A model generated the notes under the pieces. The model made no database searches, was not told the origin of the DNA, and was given only the letters and a program-made list of their open reading frames with translations. The translations under genes and the position numbers were made by a program. From positions 387,203-451,202 of the forward strand of contig CAYITG010000001.1 in assembly GCA_964366415.1 (NCBI GenBank): a stretch of 64,000 nucleotides of DNA, in the 5' to 3' direction. Positions 1 through 64,000 of the stretch are shown here, in pieces (within the stretch, counting starts at the first letter, position 1; the number at the start of each line of letters is the position of its first letter). This stretch comes from Candidatus Woesearchaeota archaeon. GTDB taxonomy: Archaea; Nanobdellota; Nanobdellia; SCGC-AAA011-G17; UBA489.

Positions 1-340
1 AGAAGGATAAGACTGGCAATCCTGGAACAACCTTGATGCCCGGCAAAACAGGAGCAACTGCAGGCACTGCATCAGCAACAAAGATCAAATCAAATGTTCC
101 TTTGAGAAGAAAGTAAAAGATAAATGCCATTCCTGCAAATCCGGTGATGACGCCGATCACACCCAATACTTTCAAGAATCTTGGAGCTGTACGAGCAATC
201 TTCTCCATTAATTTTAATCCAAGTTTTGTACGATATAATGCAACAATCTTTCCCTGCACTTGGAGATTTTCTTTATGTTTATAGAAAAAAATAATGAGAC
301 CAATATAAAACAAAAGAGCGAAGATAAGATCAATATTCAT
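1..340 (-). CDS. Multi-pass membrane protein, C-terminal part outside the window
   Basis: Minus-strand ORF starts at ATG 340 and runs off the window start; translation MNIDLIFALLFYIGLIIFFYKH... is strongly hydrophobic. Not in the ORF track because it is partial. Confidence 0.4.
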   Translation of the reverse strand, partial: MNIDLIFALLFYIGLIIFFYKHKENLQVQGKIVALYRTKLGLKLMEKIARTAPRFLKVLGVIGVITGFAGMAFIFYFLLKGTFDLIFVADAVPAVAPVLPGIKVVPGLPVLSF

Positions 341-342
341 TT

Positions 343-486
343 TTACTTGGCTGCTACCCTAATCTTTCTTAAGGTGCGGAAATTCTTTCCTCCACATTTT
401 CTGCAATGAACTTTCTTTAAGAGGATTTTTTGCGAGGCTGAGCGAAGCTTAGTTTTACATCTTTTACAGACAAAAATATTCTTCAT
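343..486 (-). CDS. rpl40e: Ribosomal protein L40e
   Basis: 47-aa ORF MKNIFVCKRCKTKLRSASQKILLKKVHCRKCGGKNFRTLRKIRVAAK with a C-x2-C...C-x2-C zinc ribbon and basic composition typical of archaeal L40e; below the ORF-track size cutoff. Confidence 0.6.
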   Translation of the reverse strand: MKNIFVCKRCKTKLRSASQKILLKKVHCRKCGGKNFRTLRKIRVAAK

Positions 487-518
487 GAACCGTGCTGAAG
501 CTTCTGGGAATTTTACCA

Positions 519-935
519 TTATTCATCATCCTTATCTTCTTCTTGTGATCGAATTGTCTGCATCACTTTTTGACCGAGAACAATCCAGTATTGGATTTGA
601 GCGCCTTCTTTTAATTTTCCTTGCAATTCTTCTGGAATCTTTAAATCGAATGTTTCGTATGTTTTCATGTCCATGATATTTGCTGTCTCTCCTGTGATAG
701 ATAATACTTGGGCATTCTCTTTTTCAATAAGAGGACTTTCAATGCTGTCCCCTGTTGGCTTGATAATGACCCTTTTAATATTGTCGAGAACACCGACGGC
801 GTCGATTCTTGCCTTCGTTCCACCATGTTTTCCCGGTTTAGAAATCTGAACTTGTTTTACCATGCACGCCACACCGTCAACAACGATATAACGGCCAGGT
901 CTCAAACTCCCCACGGAAATTGGTTTTGTTGACAT
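519..935 (-). CDS. eif5a: Translation initiation factor 5A (aIF-5A)
   Basis: Hypusine-loop motif SKPGKHGGTKAR; archaeal aIF5A length and fold pattern. Confidence 0.85.
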   Translation of the reverse strand: MSTKPISVGSLRPGRYIVVDGVACMVKQVQISKPGKHGGTKARIDAVGVLDNIKRVIIKPTGDSIESPLIEKENAQVLSITGETANIMDMKTYETFDLKIPEELQGKLKEGAQIQYWIVLGQKVMQTIRSQEEDKDDE

Positions 936-991
936 TCAAGTGATTGTCGGATGAATTCTTTATAAAGATTGTGCTTCAGTTACAAGAAAGA

Positions 992-1273
992 TTATATCCC
1001 TTTCTGCCTATAAAAGGGAACAATATCTCTTAATGGTGTTGTTTGTTCAACTTTGATTTTAATATTGCCTCTATCTAATTTCAGACTTTCAAAGTATTTT
1101 CCGATTTGATCTGGTGGAGCATAATCGGCAACATAATACTTTTGCTGCTCTGTTGTATTTGCAGGTAATGATTCGACATAGCAATTGGGAAAACCACTCT
1201 TCAATATTTTTTCAAGATTAAGAGTTTGCGAGCTTGCTCCTTGAGGAATGGTTACTATACTATGGTAAATCAT
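992..1273 (-). CDS. Hypothetical protein
   Basis: 93-aa ORF with no recognisable motif. Confidence 0.3.
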   Translation of the reverse strand: MIYHSIVTIPQGASSQTLNLEKILKSGFPNCYVESLPANTTEQQKYYVADYAPPDQIGKYFESLKLDRGNIKIKVEQTTPLRDIVPFYRQKGI

Positions 1274-1361
1274 ATTTCTTCAAAATAGATTATCTTTAAA
1301 AATCTTTAGTCTGATTCTGGTTGCTCGTTAGCTTTAAATAGTCTTTTTCTTCTGTTTTTTT

Positions 1362-2057
1362 ATGAAGATCAAAAAGGGAGATTTTATTGAACTTGATTAT
1401 ATTGGTAGAATAAAGGAAGACGGCAGAATCTTTGATCTTACTTCTGTTGAGATAGCCAAGAAAGAAGGACTGTATCAAGAACAGCAACAGTATGGTCCAC
1501 GCGTTATTTGCGTTGGTGAAGGACAGATTGTTAGAGCTATAGACACCTACTTAGAGGGAAAAGAAATGGGGACATATACTCTTTCTTTAGTACCTGATCA
1601 GGCTTTTGGAAAAAAGAATGCAAAGTTGATGAAGATTGTTCCGATTACTATGTTCCATAAACAGAAGATACGACCATTTCCAGGATTACAGATTAACATG
1701 GATGGATATATGGGGATTGTGAAGACGGTTTCTGGTGGAAGAGTTATTGTTGATTTTAATCATCCTTTGGCTGGACGCAATGTGATCTATGAATTAATAG
1801 TGAAACGTGTTGTGACTGATGTCAAAGAAAAGATCAAAGCACATTTGCATACGTTGTTTGGTAAAGATATTGACTTTACGTTTACTCAAGGAAAGCTTGC
1901 TGTTGATTTCCCTTTGCCTGAACCTTTACAACAACAAGTGCAGGGTCACATCGAAAAGATTATTCCTGATGTGAAAACAATTACTTTTGCAGCACCACCA
2001 AAGGAAGAAAAGGTGGTAGAGAACAAAGAACAGAAAAAAGCAACTACTCAACCATAG
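1362..2057 (+). CDS. FKBP-type peptidyl-prolyl cis-trans isomerase (long archaeal type)
   Basis: FKBP signature including GRVIVDFNHPLAG, plus an insert-in-flap-like and C-terminal domain. Confidence 0.75.
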   Translation: MKIKKGDFIELDYIGRIKEDGRIFDLTSVEIAKKEGLYQEQQQYGPRVICVGEGQIVRAIDTYLEGKEMGTYTLSLVPDQAFGKKNAKLMKIVPITMFHKQKIRPFPGLQINMDGYMGIVKTVSGGRVIVDFNHPLAGRNVIYELIVKRVVTDVKEKIKAHLHTLFGKDIDFTFTQGKLAVDFPLPEPLQQQVQGHIEKIIPDVKTITFAAPPKEEKVVENKEQKKATTQP

Positions 2058-2114
2058 ATAACTATAAAAATCCCTTTAAGTTATTAGCATCTATCTCTTC
2101 ATAGTGAAAAAAAG

Positions 2115-3203
2115 ATGGCAGATTTAACTTCAAAAGGAGGACATGTACCACCAACATCTAATCCCTTAGATGCTGAACTCGAGCAGATTCTTTCCCGACA
2201 ACGCGCTAAAATTAAGGTTGTAGGATGCGGTGGCGGTGGAAACAACACTATTAATCGTATTTCTGAAGTTGGAGCCAGTGGCATTGAGACTATTGCCGTG
2301 AATACTGATGCTCAAGATTTATTGTATACACATGCTACGACAAAAATTCTCATTGGAAAAGAGATTACCCAAGGTTTGGGCGCAGGATCTGTTCCTCAGA
2401 TTGGAGAGGAAGCAGCGCGAGAAAATGAACATGAAATCAAAGCAAAATTGCAAGGATCAGACATGGTCTTTATCACCTGTGGATTGGGTGGAGGAACGGG
2501 AAGTGGAAGCGCGCATGTTGTTGCTGAACAAGCCAAGAAATTGAATGCATTGACTGTTGCTATTGTGACGTTGCCCTTTGAGATGGAGGGAAGAAGAAGA
2601 TATGAGAATGCCATGTATGGATTAGAGAAACTTGAGAAAGTAGCTGATACACTTATTGTGATTCCGAATGATAAATTATTGGAATTAGCACCTGAATTAC
2701 CCTTACATACTGCTTTCAAGATTGCTGATGAAATTTTAACGAATGCTGTGAAAGGCATTTCAGAACTTGTTACGAAAGCAGGATTAGTAAATTTAGATTT
2801 TGCAGATATTCGCACTGTTATGGGTAGAGGCGGTGTTGCTATGATTGGTGTTGGTGAAAGCGATACTGAACATCGCGCTACAGAATGTGTGCAGAAGGCT
2901 TTGAATAATCCTTTATTAGATGTTGATATTACTGGAGCAACAGGCGCTTTGATCAATGTGAGCGGTGGACCTGATATGACTTTAGAAGAAGCAAAAACTG
3001 TTGTTGAAACGGTCAGTCAAAAAATGAGTGATGAAGCACGCATCATCTGGGGAGCGCAGATTTCTGAAGATTTAGGAAAAACCATCAGATGTATGTTGAT
3101 TGTCACAGGCGTCAATAGTCCTCAGATCTTTGGACCTAAACGCATGATGGTTGAAAAAGAGAAGAAAGAGATCGAAAACGAATTAGGGATTGATTTCTTG
3201 TAG
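2115..3203 (+). CDS. ftsZ: Cell division GTPase FtsZ
   Basis: Tubulin/FtsZ GTP-binding motifs [12 protein letters not shown] and [13 protein letters not shown]. Confidence 0.9.
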
Positions 3204-3213
3204 TTTTATTAAG

Positions 3214-3594
3214 TTAACTTTTTATAACTTTGAAAGCTTCTAATTTATCTTTCATACTCGGAAGAGACGCAGTTTCTTTATCTTGGCTTGCAGCCTCTAA
3301 TATCATTCTTTCAATATCAGAAACTGTATTTTGATTACCGAAAAGTTCAACTGTTATTCCCCTTTTATCTCCGTTCCAGGTGGATTGGTAATGTAATGTG
3401 ACACCTTGTGGTTCAATATGGTATACTGCTCTCGTTATTTGCCCCTTTCTTGTAGATATTGTTGGAAAGATCGTGCCTGTTGAGATGGCATTATATTCAT
3501 TTCGCAAAACATGTTCCATAAAATCATAAAAATTATCGAGTTTAAATAAACCATCATAATAACTAGCTTCAAAATGAACAATTGTTTTTTGCAT
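3214..3594 (-). CDS. Hypothetical protein
   Basis: 126-aa ORF with no recognisable motif. Confidence 0.35.
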   Translation of the reverse strand: MQKTIVHFEASYYDGLFKLDNFYDFMEHVLRNEYNAISTGTIFPTISTRKGQITRAVYHIEPQGVTLHYQSTWNGDKRGITVELFGNQNTVSDIERMILEAASQDKETASLPSMKDKLEAFKVIKS

Positions 3595-3731
3595 ATGCTT
3601 GAGTTATGTGCCTTTTATATAAACCTTTGCTCTTCCACGTTAATTAAGAGTTAACTTGCGTGCTCTGCAGAGCACCTTTAACCATGAACAAAGATCACAA
3701 TATTTTTATAGTTTAATTATTTCTTTTTTGT

Positions 3732-4148
3732 ATGTTTTTTGCAGAGTATCTGGTTAAAGAACTTCATCTTGATCCTTCTTTGGTATCTACTCGACAGCAC
3801 TCTCTTGCATTTGTTGCTGGCGCTGAACGGCTCTTTGGTCTTGGCCAGGGATTATCACATAAATATCGACGAGTTCTTGAACAAGAAGCTAAACGAAGAG
3901 AACGAATAGAAGATATTATTGTTGACAGCATTCCTTCTTCCCCTGATCGTTCTTTACGCGACTATATTGCCTTAGCAAAGGCTCATTACGAACAACAAGG
4001 ATTTACCATAACTGCGGACCGAGAGAATGGTTTTACTATGAAAAAAGAGGGTTTAGATTACTGGACACACCTCGACCTTTCCGGATTGGATAGTTTTAGT
4101 CAAACCCTTTCTTTTACCTTATTTAGAGAGTTTCCCAAAACTCCATAA
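3732..4148 (+). CDS. Hypothetical protein
   Basis: 138-aa ORF with no recognisable motif. Confidence 0.35.
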   Translation: MFFAEYLVKELHLDPSLVSTRQHSLAFVAGAERLFGLGQGLSHKYRRVLEQEAKRRERIEDIIVDSIPSSPDRSLRDYIALAKAHYEQQGFTITADRENGFTMKKEGLDYWTHLDLSGLDSFSQTLSFTLFREFPKTP

Positions 4149-4171
4149 CAACCTTTAAAAAGGGGCTTTAA

Positions 4172-4354
4172 TTGGAGTTTTCCATGCTCACTAGATTGAA
4201 GAGTTTTATTTTGGAATGCGTACGTGTTTTCAAAATAACGAAGAAACCTGGTAAAGAAGAATTCATTACAGTTGTTAAAGTGTCAGGTATTGGCATTTTA
4301 CTCATCGGACTTATTGGTTTCATCGTCCAGACAGGATGGCAACTCTTTAGCTGA
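4172..4354 (+). CDS. secE: Protein translocase subunit SecE (Sec61 gamma)
   Basis: 60 aa with a single C-terminal transmembrane helix, immediately upstream of Spt5 and L11 (the conserved secE-nusG-rpl11 order). Confidence 0.65.
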   Translation: MEFSMLTRLKSFILECVRVFKITKKPGKEEFITVVKVSGIGILLIGLIGFIVQTGWQLFS

Positions 4355-4362
4355 GGAATCAC

Positions 4363-4863
4363 ATGGCAATTTTCGCATTACGAACAACAAGCAACAGAGA
4401 AGATCAGGTATTTGATTTTGTCAGTTCTAATGTTGAAAAAAAGAACTTGGCTGTTTTAAGTTTGATCCGACCTCATGGCTTGAGAGGATATATTTTCATT
4501 GAAGTTGAAACTCGAGAAATTGCAGAAGAAGCCTATCACAAAGTGCCTTATGCACGCGGCATTTTACCAAAACCTGTTACTTATCAAGAGATTGAACATA
4601 TGCTCGAACAAGTCAGAGTACAGATGAATATCCAGAAAGGAGATATTGTTGAAGTCATCAGCGGACCTTTCAAAGGGGAACAAGCTAAGGTCAATAGAGT
4701 CGATCAGACTAAAGAAGAAGTTGTTGTTGAACTTTTAGAAGCAGCTATTCCTATTCCTATCACCGTCAAACTTGATTCCGTTAAGGTTATAAGGAGAGAT
4801 GAAAGCGGCAACAATAACAATATGAGCGCTGAAGAAAAAAGATCTGAGGAATCAAACCAATGA
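4363..4863 (+). CDS. spt5: Transcription elongation factor Spt5 (NusG homolog)
   Basis: NGN domain plus KOW motif GDIVEVISGPFKGEQAKV; TGA stop overlaps the L11 start as ATGA. Confidence 0.8.
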   Translation: MAIFALRTTSNREDQVFDFVSSNVEKKNLAVLSLIRPHGLRGYIFIEVETREIAEEAYHKVPYARGILPKPVTYQEIEHMLEQVRVQMNIQKGDIVEVISGPFKGEQAKVNRVDQTKEEVVVELLEAAIPIPITVKLDSVKVIRRDESGNNNNMSAEEKRSEESNQ

Positions 4864-5615
4864 CCAAATTACAACTCATCGTGGACGGAGGAAAAGCAAC
4901 GACAACTCCAGCCATGGCTCAAACGTTAGGGCCTATGAAAATTCCTCTTAATGAAGTTCTCGCCAAGATTAATGACAAGACTAAAGCATTCCAAGGCATT
5001 AAAGTGCCTGTTGAAGTGAATGTGAACGATAAAGACAAAACGTATGACGTCAAAGTAGGAAGTCCACCTGCTTCTGAACTTATTAAAAAAGAATTGAAAT
5101 TGGAAAAAGGAAGCGGAACGCCTAATCGAGAAAAACTTGTGAACCTTGGTGTTGAACAAGTGATCAAGATTGCACAGCAGAAAATGGATGGATTGTTGGA
5201 CAAGACGTTGAAAGCTGCTGTCAAAACTATTGCCGGAACATGCAACAGCATGGGATTATTGATTGAAGGCAAGACTAGTGATGCATTTACGAGAGATTTG
5301 GAAGCTGGCAAGTATGACCAAGAATTGAAAGAAGTAAAAATAGAGATTGCTCCTGAGAAGAAAGCACGCTTACAACAAGAATTACAAACTATCCAAGAAC
5401 GCTTACGCAAAGAACAGGAACGCTTGAAGGCTGAGGAAGAAGCGAAAGCCGCTGCAGTTGCTGCTGAGAAACCTGCTGAAGCTGCACCTGCTGAAGGCGC
5501 TACTAAAGAAGGAGAAAAGAAACCTGCTGAAGCTGGTAAGGCTCCTGCTGCCGGTGCAGAAAAGAAAGCTGCCGCTCCTGCTGCTGAGAAAAAAGCTCCT
5601 GAGAAAAAGAAATAA
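4860..5615 (+). CDS. rpl11: Ribosomal protein L11 (uL11) with a roughly 100-aa Ala/Lys/Glu/Pro-rich C-terminal extension
   Basis: N-terminal 150 aa align to archaeal L11 (GGKATTTP..., SPPASELIKK, GSGTPNREK). The C-terminal tail is low-complexity: AAEKPAEAAPAEGATKEGEKKPAEAGKAPAAGAEKKAAAPAAEKKAPEKKK. Confidence 0.8.
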   Translation: MTKLQLIVDGGKATTTPAMAQTLGPMKIPLNEVLAKINDKTKAFQGIKVPVEVNVNDKDKTYDVKVGSPPASELIKKELKLEKGSGTPNREKLVNLGVEQVIKIAQQKMDGLLDKTLKAAVKTIAGTCNSMGLLIEGKTSDAFTRDLEAGKYDQELKEVKIEIAPEKKARLQQELQTIQERLRKEQERLKAEEEAKAAAVAAEKPAEAAPAEGATKEGEKKPAEAGKAPAAGAEKKAAAPAAEKKAPEKKK

Positions 5616-5672
5616 TTTTTTACACTTACCCACAAGCTTTATTAGGACTTCTTGAACGTATTTTCTCTTTAC

Positions 5673-5745
5673 GGGGCCGTAGTCTAACCTGGTAGGACTT
5701 GTGGTTTGGGACCATAGGGTCCAGGTTCAAATCCTGGCGGCCTCA
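5673..5745 (+). tRNA. tRNA-Pro (anticodon TGG)
   Basis: Cloverleaf with acceptor GGGGCCG/CGGCCTC, anticodon loop TTTGGGA, T-arm CCAGGTTCAAATCCTGG, discriminator A and no encoded CCA. Confidence 0.8.
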
Positions 5746-5820
5746 TCTCTTTCACAAGCTTTAAAAAGGCAAAGAAGTACAGCATTACCTACCTTTTAAC
5801 ACTCTTATTGGGGCATATCT

Positions 5821-6036
5821 ATGGTTACTAAAATTGTTGGCTCAACAGGTCGTTTTGGCGTCCGTTACGGAAAACGTTTACGCACACTTACACTACAAAT
5901 AGAAAAAAAACAGCGACAAAAACAAATATGCCCTTACTGTTCACGCCCACAAGTGAAAAGATTAGCAGCTGGCATTTTCCAATGTTACAAATGTTCAACT
6001 AAATTTACTGGTGATGCTTACCTGATGAAGGCTTAA
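5821..6036 (+). CDS. rpl37ae: Ribosomal protein L37Ae (L43e)
   Basis: GRFGVRYG motif and a C4 zinc ribbon (CPYC...CYKC). Confidence 0.85.
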   Translation: MVTKIVGSTGRFGVRYGKRLRTLTLQIEKKQRQKQICPYCSRPQVKRLAAGIFQCYKCSTKFTGDAYLMKA

Positions 6037-6038
6037 CT

Positions 6039-6176
6039 ATGGCAATCTACAAATGTTTTCAATGCAGTAAAGAAGTGAAAGAGGAATATGTGCGCAAGAA
6101 AATACGCTGTCCTTATTGCGGATACAAGATTTTGTACAAACCACGCACTGTTACTGCAACCGTGAAGGCGGTATAA
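6039..6176 (+). CDS. rpoP: DNA-directed RNA polymerase subunit P (Rpb12 homolog)
   Basis: 45-aa ORF MAIYKCFQCSKEV...IRCPYCGYKIL with two C-x2-C pairs, in the conserved position after L37Ae; below the ORF-track cutoff. Confidence 0.7.
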   Translation: MAIYKCFQCSKEVKEEYVRKKIRCPYCGYKILYKPRTVTATVKAV

Positions 6177-6184
6177 GGTGAGAT

Positions 6185-6529
6185 ATGGACGTTTCACCAG
6201 AACTTGAGGAAAAGATTGCTCGCCTGCAAATGCTAGAGCAAAATGTTCAGGCATTTTCTTCTCAACGACAACAATTTCAGATCCACATTACTGAAATTGA
6301 GCATGCATTACAAGAATTAGAACACACAAAAGAAAAACCCTACAAAATTGTTGGCTCACTCATGATTGCCAGTGATGCTGAAGAACTTAAAAAAGAATTG
6401 AGTTCTCAGAAAGAAATGGCCGAGCTCCGTATTAAGAGCTTGGAAAAACAAGAAACACAATTACGGGAAAAGGCAGAGTCTCTTCAGAAAGAAGTCGTAG
6501 GGGCGCTGCAACAAAAAGGAGGGAAATAG
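6185..6529 (+). CDS. pfdB: Prefoldin beta subunit
   Basis: Coiled-coil protein of about 114 aa with the conserved L37ae-rpoP-pfdB context; GGTGA Shine-Dalgarno-like motif upstream. Confidence 0.75.
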   Translation: MDVSPELEEKIARLQMLEQNVQAFSSQRQQFQIHITEIEHALQELEHTKEKPYKIVGSLMIASDAEELKKELSSQKEMAELRIKSLEKQETQLREKAESLQKEVVGALQQKGGK

Positions 6530-6530
6530 T

Positions 6531-6776
6531 ATGGCAGGATTACAGACAGTTATAGAGGTCCTTTCTATTATTGAACAAGATGCGAGTGTGCCTAAGAATG
6601 TGAGGGCAAAAATTACTTCAGCGATCAAATCTTTACAAGATGAGAATGGCAAATCACATGAGGTGAAGATTGACCAAATTTTGCAACAACTTGATGACTT
6701 AAGTGATGATCCAAATTTACCACCATACACCCGTACACAAATCTGGAACGTTGTCAGCACACTTGAAAGTGTTTAG
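6531..6776 (+). CDS. UPF0147 family protein
   Basis: Conserved archaeal motifs VPKNVR and RTQIWNVVSTLESV; typical neighbour of prefoldin beta. Confidence 0.7.
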   Translation: MAGLQTVIEVLSIIEQDASVPKNVRAKITSAIKSLQDENGKSHEVKIDQILQQLDDLSDDPNLPPYTRTQIWNVVSTLESV

Positions 6777-6837
6777 CGTTGTGTAGCATAGAAATCTTTA
6801 TATAGAGAAAACCTCTCTTAACTGCTGAGGGATAAAA

Positions 6838-7239
6838 GTGGCTTTATTTTCAAAAATAAAAGAACGTCTTGGCTTTGGTTCTCGTGTTCCTGTTGAGGAT
6901 TTCGATGATGAATACGAAGAAGAATATATGGAAATCGATCCTACCAAAGACGTTGGATTAAAATCCAAGATTGTTGTCAAGTCCTTCATTATCAATGATT
7001 TCGCCGATGTTAAGGATGCCTTAGATGCTTTACGCGAAGGCTATACCATTGCTTTGATTAACATTAAACCTTTGAAAGACCGAGACATTGTTGAATTGAA
7101 ACGAGCTGTGAACAAATTAAAGAAGACCTGTGATGCCATTGATGGCGATATTGCAGGCGTTAGCGAGGATTGGATTGTTGTCACACCTACGTTTGCCCAT
7201 ATCTATCGCAATAAAGGCACGGAAGAAGTCGAACATTAA
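6838..7239 (+). CDS. sepF: Cell division protein SepF-like (DUF552)
   Basis: The C-terminal domain follows the SepF pattern: KSFIINDFADVKDALDALREGYTIALINIKPL...CDAIDGDIAGVSEDWIVVTP. Confidence 0.65.
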   Translation: MALFSKIKERLGFGSRVPVEDFDDEYEEEYMEIDPTKDVGLKSKIVVKSFIINDFADVKDALDALREGYTIALINIKPLKDRDIVELKRAVNKLKKTCDAIDGDIAGVSEDWIVVTPTFAHIYRNKGTEEVEH

Positions 7240-7241
7240 CC

Positions 7242-7556
7242 ATGGGCGAATGTGATGCTGACGAACGTTATTATCTTATTGCGCGTAATTCTCAAAATAA
7301 GTCTTTTCAGTTTGTTCGAGTTGAAGGAAACGACATACCCGTCTGGAGCTTTGGAGAAATTCCCTATTTCACTTCACGTAAAGAAGTGCTAAATCTTTCT
7401 AGTCACTTGCAAACCCGCGGATATGAAACACATGTTATCGAAGATAATACTGTTGAGGATAGACGATTTATAACGCTTGAAACAAAAGTCGAACATGCTG
7501 AACCAGCCTGGGTGGTAAAGCGTGATTTTTCATTTTTAAATCTTTTCCGAAGTTAA
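7242..7556 (+). CDS. Hypothetical protein
   Basis: 104-aa ORF with no recognisable motif. Confidence 0.3.
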   Translation: MGECDADERYYLIARNSQNKSFQFVRVEGNDIPVWSFGEIPYFTSRKEVLNLSSHLQTRGYETHVIEDNTVEDRRFITLETKVEHAEPAWVVKRDFSFLNLFRS

Positions 7557-7583
7557 TTGCAAAAACAATAGCTTTTTAAAATT

Positions 7584-8129
7584 TTGTCTCTTCTTAGTTC
7601 TATGGAAAAAATAGAAGGACAGCAATGTCCTGTCTGCATGGAAAAGAAATTAACTTTAAGTGAAGAGACCAAAGACATACCTTTTTTTGGAAAGACCTTT
7701 ATTTTTTCTATGGTGTGTGGGGGTTGTGGTTTTCATAAAAGTGATTTAGAAGCTGCAGAACAAAAATCACCTTGCAAAATTACTTTTGCTGTTCAAAGCG
7801 ATAAAGACATGAACGTGCGCGTTGTGAAAAGCTCGGAAGCATCTGTTGCTGTTCCTCAATTGAAGATGAGCATGACTCCTGGGCCTGCTAGTGAAGGATT
7901 CGTCAGTAATATTGAAGGATTATTAGACAAATTTAAGAATATTATTGAAGATCAACGTGATGTTAGTGAAGATGATGATGAGAAACAAACTGCGAAGAAT
8001 TTGTTGAAGAAGATTTGGAAGATTAAATGTGGAGATATTCCTGTTACTATTGTGATTGAAGATCCTTCAGGGAATAGCGCTATTATTTCTGATAAAGCAA
8101 AGATTGAACCTTTGAAAGTGAAGAAGTAA
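7584..8129 (+). CDS. ZPR1-type zinc finger protein
   Basis: C-x2-C...C-x2-C finger (CPVCMEKK...CGGCGF) followed by a beta-rich domain, the archaeal ZPR1/COG1779 layout. Confidence 0.6.
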   Translation: MSLLSSMEKIEGQQCPVCMEKKLTLSEETKDIPFFGKTFIFSMVCGGCGFHKSDLEAAEQKSPCKITFAVQSDKDMNVRVVKSSEASVAVPQLKMSMTPGPASEGFVSNIEGLLDKFKNIIEDQRDVSEDDDEKQTAKNLLKKIWKIKCGDIPVTIVIEDPSGNSAIISDKAKIEPLKVKK

Positions 8130-8131
8130 CA

Positions 8132-8449
8132 TTAATGTCTTTGTTCTTTAATATGCTCTTTAAAGTCATGTGCTAAGCTTTGAAATTGTCTAGCAAGATT
8201 ATTCAGATCAGCCCTCATTTTTGCTTGGTTTATTGCTACATTAATAATTAATGTTGTGTTCAGGACTAAAAATCCGATTGTTAATGTGTCACTTATCCAC
8301 GAACCACCAAATACTTTTACAAGAATTTGATATGCTATAAGCAATGCAAACAGTATCCAAAGCAACTTCCAGATTATCCAAAACATTTGTGTCATTTTTT
8401 CTTTTCTCATGTTAGTACTTCCCACTGATAAGCCAGATGATAAGGACAA
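8132..8449 (-). CDS. Hypothetical membrane protein
   Basis: Two predicted transmembrane helices; no motif. Confidence 0.3.
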   Translation of the reverse strand: MSLSSGLSVGSTNMRKEKMTQMFWIIWKLLWILFALLIAYQILVKVFGGSWISDTLTIGFLVLNTTLIINVAINQAKMRADLNNLARQFQSLAHDFKEHIKEQRH

Positions 8450-8538
8450 TAACTAATACCATTGCCACCGCTATTTGGATTTTTTCTAGCCTTTGTTGCA
8501 CTTTTTCAAGATTCATGTTACTATGAACTTTCTTTTGT

Positions 8539-8907
8539 TTAAATATCTTTTCTAGAAATTTCCGTAAAACTTACGAATTCATTCGCCAATGTTGTTCTCT
8601 TCTTTAGGATTTCTTTCATTTTTTCCTCGAGAAGCGTAATAAGCTCTGGTTGATTATAACTATACATATCGGGGACGTTCAAAGAAAGAATATGTTTTTT
8701 ACTATAGGTGCTTGGGAAGCGTTTTGCAATTTCTGTACGTTGATGATCTTCCATAACAAGGATAAGATCTGCCCATTCTAGTTCTTTTTGTGTTACCGGG
8801 TTTTCGTTATACAAACCTGCTGATTTTGTTTGGAGTGTACTCTTAAACAGATGTTCTGCTGTTTTGCTTCTATGCTTATTTTGGTTACAAATAAAAAGAG
8901 TTTTCAT
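8539..8907 (-). CDS. Low-molecular-weight protein-tyrosine phosphatase / ArsC-family protein
   Basis: N-terminal C-x5-R-S P-loop (FICNQNKHRS) and a length of about 120 aa. Confidence 0.5.
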   Translation of the reverse strand: MKTLFICNQNKHRSKTAEHLFKSTLQTKSAGLYNENPVTQKELEWADLILVMEDHQRTEIAKRFPSTYSKKHILSLNVPDMYSYNQPELITLLEEKMKEILKKRTTLANEFVSFTEISRKDI

Positions 8908-8936
8908 AGAGAAACTGGTGTTTTTTATCTATATAT

Positions 8937-9947
8937 TTATTTTGCCCCATAGGGGGCGGTAATGAATCCTGTCTTCAAACTTTCTTCGAATGATAATTCA
9001 CCTAAAGCAACAAGCAATTCTTTTACCGTAATGATGGGCTTTGAGAATCGTGGCGTGTCTTCTATTGCTAAACGAGGGCATGCTGTGGTGACAAATACAT
9101 CAACCGTTGAAAAGTTATTTAATTCATTTGGTCTGACTTCTTCTAAGGTAATGATGATTGCTTCTTTATTATGTGCAATAATCTTATTTTTGAGTTGTTC
9201 TGCCATGGTTGTGTTTATTTGACCTGATTTCGTGGAGATGATAATACCGAATGATTGTGCTCGTTTTGCTTGTTCGATGAATGCATCTCGTTGGAGAATA
9301 TATTTGGCACGCTGAGGAGTAAGATCTTGTATTTCTTCTGTTGCTGGATTGATGAGAATGACTGGCTTGTCTGTGGATAACAGTAATCCTAATGCATGAA
9401 AACCATTTGCTATAGTGAGGTATGCATCAACATTCGCTTCGATTGTTTTTGGACCTGTGTACTCACATCCTAAAATTTGACCTTGATGAAAGGCACGGCC
9501 TTTTCCTTCTGGAATACTCACGTTGATTCCTTTTTCTTCTAACGCTTTCTTGATTATTGGAAGTTGTTGAATGTGCTGCACAGATGCTACTAATCCTATT
9601 TTTTTATATTGTGTATATGCCTTTGTGAAAGCAGTTATGATCTTTGTAATGTCTTTTTCGTAATGTGTTTCAACATATAGAACTGGAATATCAGGATGAT
9701 GGAATGGAGCATGGCCGAAATGCACAATAAGATCAACTCCTAGTCGTTTGGCTTCATCAACAGGCAAATCACATGCTCCCCATGATGGTTCTCCAGAAAC
9801 AAGAATTGTTGCTTGTGTTTTTTCTTGAAGAAGATTCACTAAACGAGGAGCTTCTTTCTTGAGACCTTCAGGTAGCTGCAAGAGTACCCTCTTTGCCTTT
9901 TGTTTCTTTATTTCTTCAATGATTCGTTGTTCTTCTAAGTTGTACAT
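8937..9947 (-). CDS. dph2: Diphthamide biosynthesis enzyme Dph2
   Basis: Length 336 aa and the three-domain Dph2 pattern with conserved Cys residues (GACDLP, GCEYTGP, TACPRLAIED). Confidence 0.7.
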   Translation of the reverse strand: MYNLEEQRIIEEIKKQKAKRVLLQLPEGLKKEAPRLVNLLQEKTQATILVSGEPSWGACDLPVDEAKRLGVDLIVHFGHAPFHHPDIPVLYVETHYEKDITKIITAFTKAYTQYKKIGLVASVQHIQQLPIIKKALEEKGINVSIPEGKGRAFHQGQILGCEYTGPKTIEANVDAYLTIANGFHALGLLLSTDKPVILINPATEEIQDLTPQRAKYILQRDAFIEQAKRAQSFGIIISTKSGQINTTMAEQLKNKIIAHNKEAIIITLEEVRPNELNNFSTVDVFVTTACPRLAIEDTPRFSKPIITVKELLVALGELSFEESLKTGFITAPYGAK

Positions 9948-10023
9948 TGAGTATATACTGGAGAATATATGTTTTTAAGACTTTTCATAAGCTTTAAATA
10001 ACGGCTCTTTATGAAGAGTATCT

Positions 10024-11559
10024 ATGAGTTCTAAAGAAAAAGACAAAGGTGCTTTTCTTGAGGAGTTGATTGCTTTTATACAAAATAAAGGATTTGTTTG
10101 GGGACCTTTCCCTGAGATTTATGGAGGATTCTCTGGATTTTATGCGTATGGTCCTTTAGGAAAATTGCTTAAGAACAAAGTCGAAAATAGTGTTCGAAGA
10201 GTGTTCCAAAAATATGGATTTTGGGAATTGGAATGTCCTATTGTTTTACCCAATATTGTCTGGAAAGCATCAGGTCATTTAGACACCTTTGTTGACCGTG
10301 CCATTTCATGTTCGAAATGTAAGGGGATGTTTAGAGCTGATAAACTCATTGAAGAACAGTTTGATGTTGCTGCCGATAGTTTTTCTGATCAACAATTATT
10401 GAACTTTATTCAAGAAAAGAGAATTCGATGTCCTAGCTGCAAAGGGGAATTCACCTATGATATTGTCAAAGAGAATCTGATGATGCAAACCCGAGTTGGT
10501 GGCGTTGATGCGAGCTTACGTCCTGAAACTGCAACTGTTACTTACTTGCCTTTCAAGCGTTATTATGAATTCTTTAGAAAAAAACTCCCTATTGGAGTGT
10601 TTCAGATTGGAAAAGCATTCAGAAATGAGATTAGTCCACGACAACATATGACTCGCAGCAGAGAATTCACACAGGCTGAAGGGCAGCTCTTTGTTGATCC
10701 CAAAGAAAAAGGGAATTGGGAACGTTTTGATGATGTTAAGAAAGACAGATTACCATTATGGACGTGGCAAGATCAAAAAGCAGAGAAACAACCAATTATG
10801 ATGACGCTTGATGATGCGTTGAAAAAGAAGTTTATGAAACAGAGTTCATATGCTTGGTGTGTATGGCTAGCTTATCAACAATTTGTTGGTATGGGCATTC
10901 CTGTGGAGAAGATTCGCATTAGACAACATCATCCTGATGAACGCGCATTTTATGCTGATGACGCATGGGATATTGAAGTACAGACGAATAGCTTCGGATG
11001 GATGGAGATGTGCGGCGTTCATGACAGAACAGACTATGACTTAGTACAACATGAAAAATTCTCCAAACAGAATTTACAAGCAACGCGAGAAGATGGCAGC
11101 AAAGTGCATCCTCATGTCTTAGAGATTGCTTTTGGTATCGATAGGCCCGTTTTTGCACTTTTAGACTTATTTTATTCGAAGATTGAGAAAGGTGAAGGAA
11201 AGACGATCTTTAAAGTTCCTTATCACCTTGCTCCTGTTGACGTTGCCATCTTCCCTTTGATGAAAAAAGAAGGCATGCCTGAATTAGCACAGCAGATAAA
11301 AGAGAAGTTTGAGCATGTTTTTGTTGTTGAGTATGATGATGGCGGTTCTATTGGACGACGATACTTGCGGGCTGCTGAGGGTGGAACTCCTTATTGCTTG
11401 ACAGTCGATTATGATTCTTTAAAGAACAAAGATATCACTATTCGTGATCGCGACTCTGAACAACAAATTCGTGTGAAGATTGATGCTTTAGAACAGACAT
11501 TACATAAACTTTTGAATAAAGAACTTCGTTTTGAGAAAGCTGGGACATTGATTAAATAA
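10024..11559 (+). CDS. glyS: Glycyl-tRNA synthetase (archaeal/eukaryotic class II type)
   Basis: Class II motifs (FRNEISPRQHMTRSREFTQAEGQLF), an archaeal GlyRS insertion with Cys pairs, and a C-terminal anticodon-binding domain. Confidence 0.9.
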   Translation: MSSKEKDKGAFLEELIAFIQNKGFVWGPFPEIYGGFSGFYAYGPLGKLLKNKVENSVRRVFQKYGFWELECPIVLPNIVWKASGHLDTFVDRAISCSKCKGMFRADKLIEEQFDVAADSFSDQQLLNFIQEKRIRCPSCKGEFTYDIVKENLMMQTRVGGVDASLRPETATVTYLPFKRYYEFFRKKLPIGVFQIGKAFRNEISPRQHMTRSREFTQAEGQLFVDPKEKGNWERFDDVKKDRLPLWTWQDQKAEKQPIMMTLDDALKKKFMKQSSYAWCVWLAYQQFVGMGIPVEKIRIRQHHPDERAFYADDAWDIEVQTNSFGWMEMCGVHDRTDYDLVQHEKFSKQNLQATREDGSKVHPHVLEIAFGIDRPVFALLDLFYSKIEKGEGKTIFKVPYHLAPVDVAIFPLMKKEGMPELAQQIKEKFEHVFVVEYDDGGSIGRRYLRAAEGGTPYCLTVDYDSLKNKDITIRDRDSEQQIRVKIDALEQTLHKLLNKELRFEKAGTLIK

Positions 11560-11919
11560 TTATTTTGTTTCAGATCTTATCCAAGCTTCGTACTTCTCGT
11601 TAGCTTCTACTTCTATTCGCATAATGCATGGAGTTTCATATGGATGCAATTTTTCAATTTCTTCTTTTACCTTTGACCAGTTTTCTTTTCTTGTTTTGAG
11701 AAGAGAGACTATTTCGTTAGTATTCTCAATTTTACCTTTCCACCAAAATGCACTAGAGATAGGGAAGAAATTTGCGCAGGCGATAAGTTTCTTTTCAAGA
11801 AGTTTTGAGGCTATTGTTTTTGCTTTTTCAGTGCTCTCGTGCGTTACATAGATAATAATAAATGACATATTAGTCGAGATCTTTGTCAATTTAAATAGTT
11901 TATTGAGCTTATTTTTCAC
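11560..11919 (-). CDS. cutA: Divalent-cation tolerance protein CutA
   Basis: CutA1 motifs ACANFFPISSAFWWKGKIE and HPYETPCI. Confidence 0.75.
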   Translation of the reverse strand: MKNKLNKLFKLTKISTNMSFIIIYVTHESTEKAKTIASKLLEKKLIACANFFPISSAFWWKGKIENTNEIVSLLKTRKENWSKVKEEIEKLHPYETPCIMRIEVEANEKYEAWIRSETK

Positions 11920-11962
11920 AAGTGGTAGATTTTTAAATGGATCAAGAAGACTATAATCACAG

Positions 11963-12036
11963 GGGCCGGTAGTTCAGTTCGGTAGAACGCGTGCATGGCA
12001 TGTACGAGGCCATGGGTTCAAATCCCGTCCGGTCCA
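11963..12036 (+). tRNA. tRNA-Ala (anticodon GGC)
   Basis: Cloverleaf with the G3:U70 alanine identity pair, anticodon loop ATGGCAT and T-arm ATGGGTTCAAATCCCGT. Confidence 0.75.
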
Positions 12037-12044
12037 CTTTTTTT

Positions 12045-12149
12045 GGGCCAGTAGTAGAACGGTTAATACGCCGCCTTCGCAAGGCGGAGACTTCGGGAAA
12101 TCTTTAACGGAGACGTTAAGATTCGAGAATTCAATTCCCGACTGGTCCA
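12045..12149 (+). tRNA. tRNA-Ala (anticodon CGC) with a 32-nt intron in the T-arm
   Basis: Acceptor GGGCCAG/CTGGTCC carries G3:U70; the anticodon arm CCGCC-TTCGCAA-GGCGG is perfect. T-stem 5' TCGGG and the 3' part TTCAATT-CCCGA are separated by 32 nt (about 12098-12129) containing the hairpin TTAACG-GAGA-CGTTAA. Confidence 0.6.
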
Positions 12150-12150
12150 T

Positions 12151-12687
12151 TTATTTTAGCAACGCAATGTTCTTTTTCTGCACACATAATCTGAAATATT
12201 CTGATTGCTGAAAATCTCCAGGACTAATTTGAGTTGCGTGATAATCTTTGTATATTGGTAGTCCTGCAACATTGTATGATTCAGCAACCAATTCTGAGCA
12301 AATATACTTGTTTTTCGTACCTATTTCACGAGCATTTCCTCGAATGCCAAAGAGGAAATAAAAGAATAACTGAATGATCTGAAAGAGATCGTACTCTTTT
12401 CCCACTTCTTTTTTGGCATGATCAACAATCTTCTTTTGCTGTTTGCGTGATGTTCTTGTATGACGATAGATTTCAAAGTTTTTATCTTTATACTCTTCCA
12501 AGGATTTTATTTCCACACCTTCATTATTTGCTTCAATGTACTTGCCTTTTCCGATATACATTGTGGCGTGATTCCAATGTGAATCTGTTACTATACGAAT
12601 GATTCTACTGATGAGATGTTTACCATGCACGACAAACACATCTCCTGGTTGCAATTGTTTTTTTAATTGCCGAATATCATACATCAT
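12151..12687 (-). CDS. Permuted papain-like (NlpC/P60 superfamily, YiiX-like) hydrolase
   Basis: A His motif (SHWNHATMYIG) precedes the Cys motif (YICSELVAESY), the permuted order seen in YiiX/YaeF-like peptidases. Confidence 0.4.
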   Translation of the reverse strand: MMYDIRQLKKQLQPGDVFVVHGKHLISRIIRIVTDSHWNHATMYIGKGKYIEANNEGVEIKSLEEYKDKNFEIYRHTRTSRKQQKKIVDHAKKEVGKEYDLFQIIQLFFYFLFGIRGNAREIGTKNKYICSELVAESYNVAGLPIYKDYHATQISPGDFQQSEYFRLCVQKKNIALLK

Positions 12688-13149
12688 GAGACATCTGCAT
12701 CTCTTTGTGCTCTTATTTTGGGGGCCACATTCTTATTAAAATATAGAAAAATAGGATTAAGACGAGAATAATTTGCCAATTTTCTCTTAACCAACTTACC
12801 AGTTTTTGTAGTGCTCTCATTTTTTACTTCCTTATTCTTCTCCTCATCCAACCTATAAATGAAAGGATTGCTATGATAAATACCAATTCTAATATAAGAA
12901 TGTTGTGTATACTTGTCCCCACTTGCCAAAGATTATAATACATACCTGCCGCCGCTGCGAGCACTGTTACTAGAGCAATAACTGCAGTTGAGATAACATT
13001 AACATGTTCAGCATCCATGTTGCCATTGCATACTCATCCCTTTAAGTTTCTTCATTTTGAGAAGCCGTGTTTCTTTTGGAATATTTAGACTTTATACTAA
13101 AAGTTCATATTTATTTTTGTATTATCTTTGCAATTCTGAAAATATTTTT

Positions 13150-13704
13150 CTACATTAAAGCACGCGCAATAAGACCGATGATCAAAATACCCAGGAAATT
13201 AAAAATGTATGAAGCAACCATAAATGGTTTAAGATCCATTTTTGAGAATCCCATCAGGCCTATGGCTAATTCATCTGGCAAGGGAGAAGCAATGATTAAA
13301 CCGCCTACGATAAAAGGCAACCATTTGAAATGAGCCTTAAATGCATGTTTTATTTTTTCTTTCTTTCCTTTTTTCTTTGTTAATTCCACCATATGATCGG
13401 ACAATCTGTCTCGGAAGAAGAGGAATATAAGAGTATCAACCATCACTGCCCCTAAAGCTCCAATAAGAGCTGTTGCTATCGGTGAGAATGCCTGTGCAAT
13501 TTCTCCTAATGCCATCATGGCTGGAGCTGTTGTAAAGAGAGAAGTAAAAAACATTCCCCCCATAAAACTACCTAGTATTTCCATCTCTTTCGTTGATGTT
13601 AGAGTATATTGCAAAACCTGTGTTTTAAGAAGGATTAATGCAAATGCGATACTCATACCTATAATAAAGAAATCATCGATGAGTTTTCTTATCTCGTTTG
13701 TCAT
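13150..13704 (-). CDS. Hypothetical membrane protein
   Basis: The start is set to the internal Met (MTNEIRKL), because the upstream part of the ORF-track ORF overlaps the HIT gene; multiple transmembrane helices. Confidence 0.4.
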   Translation of the reverse strand: MTNEIRKLIDDFFIIGMSIAFALILLKTQVLQYTLTSTKEMEILGSFMGGMFFTSLFTTAPAMMALGEIAQAFSPIATALIGALGAVMVDTLIFLFFRDRLSDHMVELTKKKGKKEKIKHAFKAHFKWLPFIVGGLIIASPLPDELAIGLMGFSKMDLKPFMVASYIFNFLGILIIGLIARALM

Positions 13705-13896
13705 TCTCTTTTCCTTGTTTAGGATTATGATCAAATTTATAAATTCTTGGATAGGAAACCTTAAAAGATATGAATAATCTTGTGTTTGAATGGGAAGGAA
13801 ATCAAAACGACGACGCTTCTTATTTTCGCATAAAAAGCGGATGACCGGTATTAAGGGAAAACAACGCGAAGGACGACGTGGTCGTTTTAAACGACG

Positions 13897-14355
13897 ATGA
13901 ATGATTGTATCTTTTGTAACATCGTACGAGGAGAAGCTCCTTGCCACAAGATATGGGAAGATGACAAACATCTCGCATTTCTTTCTATTTTTCCCAATAC
14001 TGATGGTTTTTCTGTTGTGATTACGAAAGAACATTATTCGAGTTATGCTTTTGACTTGTCTGACGCTGTGTTGAAAGACCTTATTTGCGCAGCTAAAAAA
14101 GTTGGAAAGCTTATTGATAAGAATCTACCTGATGTCGGAAGAACAGGCTTAATTTTTGAAGGATTTGGCGTCGACCATATTCATGCCAAGCTCTTTCCTA
14201 TGCACGGCACAGCAGACATGAAAACATGGAAACCATTGCATTCTCGACAGGACAAATTTTTCACCGTTTATGAAGGGTACATCTCTTCGCATGATTGTTC
14301 TCGCGCTGATGACGCAACACTTGCTGCTTTGGCTAGGAAGATTCGTGGGAATTAA
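13897..14355 (+). CDS. HIT-family nucleotide hydrolase
   Basis: Histidine triad motif VDHIHAKLFP and an N-terminal CIFCNIV. Confidence 0.8.
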   Translation: MNDCIFCNIVRGEAPCHKIWEDDKHLAFLSIFPNTDGFSVVITKEHYSSYAFDLSDAVLKDLICAAKKVGKLIDKNLPDVGRTGLIFEGFGVDHIHAKLFPMHGTADMKTWKPLHSRQDKFFTVYEGYISSHDCSRADDATLAALARKIRGN

Positions 14356-14402
14356 ACGTCTCTTAGAAAATCTTTTATAGGGCCTTAAACTCGATTTCTT
14401 GT

Positions 14403-14477
14403 GCCTTCGTAGCTTAGCCCGGCTAGAGCAATGGTTTCATAAGCCATGGATCGGGTGTTCAAATCACCCCGAAGGCA
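14403..14477 (+). tRNA. tRNA-Met (anticodon CAT, elongator type or Ile2)
   Basis: Acceptor GCCTTCG/CGAAGGC, anticodon loop TTCATAA, T-arm GGGTGTTCAAATCACCC. Confidence 0.8.
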
Positions 14478-14482
14478 TTCTC

Positions 14483-16165
14483 TTAATAGGGAATACCTGG
14501 CAGCGCCAAAAAGCGCAGATGCTGGCTGCGCAACATTCTGATTCTTTTTTTTGTAAAGACTTTGAGCATGTCTGATATTTTTTCTCCGCTTAAAATATGC
14601 GGGATGATAACATAATCTGCTCCTTCCTTGTATAACTCTATGGCTTTCTTTGTTGTATTTGCCGTGGTGATAATCATAATGTTTCTGTCCATTTCTCTAA
14701 ATATTTTTGTGATAAGGGCATTATCTTCGAACTGACTAATTGTTGAAATGATAATCTTTGGTTTGTGTTGCTTTAAGGCATGCAAGATCTCTGGATCTGC
14801 AACATCTCCATAGAGACAAGGAATGTTTTTTCGCACTAAATCCTTGATGACTGTTGGATTGTAATCCACTACCAACACTTTGCTCTTTTTCTTGAGAAGA
14901 TTTTTTAAAATACTATACCCCATGCGATGCTGCCCTAAAAGAATGATCTCATATTTATTTGATTTTTTGTGCAAAGACATTTTTTCTTCGAGAATGCTTT
15001 TTCTTTCAAATATTTTCAGATAAGGGGCGAATATTGAGAAGAGTTTTTCGTTGTATGTAATCATGTAGGTAGAAAACGTAATGGTGATGATCCCTACTGC
15101 AGAAATCATGGACACAATATCTCCTGAAAAATGACCGAGTTCTTTTCCCATGGCTGCTAAGATCAGACTAAACTCGCTTATCTGAGCAACTGTTAATCCG
15201 CAGAGAAAACCTGTTCTGCTCTTGAATCCCATGACTCCCATGATGATCATTAAAATGAGAGGATTACCGATCAAAACGAATAATGAGATGATAATGATGG
15301 CTGGCAGCTGATGCTCTAGGTTTGTGAAGACCAGTGATGATCCCATGATAACAAAAAAGAGAATCATAAAAAAATCACGCAAAGGTTTGACTTTGTTTGA
15401 AATTTCTGTACTATAAGGAATTGAAGCAAGTGTCACTCCTGCAAGGAATGCCCCTATTTCAAGAGTAAATCCAAGAAGCTGCGCGAACATGGCAAGAGCA
15501 AAACACCATGAAATAGCTGAGAGAAAAAGAATTTCCTGTGAACGAGCTGCTCTTTCAAAGAATTTTGTCAAGAAGAGCTTGTTTGCCAAGAATGCTACCA
15601 AACATAGTGCAATAGCAGACAATACTGCTGAGCCAATTCCTGTTGTTAATTTTCCGTTGCTAAAGGTACTTAAAAAAATGAGGAGCAAAATAGCAAGAGC
15701 GTCTTGAATCAAGAGAAATCCCAGAGAGATTTTTCCATATAACGTATCGAGATCATTTTTATCTGAGAGCAATTTAACAATGATGATCGTGCTGCTGAAT
15801 GCAAATGCGATGCCCATATATGCTGATTCTAGAGAACTAAATCCAAAATATTTGATGACAAAATATCCAATGATTGTTGTGAATAAAACCTGACCCATTC
15901 CCGTGTAAAAAGAAACTTTACCTACCTCGCGAAGAATTTTGACGTTCAAACTTAAACCCACGACGAACAATAGAAAAGCAATTCCTATCTTCGAAAAGAT
16001 ATCAAGAATTTCTGAAGTGGTGATAATGTTTAGTACTAATGGCCCGAGAATGACGCCGGTGAAAATATAGGCAACCATGGGCGGCTGCTTGAATAAACGG
16101 AATATAAGAGCAAGAATGGTTGTTGCAATAATGATGATGCCTACTTCAAGAAAAATATACTCCAT
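14483..16165 (-). CDS. CPA2-family cation:proton antiporter with a C-terminal TrkA-N/RCK domain
   Basis: About 12 transmembrane helices followed by a Rossmann-like RCK domain (ILLGQHRMGYSILKNL...VVDYNP). Confidence 0.8.
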   Translation of the reverse strand: MEYIFLEVGIIIIATTILALIFRLFKQPPMVAYIFTGVILGPLVLNIITTSEILDIFSKIGIAFLLFVVGLSLNVKILREVGKVSFYTGMGQVLFTTIIGYFVIKYFGFSSLESAYMGIAFAFSSTIIIVKLLSDKNDLDTLYGKISLGFLLIQDALAILLLIFLSTFSNGKLTTGIGSAVLSAIALCLVAFLANKLFLTKFFERAARSQEILFLSAISWCFALAMFAQLLGFTLEIGAFLAGVTLASIPYSTEISNKVKPLRDFFMILFFVIMGSSLVFTNLEHQLPAIIIISLFVLIGNPLILMIIMGVMGFKSRTGFLCGLTVAQISEFSLILAAMGKELGHFSGDIVSMISAVGIITITFSTYMITYNEKLFSIFAPYLKIFERKSILEEKMSLHKKSNKYEIILLGQHRMGYSILKNLLKKKSKVLVVDYNPTVIKDLVRKNIPCLYGDVADPEILHALKQHKPKIIISTISQFEDNALITKIFREMDRNIMIITTANTTKKAIELYKEGADYVIIPHILSGEKISDMLKVFTKKRIRMLRSQHLRFLALPGIPY

Positions 16166-16219
16166 TTGTCACCTCTATGACGAAGATATGGGTTTGATAA
16201 TTTAAAAGGTTTGTTATTT

Positions 16220-16556
16220 TTACTTTCGCATCAAGGTAATCTCTATTGTGGAGACGCGCACTTGTCTTCCTTCGTCGTTCTTGAACTCTTCGCTGTTGAT
16301 ATTGATGTCTTTTACATTGATTTGATTTTCCAGAAAACGCTTGAGCGCTACTTCTGTGACATCTACTGCTTTGCTGATGAATTTTCCTCTTGCCTTGACC
16401 ACGATTTCAGGTGCTTGTTGGGTTGTGAATTGCATAACGACGCCAGTCACGTACTCTGAGAAAAAAGCTAGAGCTTTATTTTCTATTCATAAACGGCTTG
16501 GCGCCAATAAAAATGGTGTGGTCATCTTTTCTTGTTGTCTCTTGATTCTCTGTCAT
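16220..16556 (-). CDS. albA: DNA/RNA-binding protein Alba, interrupted by a 31-nt insertion (candidate intron)
   Basis: The N-terminal 24 codons (MTENQETTRKDDHTIFIGAKPFMN, GGAGG Shine-Dalgarno upstream) and the C-terminal 77 codons (YVTGVVMQF...GRQVRVSTIEITLMRK) each match Alba but lie in different frames. They are separated by 31 nt that contain a stop codon. Confidence 0.7.
16454..16484 (-). other. Candidate 31-nt intron in the Alba gene, possibly a bulge-helix-bulge type cut by the tRNA splicing endonuclease
   Basis: Deleting AGAAAATAAAGCTCTAGCTTTTTTCTCAGAG joins ...KPFMN to YVTGVV..., reproducing the Alba consensus KPVMNYV exactly. The insert folds as a hairpin (AGAAAA...TTTTCT outer stem, AAAGCT/AGCTTT inner stem). 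Confidence 0.45.
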
Positions 16557-16620
16557 TTTTTCCTCCTTGTCGTAGATAGATCTTACAAGAGGACGATTTA
16601 TTTAAACTTTATGTTCAGAA

Positions 16621-16812
16621 CTAGTATTTCTTTTGTTTGACGAGACGTGTGACGTAGCCAGCGACGATATTACGAAGCTTTTTGTTTGGTTCTACCAAGA
16701 GTTCTTGGACAAGACCTTTATTGTGGTTGAAATCTCCAGAGAAGCGCTCTTTATGCTTTGTATAGAGCTTTCTGCCTGTTCTTTTGATGAGTTGTGTTTT
16801 AATACGCCCCAT
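16621..16812 (-). CDS. rps17e: Ribosomal protein S17e
   Basis: MGRIKTQLIKRTGRKLYTKH N-terminus and a length of 63 aa. Confidence 0.85.
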   Translation of the reverse strand: MGRIKTQLIKRTGRKLYTKHKERFSGDFNHNKGLVQELLVEPNKKLRNIVAGYVTRLVKQKKY

Positions 16813-16837
16813 AGAATGATGGTTTTTAGGGCCCTAT

Positions 16838-17890
16838 TTAAGCTTTTCTTTTAGCTTCTAGAATATAGATTGAACGTTCTATTTTGGAATGTCTTTTTTC
16901 ATATTCTAAAGGTAATTTGATGCTAGGTAAAGGAGAGACTATTTCAAAGCCTGTTTTTTGAAGGATTTCATTGATTGGTAAGGTGAAGGTTTTCATATAG
17001 GTTCTGATTCTTGGTAAAAGAATAACAACTTTTCCTTTGATTTTTGGATGGAGAGCTGTAAAGAAATTTGTGTAGAGAGGAATCAATTCTTTGATTGTTC
17101 GTTGCGCTTCTTGTTCTGAAGGAAGCTTCTTGTAGTATGGACCCATATACGGTTCGGTGACGATTGCTTCTACAGATTGCATTTGAGAAAGTACTTTTGT
17201 TACATCTCCTTGGAGAAACTTTGTCTTGTTTCTGTAGTTCTTACCTAACCATTCAATGTTTTTTCGTGCATCGTCAATGAACAAGTCAATCCCAATGACG
17301 CGATAACCCATGAGCAGAGCTTCTTGTAAGATTGTTCCTGTGCCACAGAATGGATCAGTTATTTCGTTCTTTGCTTCTGACAGGTTGATTAAGATTTTTG
17401 CTAATCTGATAGAGATGACTTTCTTAGGATCGAATGATGGACGTTTTTCATCTCGTTCTCGGTATTCTTTTGGATTGGAGATGGATGTGACTTTGTACAA
17501 GATGTTTCTGAAGACGATGAGATCGAAATCTAAATTCTTTGCCTTTGAAGGAGGAATATCTCGCATTTGAGCGAACTTTTGCAATGCTTTGACGTTTTGT
17601 TCTTTCCAGAATGCTCTTAATTCATCGAGAATGTTCTTGGAATCTATTAATGTTAACGAGAAGGTTATTTTGTTGGATGATGGGATTAATTGCTTTATAG
17701 ATGTTGGTTCTGCTATCTTGATAATGCCGCCTAATTCTTCAACATTAATGGGTTTGTTTGTTGTTATGTGTGCTAATAATTTAGTTTGATTCAATAAGGT
17801 GTATTCGATGTTCTTTCTGTTGCAGTATGCTATTAATTCTAGGAGACTAAGCTTAGGATCACGACCAAGCATACAGAGGTAGGTTTTCAT
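16838..17890 (-). CDS. THUMP-domain tRNA (guanine-N2)-methyltransferase (Trm11/Trm-G10-like)
   Basis: SAM-binding motif DPFCGTGTIL after an N-terminal THUMP-like region; about 350 aa. Confidence 0.6.
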   Translation of the reverse strand: MKTYLCMLGRDPKLSLLELIAYCNRKNIEYTLLNQTKLLAHITTNKPINVEELGGIIKIAEPTSIKQLIPSSNKITFSLTLIDSKNILDELRAFWKEQNVKALQKFAQMRDIPPSKAKNLDFDLIVFRNILYKVTSISNPKEYRERDEKRPSFDPKKVISIRLAKILINLSEAKNEITDPFCGTGTILQEALLMGYRVIGIDLFIDDARKNIEWLGKNYRNKTKFLQGDVTKVLSQMQSVEAIVTEPYMGPYYKKLPSEQEAQRTIKELIPLYTNFFTALHPKIKGKVVILLPRIRTYMKTFTLPINEILQKTGFEIVSPLPSIKLPLEYEKRHSKIERSIYILEAKRKA

Positions 17891-17925
17891 TACTTATATG
17901 ACAAAAATTACCTCTCTTAAACTTA

Positions 17926-18987
17926 TTGTTGAAGATGCCTTACGAAGACAAGAAATATAAACTCTTTATACAGTCTTTATTTATGGCAAAGAATAAGTAT
18001 TTAGCCATTGTTGGCATTCTTATTGCCCTATCCCTCTTTTTTATTATATTCTGGGAGCAACCTGTTGAAGAGGCAATTTCTCTTCCAGAACAGATTATAT
18101 TGCCTGATAATATTCCTGTTAAACAACCCCCACTTATTTTAATACCTGACTCTCGTAATTATAGAATACAAGTATTTAATGACACTAATAATACTTATCA
18201 ATTTGTTTCTATGTTTGGTAGTTTTGGTAATGAAGAAGGAAAATTAAAACAACCTGTAGACATTGACCAAGAAGATGGCAAAATTTTTGTATTAGATAGA
18301 GAACGAGAAGAGATTATTGTATTTAATGAAACATATGATTTTCTTTATAGTTTTGGAAAACCTTATCTTGACATAGCATTCGGGTTTGATATCTTTAATG
18401 GAAAAATTTATGTTGCTAACTCATATTCTTCTAAGATTGATGTTTTTACTTTAGATGGAAAACCTCTTTATTCTTTTGGTCAACATGGAGATAAAGAGGG
18501 AGAATTTAAAATCCCTTATGATATTATGGTAGATAAGGATTTCTTATATGTTGCTGATGCTGGAAATGCGAGAATACAAAAACTTACTCACAATGGCACA
18601 TTTGTCAAAGCTTGGGGAAGATACTCTCGAGATGATGAAGGATTTAAACAACCGGCCAGTATTGGTAAATTGGATGCTATTTTATTTGTTGCAGATATGG
18701 CAAATTCTAGAATAAAGATGTACGATGAAGATGGCACCCTCATTAAGATTATTGGGAGCTATGGACGCGGTGAAGAGCAATATAAACAACCAAGTAAAAT
18801 TTGGGTAATTGATCAAAGGGTTTATGTTGCAGACACAGCTAACCATCGGATAAAGGTATTAGACTCACAAGGTAATCTTATTACTATTTTTGGCGGATAT
18901 GGGCGTGGAACAGGGCAGTTTCGTACTCCTGGAATCATGATGCCAAGACTTGGAATTTCTAGTCTTTCTCTTTCAAGCAGTGTTTAG
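17926..18987 (+). CDS. NHL-repeat beta-propeller protein with an N-terminal membrane anchor
   Basis: Repeated YVAD-x-N-x-RI-x-K blades (LYVADAGNARIQKL, LFVADMANSRIKMY, VYVADTANHRIKVL) and an N-terminal transmembrane helix. Confidence 0.7.
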   Translation: MLKMPYEDKKYKLFIQSLFMAKNKYLAIVGILIALSLFFIIFWEQPVEEAISLPEQIILPDNIPVKQPPLILIPDSRNYRIQVFNDTNNTYQFVSMFGSFGNEEGKLKQPVDIDQEDGKIFVLDREREEIIVFNETYDFLYSFGKPYLDIAFGFDIFNGKIYVANSYSSKIDVFTLDGKPLYSFGQHGDKEGEFKIPYDIMVDKDFLYVADAGNARIQKLTHNGTFVKAWGRYSRDDEGFKQPASIGKLDAILFVADMANSRIKMYDEDGTLIKIIGSYGRGEEQYKQPSKIWVIDQRVYVADTANHRIKVLDSQGNLITIFGGYGRGTGQFRTPGIMMPRLGISSLSLSSSV

Positions 18988-19164
18988 ATACGATCTTAGT
19001 ACCTCTCAAAAGTGGCTCTAATAGGCTTAAAAACACTGTTTTTGACGGTTTTAAGGGAAAAGTTTATAAAGGAGAACGTGCACGCCATCATCAATTCAAC
19101 GACTAGAGCCTTAACTGAGGCTGTTTTCGTGAATTATAATTATTAAAACAGTGAGGTGGAAGAA

Positions 19165-19332
19165 ATGTCCGATTTATTGGTTGTACGAAGTAAAATTAAA
19201 GAATGCACTGATTGTAATGTTTCTGGTGACTTTGCTGACGCTTTAAGCAAAAGAGTTTCACAAATGGTCAAAGAAGCTGAACGACGTGCCAAAGACAATG
19301 GCAGAAAGACATTGAAACCTCAGGATTTATAA
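19165..19332 (+). CDS. Small histone-fold-like protein (DUF1931-like)
   Basis: 55-aa ORF with a GGTGG Shine-Dalgarno motif upstream; VSGDFADALSKRVSQMVKEAERRAKDNGRKTLKPQDL parallels the archaeal histone loop1-alpha2-loop2 region (VSDDA...A..AGRKTIK.EDI). Below the ORF-track cutoff. Confidence 0.4.
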   Translation: MSDLLVVRSKIKECTDCNVSGDFADALSKRVSQMVKEAERRAKDNGRKTLKPQDL

Positions 19333-19362
19333 TTCTGAGTTTCATTTCTTTTTCTTTTTTTC

Positions 19363-19815
19363 TTACTTTATCCATTTAATTTCTATTGTTTCATAATCTT
19401 CTGGATTATTACTTCTATATTTGTGGACATCAACATGAAGATGTGGTCCTAACTGAGCAATCCATCCTGTTTTACCAGAATATCCAATGATTTGACCCAT
19501 CTTTACTTTATCACCGACTTTTACTATTGAGCCCTTTTGCTTGATGTGTTCGTAAATAGAATATTCATCATTCTTATGTTGTATTTCGATGTAATTTCCA
19601 AACTTATCATACTCTTCAGTTGAGCCACTCTTGTTAGAATCTTGTTTGATATCTATCACTACACCATCACAAGCTGCTTTAATTGGCGTTCCTTCTGGAC
19701 AGATAAAATCAATTGCGTGTTTTAGTTTTCCTACATGCGCCGGTGATTCACTAGCGCTCATGCGCACCATCTTAGACTGTTCAATAGGATATGTATATTC
19801 ATTTGTTGATTTCAT
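19363..19815 (-). CDS. M23-family metallopeptidase (LytM-like)
   Basis: H-x3-D (HAID) and GPHLHVDVH motifs, and a G-rich beta-sandwich pattern (GYSGKTGW). Confidence 0.7.
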   Translation of the reverse strand: MKSTNEYTYPIEQSKMVRMSASESPAHVGKLKHAIDFICPEGTPIKAACDGVVIDIKQDSNKSGSTEEYDKFGNYIEIQHKNDEYSIYEHIKQKGSIVKVGDKVKMGQIIGYSGKTGWIAQLGPHLHVDVHKYRSNNPEDYETIEIKWIK

Positions 19816-19845
19816 TAATGATCTCTTTTTATTATCTAATACTTA

Positions 19846-20400
19846 TTACTTTCGTACACGCAACATCATTGTTTTCTCTATGATTGCAACTTCTTCTTCG
19901 ACAGTCAGTACTCCAGAATTTAAGGCGATACCATAATGCGCAGCATCACGATAATCAAATTTATCTCCGTAGAGCTTTTTACCTATGCTTACTTCATCTT
20001 GCTCTCGTTCTTCTAAAATATGTTCAATCTCTGGAACAGATTTTCCAGGATATTTCTGCATGGTGTGTGCTCGCTGTGCTCTTATTTTCAGATCTGCTGT
20101 CACAAAGACTAACAAGCTCGGTAGATCTTTACAATACATTGAATATCGTGAGTCTCCGATGACATTTCCTCTTTTGAAGACTTCTCGTGCTTCAATGTTT
20201 TTTCGTTGTTGATCTCTTAGAGGCACACTTCTTCAGAACTCTTCGAAGGAAACATTTCCCTTAGGATATTTTTCTTTCCATTCATCTCTCCATATCTGAC
20301 CGATCGCATAAATGGGCCAATGATACATTTCTGAAAGTTTTTTAGCAAGCGTTGTTTTTCCTGAAAGAGGCAATCCAGAAAGAATTATGCTTGTCATCAT
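19846..20400 (-). pseudogene. cmk: Cytidylate kinase (archaeal Cmk) interrupted by an in-frame TGA
   Basis: N-terminal P-loop ORF MMTSIILSGLPLSGKTTLAKK...VSFEEF stops at TGA (20233-20235). The same frame continues into ...RDQQRKNIEAREVFKRGNVIGDSR..., which matches the central and C-terminal parts of archaeal Cmk. Confidence 0.6.
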
Positions 20401-20453
20401 TTTATTTTTTGATAGGAGTTAATCTTTTAAAGGTTCTCTCATTTTATATTACT

Positions 20454-20855
20454 ATGAGCAACAAAGGGAAAGGGAGTCGATTGGAAAGAGAGCTGTTGCA
20501 TCAATTCTGGGAACATAAATGGTTTTGCACACGCATGGCTGGAAGCGGAAGCATGCCGTTGCCATGCCCTGATCTTTTAGCTGGCAAGAAAGGACGAGTT
20601 CTAGCTATTGAATGTAAGGGTGGCAAAGGAGACAAGAGACGATATATTGATATTGGACAAATTGAAGAACTGAAACAATTCGCGCATGGCTTTGGCGCTG
20701 AAGCATGGGTAGGTGCAAGATTTAATGGCATGGAATGGTTTTTCTTGAAGATCACTGATTTAGGACGAAGTGAAAGCGCTTTTTACATTGATAAAGACTT
20801 GGCTCAATCGAAAGGAATTCTCTTTTCTCAATTGATTTCGGAAAAATCTTTGTAA
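20454..20855 (+). CDS. hjc: Holliday junction resolvase Hjc
   Basis: Starts at the internal Met (MSNKGKGSRLERELLHQFWEHKWF...) with Hjc catalytic motifs (ERE, VLAIECKGGKG, IDIGQIEEL); the upstream part of the ORF-track ORF overlaps cmk. Confidence 0.8.
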   Translation: MSNKGKGSRLERELLHQFWEHKWFCTRMAGSGSMPLPCPDLLAGKKGRVLAIECKGGKGDKRRYIDIGQIEELKQFAHGFGAEAWVGARFNGMEWFFLKITDLGRSESAFYIDKDLAQSKGILFSQLISEKSL

Positions 20856-20940
20856 CAAATGGAAAGAATAAACATTTTTACCTCATTTTTCTTTGTTCTT
20901 CTCCGCAACTTCTTTAATACGTCTCATTAATTTTCGTAGG

Positions 20941-22386
20941 ATGAAATATCTTTTTGCGTTGTTAATGCTGATACCTTGCGCAACTGCTCTTCAGGTTTCA
21001 GAGATCATGTATAATCCTGTTGGCAATGACAATAACCTTGAGTATGTTGAACTCTATTCTGAGGAAGAGCTTAATCTCAGCGTGTATACCTTTGAAGATT
21101 CCTCAAGCAGTGATATTTTGACTCTTGTGTCGTATGCAGACAGTTCGTATTATCTTCTTGTTGAAGATGGATTCAATAGCACTGGAATGAATGCTAGTAT
21201 TTACACGACTGGACCAACCTTAGGCAATAACTTGAACAATGATCAAGATATTATCATGTTGCGCGATGATCAAGGCGATGTTGTTACGGTGATGAGTTAT
21301 GAACATTCCTTAGGCGGAGATGGGAATGGCATGGCTTTGTGTTATAATAGCGCTCTTGTGGAATGTGTTCCTACGCCTGGGATGGAGAATATCATCAATA
21401 GTTCCACTTCGAATGAAACTGATCCACAGCAGAATACGACTACTTTTGATTATTCCCATATCATGATCAATGAATTTCTTCCTAATCCTCATGGCTTAGA
21501 CACAGAAGACATGCCTGATGGAGAATGGATTGAATTATATAATGAAGGTGACAGCATTGATGTGCATGGATTGGAATTATGCGATAAAGACTGGAATTGT
21601 ATTCTTGCTGATGGCAATCGCACACAGAGTGGAACTTTTATAGGAAATAGAAACTATCTTGTTGTGTACATGAATGGAAAGAGTTTGTTGAACAATGCTA
21701 ACCATGAAAAAGTTCGACTTGTCTATGAAGGACAGATTCTTGATGAAGTTTCGTATGAAGGATCAGATGATGGATCTTCATGGTCGATGCTGGATGAAGA
21801 GTGGAAACAAACGAAACCAACTCCCGGGAGTCAAAATAAAGAACCTTATTCTCCAGAACAAGAACAGATGATAAATACCTCGCGCATTTTAATCAAGAAA
21901 ATTAGTGTTGGTTCTGATAATATCACGCGTTTTGGAGACATGTTTGATGTGCGTGTGTGGACATACAAAGGAAATACAGAAAAAGAACGCGTTGTTGTGT
22001 ATGTTGAAAATATTAGCGAAAAAGTGCAATTTTCTGTTGTGGAAAAATATCAAGCATATGAACTCGTACTGCCTATTCATCTTGATGACAACTGTAACCG
22101 AGAATATCCTGAAGGACGCTATGGTTTATTTGTAGAAGGATTGGGAATTACTCTCCAAGAACATGTGATTGTTAATTATAGCGCCTCTTGCAGGCGTGCA
22201 GAAGAATTTACGTTGCTTTCTCATCAACAGGCGAAAGAAAGTCTTATAAACCAAAGCATGCAAAATTCACCTTTAACAGGAAATGTTGTTTATCGCTCAA
22301 AAGAAGAGCGCATACGGGAATATAGCCTGTATGGGTTTGCTCTTTTGTCGGTATTACTCCTTGGCTATTTCCTGCTGAGAAGATAA
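20941..22386 (+). CDS. Secreted protein with two lamin-tail domains and a C-terminal transmembrane anchor
   Basis: Signal peptide MKYLFALLMLIPCATA; two lamin-tail-domain motifs (VSEIMYNPVGNDNNLEYVELYS and IMINEFLPNPHG...EWIELYNEGDSIDVHGLEL); C-terminal hydrophobic helix ending in RR. Confidence 0.6.
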   Translation: MKYLFALLMLIPCATALQVSEIMYNPVGNDNNLEYVELYSEEELNLSVYTFEDSSSSDILTLVSYADSSYYLLVEDGFNSTGMNASIYTTGPTLGNNLNNDQDIIMLRDDQGDVVTVMSYEHSLGGDGNGMALCYNSALVECVPTPGMENIINSSTSNETDPQQNTTTFDYSHIMINEFLPNPHGLDTEDMPDGEWIELYNEGDSIDVHGLELCDKDWNCILADGNRTQSGTFIGNRNYLVVYMNGKSLLNNANHEKVRLVYEGQILDEVSYEGSDDGSSWSMLDEEWKQTKPTPGSQNKEPYSPEQEQMINTSRILIKKISVGSDNITRFGDMFDVRVWTYKGNTEKERVVVYVENISEKVQFSVVEKYQAYELVLPIHLDDNCNREYPEGRYGLFVEGLGITLQEHVIVNYSASCRRAEEFTLLSHQQAKESLINQSMQNSPLTGNVVYRSKEERIREYSLYGFALLSVLLLGYFLLRR

Positions 22387-22388
22387 TC

Positions 22389-22811
22389 ATGGTTAAAGCA
22401 CGAAGCATTATTGAAATTGTTGGCGGACCAAAGGAATATGTAGACAAGGCTATGGGCATTGTCCTTGATAAATTGCGTGAGAGCAAGGAGATTAAATTAC
22501 TTAAGGATAAGGTGTTTGAAGCGCAGCCTCTTGATGGAAAGAAACCTTTATTTAGCAGCTTTTGTGAAATTGAACTTGAAGTGAAGAAGATGGATGATTT
22601 GTTTGGTTTTTGTTTTGATTTTATGCCCAGCTCCGTTGAAATTTATGATCCTGCTGAACTTGCCTTGAATATTGATGCAGTGAATGAGATGGTGAATGAA
22701 TTGATTACCAAACTTCATCAGTATGACATGGCTTTCAAGAACATTTATGCACAAAATATTGTTATGAAACGACAACTTGATGAGTTAACCAAAAAACAAG
22801 AGAAGAAATAA
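22389..22811 (+). CDS. Hypothetical protein
   Basis: 140 aa with a coiled-coil C-terminus; no motif. Confidence 0.35.
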   Translation: MVKARSIIEIVGGPKEYVDKAMGIVLDKLRESKEIKLLKDKVFEAQPLDGKKPLFSSFCEIELEVKKMDDLFGFCFDFMPSSVEIYDPAELALNIDAVNEMVNELITKLHQYDMAFKNIYAQNIVMKRQLDELTKKQEKK

Positions 22812-24047
22812 TTATTTTCGTTCTACTTTTCTGATATATTGGTCAAAGGTTTGTTTTTTTCTCATTGGTTTGCGCAATAGAAGATAGAATAATACTGCAA
22901 CAACAATCACAACAATAAAGCTGATAAGGGTTGTCGGACGTCGCTTTACTTTTTGTGGCGGTTGAACGGAGTAATTAAAGAAAGAATCAATATCTGGAGA
23001 CGGTTGTGTTTGATCTGGAGTTTTATTAAGTGAAGGAATTATTGTTGTACTATCTTCCTGGAGCATTTTGAATGACATGGGAAACGATAAAGAAAAATCT
23101 TTGTATGTTGCGATAAGTGCGCCTTCATAGTGCTCTTTCTTTATTGATTTTTGTTGATTAACCCTTATGGTGATGCCATACTCTTGATAGGGAAGCAAGA
23201 CTAATGATTGTGGTTGTATTGTTGTGATTTCAGTGATATCTCCCATTAACGAGATGGTTATTGCATCTAAGGTTTCATTGCGGTTATTCTTGATATTCAA
23301 TGTTCCTTCTAAGGTTTTATCTTTTGCAAGTGTTCTGTTGAGACTTGTCATCATAGTGATGAATGTAAAAGGTTGCAGTGAAGATGTTGGAGTGGATGGT
23401 TGCGTGATGTTCTTGAGATAGATGGGAATGACATACTCTTTTTCGTATGTTATTTTAAGAAGAAGAGGTTGCTCTTGAGGCGTTCCATCTACAGCAAAGA
23501 TAAACTTTCGTGATGTCCCTTGTGTAATATACTGCGGCCCTTCATAGACGTGTTTGATGCCTGGGGGAGCATGAAGAGTGACATTTGTTGATTGACCTTT
23601 GTCTGTTACGGTGAGTTCCAACTTTTCTCCTGGAAGAAAAATACCAGGGAATATAGAGATATAAGGGGTTTCTTTTTTAATGATAAGGGGAATAGTATGT
23701 GATCGTTCTACTAAAGTACTTCCTTGAAGAGTTTGAATATTCTTGAGTGTGAGATCATATGTTCCTTCTTGTATGGTTAACGGAAGCGTGAAAAAAAGAA
23801 GATAGTGATTTGTTGATATTTTTTTCAGGAAAGGAGCGATAGCCACTGTTGTTTGACCTTGTGATAAGGAAACATCTTTTGGTTGTGGCTCCTTGAGGGT
23901 ATTTGCAAGAAAAAGTTCCCATTGCACTGTTTCTGCAGGAGCGTAGATCTCTTTGTACAGCTTCGATGGCGCTGCTTCCTGCGCAGCAATATAGGGCAAT
24001 ACCATTACGCATATGATTCCTAGACACAGAAGGCGCGCAATTTTCAT
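22812..24047 (-). CDS. Secreted, membrane-anchored hypothetical protein
   Basis: N-terminal signal peptide, Thr/Pro/Gln-rich stalk (QTQPSPDIDSF) and a C-terminal transmembrane helix with a basic tail. Confidence 0.4.
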   Translation of the reverse strand: MKIARLLCLGIICVMVLPYIAAQEAAPSKLYKEIYAPAETVQWELFLANTLKEPQPKDVSLSQGQTTVAIAPFLKKISTNHYLLFFTLPLTIQEGTYDLTLKNIQTLQGSTLVERSHTIPLIIKKETPYISIFPGIFLPGEKLELTVTDKGQSTNVTLHAPPGIKHVYEGPQYITQGTSRKFIFAVDGTPQEQPLLLKITYEKEYVIPIYLKNITQPSTPTSSLQPFTFITMMTSLNRTLAKDKTLEGTLNIKNNRNETLDAITISLMGDITEITTIQPQSLVLLPYQEYGITIRVNQQKSIKKEHYEGALIATYKDFSLSFPMSFKMLQEDSTTIIPSLNKTPDQTQPSPDIDSFFNYSVQPPQKVKRRPTTLISFIVVIVVAVLFYLLLRKPMRKKQTFDQYIRKVERK

Positions 24048-25825
24048 TACAACTTTTTCAGCAGTTTTTTTGCTTCCTCGATGGACTTATCCAATTCCTC
24101 TTCCACTCGTGACTTTTTTGCTGGTGGTGAGGCGCGAGGCATTGGCTGAGGATAGCGTGGCTGAGGTTGAGAAGACATGAAAGGGAACTCTGAAGGTTTG
24201 TGTGAAGGCTGTGCTTTATTTCCTGGCTTACGGAACTTGAAATAATATAACATCAATCCAACAAGCATGATCACAATAACGATGGAAATCCACCAAGGAA
24301 ATCCTCCTTTTTCTTCTTCACACATACAATTGGACTGACATGCGCCTGCGCATTGTGTATCATCGCCAAATCCCGTAATGCTGTCAATATCACATTGTTC
24401 TGATCCTTCAACGATGCCGTTACCGCATACTGGCGTTTGTTCACAGTCCTGCGGACATGAGGATGACACTAATTCTTGATTATCACATGCGCCGTCTCCA
24501 CAGCTACAATCTTGAGGGCATGTTGAGGAATCTTCAAAGGCAGTTTCGCAGATGCCATTCACCTGGCAATTTGTTGTTTGCTGTTCACAATCATCTGGGC
24601 AGTTATTGGCATTTTCTGTTTCTCGATCACATATGCCATCTCCACATTCAAACACTGGCTCATTACCGCCTGGGAGAGGTATAAGATGCGGCGGAGGCAA
24701 GTTAATGGCTGCTCCTGAGAATGCAGCGTACAGTGTGGCTGCTGTTTTCAAGACATTATCTTCCCATGAACCATCACTACTTTGCTTTTCTTCTAGCCAT
24801 GATGTTGCTTGAGCTAAAACGCTACTTTCCGTGCTTTTCTTTAATGCCAACACCGCCATTGCTGTTTCAAAGACTTGCTTGTTGAAACTACCATCATTTC
24901 TTTGCAATGCTTTCAAATCACTGATGTATTGCAATTTGATGGCTTCATCTGTAGACAAGGAAAGCAAGGCATTATCGATCGCTTTGAACTTATCATATTT
25001 ATTTTGCACATGTAAGCTGACTGTTACATCAGATCCTATCGTATGCAATATCCAATCTGAAAACAAGGATGTGTCAAAATTACATGATGACTTATGTGTT
25101 GCACCAAAACAACCATTGGTAATGGTAAATATCTCTCTCGGAGCATCTGATTTGCCCATCAGATAATAATTTGATCCTGAATTAAAGATTAATCCTAATG
25201 TTGTGCTTGGGCCAAGTTCATTACAGTTCACGTCAATCTCTAATCCTGGGTTTTGTGTCAAGAGATTTGTTTCCAGGCACGCGTTCAAATCGAATAGTGT
25301 TGGAATTGTTGCCTGAGGACAACTAAATTTTCCTTGATTCACAGGAACGTCTTTTTGCACATTGTTGCCTGCCTTGTCATATGAAACTTTACATGTTCCA
25401 TTATTGGATGTGATGACTTCAAGATACCAGAAATTCCTCAAATCTGGATCAGCAGATATTGCATCTTGCAAGTATGCTTCAATATCTGATGTATCTTCTC
25501 CAAATTCATCTAGAACCAACAACGCAAAAGCAGTTTCCTTGATGTTACATGCGCCTGCAGGGAAGCAGTGTGCACTTGTATCTTCTTTTGACTTGATGTA
25601 TTGTACGCCAAGGTCAGCATGATCTAAGGCTCCAGAATCACGCAGAGCCAATGTTGCAAATGCTGTGGCAACAATATTATCCTGACAATTTCCGTTCGGA
25701 CAATGACCCACGAGCCATTCAAAGCCTTTATTTGCATTAAAATTAGAATTTGATGTTTGAGCACCGACGAGAGCAGCAACAAGTACGCAGAAAATCATTA
25801 CTAGTGATATCTTTAATAGCCTCAT
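24047..25825 (-). CDS. Large surface protein with alpha/alpha-toroid (prenyltransferase/terpene-cyclase-like) repeats, Cys-rich modules, a transmembrane helix and a Pro/Gln-rich tail
   Basis: Start taken at the internal Met with a signal peptide (MRLLKISLVMIFCVLVAALVGA). Repeats such as ATAFATLALRDSG and FETAMAVLALKK; C-terminal tandem CGDGxCD...CPxDC modules; transmembrane segment FPWWISIVIVIMLVGLMLYYF. Confidence 0.45.
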   Translation of the reverse strand: MRLLKISLVMIFCVLVAALVGAQTSNSNFNANKGFEWLVGHCPNGNCQDNIVATAFATLALRDSGALDHADLGVQYIKSKEDTSAHCFPAGACNIKETAFALLVLDEFGEDTSDIEAYLQDAISADPDLRNFWYLEVITSNNGTCKVSYDKAGNNVQKDVPVNQGKFSCPQATIPTLFDLNACLETNLLTQNPGLEIDVNCNELGPSTTLGLIFNSGSNYYLMGKSDAPREIFTITNGCFGATHKSSCNFDTSLFSDWILHTIGSDVTVSLHVQNKYDKFKAIDNALLSLSTDEAIKLQYISDLKALQRNDGSFNKQVFETAMAVLALKKSTESSVLAQATSWLEEKQSSDGSWEDNVLKTAATLYAAFSGAAINLPPPHLIPLPGGNEPVFECGDGICDRETENANNCPDDCEQQTTNCQVNGICETAFEDSSTCPQDCSCGDGACDNQELVSSSCPQDCEQTPVCGNGIVEGSEQCDIDSITGFGDDTQCAGACQSNCMCEEEKGGFPWWISIVIVIMLVGLMLYYFKFRKPGNKAQPSHKPSEFPFMSSQPQPRYPQPMPRASPPAKKSRVEEELDKSIEEAKKLLKKL

Positions 25826-25913
25826 CGTCACCCTCTTTTTGTTATTATACCTCTGGCAAGGCACTTTAAATACCTTTCTGTGAGAAAATGTATTTAAACA
25901 GCGAAAGAACGAT

Positions 25914-26477
25914 GTGTTTATGGAATATTTGAATAAGGGCAAACGTGGCGTTGTATATCTTGCTGAAGAACATGGCAAAAATGTAGTTGTTAAAAAAGAA
26001 CGACCTGGTAGTCAAGCATTGCGTGCATTGCATAATGAAGCTTATTGGATACAAGCGTTGAACAAACATAAGATTGGTCCTCGTTTTTACCGATTTGAAG
26101 ATTCCATGCTCGTCATGGAATACATTGAAGGCGTTCCTTTTGTTGCATGGTATCCTGATCAACCAAAGAAGAATGTTCATCGTGCACTCAAAGATATTTT
26201 TCAGCAATGCAGACAGATGGACCTTTTAAAGGTCAATAAATTTGAGATGCATTATCCTGTCAAACATATCCTCATGAGAAAAGGCAAACCAGTGATGATT
26301 GATTTTGAGCGTTGTAAAAGAACATTAACACCAAAGAATGTGACACAGTTTGCACAATTCTTGCTTACGCTGCAGTTTCCTGTTGATCGAGAAGCATTGA
26401 AAAGATTATTACAAGATTATAAGAAAACTTATCGTGAAGAGACGTTCATGAAGATCGTGCAGTTGTTTGTTTCTTAG
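25914..26477 (+). CDS. Bud32/RIO-like small protein kinase (possibly degenerate)
   Basis: N-lobe pattern (KGKRGVVYLAEE...VVVKKER...LVMEYIEG) and C-lobe VMIDFERC, but the canonical HGDLT catalytic loop is not evident. Confidence 0.4.
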   Translation: MFMEYLNKGKRGVVYLAEEHGKNVVVKKERPGSQALRALHNEAYWIQALNKHKIGPRFYRFEDSMLVMEYIEGVPFVAWYPDQPKKNVHRALKDIFQQCRQMDLLKVNKFEMHYPVKHILMRKGKPVMIDFERCKRTLTPKNVTQFAQFLLTLQFPVDREALKRLLQDYKKTYREETFMKIVQLFVS

Positions 26478-27804
26478 GTTTCTTTGGTTTCTTTTGTGGT
26501 TTTTGATTACTTAACAATTTCAAACGCAATAATGAATAATTTACCGGGTTCTTGATCTTTGAACAATAATTATCTGGCTTGCAGACTCCCATGGAGACAT
26601 AATAGGCGTCATTTGCGCAGTTGGGGGGAAGCATGATCTGCTGGTTGCGCTTATGCCAGCTAATTTGAGAGCGAACATAACCTTCACGTAACGGTTCGTA
26701 ATTTTTTTTGTTCCAGTCTAGTAACATCTGCTCTATTTCTTCCATGCCATATTTCATATGCTTCAGGAAGTTAATTAAAACCAAAATAGCTCGTTTTCTG
26801 CCATCTGTTGGCACTCCAGCAAGGAGTAATTTAATGCATGGTGGGAAGAGTTCTTCTGAAACTTTGGTTTTTGGCTCAAATGCCTGTTGTTTTTGGAACT
26901 GCTGTTTGTGCTCTTCTTCTTTTTTCTCCATGACAATGGCATTTTTCTTTGCATAATCAAATGCTTGAACCAGCAATTGACTTGCTTCCTGTTCTTGTGG
27001 GGTGGGCATGAATGGATAGACTTTCTCCACATTTTCTATCTTCGCTTGCGATGGACGGAATTGCTTGATCTTATCTGGAGTGATAACGACACTGATCATT
27101 CCTGATTTCTCATTGACAGAATAGGGTGATCGTACAAGATGGCGTGATGAAATTAAAATGGTATCAACATCGATCACTGCAAAAGGATCGAAGATATTTT
27201 TGACCATTAATTTTTCATAGGGAATGCCTGTTGCTTCGCTCATTTCTTTTGGTGTGCTGATAGCAAGAACAGCTGTCTTGAGTTGATCTTTGATTAATTC
27301 AGAAAGGTATTCGGCAATCATGCGCGGCCCTTCCGGAAATAATAGCTGCGTTTTCTTTGCATTGACGGTGGATGGGAATGATGCATAAGGTATTGCAAGG
27401 TGAAATCCACGATTTCCACTAAACTTGAGACCAATATTATTAATCTGGTGGAATTGCAAGGCTTCAATGAGCAATTGCGCCGTTATTTTTGAGAATTCAA
27501 TGAATTTACAATCGATATCTAAAATTAGATCCCAGCCAGAACGTAGTTCATCAAGGTCTTTTCTCGTCATACCTGTCTTTAATTTTAAAGGATCATGCCA
27601 GTGTTCTTCTGAAATATGAAATGAGGTTGCACCTTCTTGTGCTAATTCTTTGATATCTGATTCGTATTGAATAATGTCTGGACGTTTTCCGTAGCCACTT
27701 TCTCCAAACTTGACTGCCACTTCTCTATTTTTAGCAATAGACACTATTTCTGCTTGAACGTCCTTTCTACTATAATACTTTAGTATACGCGGATCAGCCC
27801 CCAT
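26446..27804 (-). CDS. priS: DNA primase: PriS catalytic domain fused to a PriL-like C-terminal Cys-cluster domain
   Basis: PriS motifs LILDIDCKF and SGNRGFHLAIPY; the C-terminal 150 aa (PPCIKLLLAGV...CANDAYYVSMGVCKPDNYCSKI) carry four Cys, resembling the PriL Fe-S domain. Confidence 0.7.
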   Translation of the reverse strand: MGADPRILKYYSRKDVQAEIVSIAKNREVAVKFGESGYGKRPDIIQYESDIKELAQEGATSFHISEEHWHDPLKLKTGMTRKDLDELRSGWDLILDIDCKFIEFSKITAQLLIEALQFHQINNIGLKFSGNRGFHLAIPYASFPSTVNAKKTQLLFPEGPRMIAEYLSELIKDQLKTAVLAISTPKEMSEATGIPYEKLMVKNIFDPFAVIDVDTILISSRHLVRSPYSVNEKSGMISVVITPDKIKQFRPSQAKIENVEKVYPFMPTPQEQEASQLLVQAFDYAKKNAIVMEKKEEEHKQQFQKQQAFEPKTKVSEELFPPCIKLLLAGVPTDGRKRAILVLINFLKHMKYGMEEIEQMLLDWNKKNYEPLREGYVRSQISWHKRNQQIMLPPNCANDAYYVSMGVCKPDNYCSKIKNPVNYSLLRLKLLSNQKPQKKPKKPKKQTTARSS

Positions 27805-27858
27805 ATAGCCTATAAGAATGATTGTGTTTAAAAAGATTTAGACTGTTAGCGAGAAGTA

Positions 27859-28266
27859 TTATTGCTGAGAAGCTGTTTGGATGTCTTGGCGCAGTTTTTG
27901 AGCATGGGCCATCAATTTTTGTATTTCTGCTTGCATACTTTGTGTGATATTTTTCATTTCTTCAATCTGTTGATTCAACATTTTTTGAGCTTCAGGCAAG
28001 CTCTTTTTGACGAGCGTGTTTGCACCAACATTCATCAGCACTTCGTTTGGCTTTTCTAGGGTTGTTTCCATGGACATGCCGGGGCCTATTTGTGCGAACG
28101 CTTTTGCTTTTGGCTTTACTGCTTTCAAGCTTTCAAGATTTTCTACAACTGAAGAAATTTCCGTTGTCTGCTGTTCAAGAATATTTAACTGCTGGTGAAG
28201 AACTTTAATTTGCTGATCAACCATCTGGAATTCAACGATAGATTGTTGTATTTCTTCCTTTTTCAT
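27859..28266 (-). CDS. pfdA: Prefoldin alpha subunit
   Basis: Coiled coil-beta hairpin-coiled coil layout and the position after L14e in the ribosomal protein cluster. Confidence 0.7.
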   Translation of the reverse strand: MKKEEIQQSIVEFQMVDQQIKVLHQQLNILEQQTTEISSVVENLESLKAVKPKAKAFAQIGPGMSMETTLEKPNEVLMNVGANTLVKKSLPEAQKMLNQQIEEMKNITQSMQAEIQKLMAHAQKLRQDIQTASQQ

Positions 28267-28637
28267 TATTTCCTAGATGGTTTTTCAGATTTCTTTTTTT
28301 CTTTCTTTGTCTCTTTTTTTGCTTCTTTTGGTTTTTCTGGTGCTGCTTTCTTTATGTTCCTTACATGCTGCGGTTTTGGACCTTTTTGTTTCTTTGTTTT
28401 TGGTTCGACAATTTCTATCTTTAGACTCTTGAATTCCTTGACCACTTCTGCATGAGGTGCATTCTTCTTTAATTTTAACATCTTTGATGTTGGTTCAAGA
28501 TGAAGAATGTTACAACGCTTTCTTTTGACTTGACCATCAATCGTGACAAATTTATTATCTCCCGTATCAACTATCACAACCATTTTTCCCGCGTCTTTTC
28601 CAGCGGTTTTCACACAAACTCTTCCGATGTCTAGCAT
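28266..28637 (-). CDS. rpl14e: Ribosomal protein L14e
   Basis: KOW-like N-terminus GRVCVKTAGKDAGKMVVIVD followed by a Lys-rich tail. Confidence 0.8.
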   Translation of the reverse strand: MLDIGRVCVKTAGKDAGKMVVIVDTGDNKFVTIDGQVKRKRCNILHLEPTSKMLKLKKNAPHAEVVKEFKSLKIEIVEPKTKKQKGPKPQHVRNIKKAAPEKPKEAKKETKKEKKKSEKPSRK

Positions 28638-28646
28638 ATGTTCACC

Positions 28647-28895
28647 TTATATGGATCTCGCCTTCTCCACCATCATTGATTGCAAGCAATTGAAGCACAT
28701 CACTCCTCCAAATGCACGCTGAGGACGTTTCTTTGACTTTGTTGCGCTTGCTGATACTCCCTGCAAGATCTTTCTGCAAGAAGCACATACTGGCCTGCTT
28801 GATTTCTTTTCGGTGTAATGCGTTACTACTCTCCCGCCAGGTACTTTTCTCTTATGTCTATTCAACTTACGTGATCTGTGTTGTGGGCTTGGCAT
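28647..28895 (-). CDS. rpl34e: Ribosomal protein L34e
   Basis: MPSPQHRSRKLNRHKRK N-terminus and a C4 zinc ribbon. Confidence 0.8.
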   Translation of the reverse strand: MPSPQHRSRKLNRHKRKVPGGRVVTHYTEKKSSRPVCASCRKILQGVSASATKSKKRPQRAFGGVMCFNCLQSMMVEKARSI

Positions 28896-28908
28896 GAGAG
28901 AACCTCGA

Positions 28909-29382
28909 TTAAGAGACTTTTAAAAGCTTTCTGAAAAGCGTATTTGTGACTAAAGATGTTAAAATATATGTCCACAACCAACCAATGCCTATGCCAAAAA
29001 AGGGTATTTTGAAACCCCATGCAAATAAGTCACCAGCCGGAAGATAGGTTGCGCGCAACCATGAGAACAGGATAAGGACAGGAATAAGCGTGTACAAAGA
29101 CGGCCACATCGTATGCCTCATCAACGGCCAATTCTTTTTCATCAATTGCGTGTTGAGATCCATTACTTTTTCTTTATTGTCTCTATTCTTTTTTATTTCT
29201 TCTTGTAATATTTTAATTTCGTCGCGCAATGCTTTGATTGCTTGCTGATTTGATAGATATTTATATGCGATGGTGATCAGAAATGTGATCAATATTGAAA
29301 TGACAATAAGACTCAGTTGAGGCGGAAGATTATTTGTTAAAGGCGAAAAAATAACATCCAAGATTGGTTTAACAATAGCCAT
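28909..29382 (-). CDS. DUF106-family membrane protein (EMC3/TMCO1/YidC-like insertase homolog)
   Basis: Three transmembrane helices with a central coiled coil, in the conserved position downstream of SecY. Confidence 0.6.
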   Translation of the reverse strand: MAIVKPILDVIFSPLTNNLPPQLSLIVISILITFLITIAYKYLSNQQAIKALRDEIKILQEEIKKNRDNKEKVMDLNTQLMKKNWPLMRHTMWPSLYTLIPVLILFSWLRATYLPAGDLFAWGFKIPFFGIGIGWLWTYILTSLVTNTLFRKLLKVS

Positions 29383-29383
29383 T

Positions 29384-30790
29384 TTATTCTCCCATCATCT
29401 TACGCAAGGCAGGGTGCATGTCCACCATGTGCTGCTGCGCAACTTCTTCATATAACTTATAGATAATCATCACTGTTAATAAAATGCTCGTTCCGTTGAC
29501 AAGAGCTCCAGAAATGTCTGCAAGAGCTGCAAGAATACCTATACTTAGTCCTCCCAATACAGTCAAGGGAAAGATGTATCTGCTTAAAATTTGTTCTAAC
29601 ACGCGTGGATCTCGTCTAAATCCGGGCACTTGCAATCCTGATGCGAGGATTTGTTTTGCTTGCGATGATGCATCCATTCCTGATGTCTGCACCCAGAACA
29701 CGGAGAACAGAACGGCACCGCCGATTAAAAATATTGCGTATGTTGCTGCGTGAGCAATATCAGCGAAACGTAATGAGCTTGTGATTAATCCTTGTATTAC
29801 GTTCGGAGGAGTAATCCACAAGACAAATCCTGATGCAGGCGTATTTCCTACATAAGTTCCTAAGAACGGATGACCCCAGTTCTCCAATAATCGCGCCCAT
29901 AATTGGAAATTAGCAATCAAGGCAGCTGTCAAGATAACAGGAATATTTGATGTGTAAAGGAAACGAAGTGGCCATCGAATACCATGACCCCGCACTCTTC
30001 CAAATGATAAGGGAATTTCAATTTTCATAGCCTGCGTATAGACTGATATGACAAACACAATAATTGTTGCAAGAATTGCTGATAATGCAAGGACTGCGCC
30101 TAAAGGATTTCTGCTAATTAATGAGGAAAACAGTACCCATACCTGACCGACAGGAGCTTCTCCCGTACCAAAAGCTAGTGTTCCTGCACTTGTCAAAGGA
30201 GAGAACGCGCGAATGAATAATGAAGCTGAAACTCCTGCTGCGATGAACAAGGACACGCCAGACCCAAATCCATATTTGCTTGTTACTTCATCCATGTATA
30301 ATACTAAGACGCCACCTAAGCATAATTGAAGGACTAAGAGGAATTGATAAGAAGTGTATGCGGCTGTTCCTAATAATGCTTGCGAAGGAGCAAGACCGCC
30401 CATGAATACATAGATTGCGGCTTCAAAGACAATAAAGAAGAGCGTCAATACTTTGTTGAGGCCTTGGAAATATGCGCGTCCTTCTTTGCTTGTTGTATCA
30501 ATTTTAAGGATGCCAGAACCGGCAAGCAATTGCAAGACGATGGAAGCTGTGACGATAGGACCAATACCCAAAGAAAGAATGGATCCGAAGCTTGCACCTA
30601 AGATGACTGATAATGATTCAAATTGCGATAATGCATTTTCTCCCAATCCGAACAAAGGAATAGAAGAAAGAACAAAAAATGCGACAAGAATAATCAATGT
30701 CCATTTTAGTTTTGTACCAAATGACAGGCGTTGTTCTGTTGGTTTTCTTACTTCCGGCAAAAATTCTAAGATGCGTTCGAAAAATCCCAT
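29384..30790 (-). CDS. secY: Protein translocase subunit SecY
   Basis: Ten-transmembrane SecY/Sec61-alpha pattern, 468 aa, after L15. Confidence 0.9.
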   Translation of the reverse strand: MGFFERILEFLPEVRKPTEQRLSFGTKLKWTLIILVAFFVLSSIPLFGLGENALSQFESLSVILGASFGSILSLGIGPIVTASIVLQLLAGSGILKIDTTSKEGRAYFQGLNKVLTLFFIVFEAAIYVFMGGLAPSQALLGTAAYTSYQFLLVLQLCLGGVLVLYMDEVTSKYGFGSGVSLFIAAGVSASLFIRAFSPLTSAGTLAFGTGEAPVGQVWVLFSSLISRNPLGAVLALSAILATIIVFVISVYTQAMKIEIPLSFGRVRGHGIRWPLRFLYTSNIPVILTAALIANFQLWARLLENWGHPFLGTYVGNTPASGFVLWITPPNVIQGLITSSLRFADIAHAATYAIFLIGGAVLFSVFWVQTSGMDASSQAKQILASGLQVPGFRRDPRVLEQILSRYIFPLTVLGGLSIGILAALADISGALVNGTSILLTVMIIYKLYEEVAQQHMVDMHPALRKMMGE

Positions 30791-30791
30791 T

Positions 30792-31199
30792 TTATTGAGG
30801 TACTTCTACTTTTCCCCCTGCTTTTTCGATTTTTTCCTTTGCTCTTTGCGAGCAGGCTTCTACAACAATATGATATTTACGCTGAGGCGTACCTCGAGCA
30901 AGAAGTTTATTCACGCCCCGTTCTGTAAGATTAACTTTTTCTTCATGGGGCAATTCGTCGATATTCATAATGGTGACATGCTTGACAACTTCGGGTGGGC
31001 GCGTGAATCCATGCTTGCCAAAATATTCAGGTCCGAATTCCTTGAGAATCCATGTTTTACGCTGATCGGCACGCTTCCCAGAACCCGCCATACCGCGTCC
31101 GCCACGATTACCTGCTCCGCGGTGCTTCTTCATACTGCCGAAGCCGTATGTTGTTTTTCCACGGAAACGTTTGTTCTTTTTACGGTGACGTACGACCAT
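30792..31199 (-). CDS. rpl15: Ribosomal protein L15 (uL15)
   Basis: Gly/Arg-rich N-terminus (GAGNRGGRGMAGSGKRADQRK). Confidence 0.85.
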   Translation of the reverse strand: MVVRHRKKNKRFRGKTTYGFGSMKKHRGAGNRGGRGMAGSGKRADQRKTWILKEFGPEYFGKHGFTRPPEVVKHVTIMNIDELPHEEKVNLTERGVNKLLARGTPQRKYHIVVEACSQRAKEKIEKAGGKVEVPQ

Positions 31200-31200
31200 G

Positions 31201-31719
31201 TTAAATCATCCTTTGTATTAAATCATTAATTTTATTTTTACGATATCCCAATGCACCACCCATTGAAAATTGAGTTTTGATGCCTTTGCGTTCAAAACCA
31301 CGACGTGGTGGGCTTAGTTTAAAGAATGTTTTCAAGCCTGGCACTTCTTTTAATTCTGCTTTGAATTCCATGAATTTTTTAGAGAATTCTTCTAATCCCA
31401 TTTTCATTTTTTCTTTGAGATATATTTCTGTTAATGGTTCTTTGCCTGGCAACTTGCCTCTTTTTTCCAACAATAATTTGAATGTTGGTTCATCTATTTC
31501 TCCCCAGGTGGCTGCATTTTTTATTACATTTAACATGCCCAAATATGGTGCAGTATTGGGAACAACCACGCAATGGTTCTTCTTGTAGAGACATAATAAG
31601 TCAAACGTCTTTCTCATATCTACTTTCATTCCAGGAGTTCCTTTTATTCTGATGATTGCAACACGTGCGCTCTTCTGCTGCACAGCTTCTTTCATTTCTT
31701 TGTTTTGTGCAGGCATCAT
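31201..31719 (-). CDS. rpl30: Ribosomal protein L30 (uL30)
   Basis: Ferredoxin-like L30 core (VAIIRIKGTPGM...TFDLLCL) and position in the cluster. Confidence 0.85.
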   Translation of the reverse strand: MMPAQNKEMKEAVQQKSARVAIIRIKGTPGMKVDMRKTFDLLCLYKKNHCVVVPNTAPYLGMLNVIKNAATWGEIDEPTFKLLLEKRGKLPGKEPLTEIYLKEKMKMGLEEFSKKFMEFKAELKEVPGLKTFFKLSPPRRGFERKGIKTQFSMGGALGYRKNKINDLIQRMI

Positions 31720-32489
31720 TTGTTACCTTCCTTTATGCCTAAGGTCTTGACGTATTCTTGTTTGATTTTGATTTGTGATAATTTTATTAATGCATCCATG
31801 CATGCTTTGACAAGATTTAATTTTGTTCTTGTGCTGTGATGTGTGGCAGTATAAATATCCCTGATACCTGCGAGTGCAAGAATTTTACTACATTCTTTTT
31901 CTGCACAAATGCCCGTACCTTTTGGCGCTGGCATGAGTTCGATGCTGACAGAACCACATTTTCCTTTGATCTTGAATGGAATGGAGTGAGGAGTTCCACA
32001 GCCACATTCCCATGATCCACAGCCTCGTCGTACTTTAATCAGGTTTATTTTTGCCTGACGGACTGATTTTTCTCGTGCAGGAACTGTTTCCTTTGCTTTT
32101 CCTAATCCAATACCAACGTATCCATCCCTATTTCCTATAATCGCTACGGCAGAAAATTTAGGTTTATTTCCTTCGCTTGTTTTCTTCTGTGTTTGACGCC
32201 AAATGCTTCTCTTTCCACCACCAAATTTACCTTTGGACTGACCGACAGACACTAAATCGACCTGCATGTTCGGCAACAAGAAATCAACTATTTCTCCTTC
32301 CATGATGCGCATACCGCTATCAAGAATCGTGTCAATATCTGTAATTCCTCCAGATTTGACTTTTGTTCCAATGGCTGTTTTTGGATGCCACGCTTCCCTA
32401 TCAAATGGTTTCTCCCTTGAGAAGCCACGTTTTTCGATAGGAACATTGCGTACTTCTGCACTTTCCGAAGGTTTTATGTCGTCTGTCAT
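31716..32489 (-). CDS. rps5: Ribosomal protein S5 (uS5)
   Basis: S5 dsRBD plus C-terminal domain (KGKFGGGKRS..., GIRDIYTA). Confidence 0.85.
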   Translation of the reverse strand: MTDDIKPSESAEVRNVPIEKRGFSREKPFDREAWHPKTAIGTKVKSGGITDIDTILDSGMRIMEGEIVDFLLPNMQVDLVSVGQSKGKFGGGKRSIWRQTQKKTSEGNKPKFSAVAIIGNRDGYVGIGLGKAKETVPAREKSVRQAKINLIKVRRGCGSWECGCGTPHSIPFKIKGKCGSVSIELMPAPKGTGICAEKECSKILALAGIRDIYTATHHSTRTKLNLVKACMDALIKLSQIKIKQEYVKTLGIKEGNK

Positions 32490-32992
32490 TTCTTTGTTGA
32501 TGCGTCTATTTTTGTTTTAACTTCTTGGAAGGGAATTTGTGTTTTGAGATGCTTTCCCTGAATGCGATCAGCAGAAGGCATCAATTCTGTTGAATGTGGA
32601 ATGTCCAATCCTGCATCAACTGCTCCCTTCAAACATGAGAACAGGATGGATCCTTTCGTAATGCTTTGCAAGCCAATGTCACAAATGGCTTTCTTAATGT
32701 TTTTTTGCTGGGCTTTTTTCCCCATGAGGTATCCTGCAAAGTATGCCGCTGGTGTGTTGCGTGATGCAAATTTCCAGCCATATTTCTTTTGCAATTCTTT
32801 TGTTGTGGTTGCACAAAGCACATGGTCTCCTTGAGGACTGTATTCTATTAATTGCACAGAGATATTTTTCAATGATTTCCTGACTACGAAACGCGGCAGA
32901 CGCGATGTAATCATGCGTAACCGTTTTTGGTAGTTTGTTTTACCTTCTCTATGTCTTCTTTTCTGAAGACCGTGTCTTCTTTTGAGTTTCAT
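32486..32992 (-). CDS. rpl18: Ribosomal protein L18 (uL18)
   Basis: KRRHREGKTNYQKRLRM motif. Confidence 0.85.
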   Translation of the reverse strand: MKLKRRHGLQKRRHREGKTNYQKRLRMITSRLPRFVVRKSLKNISVQLIEYSPQGDHVLCATTTKELQKKYGWKFASRNTPAAYFAGYLMGKKAQQKNIKKAICDIGLQSITKGSILFSCLKGAVDAGLDIPHSTELMPSADRIQGKHLKTQIPFQEVKTKIDASTKK

Positions 32993-33437
32993 GGTGACCT
33001 AATTTATGTTCCTCCAAGTATAATTTAATGTGACGTTTGCTTCTAAAGAACCCTCCTTTTGCCTTCTTATAAAGCATATGGTAGGTTTCTGTTTTGATGA
33101 GCTCTTTATCACGAAGGAGCTTCAAGAATCCACGTTGAATACGAATTCTATGCGCCCAGTCTTGTTTCATATTTTTACGAGCTGTCTTTTTTCCTTTTCT
33201 GGAGCCCATTCCTCGCTGACGTCCTTTTCTTTTTTGGATAAGATTCTTACGGAATCGACCATGTGAAATGGACACTTTAGGGCGTTTTTGAATTGCCTTA
33301 TCATGAATTAAGTGACGAATGTCTGCTTTCGTGATGGCTTGCTTGATTTCTTCCATTCGGGCATTATCAAACCATACTCTTCCCTGGCCACATTTCATCA
33401 CTTGAGCTGCAATTCTGCGTTGTGAGGTGAGTCTCAT
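32949..33437 (-). CDS. rpl19e: Ribosomal protein L19e
   Basis: MRLTSQRRIAAQVMKCGQGRVWFD N-terminus. Confidence 0.85.
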   Translation of the reverse strand: MRLTSQRRIAAQVMKCGQGRVWFDNARMEEIKQAITKADIRHLIHDKAIQKRPKVSISHGRFRKNLIQKRKGRQRGMGSRKGKKTARKNMKQDWAHRIRIQRGFLKLLRDKELIKTETYHMLYKKAKGGFFRSKRHIKLYLEEHKLGHHETQKKTRSSEKKT

Positions 33438-34000
33438 TTTTTCTGCTCCAACAGTTTACGCTTTTCTTCTTTCTCACGTTTTTCTTTTTCTTCTGGAACT
33501 TCTTCTTTCTTTTCTTCCACTTTTTCAGCTTTCTTCAAGCGCTCTGCTTTCGCTTTTTCTTTTCTTGTAAGCTTTGATTTCTTGGTTTCTTTGCGTTGTT
33601 TTAATGATGCTTCAGTTTCTGCAAGGAATTTGTCCAGATCTTTGATGTTGAGAACTCGCAGTTTCATTTCTTTTGCTTTCTTGACAATTTCTATTCTTTT
33701 TCGCATTCCTACTGTGGATGCAATCGTGATAGGATCTTTGACCCCTGTTAATTGTGCGACATTTGATATTATAATAACTTGGTAACCATCACGCGTCAAA
33801 CCACGCACTTCTTTTGGAGAGGAGAATCCTATGGATGGTTGCCGACGAAGACTTCGTAACTTCAACCGCATCTTAGAATGCATACCCTCAGGTTTACGCC
33901 AGTGTCTCTTAATACGGATTGCTTTTTGCCAGTCCTGTCTAATGAACTCCGGCATTTTCTTTTTCAATGCGTTTCTTTTTTCTAGCAATTCCTTATTCAT
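33434..34000 (-). CDS. rpl32e: Ribosomal protein L32e with a Lys/Glu-rich C-terminal extension
   Basis: L32e core (RQDWQKAIRIKRHWRKPEGMHSKMR) plus a roughly 55-aa tail (KETKKSKLTRKEKAKAERLKKAEKVEEKKEEVPEEKEKREKEEKRK). Confidence 0.85.
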   Translation of the reverse strand: MNKELLEKRNALKKKMPEFIRQDWQKAIRIKRHWRKPEGMHSKMRLKLRSLRRQPSIGFSSPKEVRGLTRDGYQVIIISNVAQLTGVKDPITIASTVGMRKRIEIVKKAKEMKLRVLNIKDLDKFLAETEASLKQRKETKKSKLTRKEKAKAERLKKAEKVEEKKEEVPEEKEKREKEEKRKLLEQKK

Positions 34001-34581
34001 ATGAAATTCCGTCCTGGTTTTTCAGTGATATAACAACCATCTTGGAAGACGCGGCGGTCACGCTTTCCGACGCGTGTTGCCTGCTCAAGATTTGCGGCAG
34101 TTTGACCTGCTGCTTCAAGATCAAAGGATTGAACAAGAATCGCATCTTTGTCTATTTTTACCGTTACGTTGGGTAAAACCTTAGATTTACGTGGAATCTT
34201 TTCCCCAAGGAAGTTTGAGATCGTAACATATTGTCCTTCCACTTTTATAGTGATAGGGAAGTGGCCTGAACAGATTTTTAACTTATATTGGTAAGGATTT
34301 TGTACGCCTTGTATCATGTTGTTAATGTGTGATTTAATGGTGTATAACATGCGTTTTTGTTTACGCAAGGAAGATGATGTAGAGAGCGTAATAGTATTGT
34401 TTTCTTCTTTTATTGTGACTAACGGATTTCCAACCATACGTTGAAGAGTGCCCAGTTTACCTTTGACAGACAATATGTGCCCGTCTAATGTAGCTTCAAT
34501 ACCTTGCGGCACAGTTACTGTTTCTTCTATTTTTCTTGCCACTTGTTCTGGTTGTTTTTTCATCTTAGTAGAAGTATGCAA
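33997..34581 (-). CDS. rpl6: Ribosomal protein L6 (uL6)
   Basis: Two L6 alpha/beta repeats; position in the cluster. Confidence 0.85.
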   Translation of the reverse strand: MHTSTKMKKQPEQVARKIEETVTVPQGIEATLDGHILSVKGKLGTLQRMVGNPLVTIKEENNTITLSTSSSLRKQKRMLYTIKSHINNMIQGVQNPYQYKLKICSGHFPITIKVEGQYVTISNFLGEKIPRKSKVLPNVTVKIDKDAILVQSFDLEAAGQTAANLEQATRVGKRDRRVFQDGCYITEKPGRNFI

Positions 34582-34954
34582 TTAACGTCCCTCCGATGCC
34601 TTTCTTCTTTGCTTCATGATGGGTAATCATTCCTTGTGAAGTTGATACAATAATGATGCCAACGTCTTTTGCTGGCAAGAAACGTTTTTCGAATTTTTCA
34701 TAATTATCTTTCTTGACAGAGAAGCGTGGTTTAATGACTGCACATTTATTGAGTGTTCCGACGATGTTGATCTTTATGTAAGGCATGACCTTTTGATCAA
34801 TAACTTCGAATTTTCCAATGTACATATTATCACGCATGATCTCCAGTACCTTTTTGATTGTTTTTGATGTTGGAGAGACTTCACACTCTGTCTTTCCTTT
34901 CTTTTGGGCATTCATGATGATGTTCATCACATTGGCTAAAGGGTCTGTAAGCAT
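34565..34954 (-). CDS. rps8: Ribosomal protein S8 (uS8)
   Basis: MLTDPLANVMNIIMNAQKKGK N-terminus. Confidence 0.85.
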   Translation of the reverse strand: MLTDPLANVMNIIMNAQKKGKTECEVSPTSKTIKKVLEIMRDNMYIGKFEVIDQKVMPYIKINIVGTLNKCAVIKPRFSVKKDNYEKFEKRFLPAKDVGIIIVSTSQGMITHHEAKKKGIGGTLIAYFY

Positions 34955-34962
34955 TTTTTCTC

Positions 34963-35193
34963 CTAGCTATATTTTTTGAATCCTATTGATGGCGCAATCT
35001 CTCTGAAACATTGTCTGCAGAGGTGCAATCCATATTTTTGAATGTGAGCATGTGTTCTTCCACATCGACGACATTTACGCAATGCCGCGCCGCATGTACG
35101 CTTGATGGGAGCATTGTGCTTCTTGAACTTTTCATGTTTTGCAGGTTTGCTCTTCAACTGCTTCAAGATCTTTACGTAGCTACTTGTTGTCAT
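34963..35193 (-). CDS. rps14: Ribosomal protein S14 (uS14, zinc-binding type)
   Basis: C-x2-C...C-x2-C (CRRCGRT...CRQC). Confidence 0.8.
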
Positions 35194-35194
35194 C

Positions 35195-35734
35195 TTATTC
35201 GATCCTCGTTTGGAATTTGCTTTTCATATATTCCATTGCTTCTTCTTTTGTAATCATGTGCTTTTTTGGTATGCTCATACGCTTTCGTGCACGACTGCGG
35301 ATACGAAATCCTGGACGCATTAATGTGACAGCAACTTCCAAACCAATAATGCCGATGGTTGCGTCATATTCGACACCCGGAATTTCAATATACTCTGGTA
35401 TGCCGAATGCCAAATTTCCTGTGATATCAAATTTTGATGCTGGTAAGCTATCTGCTCGCGCTTTCAATAAACGCACTAATAACTCTTCGGCTTTCTTTCC
35501 ACGAATCGTCACTTTTGCTCCAATCTCTAATCCTGGCCTTACTCCCCATGTTGGAATTCTTTTCTTTGTTTTTCTGGAAACTGGTTTCGATTGGGAAATC
35601 TTTTGCAAGAGCTTCAATGCTTTTTCCAATTTTTCTCCAGGCATACCTGTTCCAATGTTTAAGGTGATCTTCTCTACTCTAATGTTTCTCATAGGGTTTT
35701 CCTTGATCACTTGTGTTGTTTGCATTGTTACCAA
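35195..35734 (-). CDS. rpl5: Ribosomal protein L5 (uL5)
   Basis: [16 protein letters not shown] motif. Confidence 0.85.
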
Positions 35735-36402
35735 ACCTTCTCTATTACGAAGACGTAATCTTTCAATGTTTCAATCTTTCCTTCTTTTGTTTCCATGATG
35801 ATACGATCATTTTCCATTCCCTTGAATTTTGTGATGTCAATAAGCTTTCCAACTTTTCCAATGTGTTTTCCACCCGTTAGATAGATTAATGAGCCTTTTT
35901 CAAGTTTGATGTGACGCTTGATTTTACCTTCAGCAACAATAACTGTGTCGCCTACCTTGTAGGAATCTTTATCGACAACAATGTTTTTACCGTCGTACAA
36001 ATTAATTTGTATTTTTTTCTTACGAAGAGTATGCTTACCGATAATTTTACATGATTTTTCTTTTGGATCTGTATCAAGCTTCTTGAGCATGAATTTTCCT
36101 TTGTCTGAATACATGACCATATAGGACTGGTGTATTGAAGGAATGCTAATAATATCCATTAAGCCCACCGGGAATCTGTAGTCTTTACGTGGAACACCAT
36201 CAACGTAGACAAGATTTTGTTGTAATATCTTTTTGACTTCGCGTGTCGTATTTGCCATATTCAAGAAGTCTTTCAATGCCAAATTAAGGGTAATACACTC
36301 ATTCTTCTTGTGTGGGCCTGGCATAGGCGTTGCTATGAATGTTGTATCTTTCTTTCGAATACTCCACGAATTCGGAACGGTGAGTCTCTTTAGGTGGGCC
36401 AT
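35728..36402 (-). CDS. rps4e: Ribosomal protein S4e
   Basis: MAHLKRLTVPNSWSI N-terminus plus S4 and KOW domains. Confidence 0.85.
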   Translation of the reverse strand: MAHLKRLTVPNSWSIRKKDTTFIATPMPGPHKKNECITLNLALKDFLNMANTTREVKKILQQNLVYVDGVPRKDYRFPVGLMDIISIPSIHQSYMVMYSDKGKFMLKKLDTDPKEKSCKIIGKHTLRKKKIQINLYDGKNIVVDKDSYKVGDTVIVAEGKIKRHIKLEKGSLIYLTGGKHIGKVGKLIDITKFKGMENDRIIMETKEGKIETLKDYVFVIEKVW

Positions 36403-36403
36403 T

Positions 36404-36787
36404 TTACTTCTTTGCTCCTTCTAATTTTGCTCGTGTTTGTTTATCCTCTGTTATCAGCTCAATAATCTGCACATTGCTTGGGTGAATAGGATAGAAGGTT
36501 TTTGTACCATCTCGCTTCACATGCTGCATACCCTCAATAGTTATTCTGCTCTTGCGTAAGTTAACAGACATGATTCTTCCTGTTTGTTTTTTGAATTGTC
36601 CTCGCATTATTTTTACCGTATATCCTTTTCTCAACGTCAATGCTCTTCGCTTGTACTTTTTTCTCAATTCTTTTGACAAATGCGCTGCTATGAATTTCTG
36701 TTTCACGTGAAGAGGAGCGTTCTTTTGGTATTTACGCTGCTTTCTTCGTTGCGTACTTGACTTCCATGACGGTGAGAACATTTTCAT
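36404..36787 (-). CDS. rpl24: Ribosomal protein L24 (uL24)
   Basis: KOW motif GYTVKIMRGQFKKQTGRI. Confidence 0.85.
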   Translation of the reverse strand: MKMFSPSWKSSTQRRKQRKYQKNAPLHVKQKFIAAHLSKELRKKYKRRALTLRKGYTVKIMRGQFKKQTGRIMSVNLRKSRITIEGMQHVKRDGTKTFYPIHPSNVQIIELITEDKQTRAKLEGAKK

Positions 36788-36788
36788 A

Positions 36789-37190
36789 TTATACGACGAT
36801 GCTTGCTATTTTTGCGATACCTACCCAACGGTCAGCAGCCTCCTTTGCGATGGGTCCTTTGATCAATGTTCCCTTTGGACTTCCCTTTTCATCTTTTAAC
36901 ACTACTGCAGCATTATCTTCAAATGCAATACGCATGCCGTCTGGTCGTCTGTATTCCTTTTTTTGACGAACAATTACGGCCGGAACTACTGTTTTTCTCA
37001 TTTGTATGTTGCCCTTGACCACAGAAGCGAAGATTAAGTCTCCAATTCCTGCCGCAGGATATCTTCCTTTAACGGTTTTTGCACCTTTGACTGAAACTAC
37101 CTTTAGCACTTTGGCTCCCGAATTGTCACATGTTTCGATTTGTGCATAGTGTGGAAGCACTTTGGATGTGTGCGCTTTGATTGCTTTCAT
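36789..37190 (-). CDS. rpl14: Ribosomal protein L14 (uL14)
   Basis: Motifs CDNSGAK and IKGPIAKE. Confidence 0.85.
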   Translation of the reverse strand: MKAIKAHTSKVLPHYAQIETCDNSGAKVLKVVSVKGAKTVKGRYPAAGIGDLIFASVVKGNIQMRKTVVPAVIVRQKKEYRRPDGMRIAFEDNAAVVLKDEKGSPKGTLIKGPIAKEAADRWVGIAKIASIVV

Positions 37191-37543
37191 TTCTTCATCA
37201 CCTCAACAGCTACAAAATTCTTTGTTTTTGAAATTGGACGCGATTCCATGATCTTGAGTACGTCTCCTTTCTTTATCGTCATACAAGGAGGAACGTGCGC
37301 CTTGATGCGTGATCTTCTTTTTTCGAAACGTTCGTATTTTGGCAAGTATAACTTACGTGGGAATTCTATCATGGTACTTTTGTGCGTGACATCACGAATA
37401 ACTATACCTTCGAATGTACGCCCACGAACTTTTAATTCTCCGTGGAAAGGGCAATGTCTATCTGTACATACTGCAGTTGGTGCTGTGAGAGGAATACCTA
37501 TGTCACGCGCTTTCTGTTCCTGAACTTGTTTTGTTTTTTCCAT
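37187..37543 (-). CDS. rps17: Ribosomal protein S17 (uS17)
   Basis: OB-fold S17 pattern (FEGIVIRDVTHKST...VKKGDVLKIMESRPISK). Confidence 0.85.
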   Translation of the reverse strand: MEKTKQVQEQKARDIGIPLTAPTAVCTDRHCPFHGELKVRGRTFEGIVIRDVTHKSTMIEFPRKLYLPKYERFEKRRSRIKAHVPPCMTIKKGDVLKIMESRPISKTKNFVAVEVMKK

Positions 37544-37545
37544 GG

Positions 37546-37815
37546 TTATCGTTTGATTTTTTTCTTGAGGCGTTCTTCAGACCTTCCGACCAACAATGCT
37601 CCGTCAATCACGACTTTGCGATTGTTTATCGTTGTTGTGAATGTTACCTGATTTTTTATCAGGCGCTTTGTTATATTATTGTCCTCGATGGTGAGCGTGT
37701 TTCGTGTCTCATTGATGATTTTTCCTCGAAGCCCTTTCAGTTGCGCATTTCTGGCGTCTACAACCTCTATCTCGAGCCCGATAAGCTCGTATTTTAACAC
37801 ATCTTGCGGTTGCAT
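37546..37815 (-). CDS. rnp1: RNase P protein component 1 (Rpp29/Pop4)
   Basis: Start taken at the internal Met (MQPQDVLKYELIGLEIEVV); Sm-like Rpp29 pattern GLRGKIINETRNTL; conserved position between SUI1 and S17. Confidence 0.6.
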   Translation of the reverse strand: MQPQDVLKYELIGLEIEVVDARNAQLKGLRGKIINETRNTLTIEDNNITKRLIKNQVTFTTTINNRKVVIDGALLVGRSEERLKKKIKR

Positions 37816-37816
37816 T

Positions 37817-38125
37817 TTACTGAACTTCGATTGTTTCTGGTGCAAACCCGATCTTGATAAGCTCTTGCTTGACACGATCTTTATGCTGACCTTGCAACTC
37901 AATAGTGCCTGCCTTGACTGTACCGCCACAGGCAAACTTTGATTTGAGCTTCTTGGCAACATCTTTGATGTCAATGTCTTTCGCGTTGATACCTACCACA
38001 ATGGTGATCAGCTTGCCGAATTTTCTTTTTTCTGTTTTTACGACAATACGCTGCTCTTCCTTTGCGATGGTCTCACACACGCAGAGCTCTCGTGCGAGTC
38101 CACATTTTGGACAGACGTCACTCAT
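37817..38125 (-). CDS. sui1: Translation initiation factor SUI1 (aIF1)
   Basis: N-terminal zinc knuckle CPKCG...CVC and the SUI1 domain (FACGGTVKAGTIELQG). Confidence 0.85.
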   Translation of the reverse strand: MSDVCPKCGLARELCVCETIAKEEQRIVVKTEKRKFGKLITIVVGINAKDIDIKDVAKKLKSKFACGGTVKAGTIELQGQHKDRVKQELIKIGFAPETIEVQ

Positions 38126-38382
38126 TCTTTGGTCTTCTTAACCTCCTTCGATTTTTTCTGTGATTCAGGCTTCTTTTGCGGAGCCTTTCTGAGCATGGTT
38201 ACTCTTGTGTTGATCCGAGCAATTGTTTTCTTGATTGCGCGAATTCTTCCTGGATTTTCAGGCGTTGTTTTTGTTGAAAGTTGCGCATTTACTTTGATCA
38301 TTTCTTTCTGGAGTTCCATTTTTTTCTCAAGGAGTTGAGGTGTTTCCATTTTGTTTAGCTCATTCTTTTTTATCAGTGCCAT
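38122..38382 (-). CDS. rpl29: Ribosomal protein L29 (uL29)
   Basis: Single long helix, Lys-rich tail; position between S3 and SUI1. Confidence 0.75.
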   Translation of the reverse strand: MALIKKNELNKMETPQLLEKKMELQKEMIKVNAQLSTKTTPENPGRIRAIKKTIARINTRVTMLRKAPQKKPESQKKSKEVKKTKE

Positions 38383-39136
38383 CTTCCTTCTCCTCCGTTT
38401 CTTTCTTTACTGCTTTCTTTACAGTGGCTTTCTTTTGTTTTGGTTTTTTCTCTTTTGTTTCTTCTTCGTTTTCTTCTGTTTTCTCAGGTTGAACTGCTTG
38501 TGTTGCTTGCATAGCTACTTGTTCTACTTGAATAGTCTTATCTGCTGCAAAGATCAATTTGTCTGGAAGCTTGATGTCTGAGGTCATAATACTCACTTTG
38601 ACACCCACTGTGCCAATAGACAAGTTCACACTGACTTTGGCATGTTTTATTTTTGAAACTGCAACATCTCCGCATTTTTTGAGATAGCCCGCAGAAAATC
38701 TCCATGCACGTGCTCGTGCACTTGGAATTCTTCCTGATAAGACAATTTCAGCACCTACTGCGCCCGAGTTCATGACATCTTGCAACATTTTGTATCCAAT
38801 AGACTTGAAACGCTTCGCTCCAAATCGTTCTAAGTTGTATGCGAGTCTGTCTGCAACGTATTGAACATCCAATAAAGGATTTTGCACATCTCCAATCTCG
38901 ATTTGAGGATTTTCTAATTTGAAGCGTTTTTTCAAGTATGCAGTAATCTTCTTGACATTTTCTCCTGCTTTGCCCACAACCAAACCTGGGCGTGTTGTGA
39001 AAACTGTTATTTTTTCTCCAAGAGGAGTGTTACGGATTTCTGTATGTGAATATCCAGCTTTTGCTAACACTTTTGCCATATACTCTTGAATCTGGAATTC
39101 CCGGATTTTTTGATTTATGAATTTGCGTTCAATCAT
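38360..39136 (-). CDS. rps3: Ribosomal protein S3 (uS3) with a Lys/Glu-rich tail
   Basis: KH domain (GLVVGKAGENVKKIT) plus the S3 C-terminal domain; tail EENEEETKEKKPKQKKATVKK. Confidence 0.85.
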   Translation of the reverse strand: MIERKFINQKIREFQIQEYMAKVLAKAGYSHTEIRNTPLGEKITVFTTRPGLVVGKAGENVKKITAYLKKRFKLENPQIEIGDVQNPLLDVQYVADRLAYNLERFGAKRFKSIGYKMLQDVMNSGAVGAEIVLSGRIPSARARAWRFSAGYLKKCGDVAVSKIKHAKVSVNLSIGTVGVKVSIMTSDIKLPDKLIFAADKTIQVEQVAMQATQAVQPEKTEENEEETKEKKPKQKKATVKKAVKKETEEKEDGTDKKE

Positions 39137-39648
39137 TGTTTAGCTTTCACCTGTTGTGTTGGTTGTTTTTGTTCAACTTTCTTTTGTTCTTTGTGTTCTT
39201 CGGCTATGATTTGAATATGGGTACGCTTCATCTTCACACGTCTCTTTCTTCCGTAATGATATGGGCGTGATGCACGATTAGGAATCACGGATGTGATGAT
39301 TAACGAATTTACATCCAATCCTTTATTTTGCGCGTTTGCTTCCAAGGAATTCAACAATCTCAACACATGCTGAGATGCCTTGTAAGGATAACGTCCTGCA
39401 GCCATATGGCCTGGTTTGTGACCGATATTGCGCTTGAATATCTTGAAAGGTACTGCTTGCTTTTTTTCCATAACATTCTGCAAGAGTTTCTTGGATGTTG
39501 CAATAGACTTGCCTTTAATGAAATTGCAAATTTCGATTGCGTGCTTCGTCGAAATAGGCATATGCTTCCCGTACACTGATGCTGTATGCTCGTTTTCCAT
39601 TTTATTTTGCCTTCGATGCGATTGCTGTACTGGACTTTGTAGCTCCAA
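39133..39648 (-). CDS. rpl22: Ribosomal protein L22 (uL22)
   Basis: L22 core ([18 protein letters not shown]...); the start may be the internal Met. Confidence 0.8.
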
Positions 39649-40003
39649 TACCTGGCGCAGAGTGCTGGACTCTTGATCGCGTTGTTGCGAATTCTCCTAA
39701 ATAATGACCTAACATTTCTTCGGTGATGCTTACGGGGACGAACATCTTTCCTGAGTGTACATGGATTATTAATCCAATCATTTCTGGAAGTATAACCATA
39801 TCACGTGCATGTGTTTTGATAGGTTTTTTGTAATTTCCTTGTTTAGCTTTCTTGATTTTATCCAGAAGAGGTTTGTAGGTTTTCAATGCATTACGCTTCA
39901 AGGAACGACGCTGACGAGATGGAATGAGCTTCATGTATTGCTCAAGATCCAACTTCATAATCTCTTCCAACGTCTTTCCATGATACATAAATTGTTTAGG
40001 CAT
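39602..40003 (-). CDS. rps19: Ribosomal protein S19 (uS19)
   Basis: [12 protein letters not shown] motif. Confidence 0.85.
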
Positions 40004-40004
40004 T

Positions 40005-40730
40005 TTACTTTCTTACTCCCGTTCTTCTGGCTGCTACCTTACCAACCTTAGCTCCTGGAGGTGTGTCTCGTGAAACTGTCTTTGGTTTACCGACGTGACG
40101 TCCACGTCCAGAGCCAAATGGATGATCGACTGCGTTCATAGCAACTCCAGATGTTAATGGATATAATTTACCGCGAGCTCTCATTAAATGATGTCTCTTT
40201 CCTGCCTTGACAAATGGTTTTTCATGTCTTCCTCCTCCTGCAATAACTCCAATGGTTGCACGACACATAGGATGAAATGTTTTTTGTTTTTTAGAAGGCA
40301 ATTGAATAATGACTGCATCTTTTGTGGAACTAATAACTGTTGCTGTTGTGCCTGCCGCACGCACGAATTTTCCGCCGTCTGCAGGTTTGTTCTCAAGATT
40401 GAAAATTAATGTTCCTTCAGGAATATGTTGAAGAGGAAGCGTGTTTCCTGGTTTTGGTTCTGCTTTTGCACCGGATGAAACAATGTCATTGACTTTGATA
40501 CCTTGCGGAGCGAGAATATATCCTGTTTCATTATTTGCATATTGGATTTGAGCAAGAGGAGCAGAATGACCTGCGCAGTGAACAATGTCAACAACTTTTC
40601 CTGCGACGATACCACCTTTTTCAACTTCATCATAACGTCTGTGCTTGACTGCAGCAATCCATCTGTGGGAATGCGCCCTATATGTTGGCGTTCCGCGTCC
40701 ACGACGTTGCTGAATTAAATTCTTACCCAT
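40005..40730 (-). CDS. rpl2: Ribosomal protein L2 (uL2)
   Basis: Motifs [12 protein letters not shown] and HPFGSG. Confidence 0.9.
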
Positions 40731-40731
40731 A

Positions 40732-40995
40732 TTAGATCAATCCCAACTGCGTTGCCACATCAAGGGCAGGCGTTTCAGGTGCTAATTTGATGTATGCCTT
40801 TTTCGTGCCTTTTGGCGTGATCAAGGTATTGATCTTGACAATTTTGACTTTAAAGGCTTTTTCTATTGCTTCTTTGATTTCTGGTTTGGATGCATCGCGA
40901 TCAATAATAAAAGTTAATTTATTCTGAGATTCCATCAAGCGCACAGCTTTTTCTGTCGTGATGGGGTTTTTGATCACTCTATACGGGTCTTTCAT
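40732..40995 (-). CDS. rpl23: Ribosomal protein L23 (uL23)
   Basis: L23 pattern KLTFIIDRDASKPEIKEAIEKAFKVK. Confidence 0.8.
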   Translation of the reverse strand: MKDPYRVIKNPITTEKAVRLMESQNKLTFIIDRDASKPEIKEAIEKAFKVKIVKINTLITPKGTKKAYIKLAPETPALDVATQLGLI

Positions 40996-41963
40996 TTTTT
41001 CTTACCTGCTGTTTGCTTTGCTGCTGGTTTTGCGGCTGCTTTTGGAGCTGACTTTTCTTGTGTTTTCGGTGTTGGTTTCTTGATTTCAACTTTCTTTTGT
41101 TCTGGTTTCTTTTCTTGCTTGACTTCTTTTACTGGTTTTGGTTCTTTTTTCTTTGGAATGCCTAAGAAGAGTTTTTCATTTGTTAATCTCTTGATAGCAT
41201 CTTCTGAGTAGAGTGTTAAACGTCCTGGAAGTCCACCTGGAGCGAGAAGATTAACATTCAAATCTGTGACAAGGGCAATGTCAACACCAATCATATTCTC
41301 TGCTGCTTTTTGTAATGCGCAGGGTTTTGATACTACCAATAAAGGACCTTTCTTTGTTTTGTATTTTCTGTTACGCATTTTTCCTTTCCCTGCTCGTACT
41401 TTCACAACGGAAATGCGTGCAAGTTCTCCGTGTAATTTGAGATTCTGTAACATTTGTTCAACGTCTTTTGTCTTGCTGATACTTTCCATCTTTGATTCAA
41501 TAACTGCAGGAAGGAACTCTATTTTATGACCACGCTGCTTGACTAACTGCTCGCTAAATGTTGCTGCAAGCGCAGAACGGATTGCTTTTCTTCGTTCTTT
41601 CTTATTGATTTTTTGGTCGAATATTTTTTTTGATTTTGGCGGATGGGCACGACGTCCACCTACTGTTCCTGGAGCAACTGCTCCAACCCAACCGAATTGA
41701 CGTCCACGATGCCACAAGGATTTTCTTGGGACACGCGAAATACCGTGGCCATAGGATGTTTTGAAATCACGTCTTCGTCTTGAGAGTTTTGCCGATTGAC
41801 GCTCACCTGCTTTCGCGTATGCGCCGTATGGCTGGCGATTATGACTTTGGTACGCTAAGAATGCACGATGAATCATGTCTGGGCGATATTCTTCATGACA
41901 TTGCATAGGCAAGTCAACAGATCCTGTTTTCTTTCCTTCAATGGTAAACATATCTGCCTTCAT
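40992..41963 (-). CDS. rpl4: Ribosomal protein L4 (uL4) with a Lys/Ala/Pro-rich C-terminal extension
   Basis: L4 core of about 255 aa, then a tail KKKEPKPVKEVKQEKKPEQKKVEIKKPTPKTQEKSAPKAAAKPAAKQTAGKKK. Confidence 0.85.
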   Translation of the reverse strand: MKADMFTIEGKKTGSVDLPMQCHEEYRPDMIHRAFLAYQSHNRQPYGAYAKAGERQSAKLSRRRRDFKTSYGHGISRVPRKSLWHRGRQFGWVGAVAPGTVGGRRAHPPKSKKIFDQKINKKERRKAIRSALAATFSEQLVKQRGHKIEFLPAVIESKMESISKTKDVEQMLQNLKLHGELARISVVKVRAGKGKMRNRKYKTKKGPLLVVSKPCALQKAAENMIGVDIALVTDLNVNLLAPGGLPGRLTLYSEDAIKRLTNEKLFLGIPKKKEPKPVKEVKQEKKPEQKKVEIKKPTPKTQEKSAPKAAAKPAAKQTAGKKK

Positions 41964-42910
41964 TGTTGCGACTCCTGATGCACATAGGTCAATTGAATCT
42001 GATGTGGACGTTCTTTCGAACGAATAGCTTCTGTAATCAAAATAGCACGTTTCTTTGGACCAACCACTGATCCTTTGATCAATAAGTACTCATTTTTGAC
42101 AAGACCATAACGAACTAATCCGCCTTTAGGGTTAATTTCTTCTGGCTTATTGTTAATTTTGAGAATGTGTTTATTGTATTCTGTTCTTGTGTGATATCCC
42201 ATTTTACCTGGCTGACCAACAGACCAGCGTACTCTTTTTGGCGTCCATGGACCTAAGGTACCAACACCACGCTTTGTTTTTTCAGATTTGTGCTGACGAA
42301 TTTTTACCCCATATCTTTTAACTGTTCCTTGGAATCCTTTACCTTTTGACACTCCGTGCACATCAACGAATTGTCCTTCTTTGAACACTTCTGATGCTTT
42401 GATTTCTTTTGTGAGCAATTGTTTTGCATATGCCCATGCGCCATCTTTTGGACCAGAAATGGCAATTTCCATGAGATCTGGATTCTTTTTTCCAAACATG
42501 GTAAGCTTTGGTTGAGACATGACTTTAACTCTGATTTCATCAAAATCTTCTGACTTTGGTTCTTTTTGTTGTTCTTTTGGTTTTTTGATTGCTTTGTCAA
42601 GTTTATCAGCATAGATTTCGGCAACACGTTGATTTTGTTTGTAGAAGCAAAGAGAAACAGGAAGCATAGATGGGCACTCAATAATAGTCACGGGAAACGT
42701 GACGACCATGTTTTTTGTTAAAGAATTTTGACGAGCATCATTAAATTGAATATGTGTCATACCGGCTTTATAGCCAATATACCCTAAGAGTTTAGGAGCA
42801 TCAAGACGCGCCCATGTTCGAGCACGAGCTACGGGATTAGCTGCACGCTTGCGTGGCCAGAACTGCAGACTTCCCCTTCTGGGCCAGAATAAACGGTTTG
42901 CTCCTGCCAT
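41960..42910 (-). CDS. rpl3: Ribosomal protein L3 (uL3)
   Basis: N-terminus RRGSLQFWPRKRA...IGYKAGMTH; first gene of the cluster. Confidence 0.9.
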   Translation of the reverse strand: MAGANRLFWPRRGSLQFWPRKRAANPVARARTWARLDAPKLLGYIGYKAGMTHIQFNDARQNSLTKNMVVTFPVTIIECPSMLPVSLCFYKQNQRVAEIYADKLDKAIKKPKEQQKEPKSEDFDEIRVKVMSQPKLTMFGKKNPDLMEIAISGPKDGAWAYAKQLLTKEIKASEVFKEGQFVDVHGVSKGKGFQGTVKRYGVKIRQHKSEKTKRGVGTLGPWTPKRVRWSVGQPGKMGYHTRTEYNKHILKINNKPEEINPKGGLVRYGLVKNEYLLIKGSVVGPKKRAILITEAIRSKERPHQIQLTYVHQESQQ

Positions 42911-43109
42911 GGTGTATGCTTTGTTTTGGATTCCTTTTTAAGACTTTTTCTGACAGGCAACTTCCTCTTGAGAATCAGGCTTTTTATTTGCTGTAACGAG
43001 CAGCATACACTGAATCCATAAGGTAAGAATATGGCTTTTATGAATGTTTTTAAAGGTTTCTACTACTCTGAACATCGCTCTCTTTTGACAATATTCGGCT
43101 GAAGCAAAC

Positions 43110-43160
43110 TTTATAAAAGCCATTATTTTCTTCTTTCTCGAACACATGGAGGTTCTTTTG
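43110..43160 (+). promoter_or_regulatory. Putative BRE/TATA promoter and Shine-Dalgarno site for the histone gene
   Basis: CTTTATAAAAG about 40 nt upstream of the ATG and GGAGG 10 nt upstream; this is the divergent intergenic region shared with the ribosomal protein operon. Confidence 0.3.
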
Positions 43161-43161
43161 A

Positions 43162-43371
43162 ATGGCAGAGACTATTTTACCCTTGGCTGCAATGGAGAAG
43201 CTTTTAAAGAAAGCTGGAGCGGCACGCGTTAGTGAAGATGCTAAAGATGCCCTGCGAGAGCAACTTGAAGACGTTGCACAACAAATCGGTTTGAAGGCTA
43301 TTCAATTTGCCCAACATTCTGGCAGAAAGACGGTGAAAGCTGTTGATGTTAAATTGGCTGGAAAACAATAA
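43162..43371 (+). CDS. Archaeal histone (HMf-like)
   Basis: Histone-fold signature RVSEDAKDALREQLEDVAQ...AQHSGRKTVKAVDVKLA. Confidence 0.8.
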   Translation: MAETILPLAAMEKLLKKAGAARVSEDAKDALREQLEDVAQQIGLKAIQFAQHSGRKTVKAVDVKLAGKQ

Positions 43372-43420
43372 TTCTACTAACGATATTTTTTTAAGCGAGT
43401 TCATTCTCCTTTTCTACATG

Positions 43421-43789
43421 GGCGATATGTATTACCTATGTAAGTTACCTGCAGAGAAACAACACTTTCGCAATCGCATACCCTTTACACAGTATTATGG
43501 AATTCATTTTGAAGAACAAGATGGAACTCCTTATGTAAAGAATGTTATTACGAAAGAAGAACTTTCTAAGATTGGTGTTGCGGCTCTGAATCATCAAGCA
43601 ATGGGAGTAGTCATTGTTACTGAAGTTCCTGGGAGACCAGATATCTTACGTGGAAAACGTAATTTAAGTGATCATCTTCGCATTACTGTAGACGGTCTCG
43701 CACAACATCATCAAGACCTTGAAATTTTATCCATGGAAGATCTAAGAAAAGCAGGCATAGAAAATATTGTAGAAAGAGTTATTGAATAA
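43421..43789 (+). CDS. Hypothetical protein
   Basis: Start taken at the internal Met (MGDMYYLCKL); no motif. Confidence 0.3.
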   Translation, partial: GDMYYLCKLPAEKQHFRNRIPFTQYYGIHFEEQDGTPYVKNVITKEELSKIGVAALNHQAMGVVIVTEVPGRPDILRGKRNLSDHLRITVDGLAQHHQDLEILSMEDLRKAGIENIVERVIE

Positions 43790-44522
43790 ATTCAATTTTT
43801 TTCTCTTCATGCTTACCGTCGATATCAAGAATACGTATGATTGTTCCTTTTCTTTTCGCATGAATGCGCGCTTGTTCTGGACTATTCTTGTACTCATCAG
43901 GGATAATAATATCTGTAATGTTTATGGTGTGTGAAATCAACGCTTTTTTGAATGGTGAAGTAATATCAAATGTAAACTCCTTGAGAAGGTTTAAAGGAAG
44001 TGTTGCTGATGCAAATTTTGTGTCGAGCGCTTTTCCAGGTTTTGGAAGAGATTTTTTGCATTTCACTGTGACTAAAGGAGAGGTAAGATCTAATAAGACA
44101 AAATCATTTTCATCACATATCTTTTTTAATTCTTCTGAAGAAACTGTCGAAGCTATTTCTGTTTTTTTCTTTCCTTTGACAAGTTTACCTGCAACGTCTG
44201 CTTTATCTATATGTGGTGCTGCAAGCTTGATAACATCTTTTAACAAGTCATAAGAAAAATTCATTTTGAAGCTTTCTTTTGAGACTGTTATCTTCATGAC
44301 TGCTCTACTTGGGAATTCCCCTTTGCTAAAACGTGTAAATTGTTTGTGGACATCTTCGTCTGTTGTCTTATTGAAGATTTTCTTAATGAACATCATAGAG
44401 GAATTAAATTTATTAGTATATAAAAATGTTTGTTCTGAATATGGTGAATAAACTTCGAGAATACTTAAAAAATATGGAATTCCATATGTAATCTTAGAAA
44501 ATATTTCAGATTTTTCCTTCAA
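43779..44522 (-). CDS. Hypothetical protein
   Basis: 247-aa ORF, Lys-rich, no recognisable motif. Confidence 0.35.
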   Translation of the reverse strand: MKEKSEIFSKITYGIPYFLSILEVYSPYSEQTFLYTNKFNSSMMFIKKIFNKTTDEDVHKQFTRFSKGEFPSRAVMKITVSKESFKMNFSYDLLKDVIKLAAPHIDKADVAGKLVKGKKKTEIASTVSSEELKKICDENDFVLLDLTSPLVTVKCKKSLPKPGKALDTKFASATLPLNLLKEFTFDITSPFKKALISHTINITDIIIPDEYKNSPEQARIHAKRKGTIIRILDIDGKHEEKKIEFIQ

Positions 44523-44575
44523 TTTTTCAATTTTTTAAATAAAAGAGTTATAAAAACAAAGTTATTTATTAAGAC

Positions 44576-45280
44576 ATGTGGAATTATGATCATCTTCTTA
44601 CCTCTCACAGTCATAATATTTTAAAGATTAAAACACCAAGACATAATAGAAATCTTGCAGAATTCTTAGGCATCTTATTTGGTGATGGCAGCAGTTATCG
44701 ACGAGAAATTGGGAAAAAGATTCGAGATTACCAAATTCGTATTGCTGGTCATTCAAGCAATGATAAAGATTATCTTATAAATTTTGTTAAACCACTTGCC
44801 AAAGATTTATTTGGGATAGAAGGAAAGATACATCCTCATTATAATGAAGACATCAACTGTTTGTATTTGAAACTTAATGGTAAGTTACTTTCTTATTTTT
44901 TAGAAAATATTGGTTTTCCTCCAGGAAATAAAATAAAGAATAGATTAGTGATTCCTAATTGGATTAAAACAGACACCTCTTATTTAACAGCATTTTTAAG
45001 AGGTTTAGTTGATACTGATGGTTCTATTTATAGGATGTCGAATAAGGATCCGCAACTCATACGTTTGGCCATTAAAAATTTTATACCTGGATTTTTAGAT
45101 AGTTTAAATTCGTGTTTACAAGAACTGGAATTTCATCCATGCATTATTCGATCAAGTAGTCAGATTTTTCTTTCTAGGAAGGAAGATATACAGAAATATA
45201 CTAAGAAAATAGGTTTTAATAACCCAAAACATATATATAGGTTTAGAGCACTTTCTAAAAATATTAGCCCCGTAGTGTAG
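44576..45280 (+). CDS. Double-motif LAGLIDADG endonuclease-like protein (paralog A)
   Basis: Two LAGLIDADG motifs (LGILFGDGSS and LRGLVDTDGSIY) about 100 aa apart; the last 15 nt overlap the 5' end of the downstream tRNA. Confidence 0.75.
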   Translation: MWNYDHLLTSHSHNILKIKTPRHNRNLAEFLGILFGDGSSYRREIGKKIRDYQIRIAGHSSNDKDYLINFVKPLAKDLFGIEGKIHPHYNEDINCLYLKLNGKLLSYFLENIGFPPGNKIKNRLVIPNWIKTDTSYLTAFLRGLVDTDGSIYRMSNKDPQLIRLAIKNFIPGFLDSLNSCLQELEFHPCIIRSSSQIFLSRKEDIQKYTKKIGFNNPKHIYRFRALSKNISPVV

Positions 45281-45371
45281 TGGCCTATAACCCTTAGGGT
45301 TGGCAAAGCACGCGAGACTCTGGTAGCGATGGGGATATCTCGCAACGGAAGTTCAAATCTTCCCGGGGCTA
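45266..45371 (+). tRNA. tRNA-Gln (anticodon CTG) with two putative introns
   Basis: Acceptor AGCCCCG/CGGGGCT. D-stem GTGT/GCAC flanks a 29-nt D-loop that contains the hairpin TAACCC-TTA-GGGTTG (about 20 nt extra). Anticodon stem CGAGA/TCTCG with loop CTCTGG, a 13-nt insert (TAGCGATGGGGAT) at 37/38, then A; T-arm GGAAGTTCAAATCTTCC. Confidence 0.55.
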
Positions 45372-46241
45372 CTTCTTTGTTACTTCTCTTATTACAACTT
45401 CAATTTCATGTGTTTTAAGAGGCGAATAATATCTTTCGCTTACATCAATTTTTACTCCATCTGGACTATGGCGTGGTAACACGCCAAGAAGGTCTACAAT
45501 TCCATTATCTCCCGTCACAATAATTTGGGTATTCCCTGTTCCTGCCGCATTTGCTAGAGCGTATGCAGTGAGAAGATTATCTACACCGCCCGTATTAATT
45601 CGATTCGATTCTGCTATTTGCGTACTGTATTGTAAGACTGGATCTACTTTACATCTATTAAGCATTTTTAATGTTTCATCTCTTTGACATGCACACCCCA
45701 TTTGTCTTGCAAGACGGGATTTTTCTATAAAATATCTTTCCATCATTTTTTTGTACGAACCATTCTGCGTTTCCATCCTTTTTTTAAGACATCTATCATC
45801 TCCTGTAATGTATTCTTCTAATATTTCTGGGAGAATAGTTACGTCGTTGCGATGAATTAATCTCTCTAGTTCATTGAATTGTAATTCCTGCACTTTTTGA
45901 AATTCATACCATAATTCATCATACTCTTGGCCTATACCGGCTAGGCCAGATGCACAAGCATTAAGAAACGATGCATTGCTAAGGCGCAGATTTCTCTCTC
46001 CACATTGACCATAGATATGACTTGACTCTAACAAAAAAGAGGTGTCTAGCCAGTAATGTTTTGTTCCATCTCGTTCTTCAAAAATACTTTTGTACACTTC
46101 TAGAAATTCTGCAGGATGAATTGATATCCGCAGGCTTGAAAATCCTTTAATTGGTTCTGCTGTTTTATGGAAAGAATGATCATCTATGTAAAAACCAAAG
46201 TCTTCTAAACATGTTTTGTGTCTTTTTGTTGTCTCTGTCAT
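45369..46241 (-). CDS. Hypothetical protein
   Basis: 290-aa ORF with no recognisable motif; a NYN/LabA-like C-terminus is considered separately in the findings. Confidence 0.3.
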   Translation of the reverse strand: MTETTKRHKTCLEDFGFYIDDHSFHKTAEPIKGFSSLRISIHPAEFLEVYKSIFEERDGTKHYWLDTSFLLESSHIYGQCGERNLRLSNASFLNACASGLAGIGQEYDELWYEFQKVQELQFNELERLIHRNDVTILPEILEEYITGDDRCLKKRMETQNGSYKKMMERYFIEKSRLARQMGCACQRDETLKMLNRCKVDPVLQYSTQIAESNRINTGGVDNLLTAYALANAAGTGNTQIIVTGDNGIVDLLGVLPRHSPDGVKIDVSERYYSPLKTHEIEVVIREVTKK

Positions 46242-46309
46242 CTTTTGCTTTGTTGGTCTTTTTATTCAAAAGACGTTACCTTTATATTTTTATACTTTTA
46301 TCTTCTGTT

Positions 46310-47248
46310 ATGCCCTCTTTTCCACTATTATCGTTTCCTGCAATATTAAGCCCAATGGCTGGCGTTACTGATGTTGCTTTTCGTACTTTGGCAAAGCAAT
46401 ATGGCGCAGGATTAACCTATACTGAGTTTGTGAATAGCACGGGATTAGTAAGAGGTAATGAACAGGCTAAAAGAATGATTGCCATTGATTCTTCTGAGCA
46501 CCCTGTTGCCATCCAGTTATTTGGACATAGCGAAGAAGATGTGATTGCTGCTGCAAAATATGTTGAACCTTTTTTTGATATTATTGATATTAATTGCGGA
46601 TGTCCAGCATGGAAAGTGATTAAGACTGGAGCAGGCAGTGCTTTATTAAAAGAACCATTACGCATTCGCACTTTTGTCGAACATTTAGTTGACGCTGTTA
46701 GAAAACCTATCACTGTAAAAATTAGGGCAGGCATTGATGATACTACGATCAACGCTGTTGAAGTTGCCAAACTTGTTGAAGAAGCTGGCGCTGCCGCCAT
46801 TGCTGTTCATGGACGAACACAACAGCAAGGATATTCAGGTACTGCAAATTGGGAGATCATTAAAAACGTCAAAGAAGCAGTTCATATTCCTGTTATTGGG
46901 AATGGTGATGTGTTCACGCCAGAAATATTTGCACAACGCTTAGAAGAGAGTGGAGTTGATGCTATTATGATTGCTCGCGGTGCTATGGGGAACCCTTACA
47001 TTTTTCAGCAAATCAAAGATTACCTTGAAAAAGGAGCGTATGACTTTAGATCTGGCGTAGAGCAATTTTTTGATTATTTGCCTTTTGCAGAACGACACCA
47101 TATTTCGTTCTCTGTTATCAAACAACATGCATTGTATTTTACGAAAGGTATGCGTGGTGGAGCACAGTTACGCGAACTGATCAGTCACTCTCTTTCCTTA
47201 GAAGAGTTACATACTCTTTTGGAAGCAAGCCATCAACAAGTTTTTTAA
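46310..47248 (+). CDS. dus: tRNA-dihydrouridine synthase (Dus family)
   Basis: Start taken at the internal Met (MPSFPLLSF...); Dus TIM-barrel motifs SPMAGVTD and IDINCGCP plus catalytic Cys/Lys pattern. Confidence 0.75.
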   Translation: MPSFPLLSFPAILSPMAGVTDVAFRTLAKQYGAGLTYTEFVNSTGLVRGNEQAKRMIAIDSSEHPVAIQLFGHSEEDVIAAAKYVEPFFDIIDINCGCPAWKVIKTGAGSALLKEPLRIRTFVEHLVDAVRKPITVKIRAGIDDTTINAVEVAKLVEEAGAAAIAVHGRTQQQGYSGTANWEIIKNVKEAVHIPVIGNGDVFTPEIFAQRLEESGVDAIMIARGAMGNPYIFQQIKDYLEKGAYDFRSGVEQFFDYLPFAERHHISFSVIKQHALYFTKGMRGGAQLRELISHSLSLEELHTLLEASHQQVF

Positions 47249-47272
47249 ATCATGAATTAAGAACATTCTTGT

Positions 47273-47347
47273 GCTCCTGTCGTCTAGTCCGGTCCAGGAT
47301 ACGGGCTTCTCGAGCCTGTGACCCGAGTTCAAATCTCGGCGGGAGCA
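47273..47347 (+). tRNA. tRNA-Glu (anticodon CTC)
   Basis: Acceptor GCTCCTG/CGGGAGC, anticodon arm CGGGC-TTCTCGA-GCCTG, T-arm CCGAGTTCAAATCTCGG. Confidence 0.8.
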
Positions 47348-49269
47348 TTACTCCATTCTCGTGGGCTTCGTCGTAAACTTTCAAACAGTGGTTTATAGGC
47401 TTGAGGAGCTTGATGAGCAAACATCATTCCTTGCGCAATTAATCCCGAAGCATCTTTGCCAGCTTGTTGCTTCTGCTGATACAGGCTCATTAATCTTGCG
47501 TATGCTTCCCAATAATCTTTTTGAATGAAGAATAAAATATTTAGGAATTCGTGTTCAGCGTCTTCAGCTATTTCTTCCGGGGCTTCTTCTTTGATCCGCT
47601 CAAGATCCATCCTTAATGTTTCTAGCACCATCAATGCACTTTCTAATTCCCCAACATTTTCTTTTGAAAATAATTGACGAGCGACACTTTTTGCAATGTA
47701 TAACTGTACTTTTGGGATGAGTGGATCTCGCACACTTAAATCGGCAAGAAGATTTGTAGCTAAATATTCTGCAATTTCAAATCTTCCTTCAGCAAAGCTT
47801 CGTTCTAAGTGATAGAGTGGATCTTGCACCCTGCCTGGAATTTCATGGAATGCCCGAAGGCGTTCGATAAGCACTGGTGTTGTTGCTGAAACCCAAATTT
47901 CTTGCTTAGTGGTTGGAGAAGTATATGTATTTGATTGTGTAAGCACATGTTCATTGCATCCAAACATAACATCATTAGAAAATCTTTCTATGACAAATTC
48001 AAGTCCACTACCTCTTTCATTTATGAATTCTCCTTTTATCTTTGTTCCGCCATGTTTTCTGTATTCAAGTTTGTAAACATTTTCGTCCTTTTTTTCTATT
48101 ATAAAAACATCCCCAAAACGTCGATCGCGTTTGTCGTAAGCATAATCCTCAGAAGATATGGTGAAAGCAACATATCCTAGACGATTTGCCTCAGTAAATG
48201 TTATTTTTCCGTTCAATCTTTTTTTTGTTCCTTTATTAGCAATATCTAACAGATAATCTTCCCTTCCTTTTTGTGGATTAAGAAAAATGTAATCTTCTTC
48301 TGTAGCAATTTCAGTAGGAACGATAATATCAAGTTCCTTCCATCTCCTCAATTTCTCTTCTGGAAAAGGAAGGTTTTCATCGAGAAGATCATCATTCAAC
48401 ATTGTCATTTCTGAAAGGGGTTGTTGTTCTTGGATGGCGAGAAGATCATATCTCAGCATTCTTGTTGCAGGTCGTAACTCTGGATCTGGAAAAAGACTTC
48501 TTTGAATGAGATGTCTAAGTTCTAAAGGGACATCTGGACGTGTAGTTTTTACTTTTGGTGGGAACTTTCTTTTTTCTATCAACAGTTCATCGATCTTTAT
48601 TGTGGAATAAGGCAATTTGCCTACTGCTAATTCATACATCACTACGCCTAAGCTATATACGTCTGTGCTTTTCGTGTGTGTTCCGAAAAATTGTTCTGGT
48701 GCAGCGTAATTGAGTGTTCCGAAAAATGTCCCTTTTCGCAATTCTGTTTCTTCTAAGCGACCAACTAAGCCTAAATCAGTTAAGGTTACACGCCCTTTTG
48801 CATCAATTAAAATATTATCTGGTTTAATATCACGATGAACTAATCCTACTTCATGAAGATCATCCAAGCCGTGTACAATTTGAGAATAAATATTGAGAAG
48901 ATCTTGTGCTGGAAGAGGTTTTTCTGAGTATTTTGAAAGAGGCATTCCTCCATCTTCCATAATAAGGTAATACATTCCTTCTCTTACTCCTGCTTCATAC
49001 ACTTTTACAACATTTGGTGAGTTCACCCGTGCAAGATATCCAAACTCTAAAATAAATTTTGTAATTTGACCTTCGCGTTTTCTTACCACTTCAAGATCTG
49101 TTGTTTTACCTGGATCGTGGACTTCTCCTGTTAATCGATCTAGGTTTAATATTTTAAGAGCAATTTTCTTTTCCTTATAGGTGCCTGCAAAAACATTACC
49201 ATAAGCTCCGCTACCTAATTCCCGTTCGATTGATACATCTCCAAAGGCGGCGATAATTCTCTCTAGCAT
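47329..49269 (-). CDS. Hanks-type Ser/Thr protein kinase with a large C-terminal domain
   Basis: Motifs GSGAYGNVF, VALK-like K (IALKIL), HRDIKPDNILI, DLGLV and APE; about 350 aa of extra C-terminal sequence. The 3' end overlaps tRNA-Glu on the opposite strand by about 19 nt. Confidence 0.75.
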   Translation of the reverse strand: MLERIIAAFGDVSIERELGSGAYGNVFAGTYKEKKIALKILNLDRLTGEVHDPGKTTDLEVVRKREGQITKFILEFGYLARVNSPNVVKVYEAGVREGMYYLIMEDGGMPLSKYSEKPLPAQDLLNIYSQIVHGLDDLHEVGLVHRDIKPDNILIDAKGRVTLTDLGLVGRLEETELRKGTFFGTLNYAAPEQFFGTHTKSTDVYSLGVVMYELAVGKLPYSTIKIDELLIEKRKFPPKVKTTRPDVPLELRHLIQRSLFPDPELRPATRMLRYDLLAIQEQQPLSEMTMLNDDLLDENLPFPEEKLRRWKELDIIVPTEIATEEDYIFLNPQKGREDYLLDIANKGTKKRLNGKITFTEANRLGYVAFTISSEDYAYDKRDRRFGDVFIIEKKDENVYKLEYRKHGGTKIKGEFINERGSGLEFVIERFSNDVMFGCNEHVLTQSNTYTSPTTKQEIWVSATTPVLIERLRAFHEIPGRVQDPLYHLERSFAEGRFEIAEYLATNLLADLSVRDPLIPKVQLYIAKSVARQLFSKENVGELESALMVLETLRMDLERIKEEAPEEIAEDAEHEFLNILFFIQKDYWEAYARLMSLYQQKQQAGKDASGLIAQGMMFAHQAPQAYKPLFESLRRSPREWSNAPAEI

Positions 49270-49476
49270 AGCATATTTCCTACTATCTTTTTAACGTTTA
49301 AGCAGTTAAAAGAAGAATTAGGATGTGTTTAGATGAATTTAAAAAGCTTTTGTAGAATGGGCCCGGTCAGACTTTACTCTTGCATTTCCTATATAAACAC
49401 TACGCGGCAGAGCAGATTTTTACTTTGATTCTGCACTTCTTCGTAATCCCTGAAAGAAACAATTAACAAGATATTC

Positions 49477-49863
49477 TTACATTGAAGATTCATACTGCCA
49501 ATAAGCAGTTCTATTAGGTCTATTGCTAACTTGTTGTTCTTCATGACAGTCATTACACCTGCCCATGAGGTAGAATACTTTTGCAGGTAATTGAGCAGAT
49601 TCTATAGGCGGAACAACCACCATTGCTGCATAATGCTGATCCCATGAAGCGTTATTTAACTCAAATTCTCTTTTAAAATATGTCATATCCTGACTTTTAC
49701 AAGTAACACAATTATAACCAAAACCAGATCCTTCACCACCATCAATCAGATTTTTGTTAAACCACAGGCCTATCCTTTCAGCCAGGGATAGTTGTTTATC
49801 TTTAGAGTTGCCGAGCTCTAATTTCATATGTTCTAATTGTTTTGTTTTAAGGGTATTTGTCAT
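49477..49863 (-). CDS. Hypothetical Cys-containing protein
   Basis: Two C-x2-C pairs (CVTC, CNDC) suggesting a small zinc-binding module. Confidence 0.3.
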   Translation of the reverse strand: MTNTLKTKQLEHMKLELGNSKDKQLSLAERIGLWFNKNLIDGGEGSGFGYNCVTCKSQDMTYFKREFELNNASWDQHYAAMVVVPPIESAQLPAKVFYLMGRCNDCHEEQQVSNRPNRTAYWQYESSM

Positions 49864-50000
49864 TTTAACTCAAAGTTATTTTGTGTTTCTGAGATATATA
49901 AATCTTTCTATTTGTAACCACTTTTAAGGAAGAAAAAACTTCATGAGTTCGGCTCGAAATCCACCATAAAAAGATATCCACCCATATGCTCCCAAAGTAA

Positions 50001-50076
50001 TGGTGGGCCCGAGCGGATTTGAACCGCCGACCTCCACCGTGTGAGGGTGATGTCATAACCACTAGACCACGGGCCC
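50001..50076 (-). tRNA. tRNA-Val (anticodon CAC), CCA encoded
   Basis: Acceptor GGGCCCG/CGGGCCC, anticodon arm TCACC-CTCACAC-GGTGG, variable loop AGGTC, T-arm GGCGGTTCAAATCCGCT, followed by ACCA. Confidence 0.8.
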
Positions 50077-50164
50077 TTGAACTGAATTTTTCAGCTTCGT
50101 AAGATGTAAGATATCCGTAAAATTATGGGAAAGTTTATAAGTTTATTGTAGTCTAGTAAGTAGA

Positions 50165-51166
50165 ATGAGATCACGAGGAAATTATATTGTAGATAAGAGA
50201 TTAAAGTTTAAAAGAGGTTATCAGAGATTATTTTTTGAAGAAATAAAGAAATATTCAAAGAGGACTTGGCAGGAACTTGCAGATGAATTAGGAATCTCTT
50301 ATCACACTTTAAATTGGGACTGGTATTCCGAAAAAAGTACTATTCCTAAAAACTTTGCTAAAAAATTAATAAAGAAGTATCCTTTTAAAGAATGGGAATA
50401 TATCTACAATAATTGGGTTGTGGAAGAGCTAGTACCAAAATGGGGGCAAATAAAAGCCGGTCTAAATAGAGAAAAGAAGATTCTTATTCCGCCCATCAGT
50501 GAAAAACTTGCGGAATTTCTCGGTGCTGCATTAGGTGATGGACATTTAGATTACAAGGAGTTTACTTTTACAAATCATCTAAATGAGAAAGATTATATGA
50601 ACTATATTAAAGATATGATTATGATACTTTTTGGTTTAAATTCAAAAATTTTTTTAGGATCTAAAGATAAAAAAGCTATTGTGATGGATACATATTCTAA
50701 AGCCCTTGTGAATTTTCTTTCCAAAAATGGATTAAAAATCGGCAATAAGATAAAAAATAAAGCAAGACTCCCGGGGTGGGTTTTTGAGAATAAACGCTAT
50801 TCAAGTGCAGCCTTACGGGGTCTTTTTGATACTGACGGTGGGATTTATCACAAAGAGAAAAAATATAAACGTGCGATTATTGAATTTCAAACAAACTCTC
50901 CTTCCATACACAATGATATTCTTAAACTCTTATCTATTTTAAATTTTACTCCTTCTAAAGGAAATAACGGGAAAAAAGCCCTTGATCTTCGCATACAAAA
51001 CCAAAACGAAGTACATGCTTTTTTTCAAGTAGTTGGAAGTAGCAATCCAAAAAATATTCTTAAATATAATATCTTTACTAAAGAGGGATATGTTCCCTTA
51101 TCTAAAGAGATAGAGAGCCTCCTCCCTCATTTCAAAAAAGAGATGCTCCCTTTCAAAGCAAGATAA
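50165..51166 (+). CDS. Double-motif LAGLIDADG endonuclease-like protein with an N-terminal HTH domain (paralog B)
   Basis: N-terminal HTH (TWQELADELGISYHTL); LAGLIDADG motifs LGAALGDGHL and LRGLFDTDGGIY. Collinear with paralog A (DKDY..NY.K, IKNK.RLP.W, NPKNI). Confidence 0.75.
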   Translation: MRSRGNYIVDKRLKFKRGYQRLFFEEIKKYSKRTWQELADELGISYHTLNWDWYSEKSTIPKNFAKKLIKKYPFKEWEYIYNNWVVEELVPKWGQIKAGLNREKKILIPPISEKLAEFLGAALGDGHLDYKEFTFTNHLNEKDYMNYIKDMIMILFGLNSKIFLGSKDKKAIVMDTYSKALVNFLSKNGLKIGNKIKNKARLPGWVFENKRYSSAALRGLFDTDGGIYHKEKKYKRAIIEFQTNSPSIHNDILKLLSILNFTPSKGNNGKKALDLRIQNQNEVHAFFQVVGSSNPKNILKYNIFTKEGYVPLSKEIESLLPHFKKEMLPFKAR

Positions 51167-51209
51167 AAATTAATAAATCTAACTTGAAATTGAAATTTTA
51201 GTGATGAAA

Positions 51210-51281
51210 GCACCGGTGATCTAAAGGTTATGATGTTGGCTTCCCAAGCCATCCATATGGGTTCAAATCCCGTCCGGTGCA
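51210..51281 (+). tRNA. tRNA-Gly (anticodon CCC)
   Basis: Acceptor GCACCGG/CCGGTGC, anticodon arm TTGGC-TTCCCAA-GCCAT, T-arm ATGGGTTCAAATCCCGT. Confidence 0.75.
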
Positions 51282-51350
51282 TCTCTCCTGGTCCGACTAC
51301 TATGAGGATAGAATAAGAGAAGATTTAAAAGTTTATATTTCTAAGTCCGA

Positions 51351-52427
51351 TTGATGAATTATAAAGAAGAAGTTTTTGGAGGACTTGATTCGAGTAGGAG
51401 ATATCACCCTGAAAGAATTCTACCAAAAACTAAAATTGCAATTCTTTCTCCCAATACTTCGACAGAAGTTCTTGGAAATTTACAACCTGATGAAGTTGCT
51501 GTCATCCCTTATACTCTTGTTCCTTATGGCTATCGTGAAGGGCCTGAGGCTAGAGAAACCTTTCCTAGGTTCTTGAAGAGAGGACCAACTGTTCAGATTC
51601 CCACACCAAAAACACTTGAGGAAGCACTTGAAGGAACAGGACCAACACGAAAACGATTTGAAATTTATCAGAAGTTGCATGATCCTCACAGCGAATTGAT
51701 TGCTGCAGGCATGTCATGGTATTGCCCGCAAGACCGCATGCATCGCAAAGTGAGTGCGCATGACGTTTTAGAAGGCATGATGCTTTATGCGTTCTCAGAA
51801 TTCGAAAGATCATTATCGCCCACACAGAATAAAACACATCTTATTTCTGTGCATCAATATGGTGTTGACAAAGAGAATAAAGAGACAGGGGCGAGTGTTG
51901 TTGTGGATGTTCCTTCTCGCAGCCGCAATGCCCGTTATCGCGTTAAGCTTCATCATTTTCCCTTCTTAGGATCAGATGATGTGTGGGTGTGGATGCAACT
52001 ACAAAGCGAGCATAGTGAATGCGGAAGCAAAGACTTTGGCGATATCTATTGGCAGCGTGATGAAGAAAGTAAAAAAAGAAGAAAGTTACATGATATTGTT
52101 TTTTGTCCTCATGATGTTGCTGCGTATTTAGCAGTATCTGCTGAAGAAACACAACGGGTTATTAAAGAACAAGCTCATCCTTCAAAAAAAATAACCTTGC
52201 AGCCTTTTCCCCTTTTTACACAACATACTGTTAATTTTTGGAAGAAATTATGCACACAGACTTTTTTTGGGTCACCCTTATCAACACGGCCTCTGCGAGA
52301 ATATGAAATTGAGCTTGAGCTTCAACGCTTTTTAGCTCGACAAGGACAAGATTCTCAAAAAACAATGTATACTTCTGATAAAATAAGAGATTATAACTGG
52401 GAACCTTCCCTTCCCTTAAAAGGATGA
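51351..52427 (+). CDS. Hypothetical protein (orphan)
   Basis: 358-aa ORF, Cys/His-containing, no recognisable family. Confidence 0.35.
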   Translation: MMNYKEEVFGGLDSSRRYHPERILPKTKIAILSPNTSTEVLGNLQPDEVAVIPYTLVPYGYREGPEARETFPRFLKRGPTVQIPTPKTLEEALEGTGPTRKRFEIYQKLHDPHSELIAAGMSWYCPQDRMHRKVSAHDVLEGMMLYAFSEFERSLSPTQNKTHLISVHQYGVDKENKETGASVVVDVPSRSRNARYRVKLHHFPFLGSDDVWVWMQLQSEHSECGSKDFGDIYWQRDEESKKRRKLHDIVFCPHDVAAYLAVSAEETQRVIKEQAHPSKKITLQPFPLFTQHTVNFWKKLCTQTFFGSPLSTRPLREYEIELELQRFLARQGQDSQKTMYTSDKIRDYNWEPSLPLKG

Positions 52428-52450
52428 GGAATAGGTTTAAATAACACCTT

Positions 52451-53935
52451 TTGCTGTTTCCTTTTATGGCCAAATTTTATATTACGACACCCATTTATTA
52501 CGTGAATGATATTGCACATATTGGGAATGCGTATACGACGATAGCTGCCGATGTTTTCGCGCGATGGCATCGATTACAAGGTGATGATGTGTTTTTCTTA
52601 ACAGGATTAGATGAAAATTCACAAAAGACAGTCAAAGCTGCAAAAGATAAAACGGGCATTTCTTTAGGACGTGACAGTATACAACGTTATGCCGATAGCA
52701 TGGCTGACCGTTGGAAAAAGACATGGGCTCGCTTGCATATTAGCAACAATGGGTTCATACGCACAACTTCACCAGAGCACATTAAAGTCGTCAATGACTT
52801 TTTTATGAAAGTATACAACAAAGGAGATATTTACAAAGGAGAATATAAGGGATTGTATTGCCCTTCATGCGAATCATTTTATCTTGAGAAGGATCTTGTT
52901 GAAGGAAAATGCCCTTTCCATTTACAACCTCCAAAGATGATTAGTGAGGAGAATTATTTTTTCCGGTTATCAACCTATCAAGATGCTCTTTTGAAGCATA
53001 TCGAAAAGAATCCTAAGTTTATCCAACCTGTTTCACGACGCAATGAAGTGTTAAGTTTTCTTAAAGAAGAAGGAGCAAAAGATATTAGTATTTCACGCCC
53101 CATTACTGAATGGGGGATTCCTTTGCCCATTGATCAGAAACATACTTTCTGGGTGTGGTTTGATGCTCTTGTTAATTATATTTCAGGTGCTCCACAATAC
53201 TGGCCAGCCAACACTCATATGCTTGCTAAAGATATCTTACGATTCCACTGTGTCATTTGGCCCGGTATGTTAATGAGCGCAGGCTATCCTTTACCCGAAC
53301 ATCTTTTTGTTCATGGATTTTTAACCGTGAATGGACAGAAGATGTCAAAATCTTTGGGAAATGCTATAGACCCACTTTCCCTTTCTGAGAAGTATGGTTT
53401 GGATGCATTGAGATATTTCTTACTTCGAGAGATTCCTTTTGGACAGGATGGAGACTTCAATGAAGCTGCATTGAAAGCACGTTTGAATAATGAACTTGCA
53501 GATGACTTAGGCAATCTTGTCAGCAGAACATTGGCCATGATTGAGAAGTATTACGATGGAAAAATTCCTGAAGCAGATGTTGATGGCGAACTTGTAGAGA
53601 AATTAGATTTTGATACTATTCAAAAATGTATGGATAAATTTGAATTGCACCGAGCATTAGAAGAGATTTGGAATTTTATTCGTGAAGTTAATAAATATCT
53701 CCATGAAAACAAACCTTGGGAAAATGAGAAGAGACGCGCAGAGATTTTGTATACTGCTTTAGAAGGTATTCGCATGATTGGTATTCTTATTTCTCCTTTC
53801 ATGCCAGAAACAGCCGAACGCATTAATGAACGATTGAATATTCGTGCCGGTGATTTTAGTGAATTAGAGTTTGGACTCTTGCAAAGCGGCAGAAAAGTTA
53901 ATAAAGGTAAGAACTTATTTTTAAAAATAGAATAG
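52451..53935 (+). CDS. metG: Methionyl-tRNA synthetase (catalytic core plus anticodon-binding domain)
   Basis: Class I HIGN (AHIGNAYT) and KMSKS motifs and a zinc knuckle (CPSC...CPFH). Confidence 0.9.
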   Translation: MLFPFMAKFYITTPIYYVNDIAHIGNAYTTIAADVFARWHRLQGDDVFFLTGLDENSQKTVKAAKDKTGISLGRDSIQRYADSMADRWKKTWARLHISNNGFIRTTSPEHIKVVNDFFMKVYNKGDIYKGEYKGLYCPSCESFYLEKDLVEGKCPFHLQPPKMISEENYFFRLSTYQDALLKHIEKNPKFIQPVSRRNEVLSFLKEEGAKDISISRPITEWGIPLPIDQKHTFWVWFDALVNYISGAPQYWPANTHMLAKDILRFHCVIWPGMLMSAGYPLPEHLFVHGFLTVNGQKMSKSLGNAIDPLSLSEKYGLDALRYFLLREIPFGQDGDFNEAALKARLNNELADDLGNLVSRTLAMIEKYYDGKIPEADVDGELVEKLDFDTIQKCMDKFELHRALEEIWNFIREVNKYLHENKPWENEKRRAEILYTALEGIRMIGILISPFMPETAERINERLNIRAGDFSELEFGLLQSGRKVNKGKNLFLKIE

Positions 53936-53936
53936 T

Positions 53937-54287
53937 TTGGGGCGCATTATGGACAATGTTTCTTTTGAGGATTGGAAAAAACTAGATTTACGCGTTGCTG
54001 AAATCACTGATGTTCAAGATCATCCTAACGCTGACAAATTATATGTGTTGAAAATTAATCTCGGCGAGGAAGAACGAACACTTGTTGCCGGTATACGAAA
54101 TCATTACACTAAAGATGAACTTCTTGGTAAAAAAATTATTGTTATTGCTAATTTAGAACCTGCAGCATTACGCGGCGTTATGAGCCAAGGCATGCTGCTT
54201 GCTGCCGCTGCCGAAGGCGAGGATGGAGAAACAGTCGTTCTTCTTAGTCCTGAACAAGATATTGCAAATGGCGCAAAAGTCAGATAG
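53937..54287 (+). CDS. Stand-alone tRNA-binding domain protein (MetRS C-terminal / Trbp111 / CsaA-like OB fold)
   Basis: Pattern LDLRVAEITDVQDHPNADKLYVLKINLGEE..TLVAGI...VIANLEPAALRGV.SQGMLLAA. Confidence 0.7.
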   Translation: MGRIMDNVSFEDWKKLDLRVAEITDVQDHPNADKLYVLKINLGEEERTLVAGIRNHYTKDELLGKKIIVIANLEPAALRGVMSQGMLLAAAAEGEDGETVVLLSPEQDIANGAKVR

Positions 54288-54288
54288 T

Positions 54289-54888
54289 TTATTCTTTTAA
54301 AGGAATGCTTCGAATGGCAAATCCATTCTCTTCATCTTTGCGCAATAGAACATATAATCCTTTCTCTTTGTATTCCAACACTTTGTATGCTTGCGCACTT
54401 GTTGGCGTGAGGGGAATAAAATAAATATTATCTGGCTTTCCTAGAACATCCAAATAAATTTCTTCCTTGGAATGTATGATCTTTGTTTTTCCTATCAGTA
54501 GTGGATTGAATGATTGTTTGAAGGTGAATCCGACAACAACATCGTTCTTTAATTGAATAATTAATCCTGTGTCCGATAGTTGCATGTTTTTACCATATTC
54601 AAGGTTGATGGTGCCGCTTTTTACAACTGATTGTGTATCTGGTTGACCTAATGCTGCAACAACTGTGTCAAAAGAATCTCCTAATCGCACACCTTTCACG
54701 AGAATATCCATAGCACGGAACGATGGGAGTGAAAAAATATCAACTTCTGTGATTTCATAGTTTTGCGGTGGTAATGGCGGTTCTTGTGAGAGTGCCACCC
54801 ATGCGCAGATTGCAATGCCAATAATCAGAAGTGGAACTATAATGAATGCAATCTTTTTCATGGTTCTTTTTTGACGATGTGTTATCAT
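54289..54888 (-). CDS. Secreted or membrane-anchored hypothetical protein
   Basis: N-terminal transmembrane or signal anchor; no motif. Confidence 0.35.
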   Translation of the reverse strand: MITHRQKRTMKKIAFIIVPLLIIGIAICAWVALSQEPPLPPQNYEITEVDIFSLPSFRAMDILVKGVRLGDSFDTVVAALGQPDTQSVVKSGTINLEYGKNMQLSDTGLIIQLKNDVVVGFTFKQSFNPLLIGKTKIIHSKEEIYLDVLGKPDNIYFIPLTPTSAQAYKVLEYKEKGLYVLLRKDEENGFAIRSIPLKE

Positions 54889-54909
54889 TTCACTTTCATA
54901 ATAAAAAAG

Positions 54910-55066
54910 TGAGCCCGAGCGGATTTGAACCGCCGACCTTTATCGGTACTTTGTACGCTCGATGTCGGAACTGATTTATCAGTCGATAAAGCTCCACCTT
55001 GAATTAGGGTGAATGTGCTCCAGTTGCCCGATGCTTTTACAGCACTCCAGGCTAAGCTACAGGCTC
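54910..55066 (-). tRNA. Val-like tRNA paralog, 157 nt, with about 80 nt of insertions and a 9-nt anticodon loop (multi-intron tRNA or tRNA-derived pseudogene)
   Basis: Acceptor GAGCCTG/CGGGCTC. The 3' part (GGTGG-AG...AGGTC-GGCGGTTCAAATCCGCT-CGGGC) is identical to the tRNA-Val at 50001-50076 except for a roughly 52-nt block inside the variable loop. Anticodon stem TCACC/GGTGG encloses CTAATTCAA; there is an extra 28 nt or so near position 26, and the D-arm is unlike Val. Confidence 0.45.
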
Positions 55067-55103
55067 ACAATTGTTTTAGACTATAAACACTTTATAAGAT
55101 TTA

Positions 55104-55889
55104 CTAAGCATATCTTTTCAAGCTATCTATAGTATAAGAAGAGCCATATTTGGTTAAAATATCATTAATAACTGACCTGAAGAGCAATGTTTCTTTTTTA
55201 TTTAATGATACTCTCTGAAGGTCATACCATCCATACTTTTTTCTTGGTTGATGTGAGATGGCCGGATTATAGCTATACTTCTTAAATATATTGTAGACAT
55301 TGGAAGCTAATCTTTTTGAGATTGTATTGAAAACAAAGCGGTCTTTTATGTAACCGTCACTTAACGTTAATCCCACCATTACTCCACGTATAAAATCATT
55401 GTTATATTGATTAATGTTCCTTTTTAGTTTAATAGTCAATGTTTTATTCTCTTTGTATGCGGTATACTTATCGATAAAATCATAAATAAACTTAGAGTTC
55501 ATTATCATTATTCCACGATTACTTTCTTCTTCTAATACTACTCTGCAAGTTTTGCCAAATACAATTAATAAGATATTTTTGATAAAATTGATTAATAGAG
55601 TGTCGCGTTTGTCTAGGTGTATTTTTATAACATAACTCCATTTATCTTTAAATTTTGATCCATCGCCCATCCAAATACCTATTAAAATTCCTATTGATAA
55701 TTGATCATTATTTTTAAGAAATTTTATGATATTATTCTTCCTCATTAAACTTCTTTTATTAAGATGGTAATACAGATTCCCAATGCTATAATCATATTTT
55801 GTTTTTAATTTTTTTAAAGAGTCTCCATTTTTATAATCCTTTATTATCTTTTCTAGAATCATTTCATGCATAGGGCATTGATCACTCAC
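55104..55889 (-). CDS. Divergent double-motif LAGLIDADG endonuclease-like protein with an N-terminal HTH (paralog C)
   Basis: HTH-like N-terminus (DSLKKLKTKYDYSIGNLYYHL); LAGLIDADG-like motifs IGILIGIWMGDGSKF and IRGVMVGLTLSDGYI; flanked on both sides by tRNA genes. Confidence 0.55.
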   Translation of the reverse strand: MSDQCPMHEMILEKIIKDYKNGDSLKKLKTKYDYSIGNLYYHLNKRSLMRKNNIIKFLKNNDQLSIGILIGIWMGDGSKFKDKWSYVIKIHLDKRDTLLINFIKNILLIVFGKTCRVVLEEESNRGIMIMNSKFIYDFIDKYTAYKENKTLTIKLKRNINQYNNDFIRGVMVGLTLSDGYIKDRFVFNTISKRLASNVYNIFKKYSYNPAISHQPRKKYGWYDLQRVSLNKKETLLFRSVINDILTKYGSSYTIDSLKRYA

Positions 55890-55965
55890 ATTTATTAAGT
55901 TCTTTTCTACGGTACTTGACGAGTGTGAAGAGTTTAGAAAATTTACAAATAACTTGAAAAAATTA

Positions 55966-56061
55966 CGCCTCGAGAAGGATTTGAACCTTCGACCACATGG
56001 TTAACAGCCATTTGAGCCATAGATTTTCTATGTGTGCTCTACCGAGCTGAGCTATCGAGGC
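55966..56061 (-). tRNA. tRNA-Asn (anticodon GTT) with an intron of about 20-22 nt in the anticodon stem
   Basis: Acceptor GCCTCGA/TCGAGGC with discriminator G; canonical D-arm GCTC-AGCTCGGTA-GAGC. Removing about 56012-56033 (ACATAGAAAATCTATGGCTCAA, hairpin CATAG-AAAAT-CTATG) gives the anticodon arm CATGG-CTGTTAA-CCATG, followed by variable TGGTC and T-arm GAAGGTTCAAATCCTTC. Confidence 0.55.
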
Positions 56062-56099
56062 ATAACAAAACATGGCATTCCCGTCGTTTAAAAGTATTT

Positions 56100-56420
56100 C
56101 TATGAGGCGCGTCGTATACGCTTCCAGAATGAGAGGGCTAATCCGCCAAAAAGGATTGCGATAATTAAACTCCAGGAGAATGGAACTACTAACAACCCAA
56201 TATTAACCTGCCACTGATAAAGGATTCTCCAGATATGAAAAACAGCTATAACTGTGAAAATAATCGCTGTTATTTTATCGAGAAGCAACACATCCTCTTT
56301 TTGCTTTTTTACCATAGGAAAAATAATATTCTCTTCTATAAAAATGTTATCTTTCTGGAAAATATGAAGATAATTTCGGTTTTTTCTTAAAAATACATTT
56401 AAAGAAAAGATATCTATCAC
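56100..56420 (-). CDS. Hypothetical membrane protein
   Basis: Two or three transmembrane helices; no motif. Confidence 0.3.
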   Translation of the reverse strand: MIDIFSLNVFLRKNRNYLHIFQKDNIFIEENIIFPMVKKQKEDVLLLDKITAIIFTVIAVFHIWRILYQWQVNIGLLVVPFSWSLIIAILFGGLALSFWKRIRRAS

Positions 56421-56425
56421 ATAGA

Positions 56426-57139
56426 ATGCGTATTGTTCTTTTGATGGTACTTTTCATACCTGGCGTTGTTGCGTGGAATTGGGATACGCACGAAGCCATT
56501 ATCACAAGTGTCTATTATCACTTGAATGATACCTGGAAAGAAAAGTTAAGTCTTGAACATTTACAAGAAGGAAGCGTTATTCCTGACAAAATATTTAAAG
56601 ATTTTTCAAAACATGGATTTCCTGAAGCTATTGATGAAACACGGCACTGGTTAGATCAAACAAAAGTATTTTTAGCGCGAAAGGATTATGCTAATGCAAG
56701 CATTAGTCTTGGCATTGCAAGTCATTATATGGGTGATAGTTTTGCAGCACCTCACAGCGTTGCTGGAGAGCCTTATTCCTTACATAAGGGGTATGAAGAT
56801 CAAGCTTCACAAGATTATTTTTATGCCTCTTGTCTTGAACAGGATCTCTTGCTTAAAGACATTATTTACACGGGGTCGCAGCAAGGAAGCACATGGCAAG
56901 ATTGGTTAGAAAGACATGATCCTGCATTACCGCAAGCATCCACGCGAGAAGCAACTTTGTATGTTACGGCTTTTGCTCTTTCTTTTTTTGATGATACATG
57001 CCATACTTTTGAAACACATATAGAAGAAGCGCCTTTTACTTTTAATGTGACGACAGCTATCGTTTTAACCATTATTCTGCTTGGAATTGGCTGGACAAGT
57101 ATTTCTCTTTATCGTGATTTAAAAGATTACGGAAAATAA
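56426..57139 (+). CDS. S1/P1 nuclease / phospholipase C-like zinc-dependent hydrolase, membrane-anchored
   Basis: N-terminal AWNWDTHEAI (like WG..GH of S1/P1 nucleases) right after the signal peptide, HYMGDSFAAPHS (like HY.GD.HQPLH), and a C-terminal transmembrane helix. Confidence 0.45.
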   Translation: MRIVLLMVLFIPGVVAWNWDTHEAIITSVYYHLNDTWKEKLSLEHLQEGSVIPDKIFKDFSKHGFPEAIDETRHWLDQTKVFLARKDYANASISLGIASHYMGDSFAAPHSVAGEPYSLHKGYEDQASQDYFYASCLEQDLLLKDIIYTGSQQGSTWQDWLERHDPALPQASTREATLYVTAFALSFFDDTCHTFETHIEEAPFTFNVTTAIVLTIILLGIGWTSISLYRDLKDYGK

Positions 57140-57970
57140 TTCTTTAAACCATCTCCAGATGATTAACCATATGGGGAGATGTTCTTCTTCCTGCTCTTCA
57201 ACATCTTTTTCTGTTTGTAGTATTTCTTCTTCATTTTCTGTTTCTTTACAACAACAGGCTTTTTGGTTTGAACAATAACCTAAGCCTTGATTCTCTTCAG
57301 ATTCACCACATGCAGGAAGATTAACATTTGATGGAAGATCGCGGCATGTAGCATCAATAAAATTTTTATTTTTGCATAATTGATAACAGCTTAATTGCGC
57401 ACAGTCCGTAGAACAGAAGATCTTTTCTCCTATCTCACACACTTGATCACCACAGACAAATTCACTTTCTTTTTTTACTTGTTGAAATGTGAGGTCTGCA
57501 ACCTTAAGTGTATCTCCTAAGACAAGGATCTCTTTTGTTTGTTTTAATTCTTCATAGTTTTTAAAATTAGCAATAATCTTTGCTGCTCTTCTTGTGTCAT
57601 CGACAGTTGAACCCGCAATAATCAGATCATTTCCCATTACTTTAATGATGGCTACACCTTCATCATATGGCCATTGTTCGCAACTCAATTGAATAAAGGA
57701 GTTATCACATGGATGACCAATAAGGATTTTGCTTACTGACTCTAGTGTTTCATCTTCAATAACTGGATCAATATCCAAAGAAAGATGTTTTTTAAGAGCA
57801 ATTATAACATCGGTTGCAGCAAAACTATCTCCACTTTTTCCTTGATCACCAAGCACGACAGCATATCCCTGATCCATTTTTTTGAGATATTCATAGATGC
57901 TATCTACGGCAGCATAGCTGGGTGTTATCAACAGTAAGAGACATATGACAACCAATACCCTTTTTTTCAT
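57119..57970 (-). CDS. Secreted Cys-rich hypothetical protein
   Basis: Signal peptide MKKRVLVVICLLLLITPSYA; C-terminal half has more than 15 Cys (CGDQVCEIGEKIFCSTDCAQLSCYQLC...CCCKE) followed by an acidic tail. Confidence 0.35.
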   Translation of the reverse strand: MKKRVLVVICLLLLITPSYAAVDSIYEYLKKMDQGYAVVLGDQGKSGDSFAATDVIIALKKHLSLDIDPVIEDETLESVSKILIGHPCDNSFIQLSCEQWPYDEGVAIIKVMGNDLIIAGSTVDDTRRAAKIIANFKNYEELKQTKEILVLGDTLKVADLTFQQVKKESEFVCGDQVCEIGEKIFCSTDCAQLSCYQLCKNKNFIDATCRDLPSNVNLPACGESEENQGLGYCSNQKACCCKETENEEEILQTEKDVEEQEEEHLPIWLIIWRWFKELFSVIF

Positions 57971-58830
57971 ATTTTTTTAACAAAGAGCAGGCCTTTTAAA
58001 TTCTTTTCCATATGTTGTTCTGTCTTTTTTGTCATTTCTCCTGTTGAAATAAAGAGTGTTGGGAGTTTTTTGGCCTGTCCTTTTTGATGCGCTAACGACA
58101 GATCGCTATTTGTAATCTTTTTTTTGTTTTTTGCAATGAGCAACATTTCTATATCACCAATAGATGAATTTATTTTCACAATCGAAATCATTTCTTTATT
58201 TTTTCTTTGAGATAAAAGCTCTACAGGAATGAGATTATTTTTCTTAATGTATGTGTCGATAATTTCGCTAAAGGTGTCATGAATTGGTAGTTTTTGTTTT
58301 CTTTCCAATTTTTGTTGCGTGTCTTCTTTTATTGGTTGTGCATGTATTGGTGCTTGTGTTTGTTGTATTTTTATTTCTGGTTGTTGGATTACTTCTATTA
58401 ATTGTTGCGGTGGATTGAGCAGTTGTTTTAATTCTTCTTCAGACGTGAGATACCAACGCCACATTTTTTCAGCATTATGCTCGAAGGGAATAGCGAAATC
58501 TTTTATTTGCTGTAAAGCGACGCGCATGACTGGTTGTAATTCTTTGTCTTTGATCATTTTTTGTTCTTTTAACATGCCATATGCTTCTTTTTCACGAAGA
58601 GGCAAATGATCATAGAGCTTAGAGAGCTGTTCTTGCTGTTCTGGAAGATAATATACCGGACTTCCGCCAATTCTTGCCGTGCTGATACGTACCATTTTTC
58701 GTGCAATCAAATCGGAAAGAATGGCCCCTGCGTAAAAAGAATCTTTTTCCATTACTTTTGCAATCTGGATGGGGAGTGATGGTCCATTTGCTTGAATAAA
58801 ACCGATGACTTTTTCATAGATAGATTGCAT
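57967..58830 (-). CDS. Winged-helix protein with a C-terminal Mrr-like (PD-(D/E)xK-like) region
   Basis: N-terminal winged-helix-like segment (KVIGFIQANGPSLPIQIAKVM...LIARKMVRIS); the C-terminus (SIVKINSSIGDIEMLLIAKNKKK) weakly resembles the restriction endonuclease fold. Confidence 0.3.
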   Translation of the reverse strand: MQSIYEKVIGFIQANGPSLPIQIAKVMEKDSFYAGAILSDLIARKMVRISTARIGGSPVYYLPEQQEQLSKLYDHLPLREKEAYGMLKEQKMIKDKELQPVMRVALQQIKDFAIPFEHNAEKMWRWYLTSEEELKQLLNPPQQLIEVIQQPEIKIQQTQAPIHAQPIKEDTQQKLERKQKLPIHDTFSEIIDTYIKKNNLIPVELLSQRKNKEMISIVKINSSIGDIEMLLIAKNKKKITNSDLSLAHQKGQAKKLPTLFISTGEMTKKTEQHMEKNLKGLLFVKKI

Positions 58831-58962
58831 TCTACAGACGGGAAAACGCAGTTATTTAAGTATTATTGTAACTCACAACGCATTGTTTTCTACTCTTTTT
58901 GTTACTACTTTTAGATGGCTAAAATAGAAAGATTTAAAAAGAAATAGTGTTTTGCACATACT

Positions 58963-59424
58963 ATGATTGAACATTTGCTTACTTCGGAAACATGCGAAAT
59001 TTTAAGACTTTCTCAGCATGCAGCAGTACGGGCCAACAACTCTTCAATCACGCCAGAGAATCTTTTGCAAGGACTTGTCAGTTTTGGTGCAGGAGAAGGA
59101 AAAAATTTCAATGTTCTTGCATTCCTACATCTTAGTTATCATCAATTTGTTGGTGTCTTTAATGAATTTAAGGATGATAAAGAACCATTTAATGTATCTC
59201 TTGTGAGCGTAGGCACACCTCCTAGTTCGAGAACCTTCCATGTTTTCCAAGAAGCTACCTTTTATGCTCAGCGACAAGGACGCCCATATGCACGAGCTGA
59301 AGATCTTCTCTATGCCCTTGCTTTACCCAGAATAAATGGGATAGACTCACGCACATATCATATTTTAGGTCGCCTTGGAGTGAGTACTGCCTCTATAGAA
59401 GAATTAATGAGAAAAAAAGTGTAG
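58963..59424 (+). CDS. Clp N-terminal-domain-like double-repeat protein
   Basis: Two repeats of the Clp_N helical pattern (ITPENLLQGLV... and RAEDLLYALAL...). Confidence 0.45.
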   Translation: MIEHLLTSETCEILRLSQHAAVRANNSSITPENLLQGLVSFGAGEGKNFNVLAFLHLSYHQFVGVFNEFKDDKEPFNVSLVSVGTPPSSRTFHVFQEATFYAQRQGRPYARAEDLLYALALPRINGIDSRTYHILGRLGVSTASIEELMRKKV

Positions 59425-59440
59425 GTGAAGGAGTATTATC

Positions 59441-59755
59441 ATGAATATCAAACATCTTGATCACAAACTACAACAATCTTTTCATTTTGTCCAGAATGAT
59501 ATGATTACATTGCAAAATAGAAATTATGAATTGCTACAACGTGTTGAACGCTTAGAGCGTGCATTGATACAACGAGCTTTTCAACCTCAACAGCGACAGC
59601 AACAGTTACAATTGATTGGCAATCGAGAAACACGAGAAGTTCATACGCCCGATTGCTTATTTGCTCGCAGCATGAACTTTTCACATCAAATTGTCTTTGG
59701 ATCGAAACAAGATGCCTTGCGCGCTGGCTTCAATGAATGCGTGTGCTTATACTAA
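59441..59755 (+). CDS. Coiled-coil protein with a C-terminal Ada-type zinc-binding domain
   Basis: C-terminus EVHTPDCLFARSMNFSHQIVFGSKQDALRAGFNECVCLY matches the Ada metal-binding pattern (h.pdC....N..FF.s...A..aGfRPCkrC). Confidence 0.4.
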   Translation: MNIKHLDHKLQQSFHFVQNDMITLQNRNYELLQRVERLERALIQRAFQPQQRQQQLQLIGNRETREVHTPDCLFARSMNFSHQIVFGSKQDALRAGFNECVCLY

Positions 59756-59757
59756 CC

Positions 59758-60276
59758 ATGAATGCTACACTTGAACGAAAACCAAAGGTACCTAATTTTC
59801 TTCCGTTTCTAGAGCATGATGAATCTCGGTTTTTGTATTATCTAGGCTCTACTCAGGTGTATCAACCTTACGATACTCGCGTTCTTGCATCAACAGAAAC
59901 GCCTCTTGGAACTCATCTGGCAAGCATATATCATCTTTATCTTGCTGCGTCTCCTCTCGTATCACGCTATCCTTTTCATGGAAATATGCAATGGAGAAAT
60001 AAATATGGCGTTCTTTCTCTTAACAAACGAATTGCACTTACGCCTTACCAATTTGACAAACCACCTCAAGGAATATGTTTATCTAAAAAAGGATTAGATA
60101 ACATTGTAACATCATGGGAAGAAGATACTTCTCTCTTTGAACAATTCTTCCAGAAACATTTTGCAGCACTCAATGGAGTTCCACTCAAAAAAGAATTTCT
60201 TTTAGAAGAAGATCTTACCTTGCCTATTTTAGATATGGGCATTGTTTTAAGAAGTATGTTTGACAATCTTTTATAA
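59758..60276 (+). CDS. Hypothetical protein, operonic with the Ada-Zn protein
   Basis: Start taken at MNATLERK, 3 nt after the upstream stop; no motif. Confidence 0.3.
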   Translation: MNATLERKPKVPNFLPFLEHDESRFLYYLGSTQVYQPYDTRVLASTETPLGTHLASIYHLYLAASPLVSRYPFHGNMQWRNKYGVLSLNKRIALTPYQFDKPPQGICLSKKGLDNIVTSWEEDTSLFEQFFQKHFAALNGVPLKKEFLLEEDLTLPILDMGIVLRSMFDNLL

Positions 60277-60301
60277 TTATTTTTAAGTATAACCTACTTT
60301 T

Positions 60302-61417
60302 TTATATTTTGAAGAGATCATTTGTTTCTAGAGGGATAAAATTATCATAACCATATGTGTTACTTGTGATTACAGGGCCATGCGGACCGGTGATGCCTAA
60401 TAATACTGCATATTTGTCCTGCCTGTCCCAATCAAAATCATATGTTCTTGTGTTGCCGTTCTGGTATGTGTCTGTGTATTTGATGGGAAGATCGTTTTGA
60501 TTATAGAAGAATTCTCTGACGGTGTTTTCTTCGAAGGTGCCATCATTGTTGATATCTGCCTTGAAATTTGCTGTTTTGACACGTAATTGACCATCGTACG
60601 TGGGTGTTATGAGTTCTAAATATCTGTTGTTGGTCAAGGATCGATATTGTGTGAGATATCTTGTCTGCCCATCGAATAAGGTGTATGTGATCTCTATACT
60701 TTTAGTGAAATCTGGGAAAATGATGATATCCTCTTTAGGGCCTAAGAGATAATGAATTTCTGGCGGTTTGGAGATACTATTTTGCTGGGCTTCTTGTGGA
60801 GTGCTACCGTACCAACCATTGACCGATGTTTTTTGAAGATGGGAAATATAGACATACTGGAATACTGTATACATGTCAAGACTGGGTGGAACATTGTTAT
60901 CAAGGGGGATAGATGTTTTTACCAGCGTGGGAAATGATGGATTAGCTGCGTAATTGAATTCAAGGTGCTCCTTTTTTACCTTGACGTGATCGTTGATGGA
61001 GAGCAATATTTTACTGCCGGACATGGGATTACCATTGTAATGATAATCTGCTTCATTGTATCTTTGATTATTTTCATAATATTCCTTGCGAAGAAGTTGG
61101 CCGTATGGAGAATAGAGTTCTTTTGTCATATAAGGATCTGATGTGGTGATGACATTGACCTTATGTGTTGCTGGATCGACGAAGACGTTGATGGTTTCTG
61201 TGGACGTGATGAGTTGTTCTGTTGTTTCTCCGACTGCTGATCCGGTGTGGGATGGCTGCTTGAAGATGAGTATTGATGCAATGAGAGCAAGGACTAGAAG
61301 CACCAGTACTATTTTTGTTCTGTTAGGGTGTGTTTTCATACTGGGTGTGTAATTGGATTGTGGACACATGTTTTCTTTTCTGGGCAGCCTACTGGGCAGC
61401 CTCCAAGGGAGACACAT
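60302..61417 (-). CDS. Secreted or membrane-anchored hypothetical protein
   Basis: N-terminal signal anchor (IVLVLLVLALIASILIF), Tyr/Asn-rich beta-type sequence, no motif. Confidence 0.35.
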   Translation of the reverse strand: MCLPWRLPSRLPRKENMCPQSNYTPSMKTHPNRTKIVLVLLVLALIASILIFKQPSHTGSAVGETTEQLITSTETINVFVDPATHKVNVITTSDPYMTKELYSPYGQLLRKEYYENNQRYNEADYHYNGNPMSGSKILLSINDHVKVKKEHLEFNYAANPSFPTLVKTSIPLDNNVPPSLDMYTVFQYVYISHLQKTSVNGWYGSTPQEAQQNSISKPPEIHYLLGPKEDIIIFPDFTKSIEITYTLFDGQTRYLTQYRSLTNNRYLELITPTYDGQLRVKTANFKADINNDGTFEENTVREFFYNQNDLPIKYTDTYQNGNTRTYDFDWDRQDKYAVLLGITGPHGPVITSNTYGYDNFIPLETNDLFKI

Positions 61418-63258
61418 TCGTCTGCGGTATTTGGATCATTGTCGTTGCAGTCTGGAGGGACGCAGTTGTTTACGCAGTCTGATGGGCAGCAGATGCAACC
61501 TCCACCAGCGCTACCTGAACATGATTCTCCTAAGTTTTGACAGGTACCTGTGCATGCAGGAGCTGAACTTGCACAGTCTGTTGGTGGAGAAGGACCATAT
61601 GTTGTAGGATCACGAGAAGGTATTGTACCTGTGCCGCCGCCTGTGCCTGGTGTTGGAGGTGATTGTGATGCAATAGGCGGGGAGACTATTGGAGGATCAT
61701 TTGGACTTGTTGATGGACACTTGATGAGGAAGTTGACATAGATGGGATGTTCTGTTGTGCCACATTTCGTCTTGAACTTGACTGACAACCAAGCTCCTTT
61801 TTTACAGATGCCTGTCACAGCTGCTGCTGTTGATGCTTTGAAGACAAGTTGTCCGTTGAAGATATAGGTTGTTTGTGCAAGATTTTGGGCCCCTACTGCG
61901 CTTCCTCCAGCTCCTATTTGTTGTGGATCCCAACTGATGTGACCAACACCTTGCTGAGAGGCTGAGGAAACGATTAATGTTCCTCCGAAACCATTGTTGG
62001 TGTCATCGGCCATAGCATGAGCCATATCTTCTGGCACGATAATTTGTACATCACCACTGACATAGTGCTCTGTGGCTGGTCCGCTAATCCAGCCGCCATT
62101 GTTGTCTAATCCTTTCCAATCAGATACCATTAGTTGTACTCTGTTGAAATCATAGGCTTGTGTGCACGGAGGTATTGTTGTCGCGCGTGTTGGCGTGGTG
62201 GATGCTGGAGGCGATGATGTTCCGTCTGTTGATGGAGTGGATCCTGGCGTTGCTGGAGGATCACAATCTACTGCTGGATTGGCTTGATTGGCAGGATTGT
62301 TTTGCTGTTCAAATTGTGTTGGGTTGGCCTGCATTTCGGCGATAGCTTGATTGATCATGCCTGGCGTGATCGCAGCAGCTGCAGCTGCTTGTTGGAGTTG
62401 TCTGAGTCTATTGATATAAGATGCCATGGTGATGACTTTGCCTGAATTTTGGACGATGGCAGCACCTGTTGCCATGGGCGTGATTGATGCTAGTCCTAGA
62501 CGAGCTACTATGGCCCCGCATGCTGTGGCCACTAACATATCCATGTATTGACTTGCGCATGGCGGCATGAAGGTCATGTATGGGTAGGATTGTGGATCCC
62601 ATCCTTGGACTGGTGGAAGGCATGGTTCAGTGACTGGTGTTTCTGGTGTTATTTCTATGAATTTATTTTCAGGTGGGCGACGAACTTCAGTTATAATCGT
62701 ATTAATCAGATTATTAAATTGATTTGGATAGGACTCTCTATACTTAAGTACTCTCATCCATTCTTTATAAGAAAACCCAGGTCTTCCACAATACTTTTCG
62801 ATGATTGTTCGAATTCTGTCTCCTAATTGGTTGTTTTCTTGTAGTAATTCATTCGATATGGGATATTGTTCATCTGCAAAGCTATTACCTATCGCAAAAG
62901 AATAAGCATTTAGATAAAAATTCAAGTACACAAGATCATTGCATATCATGGCTTTAGGTACTGGATATACTCCTGTTTGCAATAATCTTTCGTAATAATC
63001 GACCTTTTTTTTAATAAGGCTTAGATGTCTTTTGATTGCATAGTATACACCGGGGAAAGAAGGATCCTGGTTCATAAATGCCGAAGGTTCATCAGATGAT
63101 CCACTGTTACTTACTTCTTGTGTCGTGGTTGTTTGTCGCATTGTTCTGTTGCGCACTGCTGATCCAGTTATTTCTGGAGAGAATATTTGTGCGTTATTGA
63201 CATACCATCCTGCTAAAAGAATAAGTATTAAAGAAGTCCACCATACCCTCTTTTGCAT
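61336..63258 (-). CDS. Large secreted protein with a Pro/Thr-rich linker and a C-terminal Cys-rich module
   Basis: Signal peptide MQKRVWWTSLILILLAGW; Pro/Thr/Ser-rich segments; C-terminal roughly 70 aa carry about 20 Cys (CTGTCQNLGESCSG...CICCPSDCVNNCVPPDCNDND...CPVGCPEKKTC). Confidence 0.4.
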   Translation of the reverse strand: MQKRVWWTSLILILLAGWYVNNAQIFSPEITGSAVRNRTMRQTTTTQEVSNSGSSDEPSAFMNQDPSFPGVYYAIKRHLSLIKKKVDYYERLLQTGVYPVPKAMICNDLVYLNFYLNAYSFAIGNSFADEQYPISNELLQENNQLGDRIRTIIEKYCGRPGFSYKEWMRVLKYRESYPNQFNNLINTIITEVRRPPENKFIEITPETPVTEPCLPPVQGWDPQSYPYMTFMPPCASQYMDMLVATACGAIVARLGLASITPMATGAAIVQNSGKVITMASYINRLRQLQQAAAAAAITPGMINQAIAEMQANPTQFEQQNNPANQANPAVDCDPPATPGSTPSTDGTSSPPASTTPTRATTIPPCTQAYDFNRVQLMVSDWKGLDNNGGWISGPATEHYVSGDVQIIVPEDMAHAMADDTNNGFGGTLIVSSASQQGVGHISWDPQQIGAGGSAVGAQNLAQTTYIFNGQLVFKASTAAAVTGICKKGAWLSVKFKTKCGTTEHPIYVNFLIKCPSTSPNDPPIVSPPIASQSPPTPGTGGGTGTIPSRDPTTYGPSPPTDCASSAPACTGTCQNLGESCSGSAGGGCICCPSDCVNNCVPPDCNDNDPNTADECVSLGGCPVGCPEKKTCVHNPITHPV

Positions 63259-63380
63259 TATTATTTCAGATAATAGATGTTTATAAATATTTGCACAAAA
63301 TAAAATAGGGAAATAGAAAGAAGTTTTATGTACTTATTTTTGAAGAGGACTTATAATAAGTATTTTACCATATATTTTAT

Positions 63381-64000
63381 TTATTGAGAGCTTGTACTTA
63401 CCGTATTAGGTGACCGTGATACTCCGCTTTGTGCATTTATCCATGTACTTGCTGTTGGTGTTCCTGGCAATCCACTTTTTGTATAATGATATGATGTGGG
63501 CGGATGCCAAACATATGTTGAGTGGTCTGGTCCATATGACTTATGAGTACTTTCTCCTTTAGCATTATGTACGGGCACTGGAGGAAGGTATTCTGTTACC
63601 GTATGACCTTCAGGATTATCTGCAGGACCATGATAATGCAATTCTGGGTCTATTACTATTGTTGTTGCGAGTTCTGGTGGTTTTTTGATATGAAGATTTG
63701 ATTGATCTGGCGGAACTGCCTTTGATTCATCTGGAGGAATTTGTTGGTGGACCCATCCTGCAGGATGATATGTTGACGCATCTGGGCCAGAATAAGTGTA
63801 ATGATGCCAATCGCTTGGAACGAATTGTGACCAATCTGGGCCAGAATTACTTGCGTGTTGTGAATTTGGAGGAATGTATGTTGTAGCGTCCGGTCCATTT
63901 GGAATTCCATTACTCAAATGAGTTGTTCCTTCTGGCATTGCGGATGATGCTTGCGAACCAAACCCCATGTGCATTTGTCCCGTATCACCATTATAGAGTA
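63381..64000 (-). CDS. Repeat protein with G-P-D-x-S-T-Y modules, N-terminus outside the window
   Basis: Repeated GPDATTYIPP, GPDWSQFVP, GPDASTYHPAGW and GPDHSTYVWHPP motifs; the frame stays open to the window edge upstream of the annotated Met. Confidence 0.35.
   Translation of the reverse strand, partial: LYNGDTGQMHMGFGSQASSAMPEGTTHLSNGIPNGPDATTYIPPNSQHASNSGPDWSQFVPSDWHHYTYSGPDASTYHPAGWVHQQIPPDESKAVPPDQSNLHIKKPPELATTIVIDPELHYHGPADNPEGHTVTEYLPPVPVHNAKGESTHKSYGPDHSTYVWHPPTSYHYTKSGLPGTPTASTWINAQSGVSRSPNTVSTSSQ

What the first reader, a model, noticed from the sequence alone, without database searches (positions are those of the whole stretch)
16220..16556. Alba gene split by a 31-nt hairpin insert whose removal restores the conserved sequence (candidate mRNA intron)
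The minus-strand Alba gene reads MTENQETTRKDDHTIFIGAKPFMN, then 31 nt (AGAAAATAAAGCTCTAGCTTTTTTCTCAGAG, about 16454-16484) carrying a TAA in every useful frame, then YVTGVVMQF...GRQVRVSTIEITLMRK in a different frame. Deleting exactly these 31 nt yields KPFMN-YVTGVV, which is the Alba consensus KPVMNYVLAAL. The insert is not a multiple of 3 and folds into a stable hairpin (AGAAAA/TTTTCT outer stem, AAAGCT/AGCTTT inner stem). The flanking exons contain complementary GGCGCC/GGCGTC segments that could form a long-range helix. Archaeal mRNA introns cut by the tRNA splicing endonuclease are known for very few genes, cbf5 being the classic case. An Alba intron would be unusual. It fits with the many non-canonical tRNA introns in this window.
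Basis: partly seen in the sequence, partly recalled or inferred. Interest (0 to 1): 0.8.

Follow-up and report, generated by a model that had tools for sequence, protein, structure and literature searches.

The report
Spliced mini-intron inside archaeal Alba gene
The gene for the chromatin/RNA-binding protein Alba in this tiny DPANN archaeon is interrupted by a 31-base hairpin that has the features of an intron cut out by the tRNA-splicing enzyme; such introns were previously reported in only one archaeal protein gene (cbf5), and relatives carry the same kind of insert at the same spot.

Summary
On the minus strand, a 72-nt exon 1 (16556-16485), a 31-nt insert (16484-16454) and a 234-nt exon 2 (16453-16220) join into a 101-aa full-length Alba protein. 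A syntenic, uninterrupted ortholog lacks exactly these 31 nt. The insert is not an assembly artefact: 8 independent assemblies carry the identical gene. It is not a pseudogene either: dN/dS is 0.02-0.15 among 15 insert-bearing orthologs with complete genes. The two junctions deduced from protein homology fall where the archaeal splicing endonuclease would cut a relaxed bulge-helix-bulge (BHB) motif. Only about 2 in 10,000 random placements do as well. Three intron-bearing tRNAs lie in the same window, and the two checked closely have introns of the same build. Public data hold 17 other distinct inserts of 27-34 nt at the same MN|YV codon junction of Alba genes in Nanoarchaeota/Woesearchaeota. 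All have in-frame stops, their hairpins covary strongly, and exon silent sites are tuned to an exon-exon helix. A variant has two introns separated by a 4-nt micro-exon. Public annotation calls these genes truncated "DNA-binding proteins". Splicing itself is inferred, not shown. I found no report of it in the searchable literature. Verdict: reader supported; a new member of a known kind.

The parts
16485..16556 (-). Alba exon 1 (24 codons, MTENQETTRKDDHTIFIGAKPFMN); GGAGG Shine-Dalgarno at 16566..16562
16454..16484 (-). 31-nt intron: A (third bulge nt) + hairpin GAAAA-UA-AAGC-UCUA-GCUU-UUUUC + UCAG (3' strand of the central helix) + AG (first two nt of the 3' bulge)
16220..16453 (-). Alba exon 2 (77 codons plus stop, YVTGVVMQF...ITLMRK*)
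16487..16490 (-). Central helix H, 5' strand AUGA (last exon 1 bases before the bulge); pairs with UCAG at 16459..16456 (3 Watson-Crick pairs plus A.G; a full 4 bp in relative L040)
16484..16486 (-). 5' three-nt bulge A-U|A; predicted 5' cut between 16485 and 16484
16460..16483 (-). Inner intron hairpin h' (GAAAA/UUUUC plus AAGC/GCUU, loop UCUA)
16456..16459 (-). Central helix H, 3' strand UCAG (intron)
16453..16455 (-). 3' bulge A-G|U, relaxed (lies opposite two unpaired U's); predicted 3' cut between 16454 and 16453
16476..16478 (-). In-frame UAA two codons after the 5' junction; it ends translation of unspliced mRNA after 26 aa
16493..16506 (-). Exon 1 strand of the exon-exon outer helix (UGGCGCCA 16506..16499 and CCGU 16496..16493)
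16438..16452 (-). Exon 2 strand of the exon-exon outer helix (ACG 16452..16450, G 16448, UGGCGUCG 16445..16438)

Best explanation
The 31 nt are a bulge-helix-bulge (BHB) intron in the Alba pre-mRNA of a DPANN archaeon (Nanoarchaeota/Woesearchaeota). It is of the relaxed HBh' type. Proposed mechanism follows. The transcript folds so that the last exon 1 bases (AUGA) pair with UCAG near the intron's 3' end, forming the 4-bp central helix. A conserved exon-exon helix (UGGCGCCA:UGGCGUCG and CCGU:ACG) and the intron's own hairpin flank this helix. That leaves AU|A and AG|U as the two 3-nt bulges. The archaeal RNA-splicing endonuclease (EndA) cuts after the second base of each bulge. An RtcB-type ligase then joins AAU to UAC and restores KPFMN-YVTGVV, giving the 101-aa Alba protein. 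Ribosomes on unspliced mRNA stop at UAA two codons past the junction. Shown here: the anatomy; the exact match between homology-defined junctions and geometry-defined cut sites; the family of homologous introns with covariation; purifying selection on exons and on intron stems; and reproducibility across assemblies. Inferred: that EndA and RtcB act on this RNA, and any regulatory role.
For: Removing the 31 nt restores a complete Alba domain and a nearly invariant motif with M-N|Y invariant in 120/120 homologs. The syntenic ortholog L001 lacks exactly these 31 nt. The BHB rule places both cuts at the homology junctions, which only 27 of 127,840 random placements match. Forcing the BHB conformation costs 0.6 kcal/mol. 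In the same window, tRNA-Ala(CGC) and tRNA-Asn(GUU) carry introns of the same build at non-canonical positions. Removing them by the same rule gives clean cloverleafs. There are 18 distinct inserts of 27-34 nt at the same codon junction in intact Alba genes from many projects, all with in-frame stops and with lengths of 0, 1 and 2 modulo 3. In the 13 class I introns, 81.9% of cells pair versus 64.8% in shuffles (0/500) and 21-50% when partners are slid; 6 of 6 hairpin pairs show compensatory changes. Exon silent sites (Pro third base: Tyr third base) pair in 11/13 split genes versus 19/51 intron-less genes. dN/dS is 0.02-0.15 among split genes. Between the window and L040, dS is 1.78, yet the intron is identical at 26/31 positions; the changes are confined to the loop plus one that repairs the A.G in the central helix. 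Eight independent assemblies are identical. DPANN endonucleases with the L3 loop are associated with many disrupted tRNA genes (PMC5829648).
Against: There are no transcript data, so splicing is inferred. The motif is relaxed: the central helix has 3 Watson-Crick pairs plus A.G, and the 3' cut site lies in a 2x3 internal loop rather than a clean bulge. The simple BHB score does not pick a unique solution in this AT-rich sequence. For example, a 22-nt alternative (16478..16457) scores similarly but would add 3 residues inside the conserved motif. Overall folding energy is not exceptional (z = -1.74). No EndA or RtcB gene was found among the 40 window ORFs scanned. I could not check for a second, intact Alba gene elsewhere in the genome; there is none in the 64 kb.
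Confidence: 0.85

Rival explanations
1. Disrupted gene or pseudogene: the insert killed the gene, and either only the exon 2 stub (as public annotation calls it) or nothing is made.
For: Public annotation calls only a 71-aa exon 2 ORF. An in-frame UAA follows the junction.
Against: dN/dS is 0.02-0.15 across both exons among insert-bearing genes at saturated dS. Exon 1 keeps its start codon, Shine-Dalgarno sequence and conserved residues in all lineages. The intron stems are more conserved than silent sites. There are 18 distinct inserts, all with BHB geometry and covariation. No other Alba gene lies in the window.
Confidence: 0.03
2. Translational bypass (as in phage T4 gene 60) or programmed frameshift: ribosomes skip or shift over the hairpin without any RNA splicing.
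For: A hairpin with a stop codon soon after the take-off point resembles gene 60. In the window, the exon 2 frame is open through the insert.
Against: There are no matching take-off and landing codons: AAU versus GAG in the window, and AGU, GGU or GCG elsewhere. Insert lengths are 0, 1 and 2 modulo 3, and all have in-frame stops, so no single frameshift works. A frameshift would put 10 residues inside the conserved motif. Neither model explains the conserved central helix, the cut-site geometry or the exon-exon helix.
Confidence: 0.04
3. Regulatory hairpin, terminator or attenuator within the gene that is not removed.
For: In the window, the hairpin is followed by a run of six U's.
Against: Most homologous inserts have no U run. 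An unremoved insert always stops translation in the conserved motif, yet exon 2 is under strong purifying selection.
Confidence: 0.03
4. Assembly or sequencing artefact.
For: None found.
Against: Eight assemblies from different samples and assemblers carry the identical 337-nt gene. Related but different inserts occur in many projects.
Confidence: 0.005

Closest known systems
cbf5 pre-mRNA intron of Crenarchaeota (Watanabe 2002; Yoshinari 2006; Yokobori 2009, PMC2738675)
   Same: [quoted passage not shown] Its distribution is patchy, with gain and loss among relatives. It is linked to endonucleases of broad specificity.
   Different: The gene is different (Alba, not the pseudouridine synthase Cbf5) and so is the superphylum (DPANN, not Desulfurococcales/Sulfolobales). 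Three insertion registers lie within 6 nt. There is a tandem two-intron form with a 4-nt micro-exon. Splicing of cbf5 was shown experimentally; here it is inferred.
Non-canonical BHB introns of archaeal tRNA genes (HBh'/hBH types; Crenarchaeota, ARMAN, other DPANN)
   Same: The build is identical to the tRNA-Ala and tRNA-Asn introns in this window: a 4-bp helix between exon 1 and the intron's 3' end, 3-nt bulges, an inner hairpin and a weak outer helix.
   Different: The host RNA is an mRNA. The outer helix is made from coding sequence, and it is kept by choice of synonymous codons.
HAC1/XBP1 unconventional mRNA splicing (IRE1 endonuclease plus tRNA ligase/RtcB) in eukaryotes
   Same: A protein enzyme cuts a small intron out of an mRNA at stem-loop-defined sites without a spliceosome, and an RNA ligase of the tRNA pathway joins the ends. 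Removal changes the reading frame.
   Different: The nuclease and recognition motif are different. That system is a stress-regulated switch, and no regulation is shown here. This comparison rests on general knowledge.
Phage T4 gene 60 translational bypass
   Same: A short, non-coding hairpin-containing gap inside an ORF with a stop codon right after the break.
   Different: The matched take-off and landing codons that define bypassing are absent. BHB geometry and covariation are unexplained by bypassing.

Membership tests
Archaeal BHB (splicing-endonuclease) intron | A 4-bp central helix flanked by two 3-nt bulges on opposite strands, each 3' of its helix strand (or the accepted relaxed forms HBh'/hBH) | tested here: met
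   Met in the relaxed HBh' form. Window: AUGA:UCAG (3 Watson-Crick pairs plus A.G), a strict 5' bulge AUA, and a 3' AGU opposite UU. L040 has 4/4 pairs. Central-helix cells are 81% paired across the family.
Archaeal BHB (splicing-endonuclease) intron | Cuts after the second nucleotide of each bulge give a functional mature RNA | tested here: met
   The geometry-predicted cuts equal the homology-defined junctions. The product is full-length Alba with MN|YV restored.
Archaeal BHB (splicing-endonuclease) intron | Helices maintained by compensatory change among homologs | tested here: met
   33 double-change cells versus 10.3 in shuffles (0/500), and 6 of 6 hairpin pairs covary. A compensatory CCG:ACG versus CCA:AUG change lies in the exon helix.
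Archaeal BHB (splicing-endonuclease) intron | The same genome splices BHB introns at non-canonical positions | tested here: met
   tRNA-Ala(CGC) intron 12098..12129, tRNA-Asn(GUU) intron 56033..56012, and tRNA-Arg(UCU) with two introns.
Archaeal BHB (splicing-endonuclease) intron | The host encodes EndA (broad-specificity type) and an RtcB ligase | not tested
The literature reports L3-loop EndA in DPANN, including a Woesearchaeota genome (PMC5829648).
Archaeal BHB (splicing-endonuclease) intron | Spliced RNA or excised (circular) intron observed | not testable with these tools
   No transcript data are available.
cbf5 intron lineage | Located in the cbf5 gene of Desulfurococcales/Sulfolobales | tested here: not met
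   The host gene is Alba (PF01918) in Nanoarchaeota/Woesearchaeota MAGs. It is the same kind of element but not the same lineage.
Self-splicing group I / group II intron | A ribozyme core of hundreds of nt that matches Rfam models | tested here: not met
   The insert is 31 nt, and no relevant Rfam match appears even at E <= 10.
Translational bypass (gene 60 type) | Identical or cognate take-off and landing codons flanking the gap | tested here: not met
   AAU versus GAG in the window; no match in any of the 18 inserts.
Programmed ribosomal frameshift | A consistent frame offset, and read-through product tolerated | tested here: not met
   Lengths are 0, 1 and 2 modulo 3, and all have in-frame stops.
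Alba protein family (PF01918) | A full-length domain match above the gathering score | tested here: met
   54 bits versus a cut-off of 25, profile positions 1-65 of 66, only after removing the 31 nt. 6874 homologs were found.

The most novel reading that the evidence does not exclude
The Alba introns may be more than tolerated parasites. The KPFMN|YV site is a hot spot with three insertion registers within 6 nt and a tandem two-intron form. The intron stems are more conserved than silent sites, and exon codons are tuned to the splice helix. Together these features would fit a dosage-control device, in which splicing, possibly influenced by the RNA-binding Alba protein itself, sets how much of this abundant chromatin/RNA protein is made. 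They would also fit mobile BHB introns that target this sequence. Either reading would make endonuclease-mediated mRNA splicing a regular layer of gene expression in DPANN archaea.
Probability: 0.15. Interest if true: 0.85.

Novelty: new member of a known kind. Interest (0 to 1): 0.66.

Why it matters
Introns that the tRNA-splicing endonuclease removes from archaeal messenger RNAs have rested on one gene (cbf5) in one phylum for over twenty years. The 2018 and 2025 endonuclease papers I read still cite only those three cbf5 studies. If the Alba intron is spliced as the evidence indicates, there is a second, unrelated gene in a very different branch of the archaea (DPANN). It comes with enough natural variants to define what an mRNA substrate needs: 18 single-intron sequences, two cut registers and a two-intron form with a 4-nt micro-exon. 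It also has a practical side. Gene callers annotate these essential chromatin-protein genes as 71-74 aa stubs, so genome-based inventories of DPANN archaea may undercount intact genes wherever such mini-introns occur. The groundwater sites that yielded these genomes could be tested directly with metatranscriptomes.

Tried and rejected
(1) A scan of the window for other protein genes split by a BHB-compatible insert gave 808 raw candidates. The best ones, 25889..25868(-) and 56379..56413(+), are hairpins upstream of signal-peptide starts with junk upstream translation. Two others (51540..51577+, 20389..20422+) were translated out of phase and not pursued. No second case was found, but sensitivity is limited.

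(2) An alternative 22-nt splice (16478..16457; AGAA:UUCU, 4/4) would give FMNRKEYV. I rejected it because every one of the 120 homologs has MN|Y uninterrupted and the ortholog gap is exactly 31 nt.

(3) Of the 81 collection hits, 55 were uninterrupted genes matched through an upstream ATGAAY, and L031 and L033 were chance matches outside Alba.

(4) The exact look-up of the 76-aa GTG-start ORF found nothing. The 71-aa ATG-start ORF is the one on record.

(5) LAGLIDADG association with split Alba loci: 3 distinct hits in about 100 kb of split loci versus 2 in about 350 kb of intron-less loci. That is too few to conclude anything.

(6) No copy of the insert lies elsewhere in the window at up to 3 mismatches, and there is no notable similarity to the tRNA introns, so there is no sign of recent intron transposition within the 64 kb.

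(7) One structure string could not serve both cut registers, because MAFFT shifts class II by one column. The classes were therefore analysed separately.

Full report
**Observation.** It starts with ATG at 16556 behind a GGAGG Shine-Dalgarno sequence. Then come 24 codons ending KPFMN (to 16485), 31 nt (AGAAAATAAAGCTCTAGCTTTTTTCTCAGAG, 16484..16454), and 77 codons from YVTGVV to a stop at 16220 in another frame. Joining the two coding parts gives a 101-aa protein that matches Pfam Alba over profile positions 1-65 of 66 at 54 bits. Exon 2 alone reaches 34.9 bits over positions 19-65. The joined protein has 6874 database homologs, the best at 90% identity and also 101 aa. Named ones are Alba proteins of Nanoarchaeota and Woesearchaeota metagenome-assembled genomes (MAGs). 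All 120 closest homologs have M-N|Y invariant at the junction and read KP(F/L/M)MN|Y(V/I)T(G/S)... without interruption. One minor correction: only the exon 1 frame is stopped inside the insert (AGA AAA TAA). The exon 2 frame is open through it.

**Not an artefact, not a dead gene.** The closest homolog sits on a contig with the same downstream Na/H-exchanger gene. Its DNA aligns with the window with a single clean 31-nt gap between ATGAAT and TAY. The gene as annotated publicly is an exon 2-only stub of 71 aa (MEK6839369.1, 'DNA-binding protein', Nanoarchaeota MAG, longest contig 814 kb). Seventeen contigs carry it. In eight assemblies from different samples and assemblers, the whole 337-nt gene including the insert is identical. 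dN/dS against the intron-less ortholog is 0.07/1.51, with the same pattern in both exons. There is no second Alba gene in the 64 kb.

**Structure and cut sites.** In a BHB substrate the endonuclease cuts after the second base of each 3-nt bulge, and each bulge lies 3' of one strand of a 4-bp central helix. This is established knowledge (summarised in PMC5829648). I also validated it here on the window's own tRNAs, as described below. In the minimum-free-energy fold, UGA of exon 1 pairs with UCA near the intron's 3' end. AUA is a 3-nt bulge, the intron forms a hairpin (GAAAA/UUUUC, AAGC/GCUU), and the exons pair over 12 bp (UGGCGCCA:UGGCGUCG and CCGU:ACG.G). Read as a BHB, this gives AUGA-AU|A...UCAG-AG|U. 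The predicted cuts are therefore exactly the two junctions deduced independently from protein homology. Only 27 of 127,840 31-nt placements in the window do as well. Forcing the BHB conformation costs 0.6 kcal/mol. The motif is relaxed: the central helix has A.G plus 3 Watson-Crick pairs, and the 3' site sits in a 2x3 loop. The simple score also admits other solutions in this AT-rich stretch, including a 22-nt one. Overall stability is ordinary (z = -1.74). The geometry is therefore consistent and improbable by chance, but it is not decisive on its own.

**The same genome uses such introns.** Rfam finds two over-long tRNAs. Applying the same cut rule removes 32 nt after the 5' strand of the T-stem of tRNA-Ala(CGC) (12098..12129; UUCG-GG|A...CGAG-AA|U). 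It also removes 22 nt from the anticodon stem of what is really tRNA-Asn(GUU) (56033..56012; GAGC-AC|A...GCUC-AA|A). Both products fold into clean cloverleafs. A third gene (45266..45372) becomes tRNA-Arg(UCU) after two removals. The tRNA-Ala and tRNA-Asn introns have the same build as the Alba insert.

**A family of Alba introns.** I scanned the genome and metagenome collections for the MN and YVTGVVMQ codons separated by 14-44 nt. This returned 81 loci. Fifty-five were uninterrupted genes matched through an upstream ATGAAY, and two were chance matches. The rest are Alba genes interrupted at the same place. Counting the window, there are 18 distinct single inserts of 27-34 nt (lengths 0, 1 and 2 modulo 3). 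Every one has an in-frame stop two to five codons after the junction. In every complete gene the exons are intact.

The inserts fall into two registers. Class I (14 inserts, 13 distinct cut-site sequences analysed) is cut one base earlier: YAUG-AA|U...C.U.-NG|U. Class II (the window, L040, L021, L059) is cut after AAY. On cut-site-anchored alignments, the class I structure pairs in 81.9% of cells, against 64.8% in shuffles (0/500) and 21-50% when partners are slid. There are 33 double-change cells against 10.3 expected. All six hairpin pairs covary. Class II has only four sequences and pairs in 80.4% of cells.

The outer helix is made of coding sequence. The third base of the Pro codon pairs with the third base of the Tyr codon in 11 of 13 class I genes, but in only 19 of 51 intron-less genes (39% expected under independence). 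The intron-less ortholog L001 lacks that helix.

**Selection.** Among 15 insert-bearing genes with complete sequences, dN/dS is 0.02-0.15 at saturated dS. The window and L040 differ at 35 of 77 third codon positions (dS 1.78), and their downstream intergenic DNA cannot be aligned. Their introns are nonetheless identical at 26 of 31 positions. The five differences are the four loop bases and a G-to-U change that turns the A.G of the central helix into A-U. A crude tree puts the intron-less L001 next to the window's gene inside class II, which suggests precise intron loss. Class I genes are scattered among intron-less ones.

**Two-intron form.** L007/L039, L050, L095 and L096 have a 69-70 nt interruption. 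It resolves into two BHB introns (32-33 nt and 31 nt) around a 4-nt micro-exon...CCUUUUA|intron 1|UGAA|intron 2|U UAY.... Splicing both restores KPFMNYV. In the unspliced RNA, the central helix of intron 2 (ACUG:CAGU) uses the last two bases of intron 1. The hairpins differ by compensatory changes among the four sequences. Within six bases of this gene there are thus three insertion registers.

**Rivals.**
- A pseudogene is excluded by the selection data.
- An artefact is excluded by the eight identical assemblies.
- Ribosomal bypass lacks matched take-off and landing codons.
- Frameshifting cannot cope with lengths in all three classes modulo 3, all with in-frame stops.
- A self-splicing intron is excluded by size and by the lack of any Rfam match.
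- A terminator reading fits only the window's U run.

**What is known.** Searches of the open-access library found no report of an Alba intron. The 2018 and 2025 endonuclease papers cite only the three cbf5 studies for pre-mRNA BHB introns. The cbf5 paper describes relaxed motifs, gain and loss, and a link to broad-specificity endonucleases in Crenarchaeota. Kaneta et al. 2018 report L3-loop alpha4 endonucleases in DPANN lineages together with many disrupted tRNAs. Subscription-only literature could not be searched.

**Verdict.** I rate the BHB-intron explanation at 0.85. It is a new member of a known kind: the second protein-gene family with such an intron, in a different superphylum, with unusually rich comparative support. 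Still missing are a spliced transcript and the enzymes of this genome. None of the 40 window ORFs scanned is EndA or RtcB.

Noticed in passing
L007/L039, L050, L095, L096 (related loci): Alba genes with two BHB introns (32-33 nt and 31 nt) separated by a 4-nt micro-exon UGAA. Splicing both restores KPFMNYV. Intron 2's central helix borrows the last two bases of intron 1. The exon 2-only protein cluster for this form has 22 members on many contigs.
   Followed up: partly
window 12045-12149 (+), intron 12098-12129: tRNA-Ala(CGC) with a 32-nt intron right after the 5' strand of the T-stem (a non-canonical position). The spliced form is a clean 73-nt cloverleaf. ARAGORN's default run missed this gene.
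   Followed up: yes
window 55966-56061 (-), intron 56033-56012: ARAGORN calls this gene tRNA-Phe(aaa). It is really tRNA-Asn(GUU) with a 22-nt intron in the anticodon stem. The spliced form is a clean 74-nt cloverleaf.
   Followed up: yes
window 45266-45372 (+): A third disrupted tRNA. Removing a ~23-nt insert in the D-loop region (about 45283-45305) and a ~15-nt insert in the anticodon loop (about 45323-45337) gives tRNA-Arg(UCU). The exact boundaries are not settled.
   Followed up: partly
window 44576-45277 (+), 50165-51163 (+), 55107-55889 (-): Three free-standing LAGLIDADG-domain ORFs, each next to a tRNA gene; two of those tRNAs carry introns. LAGLIDADG ORFs also occur near some Alba loci (L036 is 214 nt upstream of a split Alba; also L011, and the intron-less L014 and L060). 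The numbers are too small to claim a link with intron mobility.
   Followed up: partly
window 16476-16478 and all 18 inserts in related loci: Every Alba insert has an in-frame stop 2-5 codons after the 5' junction, including the two whose length is a multiple of 3. Many class I hairpins share the motif UAAGUUAA.UCUU, which supplies that stop.
   Followed up: partly
window 16220-16435 (-): Public annotation (MEK6839369.1 and similar) records only a 71-aa exon 2 stub as 'DNA-binding protein'. In related loci, gene callers also predict a 30-32 aa exon 1 stub. Split Alba genes are thus mis-annotated in databases.
   Followed up: yes
window 26449-27804 (-): A single 452-aa ORF matches both the small and the large DNA primase subunit domains (a fused primase).
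   Followed up: no
window 4860-5612 (+): The ribosomal protein L11 ORF is 251 aa. The L11 domains cover residues 5-133, and the C-terminal ~118 residues have no Pfam match.
   Followed up: no
window 28000-43000 (-): A run of short, closely packed minus-strand ORFs lies here. I took it to be a ribosomal-protein operon from its layout alone; these ORFs were not scanned against Pfam or checked by homology for small introns.
   Followed up: no

What the first reader, a model, noticed from the sequence alone, without database searches (positions are those of the whole stretch)
44576..55889. Three paralogous HTH plus double-LAGLIDADG proteins, each directly beside tRNA genes
The ORFs at 44576-45280, 50165-51166 and 55104-55889 each carry two LAGLIDADG-type motifs. 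Paralogs A and B are collinear and share blocks (LAEFLG..GDG, DKDY.NY.K, IKNK.RLP.W, LRGL.DTDG.IY, NPKNI). Paralogs B and C add an N-terminal HTH. Every copy abuts tRNA genes. A overlaps the 5' end of tRNA-Gln. B lies between tRNA-Val and tRNA-Gly. C lies between the Val-like tRNA and tRNA-Asn. In archaea, LAGLIDADG enzymes are normally encoded inside rRNA or tRNA introns or inteins. Free-standing copies tied to tRNA loci, with added HTH domains, suggest two options. They could be homing endonucleases that target or came from the intron-rich tRNA genes nearby. Or they could be domesticated factors such as maturase-like or tRNA-gene-binding proteins. The three-fold repetition of the same arrangement within 11 kb is the striking part.
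Basis: partly seen in the sequence, partly recalled or inferred. Interest (0 to 1): 0.75.

Follow-up and report, generated by a model that had tools for sequence, protein, structure and literature searches.

The report
Homing-endonuclease genes coupled to tRNA genes
Three genes for DNA-cutting LAGLIDADG enzymes each sit directly in front of one particular tRNA gene; in related tiny archaea and bacteria the same enzyme-plus-tRNA unit lies inside the broken remains of an older copy of that tRNA gene, which points to a selfish cassette that destroys a tRNA gene and brings its own replacement.

Summary
A (44576-45280,+), B (50165-51166,+) and C (55104-55889,-) are double-motif LAGLIDADG_3 proteins with both catalytic Asp retained. 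B and C were modelled and match I-DmoI and I-Tsp061I; both have an N-terminal three-helix domain. The adjacency is a rule: each ORF lies directly 5' of one tRNA on the same strand (A Gln-CUG, B Gly-CCC, C Ile-GAU, not "Val-like"). This holds in 12/12 B relatives, 69/75 assessable A-like loci, all C relatives, an Aenigmarchaeote and CPR bacteria. The ORF usually ends 10-24 nt inside the tRNA. Enzyme clades follow tRNA identity. In relatives, ORF plus complete tRNA is flanked by orphan 5' (nt ~1-22) and 3' (T-arm and acceptor) tRNA fragments. These pair with each other, and in Gly loci not with the enclosed tRNA. Syntenic empty sites exist. Best reading: a promoter-endonuclease-tRNA cassette inserted into a resident tRNA gene, spreading by intronless homing with its own replacement tRNA. 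Cleavage, resistance and co-transcription are inferred. The window's copies have no orphans, and A lacks the N-terminal domain. I found no published description. New variant of a known kind.

The parts
44548..44555 (+). TATA-like box (TTATAAAA) 28 nt before the ATG of A; probable promoter of a leaderless mRNA
   Evidence: Position found. In relatives a TATA-like box starts at -29 from the ATG in 24/52 loci and within -31..-27 in 33/52. Function is inferred.
44576..45280 (+). ORF A, 234 aa: short-form double-motif LAGLIDADG_3 endonuclease of the tRNA-Gln(CUG) lineage. It lacks the ~75-aa N-terminal domain that most family members have. Its last 15 nt lie in tRNA-Gln
   Evidence: Pfam LAGLIDADG_3 7e-12. 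GDG (D37) and DTDG (D148) are retained; D37 is nearly invariant and D148 invariant in the family. Homologues are mostly ~300 aa. Short forms recur in 17 of 68 assessable loci.
45266..45371 (+). tRNA-Gln(CUG) with a 24-nt D-loop insert and a 13-nt anticodon-loop intron; the tRNA coupled to A
   Evidence: Rfam tRNA 45.5 bits, E 4e-7, full model; sequence. ARAGORN misses it. A-lineage relatives are followed by tRNA-Gln.
50134..50141 (+). TATA-like box (TTTATAAG) 31 nt before the ATG of B. A D-arm-like stretch (TGTAGTCTAGT...) follows, between box and ATG
   Evidence: Function is inferred.
50165..51166 (+). ORF B, 333 aa: N-terminal helix-turn-helix-like domain, double LAGLIDADG core and C-terminal tail; the tRNA-Gly(CCC) lineage
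   Evidence: Pfam 2.7e-10. The family alignment has invariant G124 D125 G126 and D222 D224 G225 G226. AlphaFold2 pLDDT 92. Foldseek finds the TliVMA intein endonuclease domain, I-Tsp061I (TM 0.77), I-SceI and I-DmoI.
51167..51209 (+). 43-nt A+T-rich spacer between B and tRNA-Gly. This is peculiar to the window: in most orthologues the ORF runs 10-15 nt into the tRNA. It may hold a separate tRNA promoter
   Evidence: The promoter role is inferred.
51210..51281 (+). tRNA-Gly(CCC), the tRNA coupled to B
   Evidence: ARAGORN and Rfam, 57.2 bits. A tRNA-Gly(CCC) follows all 12 B-family loci.
55891..55898 (-). TATA-like box (TTAATAAA) 27 nt before the ATG at 55871 of C
   Evidence: Function is inferred.
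55104..55889 (-). ORF C, 261 aa from the GTG or 255 aa from the ATG at 55871: short three-helix N-terminal domain plus double LAGLIDADG core; the tRNA-Ile(GAU) lineage
   Evidence: Pfam 7.4e-6. GDG (D76) and SDG (D178) are invariant in 14 family members. AlphaFold2 pLDDT 90. Foldseek matches I-DmoI with TM 0.72-0.75.
55090..55100 (-). TATA box (ATCTTATAAAG) just after the stop of C and 23 nt before tRNA-Ile. A similar TTTATAAA-type box sits in this position in the C-family relatives
   Evidence: Function is inferred.
   Evidence: Hand parse from alignment A3 with L099, L100 and L103: acceptor GAGCCTG/CGGGCTC, anticodon stem CTCGA/TCGAG, loop CTGATAA. ARAGORN and Rfam do not find it. The L099 orthologue is found by Rfam at 40.6 bits.

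Best explanation
Each ORF is the nuclease gene of a compact, roughly 1-kb cassette. The cassette has its own archaeal promoter and a leaderless ORF for an HTH-LAGLIDADG homing endonuclease. Fused to the end of that ORF is a complete tRNA gene of one particular isoacceptor. In relatives the cassette sits inside a resident gene for a tRNA of the same kind. That gene's 5' end (nt ~1-22) and 3' end (T-arm and acceptor strand) survive as orphans on either side, and its middle (D-stem 3' strand, anticodon arm, variable loop) is gone. Proposed mechanism: the enzyme cuts the cassette-free allele of its cognate tRNA gene, probably in the part missing from occupied sites. Repair then copies the cassette from an occupied allele, using the tRNA ends and flanks as homology. 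The cassette's own tRNA replaces the essential gene that was destroyed. Because the ORF ends inside that tRNA, nuclease and rescue gene cannot easily be separated. Shown: fold, catalytic residues, the ORF-to-tRNA rule, orphan fragments and their mutual complementarity, empty sites, promoter position, and lineage-by-tRNA specificity. Inferred: cleavage activity and its site, resistance of the carried tRNA, co-transcription with 5' processing of the tRNA, and current mobility. The three window copies have no orphans. A is also a short form, and B has gained a spacer. They look like old, settled insertions.
For: Fold and chemistry:
- All three ORFs match LAGLIDADG_3.
- The acidic residue of each motif is invariant in the B and C families. 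In the A family the motif-2 residue is invariant and the motif-1 residue nearly so.
- Models are confident (pLDDT 92 and 90) and match I-Tsp061I, I-DmoI, I-SceI and intein endonuclease domains.

Linkage:
- tRNA-Gly(CCC) follows 12/12 B relatives. In 8 of them the stop codon lies 10-15 nt inside the tRNA.
- 68/80 A-like loci have a same-strand tRNA at the ORF end. That is 69/75 after removing contig ends and adding an Rfam hit.
- The C relatives, an Aenigmarchaeote, a Sungbacterium and another bacterium show the same layout.
- NJ clades equal tRNA identity: Ile-GAU, Gly-CCC, Ser-CGA, Ser-GGA/GCU/UGA, Gln-UUG, Gln-CUG.

Orphans:
- A tRNA-5' profile hits the 120 nt upstream of intact ORFs in 30/52 loci against 3/520 controls (>=2 bits), and 14/52 against 0/520 (>=6 bits). 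The hits sit at a fixed position just before the TATA box.
- A tRNA-3' profile hits downstream in 9/72 loci against 1/520 controls (>=8 bits). Some of these are neighbouring full tRNAs, but true orphans remain in L002, L007, L008, L010, L011, L034, L041, L043 and L056.
- 5' and 3' orphans pair with each other at 7/7 (L002, L010, L011, L041) or 6/7 (L007). In the Gly loci they pair with the enclosed tRNA at only 3-5/7.

Empty sites:
- L020 and L024 have tRNA-Gly(CCC) without B. L020 has it next to a MetRS-like gene, as in occupied loci such as L007. L001 has tRNA-Gln(CUG) without A.

Decay and promoter:
- L012 is frameshifted, and L023, L037 and L055 have in-frame stops.
- A TATA-like box starts at -29 from the ATG in 24/52 loci.
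Against: - No biochemical evidence of cleavage exists.
- The window's own three copies show no orphan fragments. The insertion model therefore rests on relatives.
- The carried tRNA is intact and has the same anticodon as the presumed target. Its resistance has to be assumed. I found no consistent difference between orphan and carried copies in the Gln lineage.
- B and C lie in conserved synteny with MetRS and a tRNA-binding protein. They are about as diverged as MetRS between the same genomes: 45-57% against 44-49%. That fits long vertical residence and does not show recent transfer.
- Most copies are intact (43 of 68 assessable), which also fits selection for a host function.
- 3' orphans are seen in only a minority of loci.
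- A TATA-like sequence lies 26-40 nt before 25/79 linked tRNAs against 32/66 other tRNAs (p = 0.04). Separate tRNA promoters inside the ORF end cannot be excluded.
- There are exceptions. In L048 and L058 a short-form ORF lies downstream of a complete tRNA-Gln with no tRNA after it.
Confidence: 0.62

Rival explanations
1. Domesticated LAGLIDADG proteins. They would be DNA- or RNA-binding factors kept by the host and co-expressed with one tRNA, for example as a regulator of that tRNA locus or a maturase-like helper of its processing. They would no longer be mobile.
For: B and C keep conserved synteny with MetRS and a tRNA-binding protein. Their divergence is similar to that of MetRS. Most copies are intact. 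The window copies lack orphans and look fixed. WhiA shows that a LAGLIDADG-plus-HTH protein can become a transcription factor, and it appears among the fold matches. In the B family a D-arm-like sequence sits between the TATA box and the ATG, which could be a binding site.
Against: The catalytic Asp of both motifs is invariant or nearly so across all three families. From my own knowledge, WhiA and many maturases have lost these residues. Empty sites occur in matching synteny. Only 12 B orthologues were found among species-representative genomes, though the scan is pattern-limited. Interrupted copies exist. Orphan tRNA ends flank the unit. None of these is expected of an essential host factor.
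Confidence: 0.2
2. Scars of integrase-type integrative elements (pNOB8- or SSV-like) that used the tRNA gene as an attachment site. The LAGLIDADG gene would be a passenger left behind after the rest of the element was lost.
For: A tRNA 5' fragment upstream, with an enzyme gene directly adjacent to a complete tRNA on the same strand, is the border layout described for pNOB8-type integration. It is also the layout of the Caldiarchaeum tRNA-Thr locus (PMC3293823).
Against: The unit between the orphans is only about 1 kb. It holds one ORF, which is LAGLIDADG and not a recombinase. The same minimal layout recurs in dozens of independent contigs, and enzyme clades match tRNA identity. Site-specific integration leaves one partial repeat. 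It does not leave both a 5' and a 3' orphan around a third, complete tRNA with a different acceptor stem. IMG/VR viral contigs hold no close relatives.
Confidence: 0.08
3. ORF-bearing tRNA introns or split tRNA genes. The upstream fragment would be the true 5' exon, and the ORF would lie in a giant intron removed by bulge-helix-bulge or group I splicing.
For: Archaeal rRNA introns carry LAGLIDADG genes. This genome has many non-canonical tRNA introns, including D-loop inserts near the position where 5' orphans end. The upstream fragment often keeps a promoter at tRNA distance.
Against: The tRNA after the ORF is complete, with its own paired acceptor stem (Rfam full-length matches). In Gly loci the orphan 5' strand cannot pair with that tRNA's 3' strand, at 4-5 of 7 positions. 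Orphan acceptor strands are often decayed. No group I intron family matches. The sequence before the junction is a copy of the 5' exon, not its complement, so no bulge-helix-bulge can form in the simple way (inference).
Confidence: 0.05
4. Chance adjacency in a tRNA-dense stretch of a small genome.
For: The window holds ten tRNA genes, six of them within 44-56 kb.
Against: The same ORF-to-tRNA pairing, with the same strand and the same isoacceptor, recurs in 12/12, 69/75 and all C-family relatives. It also recurs in other phyla.
Confidence: 0.01

Closest known systems
Intronless homing by free-standing phage endonucleases (T4 SegF; SegB in the T4 tRNA gene cluster). SegB appears in PMC13096335; the rest is from my own knowledge
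   Same: The nuclease gene is free-standing and sits beside the gene it targets. The nuclease-bearing genome carries an allele that is presumed resistant, and that allele is co-inherited with the nuclease. SegB specifically acts in a tRNA gene region.
   Different: Those enzymes are GIY-YIG, act in phage co-infections and sit between intact genes. Here the enzyme is an HTH-LAGLIDADG in cellular genomes of DPANN archaea and CPR bacteria. The ORF is physically fused to the replacement tRNA, and the cassette lies inside the wreck of the resident tRNA gene.
pNOB8-type integration into archaeal tRNA genes and the Caldiarchaeum subterraneum tRNA-Thr locus (Sugahara et al. 2012, PMC3293823)
   Same: A 5' tRNA fragment lies upstream. 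An enzyme gene lies immediately adjacent to a complete tRNA on the same strand. Occupied and empty alleles coexist. That paper proposed a link to tRNA fragmentation and intron gain.
   Different: That element encodes a recombinase and is modelled as attP x attB site-specific recombination, leaving a single direct repeat. Here the only gene is a LAGLIDADG nuclease, the unit is about 1 kb, and both ends of the resident gene can remain as orphans around a distinct complete tRNA.
Archaeal intron- and intein-encoded LAGLIDADG endonucleases (I-DmoI, I-Tsp061I, TliVMA and PI-PfuI endonuclease domains)
   Same: They share the monomeric double-motif fold and catalytic residues. They are the closest sequence and structure relatives.
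   Different: Those genes are removed from the host gene product by RNA or protein splicing. These are free-standing, have an added N-terminal HTH-like domain, and neutralise the damage by supplying a second gene copy rather than by splicing.
Free-standing homing endonuclease genes in fungal mitochondria that carry a duplicate of the displaced gene end (own knowledge)
   Same: Insertion into an essential gene is compensated by a duplicated segment that travels with the nuclease gene.
   Different: Those cases duplicate the 3' coding end of protein genes. Here a whole tRNA gene is supplied, and the ORF terminates within it.
WhiA (bacterial LAGLIDADG plus HTH transcription factor)
   Same: It combines a double LAGLIDADG scaffold with an HTH domain, and it appears among the fold matches.
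   Different: In WhiA the HTH is C-terminal and the catalytic residues are lost (own knowledge). Here the HTH-like domain is N-terminal and the catalytic Asp are retained.

Membership tests
LAGLIDADG homing endonucleases, monomeric double-motif type (Pfam LAGLIDADG_3) | Two LAGLIDADG motifs in one chain, matching the family profile above the curated threshold | tested here: met
   PF14528 scores: A 45.9 bits (two stretches), B 40.8, C 26.6; cut-off 22.5. The second motif of B and C is seen in the family alignments.
LAGLIDADG homing endonucleases, monomeric double-motif type (Pfam LAGLIDADG_3) | Acidic catalytic residue at the end of each motif | tested here: met
   B has D125 and D224 invariant in 67 sequences. 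In the A family D148 is invariant and D37 at least 90% conserved in 56 sequences. C has D76 and D178 invariant in 14 sequences.
LAGLIDADG homing endonucleases, monomeric double-motif type (Pfam LAGLIDADG_3) | Pseudo-dimeric alpha-beta-beta-alpha-beta-beta-alpha fold | tested here: met
   AlphaFold2 pLDDT is 92 for B and 90 for C. Foldseek matches I-Tsp061I (TM 0.77), I-DmoI (TM 0.72-0.75) and the TliVMA endonuclease domain at E 5e-10 and 2.5e-9. A was not modelled.
LAGLIDADG homing endonucleases, monomeric double-motif type (Pfam LAGLIDADG_3) | Sequence-specific double-strand cleavage of a long DNA site | not testable with these tools
   This needs purified protein and DNA substrates.
Mobile homing element (any class) | Occupied and empty alleles of the same site in related genomes | tested here: met
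   L020 and L024 have tRNA-Gly(CCC) without B. L020 has it beside a MetRS-like gene, where L004, L005, L007, L009 and L011 have B. L001 has tRNA-Gln(CUG) without A. These are different species, not one population.
Mobile homing element (any class) | Evidence of transfer: a nuclease tree that conflicts with the host tree, or near-identical copies in distant hosts | tested here: inconclusive
   B identity is close to MetRS identity between the same genomes, so there is no sign of recent transfer. Related lineages occur in both archaea and CPR bacteria, and in L010 the orphans resemble the carried tRNA of L007, which hints at exchange. No formal reconciliation was done.
Intron-encoded endonuclease (archaeal bulge-helix-bulge intron or group I intron) | The ORF lies within an intron that interrupts the host RNA gene and is spliced out | tested here: not met
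   The tRNA after the ORF is complete. No group I intron model matches. In Gly loci the orphan 5' strand does not pair with that tRNA's 3' strand.
Integrase-type integrative element at a tRNA gene (pNOB8 or SSV type) | Encodes a tyrosine recombinase or integrase next to the reconstituted tRNA | tested here: not met
   The only ORF between the orphans is LAGLIDADG_3, and no recombinase domain is found. The unit is about 1 kb.
Integrase-type integrative element at a tRNA gene (pNOB8 or SSV type) | A direct repeat of part of the tRNA at the far border | tested here: met
   A 5' orphan of nt ~1-22 is present in 30/52 loci against 3/520 controls. A 3' orphan is also present in several loci, which simple att recombination does not predict.
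WhiA-like domesticated LAGLIDADG regulators | Catalytic residues lost and a C-terminal HTH (own knowledge of the family) | tested here: not met
   The catalytic Asp are retained. The helical DNA-binding-like domain is N-terminal. PF14527 (WhiA LAGLIDADG) scores below its cut-off for B, 19.8 against 23.2.
Intronless homing with a linked resistant allele (SegF/SegB type) | The nuclease cuts the nuclease-free allele but not the allele linked to it | not testable with these tools
   In the Gly lineage the carried tRNA and the orphans differ clearly. L007 has carried GCAGTCA... against orphan GCGCTGG.... Whether this confers resistance is unknown.

The most novel reading that the evidence does not exclude
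These cassettes could be an agent that breaks tRNA genes in the phylum where split tRNA genes were discovered. On this reading, each invasion leaves promoter-bearing 5' orphans and 3' orphans. Successive cassettes would target the tRNA carried by earlier ones: the L010 orphans resemble the tRNA carried in L007. Decay or relocation of cassettes could seed split tRNA genes and non-canonical inserts near D-loop position ~21/22, where the window's tRNA-Gln and tRNA-Ile carry inserts. That would make the system a natural 'cleave-and-rescue' drive acting on essential tRNA genes in both DPANN archaea and CPR bacteria.
Probability: 0.15. Interest if true: 0.92.

Novelty: new variant of a known kind. 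Interest (0 to 1): 0.78.

Why it matters
Homing endonuclease genes are thought to survive by hiding in introns or inteins that splice themselves out. Here a large family seems to use a different trick in cellular genomes: it breaks an essential tRNA gene and carries the replacement. The family has at least 556 clusters at 50% identity (E <= 1e-30) and spans DPANN archaea and CPR bacteria.

If this is confirmed, several things follow:
- It is a natural counterpart of engineered cleave-and-rescue drives.
- It supplies many compact nucleases with predictable, tRNA-derived target sites.
- It explains unannotated tRNA-like fragments and 'hypothetical proteins' beside tRNAs in these genomes.
- It gives a concrete, testable mechanism for how archaeal tRNA genes become fragmented. 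That question has stood since split tRNAs were found in Nanoarchaeum. So far only integrase-type elements have been proposed as the cause (PMC3293823).

Tried and rejected
- **Intron enrichment.** I asked whether tRNAs linked to the ORFs carry more introns, as a possible shield against the nuclease. They do not: 22/83 against 16/47 other tRNAs in the same loci, p = 0.42. This used ARAGORN calls, which are crude.
- **Orphans in the window.** A 5' profile, a 3' profile and direct-repeat searches found nothing convincing. The best hit was a 1.3-bit D-arm-like match between the TATA box and the ATG of B.
- **Locus-by-locus matching in the Gly lineage.** I compared each upstream region with the 5' end of that locus's own downstream tRNA. 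Only 3 of 13 were significant. This looked like a failure until the generic tRNA-5' profile showed that the fragments are real but belong to a different allele.
- **First model, dropped.** I first proposed a cassette carrying only tRNA nt 1-21, inserted at position 21/22. That model rebuilds the target site. It was dropped once 3' orphans were found.
- **tRNA promoter inside the ORF end.** The test was not decisive: 25/79 against 32/66.
- **Viral origin.** IMG/VR holds only distant partial matches, at most 35% identity.
- **Consistent differences between orphan and carried copies in the Gln lineage.** None was found.
- **Literature.** Eight full-text searches found no description of LAGLIDADG genes coupled to tRNA genes. 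Subscription-only papers were not searched.
- **Tools of no use here.** The sigma-70 promoter scanner was not used, because these are archaeal promoters.

Full report
**What is in the window**

The three ORFs exist as described. A is at 44576-45280 (+), B at 50165-51166 (+) and C at 55104-55889 (-). C probably starts at the ATG at 55871, as in its database twin P0241.

All three pass the curated threshold of Pfam LAGLIDADG_3. NCBIfam matches them only to the endonuclease parts of intein-containing proteins. A and B are collinear and 30% identical (E 2e-23). C is a distant relative of both. A six-frame scan finds no further copy in the window.

The neighbouring genes include an archaeal histone, and G+C is 33-42%. 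Relatives come from DPANN MAGs labelled Nanoarchaeota, Pacearchaeota and Woesearchaeota. The exact B protein is on record on an 813,862-bp contig.

**The tRNAs**

ARAGORN and the Rfam gathering threshold miss two of the relevant genes.
- With relaxed thresholds Rfam finds a tRNA at 45266-45371 that carries two inserts. Its first 15 nt encode the last four residues and the stop codon of A. By hand its anticodon is CUG (Gln).
- The gene 3' of C was parsed by hand from an alignment with three orthologues. It is tRNA-Ile(GAU) at 54910-55066 (-) with about four inserts, not a Val-like tRNA.
- tRNA-Gly(CCC) at 51210-51281 lies 43 nt after B.
- tRNA-Val (50004-50076, -) and tRNA-Asn (55966-56061, -) lie on the upstream sides of B and C.

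**Fold and active site**

Each ORF keeps the acidic residue before the glycine in both motifs. These residues are invariant in the B family (D125, D224; 67 sequences) and the C family (D76, D178; 14 sequences). In the A family D148 is invariant and D37 nearly so (56 sequences).

AlphaFold2 models of B (pLDDT 92) and C (pLDDT 90) show a double LAGLIDADG core. Foldseek matches it best to the TliVMA intein endonuclease domain, I-Tsp061I and I-DmoI. A profile search of PDB sequences agrees.

Both models have an N-terminal three-helix bundle. Pfam HTH matches to it are only sub-threshold. The A family normally has the same ~75-residue N-terminal domain as B. The window's A lacks it, and only 53 nt separate A from the upstream gene. 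Such short forms recur in 17 of 68 assessable loci.

**The rule behind the adjacency**

- *B family.* In 12 of 12 B-family loci from species-representative genomes, a tRNA-Gly(CCC) follows the ORF on the same strand. In eight of them the stop codon lies 10-15 nt inside the tRNA. One reads through the tRNA and one is frameshifted.
- *A-like loci.* Among 80 A-like metagenome loci, 68 have a same-strand tRNA starting between -49 and +32 nt of the ORF end. Five of the rest are cut by contig ends and one more tRNA is recovered by Rfam, giving 69 of 75.
- *C family.* The C-family loci have the multi-intron tRNA-Ile after a TATA box.
- *Other phyla.* More distant relatives show the same layout in an Aenigmarchaeote (Gly-CCC), a Sungbacterium (Ser-CGA) and another bacterium (Ser-GCU).

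A neighbour-joining tree of the proteins falls into clades that match the linked tRNA down to the isoacceptor. The upstream neighbours vary between genomes.

**Orphan tRNA ends in relatives**

Upstream of intact ORFs, at a fixed place just before the promoter, lies a fragment that matches the first ~22 nt of a tRNA of the cognate type.
- A generic tRNA-5' profile hits 30 of 52 upstream regions against 3 of 520 control windows. At a stricter score it hits 14 of 52 against 0 of 520.
- In the Gln lineage the fragment is up to 21/23 identical to the start of the downstream tRNA.

Downstream of the complete tRNA, several loci hold a T-arm-plus-acceptor fragment.

In the Gly loci L002, L010 and L011 the 5' and 3' orphans pair with each other at 7 of 7 acceptor positions, and in L007 at 6 of 7. 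With the enclosed tRNA's strands they pair at only 3-5 of 7. The orphans are therefore the two ends of one disrupted resident tRNA gene. The complete tRNA between them arrived with the ORF. The part of the resident gene that is missing is roughly nt 23-48.

The window's own copies show none of these orphans.

**Empty sites, synteny and decay**

- MetRS and a tRNA-binding protein neighbour the B cassette in seven relatives. They neighbour the C cassette in L099-L102.
- L020 has tRNA-Gly(CCC) 61 nt from a MetRS-like gene with no B. L007 has, in the same place, a promoter, a 5' orphan, the cassette and a 3' orphan.
- L024 also has tRNA-Gly(CCC) without B, and L001 has tRNA-Gln(CUG) without A.
- Interrupted copies exist (L012, L023, L037, L055), but 43 of 68 assessable copies are intact.
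- B is about as diverged as MetRS between the same genomes. I see long residence or within-lineage spread, not recent long-range transfer.
- A profile search of 1.84 billion representatives finds 556 clusters at E <= 1e-30, mostly full-length.
- Viral contigs hold only distant partial relatives.

**Expression (inferred)**

A TATA-like box starts exactly 29 nt before the ATG in 24 of 52 loci. In the window it starts at -28, -31 and -27. This implies leaderless mRNAs.

In the A and B lineages the ORF abuts or overlaps the tRNA, so co-transcription followed by 5' processing is the simple reading. An internal tRNA promoter cannot be excluded. If processing removes a tRNA that holds the stop codon, only unprocessed transcripts could give full protein. 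That would keep nuclease levels low, but it is speculation. C-lineage tRNAs, and probably the window's tRNA-Gly, have their own promoter in the spacer.

**Mechanism and its weak points**

The best reading is a promoter-nuclease-tRNA cassette that spreads by intronless homing. The nuclease would cut the cassette-free allele. Repair would copy the cassette, using the tRNA ends as homology. The carried tRNA would then replace the destroyed gene.

The weak points are these. Cleavage is untested. The carried tRNA must be resistant although it has the same anticodon. 3' orphans are seen in only a minority of loci. Long synteny and mostly intact genes also fit a host function.

**Rivals considered**

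- Domestication, confidence about 0.2.
- Integrase-element scars, disfavoured because there is no recombinase and two orphans surround a third tRNA.
- ORF-bearing introns or split genes, disfavoured because the tRNA is complete and the strands are not complementary.
- Chance, excluded.

**Comparison with what is known**

The enzymes are ordinary members of the LAGLIDADG family by fold and motifs. The arrangement works like intronless homing by phage Seg enzymes. Its borders resemble pNOB8-type integration and the Caldiarchaeum tRNA-Thr locus (PMC3293823).

It differs from all of these in three ways: a LAGLIDADG nuclease fused to a complete replacement tRNA, a position inside a broken resident tRNA gene, and occurrence in cellular genomes of two domains.

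Eight literature searches found no description. The nearest papers concern group I introns in DPANN rRNA (PMC6125680) and in Patescibacteria tRNA genes (PMC13011429). I rate it a new variant of a known kind.

Noticed in passing
window 54910-55066 (-): tRNA-Ile(GAU) appears to carry four inserts: a 24-nt D-loop insert found only in the window copy, plus inserts at 27/28, after the anticodon loop and in the variable region. ARAGORN and the Rfam tRNA model both miss it. Orthologues in L099, L100 and L103 carry three of the inserts.
   Followed up: partly
window 45284-45307 and about 55018-55041 (-): The D-loop inserts of tRNA-Gln (CCTATAACCCTTAGGGTTGGCAAA) and tRNA-Ile (AGTGCTGTAAAAGCATCGGGCAAC) have the same design: a small hairpin followed by GGCAA(A/C). 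Both sit close to the tRNA position (~21/22) where 5' orphans end in relatives. Whether this is related to the cassettes is unknown.
   Followed up: no
window 55966-56061 (-) and 12045-12149 (+): tRNA-Asn(GUU) has a non-canonical intron on the 5' side of the anticodon stem, and ARAGORN miscalls it Phe(aaa). A second intron-bearing tRNA lies right after tRNA-Ala at 12045-12149 and is found only by Rfam.
   Followed up: partly
L010:3935-3960 and 5079-5106; L007:3842-3913: The orphan ends of the broken tRNA in L010 resemble the complete tRNA carried by the cassette in L007. The 3' 28 nt are identical and the 5' part matches at 19/23. This is as if one cassette generation had targeted the tRNA brought by another.
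   Followed up: partly
window 50142-50164; also L001, L004, L005, L010 just before the ATG: In the Gly lineage a D-arm-like sequence (TAGTYTANNGGTAGNA) lies between the TATA box and the start codon. In some loci a 5' orphan is also present upstream of the TATA box. It could be an operator resembling the target site, as known for I-TevI autorepression (own knowledge), or a relic of a nested insertion.
   Followed up: no
L048:2829-2933 and 2995-3627; the same in L058: This is an exception to the rule. A short-form LAGLIDADG ORF lies downstream of a complete tRNA-Gln(UUG), which itself has an insert near position 10. No tRNA follows the ORF.
   Followed up: partly
L031, L039, L042, L047, L051, L060 (tRNA after the ORF): A sub-clade nested in the Gln(CUG) lineage is linked to tRNAs that start GCTCC/TGCCC and carry 85-116-nt introns. 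ARAGORN calls most of them Glu(CUC). This may be a switch of target from Gln to Glu.
   Followed up: no
L041:3695-3756 and L056:2604-2690: The spacer between the carried tRNA-Gln and its 3' orphan holds a conserved GGATTCGAACG, which is an inverted T-arm-like piece. It is unexplained.
   Followed up: no
L073, L077, L078, L083, L089, L090, L093, L147: The bacterial-looking Ser(GCU) lineage has a TATAAT-like box and GGAG just before the ATG, and the tRNA starts 3-32 nt after the stop. No clear 5' orphan is visible there. The Sungbacterium locus L145 (Ser-CGA lineage) does have one (GGAGACGTGCCAGAGTGGTTGAC), and it is annotated as the start of the ORF.
   Followed up: partly
window 52451-54287 (+): MetRS followed by a separate Trbp111-like tRNA-binding protein is a conserved gene pair. 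It travels with the Gly and Ile cassettes in many relatives.
   Followed up: partly
window 47329-49269 (-) and 43162-43371 (+): A 646-aa protein with an N-terminal Ser/Thr-kinase-like region and an archaeal histone lie near or between the cassettes. The histone has a 68%-identical copy next to the A-like cassette in L019.
   Followed up: no

Follow-up and report, generated by a model that had tools for sequence, protein, structure and literature searches.

The window analysed here, a stretch of 64,000 nt, comes from a member of the Woesearchaeales (DPANN) with a genome of 895,721 bp in 4 contigs (38% G+C, 96% complete), and the sequencing runs containing this DNA are groundwater metagenomes. 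The locus under study consists of a gene for tRNA-Gln(CUG) and two ORFs that run into it from opposite sides (Table 1). The upstream ORF encodes a free-standing LAGLIDADG protein in which both motifs, LAEFLGILFGDG and FLRGLVDTDG, retain their acidic residues (GDG/DTDG) and neither an intron nor an intein surrounds the gene; the closest solved relatives of the protein are intein endonuclease domains. It starts 690 nt upstream of the tRNA gene and ends with AGC CCC GTA GTG TAG, which are nucleotides 1-15 of the tRNA, so the overlap proposed in a preliminary description of this DNA is real and consists of four sense codons and the stop at nucleotides 13-15. The stop codon of the convergent ORF is the reverse complement of the last three nucleotides of the tRNA. 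As the two ORFs overlap its ends, the tRNA gene has no free flank on either side. A T-rich tract lies directly 3' of the tRNA gene, and the next gene after the convergent ORF encodes a dihydrouridine synthase (Dus).

Table 1. Positions of the features discussed (window coordinates, unless a contig of this genome, G000, or a locus, L, is named).
Feature	Position	Strand	Description
LAGLIDADG gene, free-standing, double-motif	44576..45280	+	234 aa; Pfam LAGLIDADG_3, E 7e-12
TATA-like element ATATATATA	45231..45239	+	-35 to -27 of the tRNA, inside the LAGLIDADG ORF
tRNA-Gln(CUG) gene	45266..45371	+	106 nt, CCA not encoded; RF00005 45.5 bits; ARAGORN on spliced form
Predicted exon 1	45266..45287	+	acceptor 5' strand, U8 A9, D-stem 5' strand GUGU, D-loop AGUGGCCUA
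Predicted intron 1	45288..45307	+	20 nt, D-loop, between A21 and G22, relaxed HBh' motif
Predicted exon 2	45308..45323	+	D-stem 3' strand GCAC, G26, anticodon stem 5' strand, loop CUCUGG, G37
Anticodon CTG	45320-45322		
Predicted intron 2	45324..45336	+	13 nt, canonical 37/38, strict minimal BHB motif
Predicted exon 3	45337..45371	+	A38, anticodon stem 3' strand, variable region, T-arm, acceptor 3' strand, A73
Convergent ORF	45369..46241	-	290 aa, no Pfam family
Dus gene	46151-47248		next gene after the convergent ORF
LAGLIDADG genes beside tRNAs	window 44576-45280, 50165-51166, 55104-55889; loci L111-L140		
tRNA-Gln(TTG) paralog	G000:C1:616492-616564		73 nt, intron-less, D-loop AGCGGCCTA
Further long tRNA genes	G000:C1:162-265, C1:733713-733832, C1:725665-725773, C2:28621-28716, C2:5927-6021		
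EndA	G000:C1:457855-458466; L001:1474-2088	-	204 aa, ~6.6 kb past the window end
Gene X in relatives	L003:1012-1425, L112:576-995, L113:705-1169, L026:1967-2380		

The tRNA gene reads AGCCCCG-TA-GTGT-[29 nt]-GCAC-G-CGAGA-CTCTGG-[13 nt]-A-TCTCG-CAAC-GGAAG-TTCAAAT-CTTCC-CGGGGCT-A. All four stems are perfect, namely the acceptor stem AGCCCCG/CGGGGCT (followed by the discriminator A), the D-stem GTGT/GCAC, the anticodon stem and the stem of the T-arm GGAAG-TTCAAAT-CTTCC. The D-stem encloses 29 nt with a hairpin AACCC-TTA-GGGTT, and the anticodon arm, CGAGA-CTCTGG and A-TCTCG, is interrupted by 13 nt (TAGCGATGGGGAT); each of the structural elements named in the preliminary description, from the acceptor stem and T-arm to the long D-loop with its hairpin, is thus present in the sequence. 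That description would have been overturned by a covariance model favouring another fold or isotype, and the model RF00005, applied with relaxed filters to the region 45150-45500, reports a tRNA with a score well above its cut-off of 29 bits (E 9.7e-9), aligned along all 71 positions of the model; the D-loop holds an insert of 24 nt and the anticodon loop one of 16 nt. The same match was returned by an Rfam tRNA search of the whole genome. Minimum-free-energy folding of the 106-nt sequence also yields a cloverleaf, with a local structure for each insert (z = -2.72 relative to shuffled sequences).

The gene was reported neither by ARAGORN with its defaults nor by a default-filter Rfam scan of the whole window at the gathering threshold. 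When introns were allowed, ARAGORN labelled the unspliced sequence as Cys or Ala, and both labels were rejected as wrong. Removal of 45288-45307 and 45324-45336 yields a 73-nt CUG cloverleaf that is identified by ARAGORN as tRNA-Gln(ctg), and removal of the D-loop insert alone is sufficient for ARAGORN to report Gln(ctg) with a 13-nt intron; the isotype, the anticodon and the number of introns given in the preliminary description were therefore correct. Other Gln genes of the clade likewise have A1-U72 as the first pair, A73 and a D-loop of 9 nt (AGTGGCCTA in the spliced product). Among the tRNA matches of this genome, no other gene carries a CTG anticodon.

The boundaries of the two inserts were placed using the geometry of the bulge-helix-bulge (BHB) motif, in which the central helix has 4 bp and each 3-nt bulge is cut between its second and third nucleotides. 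The 13-nt interruption, which the preliminary description had placed after position 37, lies between nucleotides 37 and 38 and has the strict hBHBh' form, although a minimal one. Its central helix is complete (C32-G, U33.G, C34-G, U35.G), its two bulges are GG|U and AU|A, its outer helix is the anticodon stem of 6 bp and its inner helix is a single A-U pair closing a GCGA loop. The D-loop insert, earlier estimated at about 20 nt near position 20/21, is exactly 20 nt long and is placed at A21/G22 by both the geometry and the orthologous genes. Its central helix is formed by G18-C39, C19-G38 and C20-G37 (gene numbering) together with a G17.A40 mismatch, its bulges are UA|U on the 5' side and AA|G on the 3' side, the latter abutting the D-stem, and its inner hairpin has 5 bp (AACCC/GGGUU). 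The motif has no outer helix, so that it corresponds to the relaxed HBh' form and not to the strict one, and both this feature and the G.A mismatch count against the splicing interpretation. Motifs of matching quality were obtained in 0.7% of shuffled sequences for the D-loop region and in 3.6% for the 13-nt insert.

No gap is needed to align the spliced product with six Gln(CTG) orthologs that lack introns (identity at 50-58 of 73 positions) or with the intron-less Gln(TTG) paralog of the same genome (56/73). The orthologs and the paralog all start with AGCCC and finish with GGGCTA, and all seven have the 9-nt D-loop of the spliced product. This comparison bears on whether the same two-intron gene might have a D-loop intron with other boundaries, either 18 nt (45289-45306) or cut one base to the left, at 20b/21. 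In the enumeration of possible BHB motifs, a version with gene position 23 as the last of the 5' exon and position 41 as the last of the intron scored equal to the preferred model, and the resulting 75-nt product is likewise accepted as Gln(ctg) by ARAGORN; it would, however, retain an 11-nt D-loop that neither the paralog nor any of the six intron-less orthologs possesses. The one-base shift gives an identical product and is invisible in it, as an A stands at both junctions. In six other genera the intron lies directly before nucleotide 22 with the central helix in the same register, and other boundaries than A21/G22 are therefore considered distinctly unlikely.

The evolutionary history of the gene was traced in 13 Gln(CTG) genes from the same order, that of the present genome (G000) included. 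Intron-bearing orthologs were found by a simple stem-pattern script, having been missed by multi-locus Rfam scans. Six of the genes are intron-less and 73 nt long (G010, G011, G032, G042, G048, G050), four contain the D-loop intron only (G007, G009, G019, G030), and three contain both introns (G000, G005, G051). The canonical introns of G005 and G051, of 12-13 nt, are homologous to the one studied here and show the same pairing with the anticodon loop. D-loop introns are present in several Gln(TTG) genes as well. One of these, in G002 (L012), which belongs to the same genus, has a 19-nt D-loop intron that is absent from the Gln(TTG) gene of the present genome, indicating that intron turnover is fast even within a genus.

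In seven tRNA-Gln genes from seven genera (six besides the present one), the D-loop intron is located at A21/G22 with its central helix in the same register. The second and fourth pairs of this helix are always G-C and C-G, respectively, and the first (G.A, G.U or G-C) and third (C-G, U-A or U.G) pairs vary; the inner hairpins range from 0 to 9 bp and are unrelated in sequence. The relaxed HBh' structure is thus kept among orthologs despite sequence change, a pattern that would be expected of a selected structure and is unlike that of an insert retained in the mature RNA. In independent DNA assemblies belonging to two other studies, the tRNA carries both inserts without any change, and one independent contig differs by four substitutions, all of them in the flanking ORFs. 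Neither an intron-less allele nor any joint was seen in these independent DNA contigs.

Intron-rich tRNA genes are the rule in this organism. The genome has 35 matches to the tRNA model, of which around a dozen measure 84-120 nt, the inserts lying in their D-loop, T-arm or anticodon stem. Inspection by eye suggests that Ala(TGC) has inserts in the D-loop and at 37/38, that Gly(TCC) has inserts in the D-loop and T-arm, and that others measure 95-109 nt. Increased disruption of tRNA genes is already known in DPANN, including one Woesearchaeote (PMC5829648).

These observations also bear on the question of whether the gene is a decaying or non-functional copy in which one or both inserts are left in place, or in which the mature RNA retains the D-loop insert as an enlarged D-arm. 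The genome does encode a second glutamine tRNA, with the anticodon UUG, so that the cell may be able to do without the CUG gene; in addition, the D-loop motif is relaxed, the splicing endonuclease EndA found in the genome has no specificity loop, and standard finders miss the gene. Decay is nevertheless difficult to reconcile with perfect stems in the only CUG-anticodon gene of the genome, with a tRNA sequence that stays constant across strains as the neighbouring ORFs vary, and with an insertion site and pairing that were kept by compensatory changes in seven genera. Furthermore, similar inserts occur in many other essential tRNAs of this genome, and the cell must therefore be able to splice them. 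Decay or retention is accordingly rated as extremely improbable, and the locus very probably represents a functional Woesearchaeales tRNA-Gln(CUG) gene interrupted by two protein-spliced BHB introns.

For this functional two-intron gene, transcription, cleavage and ligation of the precursor can be proposed from sequence features. Transcription would start from the TATA-like box within the 3'-terminal part of the LAGLIDADG ORF, the putative promoter of the tRNA. Most of the orthologous or LAGLIDADG-flanked tRNA genes compared are preceded by a similar A/T-rich box at an equal distance (L112, L128, L003, L006 and L013; weak in L005, absent in L113). The box falls within the codons of the conserved C-terminal NPKH-I motif of the LAGLIDADG protein. 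The LAGLIDADG coding sequence thereby seems to double as the tRNA promoter, and any read-through transcript cut by RNase P would presumably lose the stop codon of the LAGLIDADG ORF. In the precursor, the 13-nt insert would fold locally into a strict BHB on the anticodon stem, and the 3' end (GGC) of the 20-nt insert would pair with G18 G19 C20 of the D-loop and, together with the 5-bp hairpin, form the relaxed HBh' motif. As the two motifs are predicted to fold independently, no fixed order of splicing would be required. A single α-type EndA would cut after the second nucleotide of each 3-nt bulge, at four sites in total, and RtcB would join the three exons into the 73-nt tRNA, to which CCA would be added after transcription since it is not encoded.

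Both enzymes of this proposed pathway are encoded in the genome. RtcB scores 569 bits, and EndA is an α-type protein (PF01974, 103 bits; PF02778, 51 bits) with a Lys/Glu-rich N-terminal extension of 40 aa. Its Y140, H150 and K181, invariant in 11 sequences from Woese- and Pacearchaeota, are read as the catalytic Tyr-His-Lys triad. Searches of the genome with Pfam models and with the α sequence as queries revealed this single gene and no second EndA subunit. The alignment with EndA of M. jannaschii has no gap between the catalytic Tyr and His, a property invariant in the 11 sequences, and the enzymes of N. equitans (NEQ205) and ARMAN-2 have Lys-rich inserts at this point. Relaxed motifs are said to need (αβ)2 or ε2 enzymes with an inserted specificity loop (PMC5829648, PMC6379350), and a published survey linked DPANN α4 enzymes to an inserted loop (PMC5829648). 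The searches found no second subunit in the host, and its EndA has no insertion between the catalytic Tyr and His; both points count against the splicing interpretation. Judged by its sequence, a loop-less α-type EndA amid many relaxed introns does not fit the published link between loop and gene disruption; the plain α-type EndA of this clade may cut relaxed motifs without a specificity loop, against the published rule.

The upstream LAGLIDADG gene has a patchy distribution among the relatives. An ORF of this family runs into tRNA-Gln(CTG) in four genera (G000, G005, G011 and G019). In G005 and G011 it lies directly upstream of the tRNA in the same frame and with the same TAG, the proteins ending in ...SPVV* and ...SPMV*, respectively, and in G019 it enters the tRNA in a different frame and stops inside the D-loop intron. 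In the latter three genomes the LAGLIDADG gene sits between the tRNA and gene X, a small conserved gene. In G051 and G007, gene X and the tRNA are adjacent, separated by a spacer without a LAGLIDADG gene, and in seven more genomes no such gene was found within 1.4 kb upstream of the tRNA. Gene X encodes a Cys-rich, Zn-ribbon-like protein and is a conserved divergent neighbour of tRNA-Gln(CTG) across families; tblastn did not find it in the present genome. With four filled loci and nine relatives with empty ones, the LAGLIDADG gene is, judging from these sites, a separate and optional insert in the 5' flank of the tRNA gene, and its frame simply continues to the TAG at tRNA nucleotides 13-15. 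No duplicated 5' end of the tRNA flanking the LAGLIDADG gene was detected in the window.

The association of these genes with tRNAs extends beyond the glutamine locus. A tRNA gene is located within 1.5 kb at 29 of 30 loci with LAGLIDADG homologs in relatives, often flush with the ORF; tRNA density would predict such proximity in roughly 15-20%. Of the four LAGLIDADG paralogs in the present genome, three abut tRNA genes. The stop codon lies inside the 5' end of a tRNA at L113, L121, L128, L005 and L112, and some copies contain in-frame stops. A literature search returned no publication that describes LAGLIDADG genes next to tRNA genes in DPANN. Free-standing homing endonuclease genes, such as phage T4 SegB, are known to adjoin tRNA genes and to be optional among relatives. 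SegB is, however, a phage gene of the GIY-YIG family, whereas the present gene belongs to the LAGLIDADG family, resides in the genome of a cellular archaeon, has a predicted nuclease activity and, unlike SegB, shares its last 15 nt with the tRNA.

Given this association, the introns and the LAGLIDADG gene might be regarded as one unit, in which the 5' half of tRNA-Gln(CTG), when uninterrupted, is the target of the nuclease and the introns persist by destroying it, a BHB-intron version of collaborative homing. Precedents for collaborative homing exist in phages (PMC2790892, PMC3984707), the LAGLIDADG gene is flush on the tRNA in four genera and absent at the same locus in nine others, and many of the tRNA-adjacent homolog loci have D-loop introns. 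The two elements do not track each other at this locus, however, as introns are found at three of the four loci with the gene and at four of the nine without it; G011 has the LAGLIDADG gene and no intron, and G051 has both introns and no LAGLIDADG gene. The target site of the nuclease is also purely hypothetical. The link between introns and nuclease thus found no support here, and a single unit is considered unlikely. If it were true, it would provide a route at the DNA level by which archaeal tRNA introns spread or are retained, and it would account for the richness of introns in Woesearchaeal tRNA genes.

Non-canonical introns at 20/21, 22/23 and other sites, and several introns in one tRNA, are established in archaea (PMC4090602). 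In Thermoproteales and other Crenarchaeota, tRNA genes likewise contain at least two BHB introns (Sugahara 2007/2008; reviewed in PMC4090602), at sites such as 20/21 or 22/23 together with 37/38, and such genes are missed by standard finders (PMC4090602). The crenarchaeal hosts, however, have an (αβ)2 EndA with a Crenarchaea-specific loop, whereas the present host is a small-genome, mesophilic DPANN archaeon from groundwater whose introns are very short (12-29 nt at this site). A close parallel is pre-tRNA-Glu(UUC) of Methanopyrus kandleri, which also combines a relaxed HBh' D-loop intron with a strict 37/38 intron, and whose EndA, like the present one, has no specificity loop (Kaneta et al. 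2018, PMC5829648). It differs in isotype and lineage (Euryarchaeota as opposed to DPANN), in an (αβ)2 enzyme as compared with the single α-type gene found here, and in that splicing of its substrate was tested in vitro, whereas splicing of the present precursor is proposed from sequence; in the M. kandleri case the canonical intron is removed first (PMC5829648). ARMAN-2 (Fujishima 2011, PMC3239211) is similarly an ultrasmall archaeon with many non-canonical and multiple tRNA introns, but has a three-unit ε2 enzyme with a specific loop, in contrast to the EndA of this clade without the insertion between Tyr and His.

As multi-intron tRNAs, D-loop introns combined with canonical ones and disrupted DPANN tRNA genes have been published (PMC5829648, PMC4090602), the two-intron tRNA-Gln in itself adds one case to a known class. 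The added value of the locus lies in the series of intron gain and loss at one site, the conserved overlap of ORF and tRNA, and the question of EndA specificity. For genome annotation, the only CUG-anticodon glutamine tRNA gene of this genome is missed by ARAGORN and default Rfam searches, and its absence would be wrongly recorded. The 13 related genomes provide a natural series for a single tRNA with zero, one or two introns, and the same locus displays both filled and empty sites for a homing-endonuclease gene. The clade would also constitute a good test of the rule that ties relaxed splicing motifs to special enzyme architectures or inserted loops.
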